IMG/VR virus record: IMGVR_UViG_3300046836_000283
Span: 1-41,873 of that record
Source: a virus
Length of the DNA: 41,873 nucleotides
Direction: 5' to 3' (one strand)
The notes beneath the pieces were generated by a model. That model ran no database searches, had not been told where the DNA came from, and worked only from the letters and a program-made list of their open reading frames with translations. Positions 1-41,873 of the stretch are shown here, in pieces. A program made the translations under genes and the position numbers. Every line of letters begins with the position of its first letter. Position 1 is the stretch's first letter.

Positions 1-5787: not shown

Positions 5788-6418
5788 CGGCGTCCTCCAC
5801 CGAGCGCGCCCACAGGTCGTCCGCATCCTCCGCGCTGATCCACCGCCGGATCGGATCGGCAGCGGGGACGTTCGAGGTCAGCATCGTGACCCAGCGCACA
5901 TGGCGTCCCTCACGCCGTGCCCACGCCCGCGCCACACCAGCCTGCACGTCCCCGATCGGCATCCCGTCGATCCTAAATGTGTCGAGCATTGTCAGCCGCA
6001 GCACCGTCCCGACGCTGTCCTGCGCAGCGCGGCGGTTAGGAGGGGTAGCGACGGGGGCATTCAGTGACCGGTCGTCAAAAAGAGAACGGCCCCCGTCGGG
6101 GCGCTCGTTGGGGGCATGCCCGAGGTGGTCGTCAGTTGCGCGCCGGCCCCCGCTACGCGCCCTTTCCTGCCGAGCAAACTCGTCCCGGCGCATATCGCTT
6201 TCGACGCCGCCCAGCAGCCGGCGCAAAGCGAGCTCCCGATACGGCTCGAACAATCCATCCAGCAGATCAGCGTCGTGCCGTACACGGGCATAGAGCGCGT
6301 TGGCAGCGGCCACGCGGCTGGTGCCGTGCGCCGCGAGCACCTCGATGGCAATCGAGCGCAGTTGCTCCTCAACCGTCACCACGCCAGCCGCACGCAATGC
6401 CTGCGCTAATTGCACCAT
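5780..6418 (-). CDS. Hypothetical protein (~212 aa)
   Basis: Its start region (GTG 6421 / ATG 6418) overlaps the upstream stop. The central disordered segment contains two hairpin elements. Confidence 0.6.
   Translation of the reverse strand: MVQLAQALRAAGVVTVEEQLRSIAIEVLAAHGTSRVAAANALYARVRHDADLLDGLFEPYRELALRRLLGGVESDMRRDEFARQERARSGGRRATDDHLGHAPNERPDGGRSLFDDRSLNAPVATPPNRRAAQDSVGTVLRLTMLDTFRIDGMPIGDVQAGVARAWARREGRHVRWVTMLTSNVPAADPIRRWISAEDADDLWARSVEDADG
6049..6151. repeat. Pair of 42-nt hairpin elements inside gene 5780-6418
   Basis: CA at 6058 (stem CGACGGGGGC/GCCCCCGTCG) and 6115, 57 nt apart. The two loops share GGTCGTCA at positions 11-18. Confidence 0.8.
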
Positions 6419-6519
6419 CACATTCCCCGCTCAGAAAATGTCACCACCAGGATCCACGTCCACAGGAACGCCACCGCCCAGGCGACGCCCGTGAAGGCGA
6501 TGGCGCGCAGCACCGTCAT
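6418..6519 (-). CDS. Small single-pass membrane peptide (33 aa)
   Basis: MTVLRAIAFTGVAWAVAFLWTWILVVTFSERGM. ATGA overlap with the VRR-NUC stop, and its own stop overlaps the next start. Confidence 0.4.
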   Translation of the reverse strand: MTVLRAIAFTGVAWAVAFLWTWILVVTFSERGM

Positions 6520-6974
6520 GCGGCCACCCGACCCCTCAGCGGAATCCCTCGAGCAGCCACCGCATCGAGCGCCTCGGGAACCGAGCGGACGACAGCGACC
6601 GGAAAGCCCGCCGCCTCCAGCCGGGGGTGCAATGCGCGCTGCGCTGGCGAGAGCTGCCCGCCGCGGCTGCGCTTCAGCTCGAGGAGCACGACGCGCCCCC
6701 GCCAGAACACGCCGCAATCCGCCCAGCCGGCCACACATCCGAGGCGTTTCTTGCGCGCGCCTTCCATCGCGGAGCGGGCGTTGCTCAGATCCCAGGCGGT
6801 GAAGATCGCGTCTGATGGCAGCAGGTAGGCCATGGCAGACGCCACCGACGCCGCCAACTCGTCCTCCGGCGCGATCGGCGCGGTGAGCCGGAACCGGGCT
6901 GGGGTGCTGACGCGGACGCCCGCAGCGGCGCCACCGACGCGCATGGGCCGGTCGTCGGGGCCAGAGGGGGTCAC
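6516..6974 (-). CDS. VRR-NUC domain nuclease
   Basis: GWADCGVFWRGRVVLLELKRSRGGQLSPAQRALHPRLEAAGFPVAVVRSVPEALDAV fits the VRR-NUC pattern (D...ExK...Q). GTGA overlap with the upstream gene. Confidence 0.65.
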   Translation of the reverse strand: MTPSGPDDRPMRVGGAAAGVRVSTPARFRLTAPIAPEDELAASVASAMAYLLPSDAIFTAWDLSNARSAMEGARKKRLGCVAGWADCGVFWRGRVVLLELKRSRGGQLSPAQRALHPRLEAAGFPVAVVRSVPEALDAVAARGIPLRGRVAA

Positions 6975-7195
6975 TCGGCCGCCACCTGGCAGCGGCGTTG
7001 GGCGCCTCGGGGCTTGGTGCGGTCGAGCATCTCTGGGGTCAGGTCAGGCGAGAGCGCAATCACCCGGTGCCAGTGCTGGCTCGGGATGCCACGCACCTTC
7101 CACTTGCTGACGGTGTTTTCCTTCAGCCCAAGCAAACTGGCCACGCGGGCGGACCCCCCTAGCCCTTCGACAATTCTGGCGTGCCGTCGGTTCAT
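6971..7195 (-). CDS. Cro/YdaS-like helix-turn-helix regulator (first gene of the leftward early operon)
   Basis: MNRRHARIVEGLGGSARVASLLGLKENTVSKWKVRGIPSQHWHRVIAL. Faces the XRE gene across a 110-bp operator region. Confidence 0.6.
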   Translation of the reverse strand: MNRRHARIVEGLGGSARVASLLGLKENTVSKWKVRGIPSQHWHRVIALSPDLTPEMLDRTKPRGAQRRCQVAAE

Positions 7196-7212
7196 CAGGC
7201 TGCCACATTGAC

Positions 7213-7225
7213 GGACACCGTGTCC
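7213..7225. promoter_or_regulatory. Operator-like palindrome GGACAC-c-GTGTCC
   Basis: Perfect 6-1-6 inverted repeat in the divergent intergenic region. Confidence 0.55.
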
Positions 7226-7251
7226 ACGCGTCAAGTCATGCTTGATGTTCA

Positions 7252-7264
7252 GGACAAAATGTCC
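7252..7264. promoter_or_regulatory. Operator-like palindrome GGACA-aaa-TGTCC
   Basis: Perfect 5-3-5 inverted repeat with the same GGACA half-site, 39 bp from the first. Confidence 0.55.
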
Positions 7265-7305
7265 CATTTTTAGCTGGAATCGAGACAACAGGACGGAGCC
7301 GCTAA

Positions 7306-7707
7306 ATGCCGCGCACCAGCGTTGATGACCAGAAGCAGGAAGCGGAGGACTTTGGCCGTCGCCTGAGTTGGGTGCGCGAGATGGTAGGCGCCACCCCGAC
7401 CCGTTTAGCCGCCGACTGCGGCGTGGATACCAGCTCTATCCGTCATATCGAGCGGGGCCAGCGGATGCCGTCGGTGCATCTTCTGAGAACGCTGTGTCAC
7501 GTTCTGCGCATTTCCCCAGATTATTTGCTGTATGGTTCACTCGCCGGAGTTGACCAAGAACTAGCGACCAAGCTGAAAGTGGCACATCCGGAGTTGAACT
7601 GGCCAGCCGCATCGCCTGCCCCCGACAATAGGCGCAATTCACCACCGAACAGCGCTCGGCGGCCCAGGATACAACAAGACGTTCCTTCCGTAGCCGGCGC
7701 AGGATAA
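7306..7707 (+). CDS. XRE-family (Cro/CI-type) HTH transcriptional regulator
   Basis: FGRRLSWVREMVGATPTRLAADCGVDTSSIRHIERGQRMPSVHLLRTLCHVLRISPDYLLYG is a classic HTH_3 motif. GGACGGAG lies upstream of the ATG. Confidence 0.8.
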   Translation: MPRTSVDDQKQEAEDFGRRLSWVREMVGATPTRLAADCGVDTSSIRHIERGQRMPSVHLLRTLCHVLRISPDYLLYGSLAGVDQELATKLKVAHPELNWPAASPAPDNRRNSPPNSARRPRIQQDVPSVAGAG

Positions 7708-7732
7708 TTCCGCCGACCACCTCCGTTTCTTC

Positions 7733-7761
7733 TTGACGATCAGGACTACAAGTCCTAACTT
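7733..7761 (+). promoter_or_regulatory. Candidate rightward early promoter with embedded operator
   Basis: TTGACG (7733-7738), 17 nt, TAACTT (7756-7761). The spacer holds the perfect palindrome AGGACT-aca-AGTCCT (7742-7756), related to the GGACA half-site. Confidence 0.45.
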
Positions 7762-7795
7762 CCGGTCTAGACAGAGATGACCGGGAGAGCGGCAC

Positions 7796-8236
7796 GTGCC
7801 TCATCTTACATCCCCAGAGTTGCCGAACGGCACGAACGCCTGGCGAAGGCTAGTCGCGCCAAACCCCGATTACATCTCCGTCACAGGGCTGTCGTCAAAG
7901 GCTATTGCATCCTCAGGCTCAGCACCAACCCGCGATTGCACCCGGGATACCAAATCACACGCCGTTAACGCTTTGTTCCTGCGGGAATTACCGCACGGCG
8001 TCGAGGACTATCCGGTTCCGGCAAATAGCGTCGCCGCCAGCCACCTCCGCGCCCAGTGCCTCGATGACATGCTCACCGCCATCCGCGACTGGAGCGCCTC
8101 GACAGGCCGCACCCGCGCCCTCTGGCGCCGCAGCGCGCGCTACGAGATCGCCCGGTTTCGCTCCTGGTTTCTCGATCCAGAGCGCGCCGCCTTCGAGGCA
8201 GCGATAGCCGCCAGCAAGCTCCGGAGGGCAGCATGA
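7796..8236 (+). CDS. Hypothetical protein (start uncertain; GTG at 7796)
   Basis: Only long ORF here in the operon direction. Its stop overlaps the next ATG (ATGA). Confidence 0.45.
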   Translation: MPHLTSPELPNGTNAWRRLVAPNPDYISVTGLSSKAIASSGSAPTRDCTRDTKSHAVNALFLRELPHGVEDYPVPANSVAASHLRAQCLDDMLTAIRDWSASTGRTRALWRRSARYEIARFRSWFLDPERAAFEAAIAASKLRRAA

Positions 8237-8445
8237 GCCCGACCAAAGCAATGCTGAGGGCGCTGCATGCCGCAGCAGCACGTGAGCGCGGCACGATTTG
8301 CCCCATCCGCGGCATCCACGCAGCCGCTGAGCAATCGATGCTAAAGGCCATGTTTGATCGTGGGCTGATTGAGTACACGGATGACCGTGGGCCGCATGTG
8401 CCGCTGATTTCACAGGTCGGTCGCGACGCAACAGGTCAGCCATGA
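8233..8445 (+). CDS. Hypothetical protein (70 aa)
   Basis: ATGA coupling at both ends. Confidence 0.6.
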   Translation: MSPTKAMLRALHAAAARERGTICPIRGIHAAAEQSMLKAMFDRGLIEYTDDRGPHVPLISQVGRDATGQP

Positions 8446-8624
8446 CCGACGACTACAACCAAACTGCATTCGAGATGATCGTCGCCCTACGCGGTGGCCT
8501 GCCGGCGGCGTGCGACTTCTGCGGCCAGCCGTTCACCGCGGCACGCTACCCCGTGCCGGAAGAAGCCGGGGAGTGGGCGTGCAGCGAGTGCATGACGCGG
8601 TGGAACGCCGAGGCCGCGCCATGA
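8442..8624 (+). CDS. Small zinc-ribbon-like protein (60 aa)
   Basis: CDFCGQ...CSEC four-Cys arrangement. ATGA coupling. Confidence 0.6.
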   Translation: MTDDYNQTAFEMIVALRGGLPAACDFCGQPFTAARYPVPEEAGEWACSECMTRWNAEAAP

Positions 8625-8863
8625 ACGCCTGCCCTGATCTGCTCGCGGCGCTGCGCACCCGTGAGCGCGACCTCGAAACCGATGCCGCCGGCACGCGGGC
8701 GAGGCTCGAAGAGGTCCGTGAGCTGATTGCAATGATCGAGCAGCCGCAGCGCCGGCGCCGGCGCAGGACCGAGCCCGCAGAGCCGCCCCAGCACGTCCCA
8801 GGGGCCGTTCACACCCCTGACGACGACGAACTGCCGCTGCAATCCAACGCCCCCGGCGCGTAA
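8621..8863 (+). CDS. Hypothetical coiled-coil / Arg-rich protein (80 aa)
   Basis: The ATG at 8621 overlaps the previous TGA. Begins MNACPDLLAALRTRERDLE... Confidence 0.55.
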   Translation: MNACPDLLAALRTRERDLETDAAGTRARLEEVRELIAMIEQPQRRRRRRTEPAEPPQHVPGAVHTPDDDELPLQSNAPGA

Positions 8864-8878
8864 CAGGGAGACCACACC

Positions 8879-9094
8879 ATGATTTCCGACGACTACCAGA
8901 ACCTGGCCGACCGCATCGCCGGATACGCCAACCGCCTCGAACCCATCATGCCGAGCGTGGCAAAGCACATCGCCGCCAACCTGCTCGATCTGGCCGACCG
9001 CGTGCGCCATTTGGAGGTCGTCCCGCTGCGGCTGGACTCGCCCGAGGTCCGGCTGGGCTTCCACAAGCTTCGGGAGCGCCACGATGCCGACTGA
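8879..9094 (+). CDS. Hypothetical protein (71 aa)
   Basis: AGGGAGA lies upstream of the ATG at 8879. Confidence 0.6.
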   Translation: MISDDYQNLADRIAGYANRLEPIMPSVAKHIAANLLDLADRVRHLEVVPLRLDSPEVRLGFHKLRERHDAD

Positions 9095-9401
9095 CCAGCT
9101 ACCGCCGGCAGATGAGCTGTTCGACGTTCGGGATAAGATCAAGCAACTCGCGTCCCGCGAACGCGAACTCAAGGCCATCGTCATCGCGGACCCATCGGCT
9201 CGCACCGGGAACCTCTACTGCGTCGAGGTCAAAGACGTGGCGACCGCTCGCACCGACATCAAAGAGCTGCGCGCCAACCATCCCGATCTGGTCGCAGAGT
9301 TCACCCACACCGTGTTCGACAAGCGTGTCGAGCTGCGCGGCATCAACGAGGACGGCGAGTTGACCAGCCTGCGCCGCAAACCCGAGAAGGCCACATCATG
9401 A
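9084..9401 (+). CDS. Hypothetical protein (105 aa) preceding recT
   Basis: Overlaps both neighbours (11 nt upstream, ATGA downstream). Confidence 0.6.
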   Translation: MPTDQLPPADELFDVRDKIKQLASRERELKAIVIADPSARTGNLYCVEVKDVATARTDIKELRANHPDLVAEFTHTVFDKRVELRGINEDGELTSLRRKPEKATS

Positions 9402-10408
9402 GCGTCACCACGACCACGTCGCCGCATCCGCTGCGCCCGCAAAACTTCGGTGAGCTTGTCGAGTTCGCCAAGATGGCAGCGCGCTCAACACTGGTGCCGC
9501 GAGACTATCTCGGCAAGCCAGAGAACATCCTGCTGGCAATCCAGATGGGCAGTGAGATAGGTCTCGCGCCGATGCAGAGCCTGCAGAACATATCAGTCAT
9601 CAATGGGCGCCCTGCAGTGTGGGGTGACGCCATGCTCGGGCTGTGCCGGCAAAGCCCGGTTTGCAAGGATGTTGTCGAGCGCTTCGAGGGTGAGGGGAAG
9701 ACGCTCACTGCGATCTGCATTGCTAAGCGCGCGGGCGCGGAACCTATCGAACGCAGGTTCAGCATGGACGACGCCGAGCGCGCCGGCCTGGCAAGCAAGG
9801 CTGGCACATGGCAGCAATATCCCAAGCGTATGCTGCAAATGCGCGCCCGAGGCTTCGCATTGCGCGATGCCTTTCCGGATGTGCTGCGCGGCCTCATCAG
9901 CGCCGAGGAAGCCGAGGACATCCCCACCGGCAAAGAGACGCCGCACACAGGCCCCACGATTGAGGGGGAGCCGCCGCCCGATCGCCGCTTGTCCCAGATG
10001 GCGCTTGCCGTAGATGCTGCTATCCGCGCCCGCCGCAAGGCGCTGAACGATACGATCCCCCTGAAGGCCGCCGCGGCCGCCACACCGCGCGCGCCACGCA
10101 AAGCTGATGCGATGGTGTATGAGACCGGTATCGACGCCGATGACATGCCAGATCCGCTGGACGAGACCGACGGGCGCCAGTGGCTGCTGAACCTCGACGT
10201 GGCCCTGGCGAACGCACAGAGCCAGGACGAGGTGGTGGCGATCGGCGGCCACGCCTCCGTGGGCCACGCCACAGCCAATGCACCGGAGCACGTCAAGCGG
10301 CGTGTGAGCGAGCTGCTGGCCAAGGCGTTCGCCAGGTTTGCACCGAATGGTGACGCGGACCTGGACGAAGTGGTGATCGCTGGAGAAGCGAAGCTCGCGG
10401 CAGGTTGA
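9398..10408 (+). CDS. recT: RecT-family single-strand annealing recombinase
   Basis: FAKMAARSTLVPRDYLGKPENILLAIQMGSEIGLAPMQSLQNISVINGRPAVWGDAMLGL...YPKRMLQMRARGFALRDAFPDVLRGL matches conserved RecT blocks. Confidence 0.85.
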   Translation: MSVTTTTSPHPLRPQNFGELVEFAKMAARSTLVPRDYLGKPENILLAIQMGSEIGLAPMQSLQNISVINGRPAVWGDAMLGLCRQSPVCKDVVERFEGEGKTLTAICIAKRAGAEPIERRFSMDDAERAGLASKAGTWQQYPKRMLQMRARGFALRDAFPDVLRGLISAEEAEDIPTGKETPHTGPTIEGEPPPDRRLSQMALAVDAAIRARRKALNDTIPLKAAAAATPRAPRKADAMVYETGIDADDMPDPLDETDGRQWLLNLDVALANAQSQDEVVAIGGHASVGHATANAPEHVKRRVSELLAKAFARFAPNGDADLDEVVIAGEAKLAAG

Positions 10409-10425
10409 CGCGCCTGATATAAATC

Positions 10426-10461
10426 GGGCCGGGGCAGCACTGCCAATGCTGCACCCGGCCC
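10426..10461 (+). terminator. Strong stem-loop after recT (terminator or processing site; no T-tract)
   Basis: GGGCCGGGGCAGCA-ctgccaa-TGCTGCACCCGGCCC, a 14-bp stem with one bulge, 18 nt after the recT stop. Confidence 0.4.
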
Positions 10462-10487
10462 TGAACACGCCGTAGAGGAGCTACGAC

Positions 10488-10763
10488 ATGAGTGACACAA
10501 TTACCCTGGATTTCCTTGGCCGTCAGCTAGCGCGGCTGCTGGACGAGGTTGCCGACCTCAAGGACGCGGTGACGATCGTCACGGCGATCACGACACGGGT
10601 TGAGGCGTCAGTCACATCCCTGACGACCGAGGTCCGAGCGATGCACTCGCGCCATGCCCGCCTGGAGCGTCGTGTGGATACGCTGGAAGACACCATCCGC
10701 GATGTTCAATCGGAGGTGCGCCATCAGGGCGAGCTGCTAGCCCAGTTGGCGGGAGGCCGCTGA
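10488..10763 (+). CDS. Coiled-coil protein (91 aa)
   Basis: GAGGAG Shine-Dalgarno sequence and heptad-like sequence. Confidence 0.6.
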   Translation: MSDTITLDFLGRQLARLLDEVADLKDAVTIVTAITTRVEASVTSLTTEVRAMHSRHARLERRVDTLEDTIRDVQSEVRHQGELLAQLAGGR

Positions 10764-11005
10764 TGGACGAGGAACTGAAGCGCTATCTGGCCGATATGAT
10801 GAAGCAGATCAACGACGGCAACGAGCGCATTCTTAACCGGCTGACCAGGATAGAGGGCGAGGTCCGCGATCTGCGCTCGGAGCACAGCGTCACACGGGAC
10901 ATGGTGCTGAAGCTGCCTGGCACCGTGCTGGGCGCGATCGAGGCGCCCCTGCTGAAACGCATGCGCACCACCGAGGACCGGCTCGACAAGCTGGAGGGCG
11001 AGTGA
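10763..11005 (+). CDS. Coiled-coil protein (80 aa)
   Basis: TGATG overlap with the previous gene. Confidence 0.6.
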   Translation: MDEELKRYLADMMKQINDGNERILNRLTRIEGEVRDLRSEHSVTRDMVLKLPGTVLGAIEAPLLKRMRTTEDRLDKLEGE

Positions 11006-11226
11006 TGACCACGATGGTCACCGAAGTCTACGATGCGCTGATAGACGCTGGCGCGACGGAGGAGAAGTCGCGCAAAGCTGCCGAGGCCGTCGCCGCCTAC
11101 GAGACGCGCTTCGCTGGCCTGGAGCTGAAGCTGGAGCGCATGGACGGCCGCCTGACGCTGATCCAGTGGATGCTGGCACTTCTGATCGGCGGCGTCGCCA
11201 GTCTCGTCGTTAAGGCGTTCGTATGA
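11005..11226 (+). CDS. DUF1640-like coiled-coil protein with C-terminal TM helix
   Basis: ...LKLERMDGRLTLIQWMLALLIGGVASLVVKAFV. Start is ATG 11005 (or GTG 11002). Confidence 0.55.
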   Translation: MTTMVTEVYDALIDAGATEEKSRKAAEAVAAYETRFAGLELKLERMDGRLTLIQWMLALLIGGVASLVVKAFV

Positions 11227-11390
11227 TGACCTGCGGTGACCGTTGGGAAGTGCCGCGCGCTCTGGCGATGATCCTGCTGGCCGCTGCCGCGATTTCAGCA
11301 GCCGGAGGGGTGTCCACCTGGCTGTGGCCCGCCAAGCCTCAGACGATCGTCGTGCAGTTCCAGCAGCCGCTCGCCGTCAAGGTGCAGTGA
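11223..11390 (+). CDS. Small membrane-anchored protein (55 aa, below the ORF-track cutoff)
   Basis: ATGA overlap. MMTCGDRWEVPRALAMILLAAAAISAAGGVSTWLWPAKPQTIVVQFQQPLAVKVQ. Confidence 0.4.
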   Translation: MMTCGDRWEVPRALAMILLAAAAISAAGGVSTWLWPAKPQTIVVQFQQPLAVKVQ

Positions 11391-11470
11391 TGCACATCAT
11401 AGGCATTATCGCATTCGCGATCGTAATGGCATTCCTGATCGAAAAATGGCTGGATGAGGGCGGGGCGTGA
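11390..11470 (+). CDS. Tiny TM peptide (26 aa)
   Basis: TGATG overlap. MHIIGIIAFAIVMAFLIEKWLDEGGA. Confidence 0.3.
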   Translation: MHIIGIIAFAIVMAFLIEKWLDEGGA

Positions 11471-11664
11471 TGCTAAGCACGATCTTCGAGATATGGCTCA
11501 TCCTGGCCGGCATCGCGCTGGTGATGGTGCTGCTAGTAGCAGCCGTAACAGGGGGCGCCAGTGGTCCAACGCGAGTAGCATACAACGATGCCAAGGCAGC
11601 CCGGATCAGGGCGAAACCGCAGCGCGTCGTCTTCTGGTGGCTAAAGCACGATCAGGGACCATAG
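11470..11664 (+). CDS. Small membrane protein (64 aa)
   Basis: MLSTIFEIWLILAGIALVMVLLVAAVTGG... Last gene of the rightward operon. Its 3' end overlaps the convergent gene by 13 nt. Confidence 0.5.
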   Translation: MLSTIFEIWLILAGIALVMVLLVAAVTGGASGPTRVAYNDAKAARIRAKPQRVVFWWLKHDQGP

Positions 11665-13910
11665 GCCGGCGCGAACTGATTGCGTGGCGCTGTGATATTC
11701 AGACCGGGCGGTGGTGGGCGCCCGGCCGCTGTGTCGCTGTCGCCCCCTTGCTGCCCGAGAAACTCAGCGACTGCGGATGTCAGCGCCTGGCTATTCGGCG
11801 CCATCATGCCAGTCCGGTTGAGGAACTCCATTCCCGTCCCGCTGAACAGACGATCAGCAATGCCGCTCATGTTCTTGCGTGTCAGAGAGGCGGCCAATTT
11901 ATCGCCCACGGGTCCGAACCCCTGCATAATTCGCGACGGGCTCAACAACGTGCTGCCAACCTGTACGGCGCGCACCTCTGGCGATGCGGCCGCCGCCTCC
12001 TGAAGTGCCGCCGCACCGGCCGCGCGGGGCTGCGTCAAGCTATTCATACCGCGCGACTTCGCCACCGCCTCGATCGTCGTCATGACATTGTCGAGGCCCT
12101 GGAATGCTTGTGGACTCATCGCAGCTTGCATGGCGGCGCGCGTATTTGCATCACCCCAGATCTGGCGGCGCAGCATCGCTGGGTTCAGCCCCTCCTGCGA
12201 CTTACTGGCTTTGTCGAACGCGTCTTGCAGATAGGCGCGCGTTCCAGCTTGCCACTCGTCACTGCGGCCCGCTGCAGTGAAGGCGTCGCGTGCCTCGCTG
12301 ATCGCGCGCGGATTGTTGGTGTCGAACACCGGAGCCACGATGGCGCGGGCCGTCTCGTCCCCAGCACCAGGCGCCCCGAGTGAACTCTGCAGCCGAGCTG
12401 ACAGACGCTGTCCAGGAGCCGCTAGATCCCTGGCAGTCGCATAGCTGGGATATGCCGCATCCAGGTGCGTCAAGAGATCGGCCCGCAGGCTGTCGGTCGC
12501 CATCGCGGTGGTGTTCTCGCCGGCCCGCTTTGCCGTGCTGACGGCGTCGTCGAGCTTTCGCTTCGTTAGATCCCAAAGCGCAAAGTCCGGCGTGTCTGGA
12601 GCGGGCTTGCGGTATAGGTTGGAATAGTCGGATCTGGCTGCGTCCATTGCCGCCTTCACCGCCGGCGTGTCGGCGAGTTGCGCGAGGTCTGGCGACATGA
12701 CCTGGCCGCCTGCCTGCGCCTGCTGGTAGGCTGGCCTGGCGGCTGTATTCGCGTCCTGACGCGTGATGCGTTGCGCATCCTCTGCGGCCTGCTGGAACTG
12801 CATGGCGGCGTCGGTTTTGTCGGCGGATGGCGATACCGTGTCGAGGTAATGCTGATACGCCTGATTTAGTTGATTGCGCTGCCCTTGATAGAACGTCGCG
12901 GCAATATCAGCCGTGCCAGGCCCCGCTGCGCCGGAAGCAGCAACATCCTCGTGCGACAGCAGCGACGGCAATCCAGTCGCCTGACCCGGCAGCAGTGTGA
13001 CGCCTTGGGCCTGCGCTTGGTCAGACAACTGGTTGGCTCGGGATAGAATGCTCGGATCAAGCCGTAGCTTAGCTAAGTCCTGGGTGCTGAGACCGAGTGG
13101 GTTCGGCGCAGCGATGCGGAGAATGGAAGCGCCGCCAAGTTGTCCCGCAGCCGCGCCAGCACCTTCAGCGACCGTCTGGCGCCAGTTGTAGGGCTGAGGT
13201 GTCGGTGGTGTGCCTTGATGCCCTGGAATGCCGGGATCAAGCCGCGCCGCGAGTTGCTGCCGGAGGACATCACCAGCAGCCGCACCGGCTCCCGCCGCGA
13301 GAGGGCCAACGACCAGAGACGTGGGTCCGGCAGCGGCTCCCAGCCCGATACCGCCAGCAGCCGGGAGCGACGGTCCCACGAGCCCGCCAATGTTCGACGC
13401 CAGGTTTGCTGGCGAGAACGTACGCAGCGCGGAAATGTCGGGCTTGTCTGGATCGACGTAGTACGCCTGACCGTCCTGGCCGACCGCTGCCATGCGCCCA
13501 TTCGGGCCGTAGAACACACGGGCCTGTGCTTCGAGGGGCTTCAGGTCGGGGAACAACTGCCCCGCGATGATGCGGCGTTTCTGCTCGGGATCGGTGGCGA
13601 GGCTGCCGGCCGCCTGCACGACCGGACCTGGCGCCCTGTCTTCCGCGATCGGCACGCCGGTGGCGGCGGCAGGGACGTTGGGCGACGGCATGCCGACCGA
13701 CTGGGAGCGAACCGACGCAGGAATATACTGGTCCGATCGCGCTACTTGCGGCGGTGGTACGGGTTGTGGCGCAGGCGCACCAAACACAGTGCTCCACGCG
13801 TCGGAGCCTGCCGGGGGCGGCTGCGCTGGAGGCGCTGTCGTCGTACTGCTGTCGGGCGCCGGTTGGGCGGGCGGCGGCGCGCCGAATAAGTCGGACCAGG
13901 AAGCTGCCAT
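11652..13910 (-). CDS. Large virion internal/ejection-type protein (752 aa)
   Basis: Long high-GC3 ORF at the distal end of the structural operon, next to the SLT protein. The N-terminus is Pro/Ala-rich. Confidence 0.6.
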   Translation of the reverse strand: MAASWSDLFGAPPPAQPAPDSSTTTAPPAQPPPAGSDAWSTVFGAPAPQPVPPPQVARSDQYIPASVRSQSVGMPSPNVPAAATGVPIAEDRAPGPVVQAAGSLATDPEQKRRIIAGQLFPDLKPLEAQARVFYGPNGRMAAVGQDGQAYYVDPDKPDISALRTFSPANLASNIGGLVGPSLPAAGGIGLGAAAGPTSLVVGPLAAGAGAAAGDVLRQQLAARLDPGIPGHQGTPPTPQPYNWRQTVAEGAGAAAGQLGGASILRIAAPNPLGLSTQDLAKLRLDPSILSRANQLSDQAQAQGVTLLPGQATGLPSLLSHEDVAASGAAGPGTADIAATFYQGQRNQLNQAYQHYLDTVSPSADKTDAAMQFQQAAEDAQRITRQDANTAARPAYQQAQAGGQVMSPDLAQLADTPAVKAAMDAARSDYSNLYRKPAPDTPDFALWDLTKRKLDDAVSTAKRAGENTTAMATDSLRADLLTHLDAAYPSYATARDLAAPGQRLSARLQSSLGAPGAGDETARAIVAPVFDTNNPRAISEARDAFTAAGRSDEWQAGTRAYLQDAFDKASKSQEGLNPAMLRRQIWGDANTRAAMQAAMSPQAFQGLDNVMTTIEAVAKSRGMNSLTQPRAAGAAALQEAAAASPEVRAVQVGSTLLSPSRIMQGFGPVGDKLAASLTRKNMSGIADRLFSGTGMEFLNRTGMMAPNSQALTSAVAEFLGQQGGDSDTAAGRPPPPGLNITAPRNQFAPAYGP

Positions 13911-16301
13911 CTATTTCGTCCCGGCGCGGGCGAGAACGTCTTTAACCAACTCCTGCCCGTGCCCCGTGTTCATCGTAGCATTGGGATCGATCCGCGCCGC
14001 CAGCTTCATGGCATTCGTGGCATCTTGCACAGAGCCACCGAGACGGGATGCCCATGAGCCATAATCATCGCCGTTCAGAATACCGATGGCAGCAGCGCCT
14101 ATTTGTGGATTGTTCCGTTGCTGCCACTGAGCGTCATAGACAGAGACGGGCTCGTTGTAGCCGCCGCCATGCAGGAACGATGCCTGGTTGGTGTTAAAAT
14201 GTTGCTGCAATCCTTGCACGTAATCATCGGAGAGCGCTTTTTGCACTCTTATCATGTTGGTGACTTTTTGATTGGCCCCTGACAGCATCGAGATGCCAGG
14301 GTTGGCTTTTTGGTAAAGTTCCAGGCTCTGAATGCCAACATTCGATCCGAGATCAGACTTAGCATTGGCGCCGATTGTCGCAACAGCGAGCTTCTCCAGC
14401 ACCTGAGCGTCCGAACCGCTGCTCATTCCGGTGATGTTTTTGATGGTGTCAGCCGTGTAGCCGTGTTGCTCCATGTAGGTGGCAACTCTGGCGCGGAAAT
14501 CGCCCTCTGGCCCGGTCGCCTGACCTTTACTGAGAATGTCAGCCAGTTCGTTTAATTGCAGGAGACTTCCTTGTGCAGCCTGGCCGGCATCGGCTTTTCC
14601 TCGGACGATCGGAATGTCGGCATGGTACGCCGCTTCCTGCTGCTGGTAATCGCCCTGTGCTGGACGAGTGGCGCCCGCGAGGAACTGCATCTGCCCCGTG
14701 TTGTTGACGCCCCAACTTCCCGCGACATGCGGCCCCAGGTTCGTATTGTCCGGCGTCACCGGCTCGTATGCCTTCGTGCCGGGGTTCCAGACCGCCTCCG
14801 AGTTGCCGGTGAACCGCGGCGTGGTCGGCACCGGGTGCGCGGCCTGCCAGGTTTTCAGGTTCAGCTCAGCCTGGGCGTTGGAGAGCGTGCCCTGCTGCAC
14901 CGCGAGTTGCTGCTGCTGCATGTAGTCGGAGAACGCCTGCTGCCGCAGTTGGACGTTCTGGTTCACGAACGCCTGCTGCGCCGCCGCGACGGCGGGCTGC
15001 TTGTTCTGGGGATTGGCGGCGATCGCGTTGACCTGGCGCTGCTGAATGTCCGTCAGGCCGTTGGCGTTCAGGACCGGCATTTGCGGTGGCGGCGGCAGGG
15101 GTGCGGCCGGTGGCGGCTGCGGTGGCTGCGGCGGTTGGCGCACCCCGGGCTGTGGTGGTTGGGCTGTAGCGGGCGCGGGTTGCGGTGGCTGTGGCTGTGG
15201 CTGTGGCTGGCCGGGCTGTGCCGGGGCTGGCGGCTGTGTCGTATCCGTCTGCGCTGGCGGCAGCGTAGTGGCTCCAGGCGCCGCTGTGGACCCAGGTGGC
15301 GCCGTGGAGACCATGGGCGGCCCTGCGACCTGTGTCGGCACCGGCTGCCCTGGCTGGGCTGCGGCGGGCGCTGCGGAGGCTGTCGTGGCCCCTGCGGTTG
15401 GTGGCGTATAGGCGGTGACCGCGGCGTTCGGATCAGACGGCGCCAGCGTCGGGCGGTAGCCGAACACATGCTGCACATATGCCGGGTCGCCGCCCCCATT
15501 GTAGCGATGCAGAGCTGCGGCTTGCACAGCGGGATTGTTCGGATCACCGCCGCCCATCTGAGCCTTGAGATAGCGCGCGCCGAACAGGATGTTGTTGCGC
15601 ACGTTGTCCGGGCCGGTGATTGACGCCGGATCAACGCCAGCCATACCGGCAGGCGCACGCGCCGTGCTCGGCTTGATCTGGAAAAGACCGATTTCGTTGT
15701 CACCGGCCGCGGTGCCTTTGGCGTTCGGATTGAACCCGCTTTCCTGCCGCGCCTGGGCAATCAGAAGATCGACCGGAATACCGGTTTCTTTCGACGCCTC
15801 CTCGAAATACGGCAACCACTCGGTCGGCGCCGAGGCACTCGCTCCAGGCCCGCCAGTGCCGCGCGCCGGTATGGTCATTGGTGGCGCTGCGGCCCCTGAG
15901 GTGGTCCCAGGCGCTGCCGTGGAGGCGGTGTTGCTCGCGTTGGTGTACGCCTTGTTGGCCGTGAGGTTCTGCAGCCACTCGGCCTGTGTCTGGGCGGGAA
16001 TGGTCTGAGCGACCAGCGAGCGTAGCGTGCTCTCGTCGGGCAGCGTCGGGGGCGCATACTTCGCCAGGTTCTGCGCCTGCAGCATCCCCACCCCGCGGGA
16101 GTATAGCTCAGCCCGCTTGCCCAGGTCCGGCTCGTTCAGCAGCCCAGCCGCAAGACGCCCGACCTGCTCGTGGTCCGCCGCGGTCAGATCGATCTGCTGC
16201 ATCTGCAATTGGTTCGTCTGCGCCTGCTGCTTCCCCGCCATCAGCGGATCGAACAGCACGTTCGGGGTCGGTGAGACCTGCGGACTTGAGAACTCGGACA
16301 T
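13911..16301 (-). CDS. Internal virion protein with lytic transglycosylase (SLT) domain
   Basis: IPVDLLIAQARQESGFNPNAKGTAAGDNEIGLFQIKPSTA is the SLT catalytic-Glu motif. A long PQ-rich linker follows. Confidence 0.8.
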   Translation of the reverse strand: MSEFSSPQVSPTPNVLFDPLMAGKQQAQTNQLQMQQIDLTAADHEQVGRLAAGLLNEPDLGKRAELYSRGVGMLQAQNLAKYAPPTLPDESTLRSLVAQTIPAQTQAEWLQNLTANKAYTNASNTASTAAPGTTSGAAAPPMTIPARGTGGPGASASAPTEWLPYFEEASKETGIPVDLLIAQARQESGFNPNAKGTAAGDNEIGLFQIKPSTARAPAGMAGVDPASITGPDNVRNNILFGARYLKAQMGGGDPNNPAVQAAALHRYNGGGDPAYVQHVFGYRPTLAPSDPNAAVTAYTPPTAGATTASAAPAAAQPGQPVPTQVAGPPMVSTAPPGSTAAPGATTLPPAQTDTTQPPAPAQPGQPQPQPQPPQPAPATAQPPQPGVRQPPQPPQPPPAAPLPPPPQMPVLNANGLTDIQQRQVNAIAANPQNKQPAVAAAQQAFVNQNVQLRQQAFSDYMQQQQLAVQQGTLSNAQAELNLKTWQAAHPVPTTPRFTGNSEAVWNPGTKAYEPVTPDNTNLGPHVAGSWGVNNTGQMQFLAGATRPAQGDYQQQEAAYHADIPIVRGKADAGQAAQGSLLQLNELADILSKGQATGPEGDFRARVATYMEQHGYTADTIKNITGMSSGSDAQVLEKLAVATIGANAKSDLGSNVGIQSLELYQKANPGISMLSGANQKVTNMIRVQKALSDDYVQGLQQHFNTNQASFLHGGGYNEPVSVYDAQWQQRNNPQIGAAAIGILNGDDYGSWASRLGGSVQDATNAMKLAARIDPNATMNTGHGQELVKDVLARAGTK

Positions 16302-16954
16302 TAAAAGACCCCGCCAGACTGGAATGTGCCGGTATAGCCTGCCGAGATGCCTGGGGTTGGATTGTAGCCTGGGTTGTAATTCTGGTTGATGCCGCCGCTA
16401 CTGCCACCACCTTTGATGTAGTTCTGGAAGTTCTGGTTGTTCAGCAACTGATTAGCGGAACCGCCAAGGCTGCCCGCGACGTTGCCATAGATGCTGCTAT
16501 CCGCGCCCGCCGCGCCCCGATCGGTCGAGGCGATGTTGGAAGCCCCCCCGGTCGCCGCGCCGGCAATGCCGCCCGCCGCTGTCAGGCCGCTCCCGCTGAG
16601 TTGCTGCAACCGGTTCCAGTAGCTGCCGAAGTCGCTGGCCGCCAACCCGCTGCCGAACTCCTGCTCAGCCTGTAGCGCCGCCCCCGACCGCGCAAACCCC
16701 TTCGCCGCGGCCCCAGCATCCACCGCGCGCTCACCCTGGCTAAGCTGGAACTGATACCCCGGCGAACTTTGGAACTTCGCCATCGCCGCGTTCGCCGCGT
16801 CCTGCCCGTTCAGCCCGAGCAGGTCAGACTGGTCGGTGAGCGCCGGCTGCCCCGCCGTGGTCCATGGGCTCAACTGGTTCGTTGCCGTGTTGACGCCCTG
16901 CTGGACGGCCTGATTGGCCGCCGACTGGCCGCTCTTGATGGCTTGTTGTTGCAT
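16301..16954 (-). CDS. Putative internal virion/ejection protein (Gly/Ala/Gln-rich, 217 aa)
   Basis: Position in the operon, and TAATG overlap with the SLT gene. Confidence 0.5.
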   Translation of the reverse strand: MQQQAIKSGQSAANQAVQQGVNTATNQLSPWTTAGQPALTDQSDLLGLNGQDAANAAMAKFQSSPGYQFQLSQGERAVDAGAAAKGFARSGAALQAEQEFGSGLAASDFGSYWNRLQQLSGSGLTAAGGIAGAATGGASNIASTDRGAAGADSSIYGNVAGSLGGSANQLLNNQNFQNYIKGGGSSGGINQNYNPGYNPTPGISAGYTGTFQSGGVF

Positions 16955-17026
16955 GACGCCGCCGGCAATTGCGCCAGCAGCACCGATCCCAGCGGCCGCA
17001 ACTGCGAAGGGTATGGCACGTACTCC

Positions 17027-17374
17027 TTATTCCAACTCGAGGTGATGTTCCTCGGCCACCACGGGCTCGTCGGCCTCGAGGTGGTCCGCGTTGTGTATAC
17101 AGGCGAGTACAACGCCCGGCGTGAGCGTTAGGAAGCTGTGCATCACGCGTGCGGGTATGCGGATCGTGGCCGGCGCGCAGTATTCGGTCGGGCCGTCGTC
17201 ATCGCCCTCCCGCCACAGCCGAACGCGGCCTTGCAGCAGGGCCGTCAGGTGCCCAAATTCGTGCGCATGCTGCGGCAACAGCGTATCGGCGTCGGGGACG
17301 CGATAGACTTTATAGTAGATACCGGCGTATATACTGACGCTGATCGTCTCTGGCTGGTTGGCGGCGCGTTTCAT
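17027..17374 (-). CDS. Cupin-domain protein (115 aa)
   Basis: LLPQHAHEFGHLTALLQGRVRLW...IPARVMHSF has cupin-like His/Glu motifs. ATGA overlap with the upstream hydroxylase gene. Confidence 0.55.
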   Translation of the reverse strand: MKRAANQPETISVSIYAGIYYKVYRVPDADTLLPQHAHEFGHLTALLQGRVRLWREGDDDGPTEYCAPATIRIPARVMHSFLTLTPGVVLACIHNADHLEADEPVVAEEHHLELE

Positions 17375-17922
17375 TCGCACCTCATGCTCACGATGAGCGT
17401 CACACGATCCGTCTGGCCCTCGTTCACCGTGCTATGAACCTGCAGGTTGTCGAACAACCAAGCGTCACCGACGTTCATCACCACGCGCTCATCCCCGCAT
17501 GTGTTGAAGCACCCAGGATTTGTCGCCAGCGGAAGATATGCTTTCGTCTGGAACCACTCGCTGTGCCATCGCCCCTTGTCGTCGTGCGGCGCAACCTGGC
17601 CTCCTGCGGAAACGCGTGTTATGAGGATGCCACCGAGCTGCACGGCCTCAACGCGAGACATCAACCCGAACACGATCGGACGGAGATGCGGCAGCGCGTG
17701 CCATGCGGGATAGAACACAGGCACATGCGGCTCAGCGAATGCCTCCACGTCGTTGAGCTGATCAGGCGCCCTGAACCGCACCCAGATGTCATCTGTTCCT
17801 ACAAACGAGCCAGCGCCACCCGTGCGCGCGGTGTGCTGGTTCCACAACTCCGGTTGCCGGTATAAATCCAGCGCGAGCGGCAGTACCTCGACGCCAGCAG
17901 CGATCTTCACGAAGTTCCGCAT
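17371..17922 (-). CDS. Aspartyl/asparaginyl beta-hydroxylase-like 2OG-Fe(II) oxygenase
   Basis: PELWNQHTAR...WVRFRAP...FYPAWHALPHLRPIVF...GGQVAPHDDKGRWH...LFDNLQVHSTVN shows an HxD...H facial triad in an Asp_Arg_Hydrox-like context. Confidence 0.6.
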   Translation of the reverse strand: MRNFVKIAAGVEVLPLALDLYRQPELWNQHTARTGGAGSFVGTDDIWVRFRAPDQLNDVEAFAEPHVPVFYPAWHALPHLRPIVFGLMSRVEAVQLGGILITRVSAGGQVAPHDDKGRWHSEWFQTKAYLPLATNPGCFNTCGDERVVMNVGDAWLFDNLQVHSTVNEGQTDRVTLIVSMRCE

Positions 17923-18473
17923 CACCGCATCCTACGCGCCCTGATCGTGCCACTGGCCGTCATGCTGCCGGTGAAGCCCGCCTGCGCCACCAGCCACACG
18001 GTCACGGTCGCTGTCTCGCTGTAGCGCCGCGTCGCAGTCGAGAGGCCCTGCGTGACCGCTCCAGTCGACACAGTTGCGTTGATCTGCGTCTCAAGGCCAT
18101 CAATGGCACCAACGGCGGCGGCATAGAAGTTGTGCGTGCCAGCCCCGGCATTGAACTGCACATGGCCAGACACGTCCCAGTCGCCCGCCGTCAGAGCCAG
18201 CGATACGATGTTCACAGCCGCGTTGTTCGTCAGCGCAATGCCGCTGGCTGTCGCGGTCAGGTACTCCCCGATCTGGCCGGCTGCCGCATCCGAGCCGTCG
18301 GTCACGCCGGCGCCAGCGCCAACCTTGGCCGCCAGCTTGTTGACCTGATCCGCGACGCTCTGGTGATACTCGGTCCATGCCTGCGAGTGCTGCTGGCCCG
18401 ATGCATCGGCCACGATCGGCGCATCATAAAATGGTGGATCGACCAGCTTCTGCGCGGTGACGGAGGATGACAT
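17922..18473 (-). CDS. Tail-associated hypothetical protein (183 aa)
   Basis: TGATG overlap with the hub gene. Beta-rich Ala/Gly/Thr composition typical of fibre or needle proteins. Confidence 0.5.
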   Translation of the reverse strand: MSSSVTAQKLVDPPFYDAPIVADASGQQHSQAWTEYHQSVADQVNKLAAKVGAGAGVTDGSDAAAGQIGEYLTATASGIALTNNAAVNIVSLALTAGDWDVSGHVQFNAGAGTHNFYAAAVGAIDGLETQINATVSTGAVTQGLSTATRRYSETATVTVWLVAQAGFTGSMTASGTIRARRMR

Positions 18474-19951
18474 CAGGATGCACCAGCGGTGATGTCCGCA
18501 TCGACAGCGTATATACGCGTCAACCCGTGGCACGTCAGCCGGAACGTGCGCTGCCGAAAGCTGCCCAGCCGCGTCGTATATACACGCTTGCGGAGTTCGC
18601 TCGGCAGCCCCGCCGACATGGTGCGCTGTGGCCCCCACGTCCTCGAGCCGTCATCGCTCCACTCAAGCAGCACGTCGCCCGGGGTGTTGGTGCCGCCCAC
18701 CTCCATCTCGATCTCGACGCGAGCGCAGAACGCGCGCCTGGTGGCGGCCCAGAGTGGCGGCAGCGTCGCCTGGCGGATCACATCGATGTTGATGTCGTTC
18801 GCCCCCATGGCGAGCGTGTAGAGCCAGCCTGTCGTCCGGTCGCCATACAGATGGAGTGAATTGTTGTCGGTGGCGGCCACCGTCGTCCCCCACGGCGCTG
18901 ATCCATCGGTGCTGGTGGAACGCTCGTGCCAGTTGCCGGTGGCCACGTCATACACCAGCGTTCGGTTATCGATCGTCGTCAGGCTATAGAACCAGTGGCC
19001 GCGATAGGCGTGCGTCAGCGCCCACAGGGCCACCGTGCTGGGACCGATGATCGCCTCGATGGCGTGCGTAGAAACCCGCTGCTGCGTATAGCCCTTCGAG
19101 CGGTAGACAATCCCGTCTAGGCCGACCCACCACACCGATCCATCGGCGCGGCAGACCGACATGGGCGAACCCGTGCCGGTCCAGATCACACCGCCTGAGG
19201 CCCGGCGGAACGGGAAGAAGCTCTCGCCCGCGGTCAATTCCAGCCCGGACGAACCGGCATCATACCAGACCTCGAAGCCGCTCTCGCCCACCGTCCAGAT
19301 TTGTCCGCGGTGGCTGATCACCCGGCGGATGACGTTAGGCAGTGCATCGGAGAATACAAAGTCGAGTGCAGCAAACGCTGACGGATCGAGTAACCGGGAG
19401 ATGAACCATTGCGCGCTGTCACCTAGCGCCGAGAAGGCGAAATACCCATCGACATAACAGACGCTCGTGGCACCCGGATAATCCGGGTCGGTGATCTGGT
19501 TGAGGGTGTCGGTGGGCAAGTGTCCGCAGGTATAGGCATTCGGCGCAGAGCAGACGACAACCGCGGTCGGCCCGGCGGCAATCGTCACGAAGGAGTTCCA
19601 CGGGCTGGTGCCGGCGTCGGGCACACCGACGGCGCCGATTGGCGTAGCTGTCGGGTTGCCGCCGAGATCGAATGTCACGCGGAACGCCTCGACCCCGCTC
19701 ACCACGTAGATACAGCCTGGCTGGTCGTCGTTCATCGCCAGGATAGGGCCAGTGCCGACCGGGATGTAGGGCACCAGTCCTGGCGTCGAGACCAGGGCAG
19801 CCGCCACACGAGCGTCGTCTGGCGCCTTCTCGGCCATCAGGTTCACGAGGCGTTTAGCGACCAGCGGCAGCGACGGATGCTCATAGCTTTCCAGCGGAAA
19901 CGGTATCCGCTGCATGCCGGCCGGCGCGGCCTGGGTGGTTTGTCCGCTCAT
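18473..19951 (-). CDS. P22 gp10-like tail hub / DNA stabilisation protein
   Basis: The N-terminus IPFPLESYEHPSLPLVAKRLVNLMAE and the C-terminus RVEIEMEVGG...RVYTTRLGSFRQRTFRLTCHGLTRIYAVDADI parallel the gp10 ends. ATGA overlap at 19948-19951. Confidence 0.6.
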   Translation of the reverse strand: MSGQTTQAAPAGMQRIPFPLESYEHPSLPLVAKRLVNLMAEKAPDDARVAAALVSTPGLVPYIPVGTGPILAMNDDQPGCIYVVSGVEAFRVTFDLGGNPTATPIGAVGVPDAGTSPWNSFVTIAAGPTAVVVCSAPNAYTCGHLPTDTLNQITDPDYPGATSVCYVDGYFAFSALGDSAQWFISRLLDPSAFAALDFVFSDALPNVIRRVISHRGQIWTVGESGFEVWYDAGSSGLELTAGESFFPFRRASGGVIWTGTGSPMSVCRADGSVWWVGLDGIVYRSKGYTQQRVSTHAIEAIIGPSTVALWALTHAYRGHWFYSLTTIDNRTLVYDVATGNWHERSTSTDGSAPWGTTVAATDNNSLHLYGDRTTGWLYTLAMGANDINIDVIRQATLPPLWAATRRAFCARVEIEMEVGGTNTPGDVLLEWSDDGSRTWGPQRTMSAGLPSELRKRVYTTRLGSFRQRTFRLTCHGLTRIYAVDADITAGAS

Positions 19952-21372
19952 GCGACGTTGTTGGCGAACACGCGGGTCGTGCCAGGGATGCTGGCGGCCC
20001 AGCCGCCGAACACGTTGCCGCAGACGTTGTGCGCGCCGTCCAGGCTGACGGAGAGCACGGCACCAGAGGCGGCGCCCTTCGGGGTAAACCGGCACCCGTT
20101 CATGGTCAGCAATACAGCGTCGGTGATGGACACAGCCGCGAGGGTCCGTGTGGTCTGCGGCATGTTGAAGTGGCAGCCGTTCAGGATGACGATGCCGTTG
20201 GTGAAACTCGCCACCGCTGAGTGATTGGTACTGGCGGCCATATCAAAGCGGGATGCCGAAATTTGCAGCGTTATCCCGACACTAGCGGATGTCTGGATCA
20301 TCCCGCCGGCCAGCGTCACGGTTGCCAGGAACCAGCACGCCGACATCGACAGGTTGCCGCCCGCCATCTCCACGGCGTAGCCGGTGGATGCTCCCATAGT
20401 GAAGTCACACCCCGACACTTCCAGGTTGCCGGCCGCTATGTTGATCCCTGCATAGGTGTCAAAATCGCAATTCGTCACATTGCCGATTGTTGAGCTGGTG
20501 CCATCGGCGCTGACGATCAACTGAATGCCCAGAGAACAATAGAACAGGCAGCCGATGACGTGCAGGTCATCGCAGCGACCGCTCAGAATGCCGCGCGCGG
20601 CCCCATGGTAGATCGTGGTTTGATTGGCGGTCAGCAAATCCGGCTCGAACCGGCAGGACTGCACAGTGATGCTGTCGGCCTCGCCATCCAGGTAGATGTG
20701 CCAGTCGAAGCAACATAGCTCGCAGTCGACAATCGATGCGCCAGCGGCATTCAAGCGCAGATCGATCCCGACCATCGCGGCGTTGATTTTGATCCGGTGC
20801 CAGGTGGCGCGTGCGACTGACTGGCAATAGAAAGCTGCGGGGTAGTGAACGAGCGCGCTGGTGTCCGTCGTGTCGGGTTGGGCGAAGTTGATCTGGAAAT
20901 CGCGGAACTGCGGCCCCGGCACCCACGGGCCTCCTGGACAGACGAACACACCCTGCGCCGAGAGGTTGAAGCTGCTTGGGATGGCGATGATGGTGACGCC
21001 CTTGCCGTCGCCCTCGATCACCTGGCCTGGGGTTGTGCAGTTGATGGCGTTGGTAATGCGGAAGGCGACGGGCGGGCGTGGCATATAGACCCGCTTACCT
21101 GTGGCGATCGCGGCCTGAAACGCGGCGGTATCGTCGTGAACATTGTCGCCGATCGCGCCGTAGTCGAGCACGTTGGCAATGGTGCTCCAGCGGTCAGCGT
21201 TCGAGCGCGGTGTGGTCGACCCGGTTGCGGTGACCATGTTGGTGTAGTCGCGGAATTGCGTCGCCGCGAACCGCCCGGAACCGGCGCGCTCGCCGACCAC
21301 GGACGAGCTGTCGTTGACCGCGCCGAGGTCGGGCATGTCGGCAATGCGGACGCCGCCGATCGTGGTGCTCAT
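19948..21372 (-). CDS. Tailspike with right-handed beta-helix (pectate-lyase-like) domain
   Basis: NVLDYGAIGDNVHDDTAAFQAAIATGKRVYMP is a Pectate_lyase_3-type signature. The N-terminal anchor [32 protein letters not shown] is shared with the fibre at 22361-23146. Confidence 0.75.
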   Translation of the reverse strand: MSTTIGGVRIADMPDLGAVNDSSSVVGERAGSGRFAATQFRDYTNMVTATGSTTPRSNADRWSTIANVLDYGAIGDNVHDDTAAFQAAIATGKRVYMPRPPVAFRITNAINCTTPGQVIEGDGKGVTIIAIPSSFNLSAQGVFVCPGGPWVPGPQFRDFQINFAQPDTTDTSALVHYPAAFYCQSVARATWHRIKINAAMVGIDLRLNAAGASIVDCELCCFDWHIYLDGEADSITVQSCRFEPDLLTANQTTIYHGAARGILSGRCDDLHVIGCLFYCSLGIQLIVSADGTSSTIGNVTNCDFDTYAGINIAAGNLEVSGCDFTMGASTGYAVEMAGGNLSMSACWFLATVTLAGGMIQTSASVGITLQISASRFDMAASTNHSAVASFTNGIVILNGCHFNMPQTTRTLAAVSITDAVLLTMNGCRFTPKGAASGAVLSVSLDGAHNVCGNVFGGWAASIPGTTRVFANNVA

Positions 21373-21385
21373 GCCAGTAGTGCTC

Positions 21386-22360
21386 CTATCCGATCATCGT
21401 GACGATGGGGCCGTTGCGCACAGCCGTGGTGTAAGTAATGACAATGATGCCCTGCGCGCCACCAGCAGCGAGTCTGCCGGTTCCAAAGTTGCAGGCTCCG
21501 CCGCCGCCGCCATACAAACCGCCTACGCCGCCAAATATAACCGCTGTTGTGCCAGCCCCGCCACCACCACCACCACCACCGCCAGGGCCAGCTACCGCAC
21601 TATTGCTGGTCTGAACATAACCAACGCCTGCGCCACCGGCTCCGCCCGCACCACCTGAGGCACCGCCGCCACCGCCACCACCAGAACCGTGCGAGCCGGT
21701 GCCGCCGGTTGAACCACTGGCGCCTCCCGTTCCGCCTGCGGTGCTATCATGTGCGGTTCCACCCGCACCGCCAATCAAGCTACCAGCAACACTGGCGGCA
21801 GTATTGCCAGCACCGCCACCGTCCGATGCACCCCCACCGTTTGCATTGGCACTTGCGCCAGCGTTGCTTGCCGCTCCCACCGCTCCTGCACCATTTGGAC
21901 CACCTGCACCACCGCCGCCGCCGCCGCCAAAACCCGCAGCGACCGTGAAAGCCGCGCCATCACCGCCCGAGTGCGCGCCCGTTGTTGGTGTGCAGGCTGA
22001 AGCAAGGCCACCAGCGCCCTTAGTATTCCCTGCCGCCCGACCGCCGCCGCCAGCTTTAGCAACAACAGTGTTAGAAGTGGTATCGAAGATAGTGTCTGTG
22101 CCAGCGCCACCGTTGGCACCGGTTGCTCCAGCCGCACCGCCTTGGCCGATCTGGATGTTGATAACGCTCGACGGCGTAAGAGTGACATTTGGCTTCACTG
22201 CGTAAGCACCGCCGCCGCCGCCAGACGAGTCAAAAGAGCCGACGTTATTGTTCGAACCACCAGCACCACCGCCGCCAATGCACTCGACCGTATTGGCCGC
22301 CGAGTTCCAGTCACTTGGAACGGTCCACGTCGTGCCGCTGGTGAGGAATACGACGGCCAT
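21386..22360 (-). CDS. Glycine-rich domain tail protein
   Basis: VFLTSGTWTVPSDW...IGGGGAGG...IIVITY is the typical phage glycine-rich-domain architecture. Confidence 0.6.
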   Translation of the reverse strand: MAVVFLTSGTTWTVPSDWNSAANTVECIGGGGAGGSNNNVGSFDSSGGGGGAYAVKPNVTLTPSSVINIQIGQGGAAGATGANGGAGTDTIFDTTSNTVVAKAGGGGRAAGNTKGAGGLASACTPTTGAHSGGDGAAFTVAAGFGGGGGGGAGGPNGAGAVGAASNAGASANANGGGASDGGGAGNTAASVAGSLIGGAGGTAHDSTAGGTGGASGSTGGTGSHGSGGGGGGGASGGAGGAGGAGVGYVQTSNSAVAGPGGGGGGGGGAGTTAVIFGGVGGLYGGGGGACNFGTGRLAAGGAQGIIVITYTTAVRNGPIVTMIG

Positions 22361-23146
22361 CTAGCTCCACGTCACGGCAAGCGACAGCAGCGCATCTGTC
22401 GGGCTGCCGGTCGCTGATGTGATCACTGCGGTGATGCGCTGGCCTGCTGTGAAGGTGTTCGCCGCCGTTGCATTGGTGGTCGCAGGTGTTGCACTGCTCA
22501 CTGCCACTGCGCTCAGTCCTGTCACGTTGGTGCCGTTGATCTGGATCGCGACGCTGAACGAGCCGTTGCCGGTGAAGTAGGTCAGCGCATTGACGGTGCC
22601 GTTATATGGTGCGTCGTAGGCCAGCCAGACGGTGTCGTTGCTGACAATGGCGCCGGTCACCCACTGGGCTTGCAGGCGTGCCGTGTTGCGGGAAGTGGCT
22701 GGCGTGCCTGGAACGCCCTGCGGGCCTTGCGGCCCTGTGGCACCCGTTGGGCCGGTGGCACCTGTCGCGCCGGTCGCTCCAGCGGCTCCGGCGGCGCCAG
22801 TAGACCCGGTCGGTCCTGCCGGTCCAGTAGGCCCTGCCGGTCCTGTGGCCCCCGTAGGCCCCGTTGGTCCTGGTGGCCCCCCTGATGGCCCAACCGGCCC
22901 TTGAGGCCCTGGAGGGCCCTGCAAGGTGTCTGGCAAGCCATCTGAGATGTAACTGAGCAGCGCGCTCGCAGCGAACCGCCCGGACCCTGCCTTCTCGCCA
23001 ACCACCGAGGAGCTATCGTTCACAGCGCCGAGGTCTGGCATGTCCGCGATACGAACACCGCCGCTGAACGGCACATCAGTGCTGGCCGGCGTCCTGACCT
23101 CTATCGTCATCCCGGCAGGCAACACAACCGGCGTGATCACCGTCAT
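22361..23146 (-). CDS. Collagen-like tail fibre
   Basis: More than 30 uninterrupted G-X-Y triplets ([32 protein letters not shown]...). N-terminal anchor shared with the tailspike. Confidence 0.75.
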
Positions 23147-23685
23147 GGAATGCGGCCCTCGAGCACAATCACGCTGTCATCATCGGTCAGCACGGGCGGT
23201 GTCGGATCGGTCAGCAGGATGACCGGCGCCCCGATGGCACGCGGAATGCTGTAGGCCAGATGCAGATGCCCCTCGGCCAGCAGGTCGGTGCCACCGCCGC
23301 CGTCATAGTCGAGCTGCAGGGCGTAGGCGCAGCGGCGCGGCCAGCCTGCCATGGTGGCGGTGGGGAAGCTGATGTCGAACGCCCCGAGTGCATCGGAGAT
23401 GACACCGGTCCCCACCCACAGCACGGTCTGCGGGCATTGCGGCCAGTGCCAGTAGGCACCGTAGTCCCACGACGAGCGGCCGTGCTGATCCGGCCAGACG
23501 AGCATTTGCAGCGCCGGACCGCCGATGCCGCCGGTCAGGTCGATGCCCTGGGCGCAGACGCTGTCGCTGTCGACCACGGTGACGCGCAGGAATAGGCTGT
23601 CGGCGCGTCCGAGCACCAGGTCGCGGCGCGGGATGTGGACCGGCGAGGTGCGCATGTAGGGCACTGTCATGGCGAATGAGGGCAT
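23143..23685 (-). CDS. Hypothetical tail-module protein (180 aa)
   Basis: ATGA overlap with the collagen-like fibre gene. Confidence 0.55.
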
Positions 23686-23694
23686 GCTGTGCTC

Positions 23695-23730
23695 CTACCG
23701 GCGGTTGGGTTCGATCGGCTGCATGTCCAT
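23695..23730 (-). pseudogene. Truncated duplicate of the start of gene 23919-24110 (MDMQPIEPNRR-stop)
   Basis: Lies in the 57-nt direct repeat 23711-23767 = 24091-24147 and stops after 11 codons. Confidence 0.4.
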
Positions 23731-23767
23731 GTCAGACACCACTGACCGCAGCCCATGTGCCGCCGCC
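23711..23767. repeat. Direct repeat copy A (matches 24091-24147)
   Basis: 30 identical nt (tcgatcggctgcatgtccatgtcagacacc), then 23 further identical nt after a 4-nt divergent patch. Confidence 0.85.
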
Positions 23768-23935
23768 AGCCGACACGTAAAGTCGTGAGCCAACGGGCGG
23801 TCCAGGCACTCCCTGTGCGCCAGGTGGTCCGCGCCAGCCGTCGCCCGTGGGATCGCACGGCACGTCAGCCGGCTGCGGGAAGCCGATGAACACCGGGCCG
23901 CCGGGGATGCTCACACCGTCAGGCATTGTCGGCAT
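23732..23935 (-). CDS. Mini-fibre: short collagen-like segment fused to the conserved fibre C-terminus
   Basis: GWRGPPGAQGVPGPPVGSRLYVSAGGGTWAAVSGV. The C-terminus parallels GATLYVSRGGGTWAAVAGV of the 551-aa fibre. Confidence 0.45.
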   Translation of the reverse strand: MPTMPDGVSIPGGPVFIGFPQPADVPCDPTGDGWRGPPGAQGVPGPPVGSRLYVSAGGGTWAAVSGV

Positions 23936-24110
23936 CCTCCATGGCGAACCGTGGCTGCGACTGCTGCTGTAGCTGCTGCATCAGCGCGTCGATGATGGGG
24001 CGCACCACGCGATGCTGGCCCATGTCCAGATGCTGCATCACAGCGTTCCACTGCTCGGCGGTGAGCGTGGCGGAGAGTTGGCGCGATGGCTCGATCGGCT
24101 GCATGTCCAT
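23919..24110 (-). CDS. Small Gln-rich protein, possible fibre assembly chaperone (63 aa)
   Basis: The ATG at 24110 is 1 nt after the fibre stop. MDMQPIEPSRQLSATLTAEQWNAVMQHLDMGQH... Confidence 0.5.
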   Translation of the reverse strand: MDMQPIEPSRQLSATLTAEQWNAVMQHLDMGQHRVVRPIIDALMQQLQQQSQPRFAMEDADNA

Positions 24111-24147
24111 GTCAGACACCCGCCACCGCAGCCCATGTGCCGCCGCC
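24091..24147. repeat. Direct repeat copy B (matches 23711-23767)
   Basis: As above, offset by 380 bp. Confidence 0.85.
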
Positions 24148-25767
24148 GCGTGAGACGTAGAGTGTAGCTCCTACTGCGCCGCCTACCCGTGAGTAGAGCG
24201 AGCCGACCGGCTGTGTGGATGCGGGCGCTGCGCTGCCGGTGGTCCAAGACGGACCAGCGCCACCACCGATGAAAAGAGCACCGGTATTGACCACCAATCC
24301 GCCCGCATTAAAGTATCCAATGATGCTGCTGCCAGAATAGAACAGATGGGCAGAACTGACGACATAATTCACACCTGAACTGGTAACAGTAATACCAGCG
24401 CCGCCGCCCCAAAGATCGATGTGTTTGCTGAAGTCGTTGTATGCCGAGGCGTTCTGAGAGCCAAAATGCAAACCGCCAACATTACAGTTGATACCGCCAG
24501 CATTACAGCTAATTGCGGCACTCACATGCAATCCGTTGGTATCAAATGATGCTACGTTCGTCCCAGCACAGTAAATCGTATGCCCCGAGCCGCTGATATA
24601 GTTCAGACTGCCTGGAGTAACACTGAACCCAGCATAACCACCGCCATAAAGTTCGATGTGGCGCGACAGATCGGTGGGGCCGCCTGAAGCCGTCGTCGAT
24701 CCGAAATGCAAACCGCCGTTCATTGTGCCGCCCGCTGCGGTCAGCAGTCCGGTGCCATCCACGCTGAACCCGATGGAGTTTAGAAATTGACCGCTGAATG
24801 TGACGTGGCTGAAGTCAATACCGGACAGTGCGGTTCGCGCCGGTCCCCCTGTGCTGCCGACCCCAGGATCGGCATAGATCATAATCCCCTGCGTTGGGTT
24901 CATCGGCCACCAGCCATTTGGTCCGCTGAACACCAGCCCCCGCCGCCACCCATTTGACAGCGGACTATCCGGGCTGATCCCCACCGAATAGGCATAGCTC
25001 GGCTCGCTCGACTCAACAGCGTCGTTGCCTTGCAGTGTTGCCTGATAGGCTCCCTTAGTGACCGATGAACTGCCGGGTTGCATGGAGACATCTACTTCCA
25101 GCCCTGCGACCCCTGCGAGGTATTTGGCGTTGCCGGTAGCAACTGACGTGAAGTTGGCACCAAAGATCACGCCGCCATAAGTTGTGCTCGTGCCGCCGAG
25201 TGTGCCGTTCGCCTCCGCATTAAGACACAGCCCTTGATGCCAGTTAAAATTGCTTGGACCGTCAGTCGTGTTCCCGACAACAAAGCTAATCTGCTGTGCG
25301 ATACGAGGCCCTTTGGTGCCGCTGCAATTATAATAGTTCGCCACATGCGCAACCGAGTTGGCATTCGGCGCCTGCACGCTGTCGGTTCCGAGGAACAGAT
25401 TGAACTGCGGCTGGCCGCTGTCCGTGATCGTGCCGCTGTACTGGCCATTGATCTGCACTGATTGGCCGCCGTGCGTAGCGTAGGTCGGATTGTTCGCCAC
25501 ATAGAGCGGCGTGGAACCGTCGAACAGCGTTGGACTGCCGCCCTGCGTGCCGAACGATGCACGCCACGCTTCGACGTTGCCATGGGTCAGGATGTTGCCC
25601 GTCACTGTGCCACCGGTCAGCGGCAGGAACGGGCCTCCGGGCGGCATCGGACCCGCAGGCCCAACCGGTCCAGGCGGCCCCATAGGACCAGGCGGGCCGA
25701 CCCACGACGCCGGATCAGGCGGCCCGGAGGCCGTGCTATAATCGGAATAATTGAGACGATAGGCCAT
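24112..25767 (-). CDS. Tail fibre with N-terminal collagen-like segment (551 aa)
   Basis: [17 protein letters not shown] near the N-terminus, then a Gly/Thr/Ser-rich beta-type repeat body. Confidence 0.7.
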   Translation of the reverse strand: MAYRLNYSDYSTASGPPDPASWVGPPGPMGPPGPVGPAGPMPPGGPFLPLTGGTVTGNILTHGNVEAWRASFGTQGGSPTLFDGSTPLYVANNPTYATHGGQSVQINGQYSGTITDSGQPQFNLFLGTDSVQAPNANSVAHVANYYNCSGTKGPRIAQQISFVVGNTTDGPSNFNWHQGLCLNAEANGTLGGTSTTYGGVIFGANFTSVATGNAKYLAGVAGLEVDVSMQPGSSSVTKGAYQATLQGNDAVESSEPSYAYSVGISPDSPLSNGWRRGLVFSGPNGWWPMNPTQGIMIYADPGVGSTGGPARTALSGIDFSHVTFSGQFLNSIGFSVDGTGLLTAAGGTMNGGLHFGSTTASGGPTDLSRHIELYGGGYAGFSVTPGSLNYISGSGHTIYCAGTNVASFDTNGLHVSAAISCNAGGINCNVGGLHFGSQNASAYNDFSKHIDLWGGGAGITVTSSGVNYVVSSAHLFYSGSSIIGYFNAGGLVVNTGALFIGGGAGPSWTTGSAAPASTQPVGSLYSRVGGAVGATLYVSRGGGTWAAVAGV

Positions 25768-25788
25768 GAGGAGCGTGCTCCACTGGTG

Positions 25789-26433
25789 TTAGAAGTACGC
25801 GGTCGACACCGTCTCGCCGCTGCTGGGCAGTGCGATGTAGCGGTAGATCGCCACCATCGCGTCCTGGGTATCGCGTGGGTCGGTATCGCCACCGAACAGC
25901 GGTGCCAGCGCATCGGCCGCCAGCGTGGCGTACGGGTCGGCCAGAGGGTCTGGAATATCGAGCGAGGTCCACCGAGCAATGCCGCGCATCACCAGATCGT
26001 CGTGGACATTCGTCACCGCCTGCTGCGCGTTGGTGTCGGCCGAAAGCACCATGGCACCCTTGCGGATGCGCGCCTCGAGCAGCGCGACGATCGCCGGGTC
26101 GATGGATTTGCCGAAGGACGACCCCGCCATCGCCGCGGTGAGCTTGGTGTACTCCTCGACGAACGCGCGCGGGACGCTGCCGACCGGCCACCACACCACG
26201 CCCTGCGCATCGAGCGCCGCATGCACGCTCGACACCTTGTCGCGCATGAAGTCCATGTCGGACGGGATGGGCGTTTCATCCGAGGCGATGACGCCCAGTT
26301 CGATCAGGGCACCAATCGCGACGGTGTCGAATGAAACCATCTCGGTGAGGGTGGGTGAGTCATCGAGCGGCACCACGCGCACGCCAAGACGACGCAGGGC
26401 AATCTGCGCAATGGTGCCGACCGATGTCGTCAT
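25789..26433 (-). CDS. Putative head-tail adaptor/connector protein (214 aa)
   Basis: Call rests on position between the head decoration gene and the fibre genes. Confidence 0.4.
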   Translation of the reverse strand: MTTSVGTIAQIALRRLGVRVVPLDDSPTLTEMVSFDTVAIGALIELGVIASDETPIPSDMDFMRDKVSSVHAALDAQGVVWWPVGSVPRAFVEEYTKLTAAMAGSSFGKSIDPAIVALLEARIRKGAMVLSADTNAQQAVTNVHDDLVMRGIARWTSLDIPDPLADPYATLAADALAPLFGGDTDPRDTQDAMVAIYRYIALPSSGETVSTAYF

Positions 26434-26434
26434 C

Positions 26435-27217
26435 TCAGGCCACCACGACGCCGACTGACGGAGGCGCTGCCGCCGAGCCTGCCGCGTTGGTCGCAGTCAC
26501 GGTGCAGGTAGCGTTCTTACCGACATCGCCGGCCTGCACGTCGTAGGTCGCAGCGTCGCTGCCGGCTGCCGCGTCGTCGAGCTTCCAGGCGTAGCTGTAG
26601 GACGTGGGCTCGCCCGACCATTCGCCCTGCGTGCAGTTCAGCGTCGTGCCGCTCTGCGTGACCTGCGGCACGGTGGTGTTGGTAGGCGCCGTAGCACCGC
26701 CTCCACCGCCCTCTGGAGGCGGCGGTGTGGCCTCGTTGCCGGTGAGGATGCCAGCGGCCAGGGAGGTCATCCGGGTGGCCTTGCTGGAGATTGGCGGCGC
26801 GTTGCTTCTGGCACGCTCCGGCGGCGGCTCCAGCGGTGCCATCGGCGGCGGTCCGCTTGGGTTCTGCGGATCGAGGCCCACCGCAGCAAGGCCCTCGTCG
26901 CGGACCATCTGGTTCTCCTCGATGGTGCCGGCAGCGCCGCCGCGCGCTCCGAGACCGGCCTCGGAGTTGTAGTCGAGGATGATCTGCGCGCCGATGCTGC
27001 TGACCGCCTGCGCCTCCTTGCGCTCGGCCTCCATCTTCTGATCGACGGCCGGTGCGGCACGCGCCTCCGATGGTGGGCGCCAGCCCGGCTGACCTGGCTC
27101 CGGTGGTCCTGCCGGATACCCGGCCCGCTGCTCACCTGGCCCGGGCGGTGGGAGTTGCGACTGCTGGCTGGGATGCACGCCATGCATCTCGCCGTGCTGG
27201 TTCTTGTCACTCGGCAT
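26435..27217 (-). CDS. Head decoration-type protein with C-terminal Ig-like domain
   Basis: LNCTQGEWSGEPTSYSYAWKLDDAAAGSDAATYDVQAGDVGKNATCTVTATNAAGS is an Ig-like repeat. AGGAGA lies upstream of the ATG at 27217. Directly downstream of the capsid gene. Confidence 0.6.
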   Translation of the reverse strand: MPSDKNQHGEMHGVHPSQQSQLPPPGPGEQRAGYPAGPPEPGQPGWRPPSEARAAPAVDQKMEAERKEAQAVSSIGAQIILDYNSEAGLGARGGAAGTIEENQMVRDEGLAAVGLDPQNPSGPPPMAPLEPPPERARSNAPPISSKATRMTSLAAGILTGNEATPPPPEGGGGGATAPTNTTVPQVTQSGTTLNCTQGEWSGEPTSYSYAWKLDDAAAGSDAATYDVQAGDVGKNATCTVTATNAAGSAAAPPSVGVVVA

Positions 27218-27266
27218 ATCTGGTCTCCTAGAAGTATAGCGCAAGAAATAGCTGATGATCACACAG

Positions 27267-28376
27267 TTATGCGTCAGCTACAGCCGCACTCCAAACTGTG
27301 ACCACGCCGTTGTCCACTGGTTTTGTTGTATCAACAGTGGGATCAACACCAAAGCGGAGCTTCTGCACGCCGCGGATCTCCTCCACGCCAACGCCGTTGA
27401 AGAACCCATAGTCGCGTCGGTTCTCGATCACTTTGGTGCGCTGAGCCCAGGCAATGCCGATCGCCTGCGCGCCGCAGAGATACGACGCAGCGACATCGGT
27501 GGTGCCCCCAGAGCCAGCGCCCGCCAGCACCGGCAGTTCAGGGATTTCGCGGATGATGACGCCGTCGTAGAGGATGTCACCAGCGGTGAACAACGGATTG
27601 TCGGAGCCGCGGTTCCAGGCATATTGCAGGGCGTTGATGATGACCGGATCGAGCATCAGGTCGCGAAACGCCATGCTAGGCACGAACATCACGTACCACT
27701 CCTCATCCCGGCTGACCCTGATCGGCCGGATCTTGGGCGTGGCGGTGCGCGCGATCCGCTTGGCCAGCGTGACCTGGGCGGCGGTCAGCTTGTCGGCGGT
27801 GTTGTCGACGTTGGTCAGCGAGGTGGCATAGACGCCAGTGTTGTTGGATTTGCTGGCACCAAACAGCACGCGATCGGAGTTGTTCACCAGCCAGGTGTTG
27901 CGCTGTGCTGCGGTGGCCGCCGCGTAGGTGATCTGCACATTGCCGTCTGCCGTGATGGCACCGAGCGATGTGATGATGTCGGCCCTGAGCTTGTTGGCGG
28001 CCCAGTTCTTGAGCACCTGGCGACCGGCCTGGAGCAGATCGATGATGCTCTTCTGCTCGTCCCATTCACTGACCGCGACCGCGTGGCGGATGACGCCGAC
28101 GGTGACGTTCAGCGAGCGGGCGTTCAGTATCTCCTCGTTGCCCTCGAGCACCGTGTTGCCCGTTACGCCGGCGCCGACCAGATTGCGCACGGTGGGGAAG
28201 ACGACGGTGTCGCCTCGTTTGCGCGTAAGATCCGTCTGTAATTGGATCATCGCGTCCATTGTGGTGCCGAAATAAACGCTGAATTGATTTTCGCGCAAGT
28301 ACTCGACCCAGAAATCACTTTGCCAAATTATTGGCGTTAGTCCTGGTCTACTCGGCGTGACATTCATGTCGGCCAT
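27267..28376 (-). CDS. Major capsid protein (N4 gp56 / DUF4043-like)
   Basis: 369 aa, downstream of the scaffold gene. The N-terminus TPIIWQSDFWVEYLRENQFSVYFG and the overall pattern resemble the DUF4043 capsid family. Confidence 0.75.
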   Translation of the reverse strand: MADMNVTPSRPGLTPIIWQSDFWVEYLRENQFSVYFGTTMDAMIQLQTDLTRKRGDTVVFPTVRNLVGAGVTGNTVLEGNEEILNARSLNVTVGVIRHAVAVSEWDEQKSIIDLLQAGRQVLKNWAANKLRADIITSLGAITADGNVQITYAAATAAQRNTWLVNNSDRVLFGASKSNNTGVYATSLTNVDNTADKLTAAQVTLAKRIARTATPKIRPIRVSRDEEWYVMFVPSMAFRDLMLDPVIINALQYAWNRGSDNPLFTAGDILYDGVIIREIPELPVLAGAGSGGTTDVAASYLCGAQAIGIAWAQRTKVIENRRDYGFFNGVGVEEIRGVQKLRFGVDPTVDTTKPVDNGVVTVWSAAVADA

Positions 28377-28438
28377 TGCCGAACACTCCTATACTTGGAT
28401 TGATCTTGCTCCTTTCGCTGGATCACGCCCGGTATAGG

Positions 28439-28520
28439 CTCGGCGGCAGCCACGTACGCCCGTTAAATCGGTCGGCGGCACCTGGGTAAGCACGAACGCC
28501 CGTAACCTCGGCGGCAGGAA
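28439..28520. repeat. Imperfect ~35-bp tandem repeat (2.3 units) in the capsid / HNH intergenic region
   Basis: CGGCGGCA occurs at 28441, 28473 and 28509. ACGCCCGT(T)AA occurs at 28455 and 28495. Confidence 0.5.
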
Positions 28521-28646
28521 AATATGCGTGGCGTATGCGCTTCTAAGCTGCTTTCGCTGGACATATTTTGTGGTAGAAGGGCGAGGCCCAGGCCGCTTGC
28601 AGGCGGTTGACTGGGCCTCTGACCACCGAGTGAGGAAACCACCCAG

Positions 28647-29210
28647 ATGGCTAAATCTTACGTTACAGACCTAACGGCAGAGCAGCTACGCGCGTTGCTC
28701 CACTACGATCCCGATACCGGCTTCTTCCGGTGGCACGAAGGGATCGACCATTGGCGAGCAGGCTTGCCGGCAGGGACGCTCTATAAGCAGAGGCCGAACG
28801 GCCCCAAGCGTGTTGCGATCGGCATCGGCACCACGTCAGAAGAGAAATACAAGGTCATCGGCGTTCGCAAGCGTGTCTATAAGGCGCACAGGTTGGCGTG
28901 GCTCTATGTCTACGGCGAATGGCCAGATGGCCAGATCGACCACATCAACGGCGACCCCACCGACAACCGTATCGTCAATCTGCGCTTAGCTACTCTAGCT
29001 GAGAACTCCAGAAATCGCGGCCTGCGCGCAGACAACACGTCGGGCATCAAAGGCGTTTCTTGGTCCAAGAAGAGCAATAGATGGCTAGCACACTTGGGAC
29101 ACAACGGAAGACTGCTCCACCTTGGCCTGTTCGACACTATCGAGGAAGCCAGAGCGGTTCGTGAAGAAGCCGCACGGCGCCTACAAGGCCAATTCTACCG
29201 AGCCACGTAA
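28647..29210 (+). CDS. HNH homing endonuclease with AP2-type DNA-binding domain (copy 1)
   Basis: GQIDHINGDPTDNRIVNLRLATLAENSRN (HNH_3) plus SGIKGVSWSKKSNRWLAHLGHNGRLLHLGLFDTIEEARAVREEAA (AP2). Antisense between the scaffold and capsid genes. Confidence 0.85.
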   Translation: MAKSYVTDLTAEQLRALLHYDPDTGFFRWHEGIDHWRAGLPAGTLYKQRPNGPKRVAIGIGTTSEEKYKVIGVRKRVYKAHRLAWLYVYGEWPDGQIDHINGDPTDNRIVNLRLATLAENSRNRGLRADNTSGIKGVSWSKKSNRWLAHLGHNGRLLHLGLFDTIEEARAVREEAARRLQGQFYRAT

Positions 29211-29223
29211 TGCCCCTGCACCA

Positions 29224-30096
29224 CTAGTAGCGCACCTGCCCGCTGCCGTTCGTGTTGCGTCTGTTCTGTACCGGCGCGAGCACGTCCTCGAGGCTCGGTT
29301 CGCCGGACCACGCCCCCGCCGTGCGCCCTGCGACGCTGCGGGCGGTGCCAAGCGATGGCTGCATGCCGGCGGCGGGTGATGGGACGGGCGCCGGCTTGGC
29401 TTCCTGCTCCCACTGTGCGCGGCCCTCGGCCAGTATCTTCTCGCGGTATGCGGCCGGATCGTCCCCGACATCGCGCACCAGGCGCAGGCGATCGACCTCG
29501 CGGGTGAGCCAGGCATAGGGGTGCGGCTGGCTGTAGAGCTTGCCGAACAGCGTCGGGTCGGCGTTCGCCAGGTTGCGGAACTCCTGCACGTACTCGGACA
29601 ATTTCTCTTGCCCGATCTTATCCGCCAGCATCATCTCGGAGTTGTTCAACCGCTCGTTGAGCAGCGCGGCCTGTTGCTGCTGGACGAGATGCTGGGCGAA
29701 GCCGCGGGGGTCGGCGGCAGGGTCTGGCGGCGGCTGTGGTGGTGCTTGTTGCTGCGGCGGCGGAGCTGTGGCGCGGCGTTGGGCGTCCTCGAACTGACGC
29801 TGCAGCTCCTTGTGCTTGGTTTCGGCCTCGACCGCACGCGCTTTCCAATCCTGCCGCTTCCGCCGCTCGTCCTCGTAGGCGCGGCGCGGGATGACCGGCT
29901 CGCCCTCGAGCGCTTCCGGTGGGTCGGTGTCCTCCTCGGGCTCCGGCTTGGCTGCGGCGGGCTTGGCGGCCGGTTCGGCCTTTGCCTCGGGCTTCGGCGC
30001 CGGCGCCTCTGGCGCTGCCTGCGGGGCCTCTGGCGGGGCTTCGGTGACGGTCGCGGTCTCGCCCTTGAGGAACGACTCAAGTTGCTCGTTGGCCAT
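29224..30096 (-). CDS. Scaffolding protein
   Basis: Acidic, Ala/Pro/Glu/Lys-rich and coiled-coil, positioned upstream of the capsid gene. Confidence 0.65.
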   Translation of the reverse strand: MANEQLESFLKGETATVTEAPPEAPQAAPEAPAPKPEAKAEPAAKPAAAKPEPEEDTDPPEALEGEPVIPRRAYEDERRKRQDWKARAVEAETKHKELQRQFEDAQRRATAPPPQQQAPPQPPPDPAADPRGFAQHLVQQQQAALLNERLNNSEMMLADKIGQEKLSEYVQEFRNLANADPTLFGKLYSQPHPYAWLTREVDRLRLVRDVGDDPAAYREKILAEGRAQWEQEAKPAPVPSPAAGMQPSLGTARSVAGRTAGAWSGEPSLEDVLAPVQNRRNTNGSGQVRY

Positions 30097-30126
30097 GGTG
30101 ATGTCCTGTGGTGACCCCTGGGGGGA

Positions 30127-30411
30127 TTAGTCGTGCTGCAACTCACTCGGCAGCGGCGGCAGCGTGCGGGCGCCGGGTCGCAGCGGTTGTGGTGGTCGTT
30201 GGCGTGGTTCCGGTGGTGGCACCTCGCCGGGCTGCTGCCGCATCTTCGGCAGGTGCAGCGCCTGCGTCTGCTTGGTGACGCTGTATTTGCTGCGCCCCAG
30301 CAGGCGCCCGATCAGCACGGGCCCCATGCCGTTCTCCCACATGCGGCGCAGCGTGGTGCGCTCCTCGTCCGTCCAGGGGACGCTGACCACGTGCTTCATG
30401 CTGGCTGGCAT
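30127..30411 (-). CDS. GcrA-like (cell-cycle regulator N-terminal domain) DNA-binding protein
   Basis: VPWTDEERTTLRRMWENGMGPVLIGRLLGRSKYSVTKQTQALHLPK parallels GcrA SWTDERVELLKKLWSEGLSASQIAAQLGGVSRNAVIGKVHRLKL. GGAGAG Shine-Dalgarno sequence. Confidence 0.5.
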   Translation of the reverse strand: MPASMKHVVSVPWTDEERTTLRRMWENGMGPVLIGRLLGRSKYSVTKQTQALHLPKMRQQPGEVPPPEPRQRPPQPLRPGARTLPPLPSELQHD

Positions 30412-30761
30412 GGCGGCTCTCCGCTACGCTGGGGTTCTGCGTCAGGGGTCAGGCCGCTGTGTCGACAGCCTGATCTTGCCCGTGCGGCCGGTCACAGCGG
30501 CACGCTCGGGAAGTTGGGGAATGGGGCGGGGAAAAGCCGCGTAGCCCGCCGACCTGGAGACGGGTGCCGATCTACGGTGGCGCAGACAAATTGTGGCGTG
30601 CTATGCTGAGTTCCGCGATAAGTCCGAGAACTTCAGCGCCCCGTATCTCCCATGTGAGTGCGGGGCCTTTTCTTATGCCCGGAGGCCGGTGAATTGTGGC
30701 AACTGGCACCTGACTGGGGGTAGCTATCGGAAATGGGCATTTTGAAGAGTTGGAGGTGGCC

Positions 30762-30938
30762 ATGACCGCTTGGGAACGCCGGATGCAGGCCGCATTGCTA
30801 GACGCCGCCGACCAGTTCGCGCGCTATGCCGACTATCATCTGGCCAAGAACCCGCCGGATCGCGAGAAGGCGGCGACGAACACCGAGTGCGCAGCGTTCT
30901 GCCGGAAAGCCGCAACGGAGCCAGACAGCGTGGCGTGA
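30762..30938 (+). CDS. Small hypothetical protein (58 aa)
   Basis: GGAGGTGG Shine-Dalgarno sequence, preceded by the 16-nt motif GGGCATTTTGAAGAGT. Confidence 0.5.
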   Translation: MTAWERRMQAALLDAADQFARYADYHLAKNPPDREKAATNTECAAFCRKAATEPDSVA

Positions 30939-30964
30939 GGGGCATTTTGAAGAGTAGGAACCCG

Positions 30965-31138
30965 ATGTTCGATCCTCGCCGACAATGCCACTGGTGCGGC
31001 AGCGCCAATTTCCGCAGCGTCACCGGCTATGCTGGCGAGCGCCAGTGCCTCACCTGTGGCTGGGGTGGCGAGGGCGAACCCGACGTGCCGTGCATGTTCT
31101 ACAAGCTGATCCGGCTTGAGGGGCAGGTTGATGAGTAG
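30965..31138 (+). CDS. Small zinc-ribbon protein (57 aa)
   Basis: CHWC...CLTC four-Cys motif, preceded by the same 16-nt motif. Confidence 0.5.
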   Translation: MFDPRRQCHWCGSANFRSVTGYAGERQCLTCGWGGEGEPDVPCMFYKLIRLEGQVDE

Positions 31139-31146
31139 GAGGCGGC

Positions 31147-31353
31147 ATGGCCCACGAATGGCTGGCGATTACGGCCCCGAACGGGGAGCAGGGATATCAG
31201 TGCCAGCGGTGCAGGCTCACCGCGATCCATCTCCCGGTCCGCTCCTCCTGCCCCCCGAAGCTGATACCGACGCTGGCAGAATTGCTCGATAAGGTACACC
31301 GCGAGCAGGAGGCGGCTATGGCCTCAGCAGACACTTCTCCACGATCCGGTTGA
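31147..31353 (+). CDS. Small Cys-containing protein (68 aa)
   Basis: AGGAGG upstream. Contains CQRC. Confidence 0.5.
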   Translation: MAHEWLAITAPNGEQGYQCQRCRLTAIHLPVRSSCPPKLIPTLAELLDKVHREQEAAMASADTSPRSG

Positions 31354-31516
31354 GCAGCTCGGTGCGCGCCGAGACGTTGTGGTCGAACACCCACCAGAAC
31401 ACGCCAAGGAACACGATGTTGAGCACGATCAGCATCAGGAACGCTGGCGGCAACACCCGGATCAGACGCTCCGAGATCCCCGCCAGCAGCCCGTTGGCGC
31501 GCTCCTGCTCGGTCAC
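31316..31516 (-). CDS. Small membrane protein (66 aa; holin-like topology is speculative)
   Basis: The GTG start is in a GTGA overlap. TM segment PPAFLMLIVLNIVFLGVFWWVF. Confidence 0.5.
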   Translation of the reverse strand: MTEQERANGLLAGISERLIRVLPPAFLMLIVLNIVFLGVFWWVFDHNVSARTELLNRIVEKCLLRP

Positions 31517-31719
31517 CGTTCTTTAGGCATCTCATAGGCCCGATACACCGCAGCCGGATCAGCGATCTCCTGCTTGAACGTCGCGGCATATTCGTAAAGC
31601 AGCTCGATCGCTTTGATCGCGGTCTCATTCACATAGAAATGCGAACGCTCCACCGTCGCCTGCTTGCGCAGGCTCTCGAGGTGATCAATCACGGTGAAGA
31701 TCCTAGCAACGTTATTCAC
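31513..31719 (-). CDS. Hypothetical protein (68 aa)
   Basis: The GTG start is in a GTGA overlap with the PEP-CTERM gene stop. Confidence 0.5.
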   Translation of the reverse strand: MNNVARIFTVIDHLESLRKQATVERSHFYVNETAIKAIELLYEYAATFKQEIADPAAVYRAYEMPKER

Positions 31720-32357
31720 GCGCGCCGAGGCCGCACCAGCCCCAATCCCAGCAGCCCGACGCCAAGCAGCGCCAGGCTCGCCGGCTCCGGTACCGCGGCA
31801 GGCGATGCTGAGAACGTCCCCGACACGGACGCGGTGAACGAGCCAATACTGGTGCCAACGATCTGGAATGCCGGCGTGATGCCAGCGAACGCCAACCCCA
31901 CCGCGCTCGGATTGAACAGGTCGGTGATCACGTCGGATGTCAGTGTCAGGCTGTCAGGCGGGGCACCAACGGCGAGCGCGCCACCGGCCCCACTGCCGAA
32001 CGTCACGTCGGCGAATGTGCCCGACAGGTAGTTGGTGCCGCCGCCGCCCGCCGCGCTGGTAATGCTGAACGTGCCGCTGAACTTCTGCGCGGATCCACCA
32101 AGGATCGGTTGGGCGGCACCCACCGAGGCCGCACTCAGGTCGAAGAAGGCCGCGGTCGGGCTGCCATTCTCGATCTGTGTGATGCTGATCGACGCATCGG
32201 TCGCGCTCAGCGTGGTGGCGGTCTGCGCGCCGTTCTCCGTCGCCGTGATCGGCGTGCCGGCAGTCTGGCCGAACGAGAGAACGACAACGGCATTGGCCGG
32301 CGCGTGGAAGAACATGGCGGCCGCGATGATGCTGACGCCGAGCAGTGCGTGTTTCAT
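31716..32357 (-). CDS. Secreted PEP-CTERM sorting-domain protein
   Basis: Signal peptide MKHALLGVSIIAAAMFFHAPANA. The C-terminus VPEPASLALLGVGLLGLGLVRPRRA has the PEP motif, a TM helix and a basic tail. Confidence 0.8.
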   Translation of the reverse strand: MKHALLGVSIIAAAMFFHAPANAVVVLSFGQTAGTPITATENGAQTATTLSATDASISITQIENGSPTAAFFDLSAASVGAAQPILGGSAQKFSGTFSITSAAGGGGTNYLSGTFADVTFGSGAGGALAVGAPPDSLTLTSDVITDLFNPSAVGLAFAGITPAFQIVGTSIGSFTASVSGTFSASPAAVPEPASLALLGVGLLGLGLVRPRRA

Positions 32358-32385
32358 GACGTGAAGCCCCTGTGGGTTTGTTGTT

Positions 32386-32877
32386 CTACTTGTGCGGCGT
32401 TGGCGTGGGCTGTGGAGCCGGAGGCTCAGCGTTGATCTCCAGACTTGGATCGATGACGACATATTTCCAACCGAAGCCCGGTAGATACACGAGGCACCAG
32501 TATGTGCCCGACGCGATTGGGTGCGACGGGTGCGGGTCCATGCCGGTAGGAGGCAACGTCTGATCAGGGCGCGGCGGCGAGCCACCGGGAGCTATCGGAT
32601 GGGTGGCTGTAGGTGGTGCCCCGCCAGGCGCAATCGGATGCGCTGGATGGCCAGGGCTGGGCCAGATCGTGCCAGGCGGCGGCTTGCTGCCTCCAGGTGG
32701 GATCGGCACTATGGGATGCGCAGGCACCGGAGGCGGCCATATGCCAGGCGGTGGCGGCGGGATTGGCAACGAGTTGTCGATGCCTGGCTGATCGCCCGGG
32801 AGCCCTTGGTCCGGATATTCGCCGCTCATCCCCTCGACGTTCAAATAGCCGCCCATGACGTGAACTCTAGCCATCAT
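32386..32877 (-). CDS. Proline-rich repeat protein (163 aa)
   Basis: Four HPI(A/V)P-type repeats (AHPIVPIPPGG, AHPIAPGGAPP, THPIAPGGSPP, SHPIASG). GGAGA Shine-Dalgarno sequence. Confidence 0.55.
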   Translation of the reverse strand: MMARVHVMGGYLNVEGMSGEYPDQGLPGDQPGIDNSLPIPPPPPGIWPPPVPAHPIVPIPPGGSKPPPGTIWPSPGHPAHPIAPGGAPPTATHPIAPGGSPPRPDQTLPPTGMDPHPSHPIASGTYWCLVYLPGFGWKYVVIDPSLEINAEPPAPQPTPTPHK

Positions 32878-32895
32878 AATTCTCCATGTGTTGAT

Positions 32896-32943
32896 GTCGT
32901 TGCGTCGTTACGTCGTTGCGTCGTTGCGTCGTTGCGTCGTTAC
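32896..32943. repeat. Octanucleotide tandem repeat (GTCGTTRC) x6
   Basis: Six contiguous 8-nt units: gtcgttgc gtcgttac gtcgttgc gtcgttgc gtcgttgc gtcgttac. They span the stop of 32940-34022 and end 19 nt upstream of the start at 32877. Confidence 0.9.
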
Positions 32944-34022
32944 ATGTGCGGCGCCAGAAAGTCCCGCAGCGCAGCAGCGAGCTGATGGTGGTGCCCCATG
33001 TGCCCATGCACGGGCGGCGGCACAGGCGGCGGCTCTGGCGGGGGCGGCAGCGGCGGTGGCTCGGGTGGTGGCAATGGCGGCGGTGGCGCCGGGGGTGGCT
33101 CAGAGACCGGCGGTGGGGCGGGTGGCGGATCACCACCCGGATTGCTGATGAAGCTGAGCGAGCTGGTATCGAGAGTGGGCCGGCTGGCCAGCAGCACAGT
33201 GTCGCCGGCCGCGGGAAGCCCCCAGACGCTGTTGCCGCTCAGCGTCGGCTGGGTCGCAGCGTCAAGCAGGAACCTACCGGACGGATCGTCGTTGATGATG
33301 GTGTTGCCGGCGATCGCAAAGCTGGTGCCGGGGTTGGATGCGCCCTCTTCTCCATAGGCCACGATAAACGGGTTCTGGGTGTTGGGCCCCTGCTCGATCG
33401 TGTTGCCGCTGATCGTGGCGTTGCCGCCGTTCGGTAGGTCAATCGAGTAGCTGGCGCTGCCGCCGTTGTCGAAGATGCGGTTGCCGGTGATGGTGTTGCT
33501 GACAGCCCGGGATTTGATCTCATGACCTACGATCGCGTCGTGGACGTAGGAGTTCGTGAGGGTGAAGGATGCAATAGCACCGACGTAGATGTTATGAGTC
33601 GATCCAGATCCATCGCCATTGTTGGCAAACTCTGAATGGTCGATGGCAATTGAACCGTTGCTATCAGCGGCGCCGAGCAATCCTTCTTGGTTGTCGTGGA
33701 AGTAGTCGTTCGACAGCGAGAGGCTGCCGCCCTCGTAGCGGATCGCAGCGCCATTTCCGTCCGGTACAGCCACCCCGCTAATGTCGAACCCATTGATCGC
33801 GACATTGGCGCCACTCTCCGTGATCATCGCCTTGCCGTTGGGCGGGCTGGTGGTCTCCCGCATCAGCACCTCGCCGCCCACCGCCTGCAGCGTGATCGAG
33901 GTGCGAATGGTGAGGAACTGGTCGACATACGTCCCGGCCTGCACGTCGATCGTGTCACCGGATGCCGCGGCGTTGATCGCGTCCTGAATGCTCTGCCCGT
34001 TGCTGACCGTCAGGATTGCCAT
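32940..34022 (-). CDS. Right-handed parallel beta-helix protein (polysaccharide lyase/depolymerase-like) with Pro-rich C-terminus
   Basis: SIQDAINAAASGDTIDVQAGTY...NGFDISG...NIYVG...HEIKSRA...ISGNTI resemble beta-helix repeats. No tail-anchor module. C-terminus PPPAPPPVSEPPPAPPPPLPPPEPPPLPPPPEPPPVPPP. Confidence 0.65.
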   Translation of the reverse strand: MAILTVSNGQSIQDAINAAASGDTIDVQAGTYVDQFLTIRTSITLQAVGGEVLMRETTSPPNGKAMITESGANVAINGFDISGVAVPDGNGAAIRYEGGSLSLSNDYFHDNQEGLLGAADSNGSIAIDHSEFANNGDGSGSTHNIYVGAIASFTLTNSYVHDAIVGHEIKSRAVSNTITGNRIFDNGGSASYSIDLPNGGNATISGNTIEQGPNTQNPFIVAYGEEGASNPGTSFAIAGNTIINDDPSGRFLLDAATQPTLSGNSVWGLPAAGDTVLLASRPTLDTSSLSFISNPGGDPPPAPPPVSEPPPAPPPPLPPPEPPPLPPPPEPPPVPPPVHGHMGHHHQLAAALRDFLAPHM

Positions 34023-34138
34023 TGGACCTCAGTATGTCGTTGCGGGTTGGACTCGACCGTGCTGTGGTGGTGCACCGCGTCCGTGCAAGGCGCGCGGGAG
34101 AGTAGCGGGCGGTAACCGCCAGAAGCCGCCCCTACTCG

Positions 34139-34327
34139 CTATCCCTGCCTGTCGTCACGCAACGTTGGTGTTACGCGCTGAAAGTCGGCCACGGTCGGTC
34201 CCAACTCATCGATGTCACGCAGGCAACGGCCATTCGGTAGGGCGCCGCAGACAGGGCACACAACGCCCACACGGACAATCCAGAGCCCACCTGCACAAAC
34301 CCATCCATCCCCAAGAGGTTGGGTCAT
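34139..34327 (-). CDS. Small Cys-containing protein (62 aa)
   Basis: ATGA overlap with the upstream mini-ORF. Contains CPVC...C. Confidence 0.4.
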   Translation of the reverse strand: MTQPLGDGWVCAGGLWIVRVGVVCPVCGALPNGRCLRDIDELGPTVADFQRVTPTLRDDRQG

Positions 34328-34395
34328 GTGACAGCGGTGATTAGCAGCACGACCAGCGCCAGCACCATGATCCCGAGCAGCGCCCCGTGGCTCAC
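34324..34395 (-). CDS. Tiny TM peptide (23 aa, below the ORF-track cutoff)
   Basis: The GTG start is in a GTGA overlap. (M)SHGALLGIMVLALVVLLITAVT. Confidence 0.25.
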   Translation of the reverse strand: MSHGALLGIMVLALVVLLITAVT

Positions 34396-34571
34396 CAGTA
34401 AGGCCCGCGCCCGATGCCGAACAGAAGGAACAGGACGATTATCAGGAGGACAACGGCACCTATTCCGCCAAACCCGCCATAACCATAATACCCACGGTTA
34501 TAGCCCACGTACCCGCCTCCCAGTCCTCCGAATAACAGAATGACCAGGATTATTATGACTAGCAAAGACAT
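34392..34571 (-). CDS. DUF3309-like two-TM Gly/Tyr-rich membrane protein (59 aa, below the ORF-track cutoff)
   Basis: MSLLVIIILVILLFGGLGGGYVGYNRGYYGYGGFGGIGAVVLLIIVLFLLFGIGRGPYW. Codon usage is AT-richer than in neighbouring genes. Confidence 0.45.
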   Translation of the reverse strand: MSLLVIIILVILLFGGLGGGYVGYNRGYYGYGGFGGIGAVVLLIIVLFLLFGIGRGPYW

Positions 34572-34655
34572 CTGACTGCCCTATGCTGCGAGACACCGCC
34601 AGTGCTGCAAACACCGGCGGCGCCTCTGACCATCACGCTATCTGGAGTAAGCGAC

Positions 34656-35180
34656 ATGGCTGATAAGAACCTACGCAATTCGTTGACCGCTGAGCAACTT
34701 CGCGCTGCTCTGACCTATGACCCGGAAACGGGTGTTTTTACGTGGCGTCGCCGGGCCGACATGACGAACTCATGGAACACGCGCTGGGCAGGCAAGGTGG
34801 CCGGCTATCCTAGCGGTGGATACACGGTGATCATGATCTATAACGTTAACCAGCGCGCCAATCGTCTTGCGTGGCTGTGGACGACCGGCGAATGGCCTCC
34901 TGGCGGCGAAGTGGATCACATCGACACCGACAGAAGCAACAATGCCTGGACGAACCTCCGAGACTCAACCCGACAGCAGAATAGCTGCAACGGCCCTATG
35001 AGATCGACGAACACCAGCGGATTTAAGGGCGTCACCAGATGCGGAAACAGATGGACGGCCTATATCACAGCGAACTATCGGCGTACCCACATCGGATGTT
35101 TCGGTACCCCGGAAGAGGCTCACGCAGCCTATGTCGAGGCTGCTAAACGGCTTCACGGGGAGTTTGCGCGTGTCGACTAG
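34656..35180 (+). CDS. HNH homing endonuclease with AP2-type domain (copy 2)
   Basis: GEVDHIDTDRSNNAWTNLRDSTRQQN plus SGFKGVTRCGNRWTAYITANYRRTHIGCFGTPEEAHAAYVEAA. The N-terminus LTAEQLRAALTYDPETGVFTW parallels copy 1. Its stop overlaps the portal stop (CTAG). Confidence 0.85.
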   Translation: MADKNLRNSLTAEQLRAALTYDPETGVFTWRRRADMTNSWNTRWAGKVAGYPSGGYTVIMIYNVNQRANRLAWLWTTGEWPPGGEVDHIDTDRSNNAWTNLRDSTRQQNSCNGPMRSTNTSGFKGVTRCGNRWTAYITANYRRTHIGCFGTPEEAHAAYVEAAKRLHGEFARVD

Positions 35181-37387
35181 GGCGCTCCACCGGGCGGGGC
35201 GGGCTCCGGGATCGGAGTACGCATCAACCTGTTGGTGGTCGTTGCCACGTTGTGAGCCTGGTGGACTGTATGGATCGTCTGCGCGGCAGTATGCAGCGTG
35301 CTCTGCGCTGTGGCCGGGATCTTCGCGGCTGTCAGTAATGTCTCCGCGTGGGTTTTCTCGGTATCGGCTCGCTTCTGCGACAGGTCAGCTAAATGGTGCG
35401 CCAACTGAAGATCGGGAGCCATCTGCTCCGGGTTCTCGGCCTGCGGCGGATTGACCTGGGTGGCATTATCGTCCGGGAGACCCATGAAAGTTCTGTGGGC
35501 ATCGTGAATGGTCGAGGCCGCGCTCACGTTGCGTTCTTTGGCGAGAGCCATGTTTGCAGCAGCTTTAGATTGCAGATCCGCTATCTGGGCCTGCCCATGC
35601 TGGGCTGCAATCTGCCCTGCCTGTTGTTGGGCTTGCTGTTGCTGTTGTTGATGTTCCTTCATCCGTTGCAATATCATATCTTTATCCCGAAGCCCTGAGG
35701 CCGCGATCAAGACATCGCCAGGGATCAATCCAGGCTGCACCGAAGCCAGTTGGACTAGCGACTGAAATTCTTCCGCCTGTAGCGATGGAATATCAATTCC
35801 CTCTTCAATGGTGATATCTACATCCAAATCCGAAATGTCATGCTCAATCCCCACGACCTGCTGCAATCTCGGATCACCTGGTTGTAGTTGCATTTGTTGC
35901 ATAACCATAGCCCGATGTTGCTCCGGCATATCGGCCAAGCGATCCATCAGTCTGACGGGTCGGTTAATCCCAACCCATCTTGTCTCCCCCAGGTCATCCG
36001 TGACCCTGACCCATTTCCCCCCAGTCCAGTATTCCCGAGCTGCTTGCCACGCCGTCTCATAAACCCGCCTGCTCCAGAACCGCAGCGCGTCGGCCAGCGG
36101 CTCGTTCTGCGCTGCGCCGCCGGCTTGCATCGCCAGCACGGCCCTGCCGCTCAGCTCGCGCGGATCAGTGCCTGACATGGCTGCATTCGGCCCGCTGAGC
36201 TGCATCTCGGCGGTTGCGTGCTGCAGCAGTTGGAACTGACCGGCGGCAAGGTCGGCGGTCTGCTCGATCTCGAACTTCAGCCCCGGCATCACCTCGATGT
36301 AGCCATCGGGCTTGGCAACCTCACGCCGCGCCTTGTCCACGTCCGGCACCGCGCCCTGCTCTGCGATGACCTGGCGCACGGACAACAGATGCAGCGCCTT
36401 GCTACGCCGCTTGTTGATCTCGTCCTGCAGGCTGATGAGCCCACGTACCATCCCATACCGCTGGTTCTCGCGATTGATGTAGCTGGATTGCAGCAGCAGC
36501 CCGCTGCACGACTTGCCCTTGCGGTCCTTGAACTTGGAGCGCTGTGGTGCAGCCAGCAGCCCGCTCTTGGTGAAGGTCGCGCGCCACCACGTCCCACGCT
36601 CGGACCAGTCGCACTGGACGAGGCGAATGCGCGTGCGGTTGTTGTCGGTCCAGAACGCGGTCTCGGGCCGGTCGTTGTACTGGTAGTCCGTGCTGCTGAA
36701 GCTGCTCTCGATTACGTCCTGCACATCCTCGCCGGGATACATCTCCTCGAGTGCATCGCGGTCGGTCCAGATGACCATGCCCTTGTAGCGCGCATCGCTG
36801 AAGTCATACGAGCGGCTGTGCGGATCGTACCAGATGCGATCCCACGGGATGGTGGTGATGGTGATGTTGCACGAGCCCTGCCCGTCGTCCTCGAGGCCCA
36901 GGTCAGCGCCACCAGCGCCCTCGATGAGCATGTTGGAGAACACTTCGCTGCGCACGATGGAGAAGTCGTTGTCGTCCGCGATATAGCGCAGTGCCTGCGT
37001 GGCGGCGTCGGCGCGATCCTCCTCGGCCGGCGTTCTCGCAAATGCCTTCGGATCCGTGCGCGCCTTGCGCTCCATGCCGCACAGCAGTTGCACTTTATCT
37101 GCGACCTTGTTGATGACGATCGCTGGCTGGCCGCGTTCCTTCAGCAGCTTCAGCTCGTCGCGCGTCCACTGGGAGCCGTCGAAATACTCGCGGTCGCGCT
37201 GTGCGAGGTCGATCTCGTCTTGGCGCGCCAGCTCGCTCTCCTCGAACCAGCGGATCAGGCGGGCGTGGAGGTCGTCCAGATCCCTCGGGTAAGCGTCCGG
37301 ATCGCCAGGCGTCAGGTCACGGATCGCCGGCGGCGTGTCGGGGCCGCGGTCGCCGTGTATGTGGAGATGGATGGCGGTATCACTCAT
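35177..37387 (-). CDS. Portal protein (736 aa)
   Basis: Large acidic protein in the packaging module. REYFDGSQWTRDELKLLKERGQPAIVINKV is a typical portal N-terminal motif. Start taken at MSDTAIHLH. Confidence 0.75.
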   Translation of the reverse strand: MSDTAIHLHIHGDRGPDTPPAIRDLTPGDPDAYPRDLDDLHARLIRWFEESELARQDEIDLAQRDREYFDGSQWTRDELKLLKERGQPAIVINKVADKVQLLCGMERKARTDPKAFARTPAEEDRADAATQALRYIADDNDFSIVRSEVFSNMLIEGAGGADLGLEDDGQGSCNITITTIPWDRIWYDPHSRSYDFSDARYKGMVIWTDRDALEEMYPGEDVQDVIESSFSSTDYQYNDRPETAFWTDNNRTRIRLVQCDWSERGTWWRATFTKSGLLAAPQRSKFKDRKGKSCSGLLLQSSYINRENQRYGMVRGLISLQDEINKRRSKALHLLSVRQVIAEQGAVPDVDKARREVAKPDGYIEVMPGLKFEIEQTADLAAGQFQLLQHATAEMQLSGPNAAMSGTDPRELSGRAVLAMQAGGAAQNEPLADALRFWSRRVYETAWQAAREYWTGGKWVRVTDDLGETRWVGINRPVRLMDRLADMPEQHRAMVMQQMQLQPGDPRLQQVVGIEHDISDLDVDITIEEGIDIPSLQAEEFQSLVQLASVQPGLIPGDVLIAASGLRDKDMILQRMKEHQQQQQQAQQQAGQIAAQHGQAQIADLQSKAAANMALAKERNVSAASTIHDAHRTFMGLPDDNATQVNPPQAENPEQMAPDLQLAHHLADLSQKRADTEKTHAETLLTAAKIPATAQSTLHTAAQTIHTVHQAHNVATTTNRLMRTPIPEPAPPGGAP

Positions 37388-37407
37388 GGGATGTGAGGGA
37401 GGTTCCG

Positions 37408-37875
37408 ATGTCGGATGATCCGGAGCGGGAATACATCGAGGCGAAGGCTGCTTATGACGCGGCACTGGTCAGGCTGGCTGCGGCGAAGAAGGCGCGTCCG
37501 AAGCAGACACTGAAATCCGATCTACGGCGGGCTGAGAACCAGCGGATCGGTGAGGCTGTGTGGCAGGCGTATGTCGAGGGCGCGCGGGACTATCATCTGC
37601 TGGCAGATCGCTTCGGCCGCTCCCGGTCCTGGGTTAATAGCCACATCCTGTCGGTTCTGTATCAACGCCGCTTCGGCCCTGAAACGCTGCGTGAATACGA
37701 GGAGCGCAAGTGGTGGGAAGATGAACCCTTGCGTCAGAAGGCTGAGCGTGAGCGGCGAGAGGAGCTCGCGCGCCGCGCCTCTCTCTCAGTCGATCCCAAG
37801 CACAGCGAGGCGTGGCACCAAGCGTATCAGATGTATGAAAACCAGCGAAAGGCCGAAGAGCAGTCGGACGGGTGA
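37408..37875 (+). CDS. HTH-like hypothetical protein, antisense insert in the late operon (155 aa)
   Basis: GAGGGAGG Shine-Dalgarno sequence. YHLLADRFGRSRSWVNSHILSV resembles a sigma-region-4/LuxR-type HTH. The C-terminus is charged. Confidence 0.55.
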   Translation: MSDDPEREYIEAKAAYDAALVRLAAAKKARPKQTLKSDLRRAENQRIGEAVWQAYVEGARDYHLLADRFGRSRSWVNSHILSVLYQRRFGPETLREYEERKWWEDEPLRQKAERERREELARRASLSVDPKHSEAWHQAYQMYENQRKAEEQSDG

Positions 37876-37880
37876 TGCCG

Positions 37881-38018
37881 TCAGTTCGCCTTACGTGCGG
37901 CCTTGAGGCGTTGGAACTCGGCCCACTGGCGCAGGAACTCGGCCCAGGTGATGCGCGGGTTGATGCGGCGCGCCACGTCCCACCACTCCAGCCGGTCGAA
38001 ATCGTCGAGGCGGGTCAC
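37881..38018 (-). CDS. Small protein (45 aa, below the ORF-track cutoff)
   Basis: The GTG start is in a GTGA overlap with the stop of 38015-39208. Third-position GC is very high. (M)TRLDDFDRLEWWDVARRINPRITWAEFLRQWAEFQRLKAARKAN. Confidence 0.5.
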   Translation of the reverse strand: MTRLDDFDRLEWWDVARRINPRITWAEFLRQWAEFQRLKAARKAN

Positions 38019-39208
38019 TGGCTCGGCTGCTGTTGCTGGGTTCCGGCGGCTGCGGCGCCCCCGCCTGCGATCAGGCCGGCGAGGCCATACTTGCGGAGTA
38101 TCTCGATCGTGGCGGGGTCGAACACGACGTAGTTGTGCGTGCCTTGGCCAGCGCCGCGGCTGCCTTGGTCGAGGTAGCGAATGCCGGGAATGCCAGCGGC
38201 TTGCATCTGCTCAGCGGGCGCTGCTGGTGCGCCTGGGTTATTCTTAGCTAGGTAGCTATGCAAGTCAGAACCGGTCCAATTCGACGTGTTCCCTAGATCG
38301 TCTCGCATCGTCTTGCTGACATATTGCGCGGTAGACATATCCGGCCAACCATCAGGGCGTCCGATGACGTTGCCGTTTAATGTTGTCCCCCAGCGTCCAT
38401 TTGGCAGGCGCGTCACGCCGTCAGGCACTTGGGGAACGAGAGATTGCACCGCCGGATGCTGCTCGCTGAGCGGCTTGTCCCAGTCGAGGAAATGCTCCGG
38501 ATCAGCGCCGATGTTCACCTGATACATGTGGCCACCAGCAGGTTTTAAGTCGCCGCCCGATTTGAGATACTGAATTGCCTGATTGATCTTATCCGCTTCG
38601 CCTGGCGGATAATTATTAGGGTATTGGTCTATCTGGCGTTGCACGAACTCAAGATGGGAAATCCCTCCTTCATGCCCGCCCTGCATATTTGCCCAGAACT
38701 TCGCCACCCCTTCAGGCGTATCCGTTTCGGATCGACTCGCTAAGACATCGCGATACTGCCGCGCCACACCCTCGCCCTCCGCGAAGTAAAGCCCTCTGCC
38801 GTATGCCTGCGCGCCCTCGCCTGTGCCGATGAAGCGGTCGTCAAAGCGGTTAAAGTCTGCTGGTGATCCGTGATACGCCACGATGCCCGGGGGCGGCACG
38901 TCACCCGGCGCGGTGGTGCCCATCATGACGCCCTGTGCGGTCTGTCCGACCCCCTGGATGAGGCCCTTCTGCGTTGGCAGGCCGGTGTCTGGATCGAGCA
39001 GGCCCTGGCGCGTGCTCTCGGCGCGCTGGTCCTGCAGCCACTGCCACGCCTGCCGGCCCGCTGCTGCCACGCCTGCGCCCTGGCTCGTGGGGCTGGGCGG
39101 CGCGGCGTAGTTGAGCATCGGCGGCCCGAGGCCGTTGGGTTGGCCCACGGGGCTGTTGGGCTGCCACAGCCACGGCATGTTCGGTGGTGCTAGGCTGTTG
39201 TCTGGCAT
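38015..39208 (-). CDS. Hypothetical protein (397 aa), possibly virion-associated
   Basis: Long high-GC3 ORF. Motifs VAYHGSPADFNRFDDRFIGTGEGAQAYGRGLYFAE and AGIPGIRYLDQGS...THNYVVFDPATIEIL. Confidence 0.55.
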   Translation of the reverse strand: MPDNSLAPPNMPWLWQPNSPVGQPNGLGPPMLNYAAPPSPTSQGAGVAAAGRQAWQWLQDQRAESTRQGLLDPDTGLPTQKGLIQGVGQTAQGVMMGTTAPGDVPPPGIVAYHGSPADFNRFDDRFIGTGEGAQAYGRGLYFAEGEGVARQYRDVLASRSETDTPEGVAKFWANMQGGHEGGISHLEFVQRQIDQYPNNYPPGEADKINQAIQYLKSGGDLKPAGGHMYQVNIGADPEHFLDWDKPLSEQHPAVQSLVPQVPDGVTRLPNGRWGTTLNGNVIGRPDGWPDMSTAQYVSKTMRDDLGNTSNWTGSDLHSYLAKNNPGAPAAPAEQMQAAGIPGIRYLDQGSRGAGQGTHNYVVFDPATIEILRKYGLAGLIAGGGAAAAGTQQQQPSQ

Positions 39209-39346
39209 GGTGCATTGCTGCCGTTATGAACCGAACTGCCGTTTTAAATTCGCAGTCGGCCCTGTTTTCCGACGCCTCGCCAATCGTGCGATTGGTCTAG
39301 ACCTTAGCGCTGCGGTTGTTCCGACCGATAATATCCCTTTGTGGAC

Positions 39347-39502
39347 TCAATCCTTGTGCTGGCGGTCCCATTCATCAAGCGCCTCGTAGAGCCTGCGATA
39401 CAACTCCCATCGCATGACGGCCCACTTGGCCTCCTCGATCAGCTCCACGACCGTCTTTTGCGCGCACCAGTCGAGCACAGGGCGCCCCGCGTCAGTCGTC
39501 AT
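39347..39502 (-). CDS. Small hypothetical protein (51 aa)
   Basis: Starts at an internal ATG with an 11-nt overlap on the upstream gene. Confidence 0.4.
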   Translation of the reverse strand: MTTDAGRPVLDWCAQKTVVELIEEAKWAVMRWELYRRLYEALDEWDRQHKD

Positions 39503-39662
39503 GCCGCACCGCTTTGAGTATCGCCGCAACCTCGGCAGATACGACACGCATCTCGTCGAGCGTCGGGTGTGCAGGATCGCGGCAGTAGTTGGTCATGAGC
39601 GCGCCGATCACCAGTTCCACTGCTGCGGCGCGGCCTTCGTGGTCGGGTGCCTCACTCGTCAT
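39492..39662 (-). CDS. Small hypothetical protein (56 aa)
   Basis: The ATG at 39662 is 5 nt after the upstream stop. Confidence 0.4.
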   Translation of the reverse strand: MTSEAPDHEGRAAAVELVIGALMTNYCRDPAHPTLDEMRVVSAEVAAILKAVRHDD

Positions 39663-39667
39663 GCTAC

Positions 39668-39916
39668 TCACCCCTGCCCCGGCCCCAGTCTGTCCCGACC
39701 AGCGACGATCGGAGCGGTGACGCGCCCCACCTCCTCGGCCACGCACACCTCAGCGTAGTCTCGGAACCACGGCGTGACCCACGACGCGCGCTCCAGGATC
39801 TCGGCCTCACTCATCTCGCCAGCGGTTGAGCGCACGAACGCCTCAGCCCACTTGGCTGGATCGGTGCCAACCGCGCGCTGGAACTGCGCGCCGCTCATCG
39901 TGGTGGTGTCAGTCAT
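39668..39916 (-). CDS. Hypothetical protein (82 aa)
   Basis: ATGA overlap at 39913-39916. Confidence 0.5.
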   Translation of the reverse strand: MTDTTTMSGAQFQRAVGTDPAKWAEAFVRSTAGEMSEAEILERASWVTPWFRDYAEVCVAEEVGRVTAPIVAGRDRLGPGQG

Positions 39917-40149
39917 GGCCGCTCCATCACGCTCATCTTCCTGGTGATCCACCACCACGCTGTCGGATGGGACGATTGGCAATCAGGATGAGGCATTCGG
40001 TAAGGCACGCAGGAGGCGCAGCGGCCAACGCCAGCGGGTGCCTTCGGATAGAACCAGAGCCTTCCTATTTGGCTCATAACCACGCTGGCGATTGTGTCGG
40101 GCGGCCGCTGGGCAGGCAGCGTGGTGGTGTCTGGCTTGTCGTCGCTCAT
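39913..40149 (-). CDS. Hypothetical protein (78 aa)
   Basis: ATGA overlap at 40146-40149. Confidence 0.5.
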   Translation of the reverse strand: MSDDKPDTTTLPAQRPPDTIASVVMSQIGRLWFYPKAPAGVGRCASCVPYRMPHPDCQSSHPTAWWWITRKMSVMERP

Positions 40150-40409
40150 GCGTCCCTCACTGGCAGCAGGTATCGCAGCGACCGCTGGGCCCTCTGCACG
40201 TCTCCCCCAGCCGCGTCCAGCACGCCGGCCAGTGAGGAGCCGCGCGCCGTGCGTGGGTAGTCGGCACAGAACCGGCGCCACGCCTGCGGCATCTCATCGA
40301 ACGCCGCCATCGACGCCCTGGCTCGTAAGACCTGTGCCCAGTCCGCCTTGGTCAGCCGCACGCGGAGCGGCTTTGCGGGAGCGACGGTTGCGCGACGACG
40401 CCTCCTCAT
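40146..40409 (-). CDS. Hypothetical protein (87 aa)
   Basis: GGAGGA lies 9 nt upstream of the ATG at 40409. Third-position GC favours this frame from about 40380 downward. Confidence 0.5.
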   Translation of the reverse strand: MRRRRRATVAPAKPLRVRLTKADWAQVLRARASMAAFDEMPQAWRRFCADYPRTARGSSLAGVLDAAGGDVQRAQRSLRYLLPVRDA

Positions 40410-40608
40410 TCCACCATTCCTCCATCATCGCGCGCAGACGCGCCACATCACCGCGACCAATGGCTAAACTGCGATAGCCTGCGCCGCACTCGCATTTGAG
40501 GCTGCGACAGAACGCATCAGGGCTCTCCCTTGGCACAGACACAGGCCAACGGCGGCGAGTCCAGCACTTATGGCAGGAAATAAGCACGACCCTATCATCG
40601 TCGCTCAT
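40294..40608 (-). CDS. Small Cys-rich (zinc-ribbon-like) protein; the 3' part overlaps the next gene by 116 nt
   Basis: ATGA overlap with the terL stop. Contains CHKC...CECG. There is no in-frame stop before 40294. Confidence 0.45.
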   Translation of the reverse strand: MSDDDRVVLISCHKCWTRRRWPVSVPRESPDAFCRSLKCECGAGYRSLAIGRGDVARLRAMMEEWWNEEASSRNRRSRKAAPRAADQGGLGTGLTSQGVDGGVR

Positions 40609-41873
40609 GCTACGCGCCACGACTCAACTGTGCTCTGCGATGCGCGGGCGAAGGCGCGGTCCCATGAGTCCTCGGGCGGCTTCGGCGGCTTCTCAGGCTG
40701 CATCTGGCGCCAGGCGAGACCGAGGTAGCGGAACGCGTCGGCGCCATGCGAGGCCCAGTCATGTCGGGGTCGGTCGGTGAACGCCTTGCGCTTGTCGTCG
40801 TAGTCGGCGCGATAGGCACGCAGCGCCTCGAGGCCGTCATGACACTTGTATGCATCGAACCAGCAGGACGCGATGCTGATGCGCGCGGCGTTAATGCCAT
40901 CCATGAGGTTCTGTTGCGCGAGCACGCGCGGGATGCGGTTGGTGAGGCTGTGCAGCGTTTCCCACAGCGATCTGCCAGTGCCGAGCTGTCGCGCCTGGGC
41001 GTCGTGCGGCAGGTAGTCGGTGCCGTAGGTGTAGCCGCGCGAGGTGAGCACTGCGGCGTAGTGTGGGAGGCCGTAGCCGGATGCCTCGTAGTAGTCGATC
41101 ACACGCACCTCGGCGCGGGAGACCTGAAAGAACCAGATGGCGGTGCTGTCTCCGACGCCCAGATCCCAGGCGGTGTGAACGGGGAGCAGCGGATCGTAGG
41201 GCACGTCACCGATGCGACCGGCGTTCTGCGCCTCGTCCAGCTCCTTCGCGAAGTAAGCGCCGACGATGGCGGCGTCGAAGCTGCAGAGGAACTCTTGGGC
41301 GAACTGTTCCGGCGTAAGAACGCGACGCGCGCTTTCGAGTTCCTCCCGATCGAGGATGCCGGTTTCGTCGGCACGCAGCTCGAGCGAGAACCATTCATCG
41401 GGGTTTTTACGTGCGTAGTCGTAGATCTCAAAGAAGGAGTTGCGGCCCTTCGGTGTGCCGATGAATGTTGCCCAGCCTTTGCGGTCAGCGAGCGCTGGTC
41501 GAATAACCTGTGCCCAGGCTTGCGGCGCCATATCGGCGTATTCATCCATCACAACGCCATCGAGATAGATGCCGCGTAACCTGTCGTGGTTGTCAGAGCC
41601 ATACAAACGTATACGCGCGCCGGTCGGAAAGATAACGGACAGGTCACTCTCACGAAGCTCAACGCCTGGTATGCGGTGTGTATACTCTTTGAGATACGAC
41701 CAGACGACATCCTTGGCCTGTGTATACGTCGGTGCGACGTAGCCGAAGCGCGCGTCCTTCTTCTTAGACTTCAGAGTCGCATGGATAAGATCCATGATGC
41801 AGGCTACGGATTTTCCAGCTCTGCGATGAGCAACAATGCAAGCCCAGCGCTGGCGCCGCTTGTGGTAGGCGAC
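40605..41873 (-). CDS. terL: Terminase large subunit (C-terminal 391 codons plus repeat-encoded segment; true start at 143 across the junction)
   Basis: Walker B LDGVVMDEYAD. Nuclease-domain motifs TAWDLGVGDSTAIWFFQ, DYLPHDA and GADAFRYL. The frame is open to the window end (VAYHKRRQRWACIVAHRRAGKS...). Confidence 0.9.
   Translation of the reverse strand, partial: VAYHKRRQRWACIVAHRRAGKSVACIMDLIHATLKSKKKDARFGYVAPTYTQAKDVVWSYLKEYTHRIPGVELRESDLSVIFPTGARIRLYGSDNHDRLRGIYLDGVVMDEYADMAPQAWAQVIRPALADRKGWATFIGTPKGRNSFFEIYDYARKNPDEWFSLELRADETGILDREELESARRVLTPEQFAQEFLCSFDAAIVGAYFAKELDEAQNAGRIGDVPYDPLLPVHTAWDLGVGDSTAIWFFQVSRAEVRVIDYYEASGYGLPHYAAVLTSRGYTYGTDYLPHDAQARQLGTGRSLWETLHSLTNRIPRVLAQQNLMDGINAARISIASCWFDAYKCHDGLEALRAYRADYDDKRKAFTDRPRHDWASHGADAFRYLGLAWRQMQPEKPPKPPEDSWDRAFARASQSTVESWRVA
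41779..41873. repeat. Second copy of the 95-nt terminal repeat
   Basis: Exact copy of 1-95. Confidence 0.95.

Follow-up and report, generated by a model that had tools for sequence, protein, structure and literature searches.

The portal-scaffold junction and its genes

Eight open reading frames (ORFs) lie on the minus strand between positions 31316 and 34571 of the window (the whole stretch of 41,873 nucleotides that was analysed), as listed in a preliminary description of this DNA. In gene order they are those of a DUF3309 protein, a 23-aa micro-protein, a Cys-containing 62-aa ORF, a right-handed beta-helix protein, a proline-rich repeat protein, a PepA-like PEP-CTERM protein and two small products termed p68 and p66. 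The ends of the window share an overlap of exactly 95 bp. This points to a circular assembly and a complete phage genome, and terminase, P22-type portal, major capsid, tail and ejection genes were all found. For a contig identical to the window PF16510 (P22_portal) is on record. The window is the complete circular genome, about 41.8 kb with a G+C content of ~64%, of an uncultured P22-like phage.

The block is bounded upstream by the portal gene (35177..37465, minus strand; phrog_156 at 2e-104) and downstream by the gene in scaffold position (29224..30096, minus strand, placed by the synteny table). In eight distant relatives, whose portals are 65-75% identical to that of the window, the scaffold gene follows the portal gene after 22 bp, whereas in closer relatives the same junction holds 755-7054 bp of varying gene content. 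The minus-strand block is therefore a true accessory insertion, as had been proposed. In one close relative with cargo in this gap, the PEP-CTERM gene is instead found where the module for ejection proteins ends. Homing-endonuclease genes flank the insertion site, which is a hot spot. The earlier view of the block as an island can be refined to one of two layers. The genes for DUF3309, the 23-aa peptide, p66 and a GcrA-like protein make up a conserved cluster, the older layer, into which the second would have been inserted, a mobile cargo of the order (beta-helix)-proline-rich-PEP-CTERM.

The conserved cluster starts with the DUF3309 gene (34392..34571, minus strand), whose relative position is shared by most related loci as judged by profile matches. 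Its 59-aa product, a small membrane protein, matched PF11752 with 30 bits (cut-off 22.3), in agreement with the earlier assignment, and has two hydrophobic segments by hydropathy. The GTG start of the following gene, encoding the transmembrane micro-protein MSHGALLGIMVLALVVLLITAVT (34324..34395, minus strand), overlaps the DUF3309 stop. Among 45 related loci 25 DNA variants of this gene were found; 14 of them, differing from the window at 1-9 nt, carry solely synonymous changes and keep the 72-nt length and the stop codon. On these sequence comparisons, a coding function of the 23-aa peptide is strongly supported. In relatives its gene directly abuts, at ~34100-34140, a conserved 41-nt hairpin-forming element (about 34098..34140, minus strand) that shows 90-100% DNA identity among many loci with differing flanks. 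The fold has an energy of -26.7 kcal/mol and a z of only -1.2 versus shuffled sequences; the element could serve as a terminator or as an RNA element. The cluster further includes p66 (31316..31516, minus strand), a single-TM protein of 66 aa with profile matches in ~50 loci, in the alignment of which the TM segment and a C-terminal Cys are conserved. The p66 gene usually follows the PEP-CTERM gene and is also present in L088, L103, L110 and L112, which have no PEP-CTERM gene nearby. The cluster closes, ahead of the scaffold gene, with a gene that most relatives carry in synteny with p66 and that encodes a GcrA-like small DNA-binding protein (30127..30411, minus strand, outside 31316-34571; PF07750 21.9, below the 26.9 cut-off).

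Two ORFs belong to the strain of the window only. The 62-aa Cys-containing ORF (34139..34327, minus strand) is present as described earlier, but its coding status is doubtful: it is restricted to loci identical to the window, has a GC3 of 0.60 versus 0.74-0.93 in its neighbours and was not called as a gene by JGI. It is a strain-specific insertion whose sole family match, to the zinc-finger family Phage_zn_bind_8, is weak (18 bits versus a 24-bit cut-off). Likewise confined to loci identical to the window is p68 (31513..31719, minus strand), a hydrophilic ORF of 68 aa with 4-nt overlaps with the PEP-CTERM stop and the p66 start, for which Pfam, NCBIfam and PHROGs gave no family match.

The three cargo proteins

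The 360-aa beta-helix protein (32940..34022, minus strand) matched PF13229 (Beta_helix) with 36.2 bits (cut-off 25.9). In its AlphaFold model (pLDDT 86) the right-handed helix spans residues 3-277 and thus begins at the N-terminus; it is followed by a disordered poly-Pro stretch (~residues 293-342) and a short His-rich C-terminal helix. Neither a signal peptide nor an N-terminal anchor or particle-binding domain was detected, so that the earlier description of an unanchored beta-helix with a poly-Pro tail holds. The best Foldseek matches in the PDB were a PL6 alginate lyase (E 3e-6), the VPS lyase RbmB, Pel9A and the Paenibacillus alginate lyase 6kfn. All of these are modest, with E of 3e-6 or weaker and TM of 0.4-0.54, and fold matches also include tailspikes and the capsid-decorating protein LH3. 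As modelled, the protein most resembles polysaccharide lyases, among them the biofilm-matrix lyase RbmB, which fits the enzyme-type fold suggested before; we regard it as a putative lyase. More than 1000 relatives have a variable C-terminus, the modules behind the poly-Pro linker being swapped among homologues, and 35 homologues share many invariant polar residues.

The proline-rich protein (163 aa; 32386..32877, minus strand) contains four copies of HPI(A/V)(P/S) and has no signal peptide and no match in Pfam, NCBIfam, PHROGs, PADLOC or PDB. Its family comprises 240 database relatives (alignment A3), most of them on contigs of 40-46 kb, and shares the C-terminal motif TYWxLxYxPGxGWKYVxVDPSL. 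By synteny, the gene is usually found directly upstream of the PEP-CTERM gene; one relative, L085, carries it without a PEP-CTERM gene in the interval examined. A tandem array of six GYAACGAC octamers (32896..32943, minus strand; 5.8 copies with 94% match in TRF) separates the stop of the beta-helix gene from the ribosome-binding site of the proline-rich gene. The array is unique within the window, where 0.13 chance matches are expected; in relatives the copy number at this site is 2, 3 or 6, and in L110 and L112 the repeat is also found upstream of p66.

The 213-aa PepA-like protein (31716..32357, minus strand) scored above the curated cut-offs of both PF07589 (26.5, cut-off 20.7) and TIGR02595 (21.2, cut-off 16), which upholds the earlier PEP-CTERM assignment. 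Residues 1-23 resemble a signal peptide, with an n-region, an h-region and the site ANA|V, and residues 188-213 form the tail of VPEP, a hydrophobic TM helix and RPRRA. PEP, helix and basic cluster were kept in 32 of 32 aligned family members (alignment A1). The passenger in between (residues 24-184) is a predicted beta-sandwich rich in Ser, Thr, Gly and Ala; with 26.8% S+T, no Cys, no Arg and a single Lys, its composition matches the published PEP-CTERM profile, which is Ser/Thr-rich, almost without basic residues and without Cys (Haft 2006, PMC1569441). The AF2 model reached a pLDDT of 79, and no solved structure related to the passenger domain was found. floc_PepA was the best NCBIfam match of the window protein (42.8, below the 80-bit cut-off), of P0080 and P0050 among three further phage or prophage members tested, and also of the prophage copy P0101 and of most cellular members tested.

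Selection, linkage and a possible virion role

Compared with relatives, dN/dS was 0.20 for the beta-helix gene, 0.30 for the proline-rich gene, 0.35 for the PEP-CTERM gene and 0.43 for p66, a range of 0.20-0.43 across the conserved block genes that includes the value of the scaffold gene (0.30). These ratios indicate that the conserved block genes are under purifying selection and are not chance ORFs. The database search returned 442 relatives of the PEP-CTERM protein, and phage-borne copies number in the hundreds, at 48-94% identity. Cellular homologues, just 40-53% identical, are spread over several phyla in ordinary chromosomal contexts. The latter setting, together with the flanking homing-endonuclease genes, could point to host DNA that was captured recently and is functionless for the phage. 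However, selection on all main genes, the abundance and divergence of the phage copies and a gene order conserved across backbones make this very improbable, and by these data it is largely refuted.

Among 44 viral loci anchored on the beta-helix gene, 34 carry a PEP-CTERM gene within 4 kb and ten have no such neighbour. After dereplication the linkage was found in 24 of 34 clusters at 95% identity and in 10 of 16 at 75%. The linked loci span several backbones, including P22-portal and Phage_portal_3/Mu-F types, indicating that the cargo is not peculiar to the window phage and circulates among many uncultured phages of differing backbone.

The beta-helix protein, and perhaps the proline-rich one, could instead belong to the virion, as a depolymerase docked via its C-terminal module or as a decoration of head or tail, which would make the block partly structural and the PEP-CTERM gene an unrelated neighbour. 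Such a role would fit the co-oriented position inside the structural string from portal to scaffold, the tailspike and LH3 fold matches, the swapping of C-terminal modules, which resembles receptor-binding proteins, and L148, in which portal and capsid genes enclose the beta-helix gene and a PEP-CTERM gene is missing from the vicinity. We consider it unlikely, because the helix begins at residue 3 and leaves no N-terminal particle-binding domain, no PHROG structural family was matched, and the genome already has a tailspike-like gene (19948-21372) and tail-fibre genes. Furthermore, the beta-helix gene is missing from many close relatives of the phage and lies among small non-structural genes in L145/L146, and its recurrent linkage to the PEP-CTERM gene across backbones argues for a shared function.

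Host sorting system and proposed role of the cargo

The closest cellular homologues of the PEP-CTERM protein are from Sabulicella and Rhodopila (both Acetobacteraceae), and one beta-helix homologue is labelled Acetobacteraceae. Together with the GcrA-like gene and the G+C content, this hints at the host, which on sequence grounds is probably an alphaproteobacterium of the Acetobacteraceae. No ORF of at least 120 aa with at least three hydrophobic segments was present in any frame of the phage; without a polytopic membrane protein, the phage has no exosortase of its own, and none of the loci examined showed an exosortase gene itself. We infer that the host has an exosortase. A cellular homologue with 48% identity (L045) directly precedes a canonical XrtA/PEP-CTERM locus, with neighbours encoding an EpsB_2 glycosyltransferase (486 bits), PrsK (805), PrsR (717) and PrsT (740), all four above cut-off. 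It comes from a betaproteobacterial MAG outside the presumed host family and is the sole homologue shown beside an XrtA locus. Both results support the dependence on a host exosortase that had been suggested. The position of the L045 gene corresponds to that of Aquincola pepA, which adjoins prsT; overexpression of PepA is reported to lower released and raise bound EPS (PMC9850573).

We propose, at about even chances, that the block is a moron-type mobile phage cargo, by which a PepA-like protein is placed in the host envelope or EPS matrix by host Sec and exosortase, together with an EPS-cutting enzyme. The PEP-CTERM protein, the core of the cassette, would reach the periplasm via its Sec signal peptide and be kept in the inner membrane by its C-terminal helix until the VPEP motif is recognised by a host exosortase of the XrtA type and the protein is handed on to the cell surface or the EPS matrix. 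There it would shift the amount of EPS bound to the infected cell, the effect of cellular PepA proteins, which may change aggregation and/or the access of other phages. Given the floc_PepA score below cut-off and the lack of a solved passenger relative, EPS binding is proposed here by weak analogy. The beta-helix protein would be a lyase-like enzyme for the same polysaccharide. Having no export signal, it would most likely act once released by lysis and clear the matrix for the progeny. The proline-rich protein is a conserved partner of the PEP-CTERM gene; as it and the beta-helix protein lack export signals, their contact with a periplasmic or surface PEP-CTERM protein is conjecture.

Alternatively, the PEP-CTERM protein might act as a decoy substrate that floods the host exosortase and leaves host matrix proteins unsorted, so that with the lyase-like enzyme flocs or biofilm are dismantled and progeny are freed. 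Within the family, conservation is highest in the sorting tail, which is invariant while the passenger diverges to 40-50% identity, the gene is linked to a matrix-lyase-like enzyme, and its position in the late string without sigma-54/PrsR-type control of its own would permit strong late expression. A pure decoy, however, would not need a passenger under purifying selection overall, nor the more than 20 positions that are invariant beyond the tail, and the late period is perhaps too short to alter an existing matrix, which makes this quite unlikely.

Lysogenic conversion or superinfection exclusion, suggested in the preliminary description, would have a prophage-expressed cassette mask or replace a phage receptor, with no joint role for the beta-helix protein. 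The genome has a temperate-style layout (Cro/YdaS-like gene, RHH regulator, RecT, antiterminator-like gene), one family member belongs to a prophage integrated in a 937-kb contig, and cellular paralogues are surface proteins and possible receptors. Against this, no integrase or recognisable repressor was found in the phage genome, no promoter or terminator of its own stood out around the cargo and no sigma-54 site was found upstream of it. The cargo genes are co-oriented within the late structural string, near-identical copies are all on phage-sized contigs, and PADLOC gave no defence family match. This explanation is therefore doubtful, and we regard it as distinctly improbable.

In line with the earlier statement that the combination is not known to have been characterised in a phage, no deposited phage genome carries these cassette genes and no paper describing them was found. 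The combination, absent from sequenced isolates, recurs in many unrelated uncultured phages, and the cassette probably lets the phage remodel the slime layer of its host.

Cargo at the portal-scaffold junction of a P22-like phage

Positions 1-95 and 41779-41873 of the window are identical when both ends are compared, so the assembly is circular and the genome complete at about 41.8 kb (~41,778 bp). The minus strand holds nearly all genes. Profile searches identified a large terminase (40605-41795), a P22-type portal (35177-37465), a major capsid protein (27267-28376), tail-fiber and tailspike-like genes (17922-23146) and ejection proteins with a lytic transglycosylase domain (11652-16954), as well as a head-closure protein, RecT, a replisome organizer and an antiterminator-like gene. 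The window is an uncultured P22-like phage whose nearest isolated relatives by portal, Pseudanabaena phages, share only 35-40% identity; identical or near-identical copies were found among JGI metagenome contigs and IMG/VR viral contigs of 41.5-43.4 kb. No tRNA gene was found in the window. Elsewhere in the genome, a gene with an aspartyl/asparaginyl beta-hydroxylase (cupin) domain (17371-17925, minus strand) lies within the tail and ejection region and is also present in a distant relative, and a 397-aa protein in the terminase-portal interval (38015-39208, minus strand) gave a weak ART-PolyVal (ADP-ribosyltransferase) match of 26.8 bits against a cut-off of 31.2. A Cro/YdaS-like gene (6971-7288, minus strand), a divergent 146-aa ORF (7796-8236, plus strand) and an RHH regulator (1284-1496, plus strand) are laid out like an immunity region.

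The ORFs listed in the preliminary description for the block at 31316-34571 are all present on the minus strand. Its description as an accessory island was examined in 80 loci fetched by portal similarity. In eight distant relatives with portals 73-74% identical, the portal-scaffold junction measures 22 bp; in closer relatives the distance from portal end to scaffold start ranges from 755 to 7054 bp with varying gene content, and in the window it is approximately 5.1 kb. The island thus consists of extra genes between genes that are adjacent in related phages, as morons do. Profile searches of all loci revealed the recurrent order portal, DUF3309, 23-aa peptide, beta-helix (not always present), Pro-rich, PEP-CTERM, p66, GcrA-like, scaffold, p66 being a 66-aa protein with a single transmembrane segment (31316-31516, minus strand). 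The DUF3309, 23-aa peptide, p66 and GcrA-like (30127-30411, minus strand) genes occur together without a nearby PEP-CTERM gene in three relatives (loci L088, L110 and L112) and are therefore read as an older conserved cluster, which in some relatives is located upstream of the portal. Insertion at the junction is thereby upheld, and the single island is refined to two layers, in which the beta-helix, Pro-rich and PEP-CTERM genes are read as cargo inserted into the small-protein cluster.

The PEP-CTERM gene itself is mobile: a 41,868-bp relative whose portal and scaffold genes are separated by 22 bp has it at the end of the ejection-protein module. Two HNH-AP2 homing-endonuclease genes flank the region, one between portal and island (34602-35180, plus strand) and one just past the scaffold gene (28647-29210, plus strand), and may contribute to shuffling at this insertion hot spot. 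Three small plus-strand ORFs with good GC3, called by JGI, occupy 30570-31353 between the GcrA-like gene and p66; the 68-aa ORF among them (31147-31353), which overlaps the end of p66, shows 87-89% conservation in some relatives.

Compared with relatives, dN/dS was 0.20 for the beta-helix gene, 0.30 for the Pro-rich gene, 0.35 for the PEP-CTERM gene and 0.43 for p66, next to 0.30 for the scaffold and 0.11 for the portal gene. Neutral hitch-hiking, by which the cargo would simply be carried along at a variable site, is contradicted by these selection data together with the conservation of the genes. A consensus scan for sigma-70-type promoters and for intrinsic terminators yielded nothing above shuffle expectation, and the sigma-54 -24/-12 motif was matched 65 times where 61 matches were expected, none of them upstream of the cargo genes. 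When all island proteins except the 23-aa peptide were submitted, no PHROGs family was obtained for these seven of the eight and no PADLOC defense model matched them.

The small ORFs are of unequal standing. The DUF3309-like peptide (59 aa, 34392-34571, minus strand) was correctly named, matching PF11752 over residues 1-50 with 30 bits (gathering cut-off 22.3). The 23-aa transmembrane micro-protein (34324-34395, minus strand) is under extreme constraint: in 14 DNA variants differing from the window by 1-9 nt only synonymous changes are seen, and nearly all of 25 variants retain the length and the stop codon, on contigs whose portals are only 80-88% identical. It is missing from the gene calls on identical JGI contigs. 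The least supported members are the 62-aa Cys-containing ORF (34139-34327, minus strand) and a minus-strand 68-aa ORF (31513-31719), both confined to this strain; the former also has a low GC3 and is absent from the JGI gene calls. The small membrane proteins (DUF3309 peptide, 23-aa peptide and p66) were also considered as a possible lysis cassette; no endolysin was identified anywhere in the genome.

Two DNA elements accompany these genes. A GC-rich, hairpin-forming 41-nt element (34098-34140, minus strand) with 90-100% DNA identity is located directly 3' of the 23-aa gene in relatives; in this strain the 62-aa ORF is inserted between the two. An RNA element is not claimed here, as the DNA is conserved but the fold energy is unremarkable (z -1.2). 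The octamer repeat (GYAACGAC)n immediately upstream of the Pro-rich gene (32896-32943, minus strand) is present in 2, 3 or 6 copies among relatives, and the motif also precedes p66 in L110 and L112, two of the loci with the small-protein cluster and no nearby PEP-CTERM gene; it may be a regulatory or slippage-prone element.

The three cargo proteins

The PEP-CTERM tail previously noticed in the 213-aa protein (31716-32357, minus strand) was recovered by profile at residues 188-212 of 213, with 26.5 bits for PF07589 (cut-off 20.7) and 21.2 bits for TIGR02595 (cut-off 16). PEP motif, hydrophobic helix and basic cluster are conserved in 32 of 32 aligned family members. The signal peptide described with it is likewise predicted from sequence and hydropathy, as a hydrophobic segment at residues 8-29 followed by ANA|V. 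Between signal peptide and tail there is no internal hydrophobic segment, a pattern conserved throughout the alignment. Ser and Thr make up 26.8% of the 164-residue passenger, which has no Cys, no Arg and a single Lys; Asn (2.4%) is not enriched. PEP-CTERM passengers are enriched in Ser/Thr/Asn, with few basic residues and very low Cys (Haft 2006, PMC1569441), and the Ser/Thr content and the scarcity of Cys, Arg and Lys fit this published class composition. A search of the PDB with the family profile gave two chance-level matches only (E 0.7-1), and a fold search of the PDB for the passenger, with a best E of 0.5, revealed no solved relative.

The protein has 442 database relatives with 48-92% identity, nearly all of about 211 aa and many on contigs of 39-48 kb. 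Some occur in very different phages and prophages with SU10-type portals, one of these prophages lying on a 937-kb contig. Classic exclusion, with the cargo expressed from a prophage, is a rival explanation to which this integrated copy is relevant; for the window itself, a search of most large ORFs and several small ones found no integrase or repressor, and regulator-type matches were limited to Cro/YdaS-like and RHH proteins below or near cut-off.

The 360-aa protein (32940-34022, minus strand) matched PF13229 with 36.2 bits (cut-off 25.9). In its AlphaFold (AF2) model (overall pLDDT 86) the beta-helix comprises residues 3-277 at a pLDDT of about 90 and is followed by a disordered poly-Pro segment and a short His-rich helix at the C-terminus. 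When the model was compared with the PDB by Foldseek, the top matches were 7o84, 9ozl, 1ru4 and 6kfn (E 3e-6 to 1e-3, TM 0.4-0.54). The best solved folds are polysaccharide lyases, namely the PL6 alginate lyase Pedsa0632 (E 3e-6), the Vibrio cholerae matrix lyase RbmB, Pel9A and chondroitinase B; the Paenibacillus alginate lyase 6kfn aligned with TM 0.54/0.64. By sequence profile, the matches in the PDB (a PL6 alginate lyase and an exopolygalacturonase) were confined to the N-cap. Many polar residues are invariant in 35 homologs, including H167, E168, K170, R172, D185 and N186, which fits an enzyme. From the global similarity of the modeled fold and the N-cap match, we regard the protein as polysaccharide-lyase-like.

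Whether such a protein is carried on the particle bears on its role, since a virion-bound beta-helix protein is a rival explanation of the 360-aa protein, and its viral fold matches are generic beta-helix and tailspike proteins. The earlier statement that it has no tail-anchor module agrees with the model, in which the predicted helix begins at residue 3; it has no N-terminal particle-binding or adaptor domain of the tailspike kind and matched no PHROG tail family. It also has no signal peptide. Among more than 1000 relatives of the beta-helix domain, a poly-Pro linker and exchangeable C-terminal modules are found; in aligned homologs the poly-Pro stretch is followed by a short His-rich helix, by a domain of about 70 aa ('LTLDQYH...GDLWS'), by Hint_2 or by a CBM60-type domain. 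Four close homologs are located on contigs of 80.4-85.7 kb, whose size is roughly double that of the phage genome and which may be concatemer assemblies rather than prophages.

The Pro-rich repeat ORF (163 aa, 32386-32877, minus strand) proved to be a genuine protein family with 240 relatives, conserved at the N-terminus, in the PPPGIWPPPVPAHPIVP core and in a C-terminal TYWxLxYxPGxGWKYVxVDPSL motif; its profile matched nothing in the PDB by sequence. The PEP-CTERM gene begins 28 nt after it in an operon-like string, and when loci were collected by similarity to PEP-CTERM or portal, most had the Pro-rich gene directly before the PEP-CTERM gene. In one relative (L085, IMGVR_UViG_3300045141_000187), the portal-scaffold gap at 12957-15419 holds DUF3309, Pro-rich and GcrA-like genes and no PEP-CTERM gene, so the Pro-rich gene can exist without its usual neighbor.

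Recurrence of the combination and the host sorting system

Five beta-helix homologs that were looked up lie in five distinct contexts; in four of these, one to three PEP-CTERM genes are found no more than about 4 kb away, mostly within about 2 kb, on different backbones. For a less biased test of linkage, up to 80 viral loci were fetched by beta-helix similarity, and the 44 with at least 3 kb on both sides were counted. A PEP-CTERM gene was located no more than 4 kb from the beta-helix gene in 34 of the 44 loci; after dereplication by beta-helix identity, linkage was seen in 24 of 34 clusters (95% identity), in 18 of 25 (85%) and in 10 of 16 (75%). Most PEP-CTERM neighbors match the family profile over most of its length, and 13 of 72 do so via the tail only. 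Linkage of the Pro-rich gene to the beta-helix gene at the same 4-kb distance was seen in only 13 of these 44 loci.

Cellular homologs of the PEP-CTERM protein with 40-53% identity include multiple Sabulicella paralogs, proteins of Rhodopila and of other alpha- and betaproteobacterial MAGs, Acidobacteriota and Planctomycetes, several of them in ordinary chromosomal neighborhoods. None of 25 cellular loci contained a beta-helix or Pro-rich gene within about 10 kb of the homolog, and the combination therefore looks phage-specific. Among 50,697 deposited phage records there was no homolog of the PEP-CTERM or beta-helix protein and no DNA match for the region. The view that the combination had not been characterized in a phage is borne out by full-text literature searches, which turned up no tailed phage reported to have a PEP-CTERM protein; the sole viral mention was of an unrelated Dehalococcoides element. 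The parts are of known kinds, that is, PEP-CTERM proteins, beta-helix carbohydrate-active proteins, DUF3309 and phage morons; what is new is that an exosortase substrate is carried by a virus and recurs in a cassette together with a lyase-like enzyme.

No ORF of at least 120 aa with at least three hydrophobic segments exists in any frame of the window, so the phage cannot encode an exosortase. A search for the host through the names attached to homologs gave a single Acetobacteraceae label. In a betaproteobacterial MAG (locus L045) a homolog is directly upstream of a second PEP-CTERM gene and an XrtA/PEP-CTERM locus with a TIGR03013 glycosyltransferase (EpsB_2), PrsK, PrsR and PrsT, all far above cut-offs; an exosortase gene itself was not seen in any fetched locus. 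In Aquincola (PMC9850573), pepA adjoins prsT, which is the arrangement of the L045 homolog, and overexpression of PepA lowered released and raised bound EPS. The best NCBIfam match of the window protein is floc_PepA (NF033554), with 42.8 bits against a cut-off of 80; of ten relatives, eight scored 29.6-50.9 bits and two had no match, and floc_PepA was the top NCBIfam family for most of them as well. As all scores are below 80, the family is related but separate, PepA-like and not PepA.

Proposed role of the cassette

We propose that the PEP-CTERM protein is sorted by the host exosortase to alter EPS and that the lyase-like protein acts on the same polysaccharide, a reading to which we give an even chance. 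Sec would export the PEP-CTERM protein, and its C-terminal helix would hold it until the host exosortase processes it at VPEP, by which it would be delivered to the surface or the EPS matrix. There it could change EPS retention, aggregation or phage access, by analogy with PepA. The lyase-like beta-helix protein would attack the same polysaccharide, most simply once lysis releases it, and the Pro-rich protein would be a conserved partner in the cassette. A competing, less likely explanation is that the phage PEP-CTERM protein serves as a decoy for the exosortase. More speculative, and in our judgment less likely than not, is an extension of sorting to the surface in which a mobile three-gene cassette (lyase-like beta-helix, Pro-rich, PepA-like PEP-CTERM) of unrelated soil phages hijacks host XrtA to reprogram the EPS matrix; for example, thicker bound EPS might shield against competing phages, with the matching lyase as the phage's own key.

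Several known systems offer comparisons. Like PepA from Zoogloea resiniphila and Aquincola tertiaricarbonis (PMC9850573; Gao et al. 2018, as cited in PMC12642866), the window protein is a small secreted protein in which a signal peptide precedes a passenger rich in Ser, Thr and Gly and a PEP-CTERM tail; unlike PepA, the window protein is phage-encoded, has no sigma-54/PrsR-type upstream region and is linked to beta-helix and Pro-rich genes. A sigma-54-type upstream region is typical of proteobacterial PEP-CTERM genes (PMC1569441). Tail, signal peptide and composition match the PEP-CTERM/exosortase (EpsH/XrtA) system (PMC1569441), whereas in the window the substrate gene is carried by a virus without exosortase. 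In cells, a PEP-CTERM gene typically forms a unit by itself, preceded by a large upstream region, while the window gene is packed into an operon-like string. The 360-aa protein has the fold of beta-helix lyases (PL6 alginate lyases/chondroitinase B, RbmB, Pel9A, 6kfn) and phage depolymerase tailspikes, and an N-cap motif in common with PL6; identity to those lyases is only ~13-17%, with weak sequence-profile matches. Cellular polysaccharide lyases have a signal peptide and tailspikes an N-terminal virion anchor, whereas the 360-aa protein has neither, but carries the poly-Pro linker and exchangeable C-terminal modules.

Lambda Bor and Lom and T5 Llp are morons, surface-modifying phage cargo, and lipoproteins that use host sorting pathways. 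The cassette resembles them in lying between conserved virion genes, in probably being non-essential and in products that would be routed to the envelope by host export and sorting. It would differ in the use of the exosortase pathway instead of Lgt/Lol or Bam, and it differs in having no recognized promoter or terminator of its own and in being a multi-gene cassette with a lyase-like enzyme.

To our knowledge, functional data on PEP-CTERM proteins come from few cellular examples only, PepA in floc formers and the CrtB substrates in Nostoc, and the fate of these proteins after the exosortase is poorly understood. If the hijacking of XrtA holds true, a virus would for the first time be seen to use the exosortase sorting pathway, which would offer a natural handle on how exosortases treat their substrates. 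A compact, highly expressed phage substrate with a linked lyase-like enzyme would offer a simple genetic system for sorting, EPS attachment and their consequences. For annotation, several hundred viral proteins now called 'hypothetical' can be flagged, together with a strongly constrained 23-aa micro-protein. The findings further suggest that phages of soil and sediment manipulate the aggregation and matrix properties of their hosts, which bears on floc and biofilm stability and on competition between phages.
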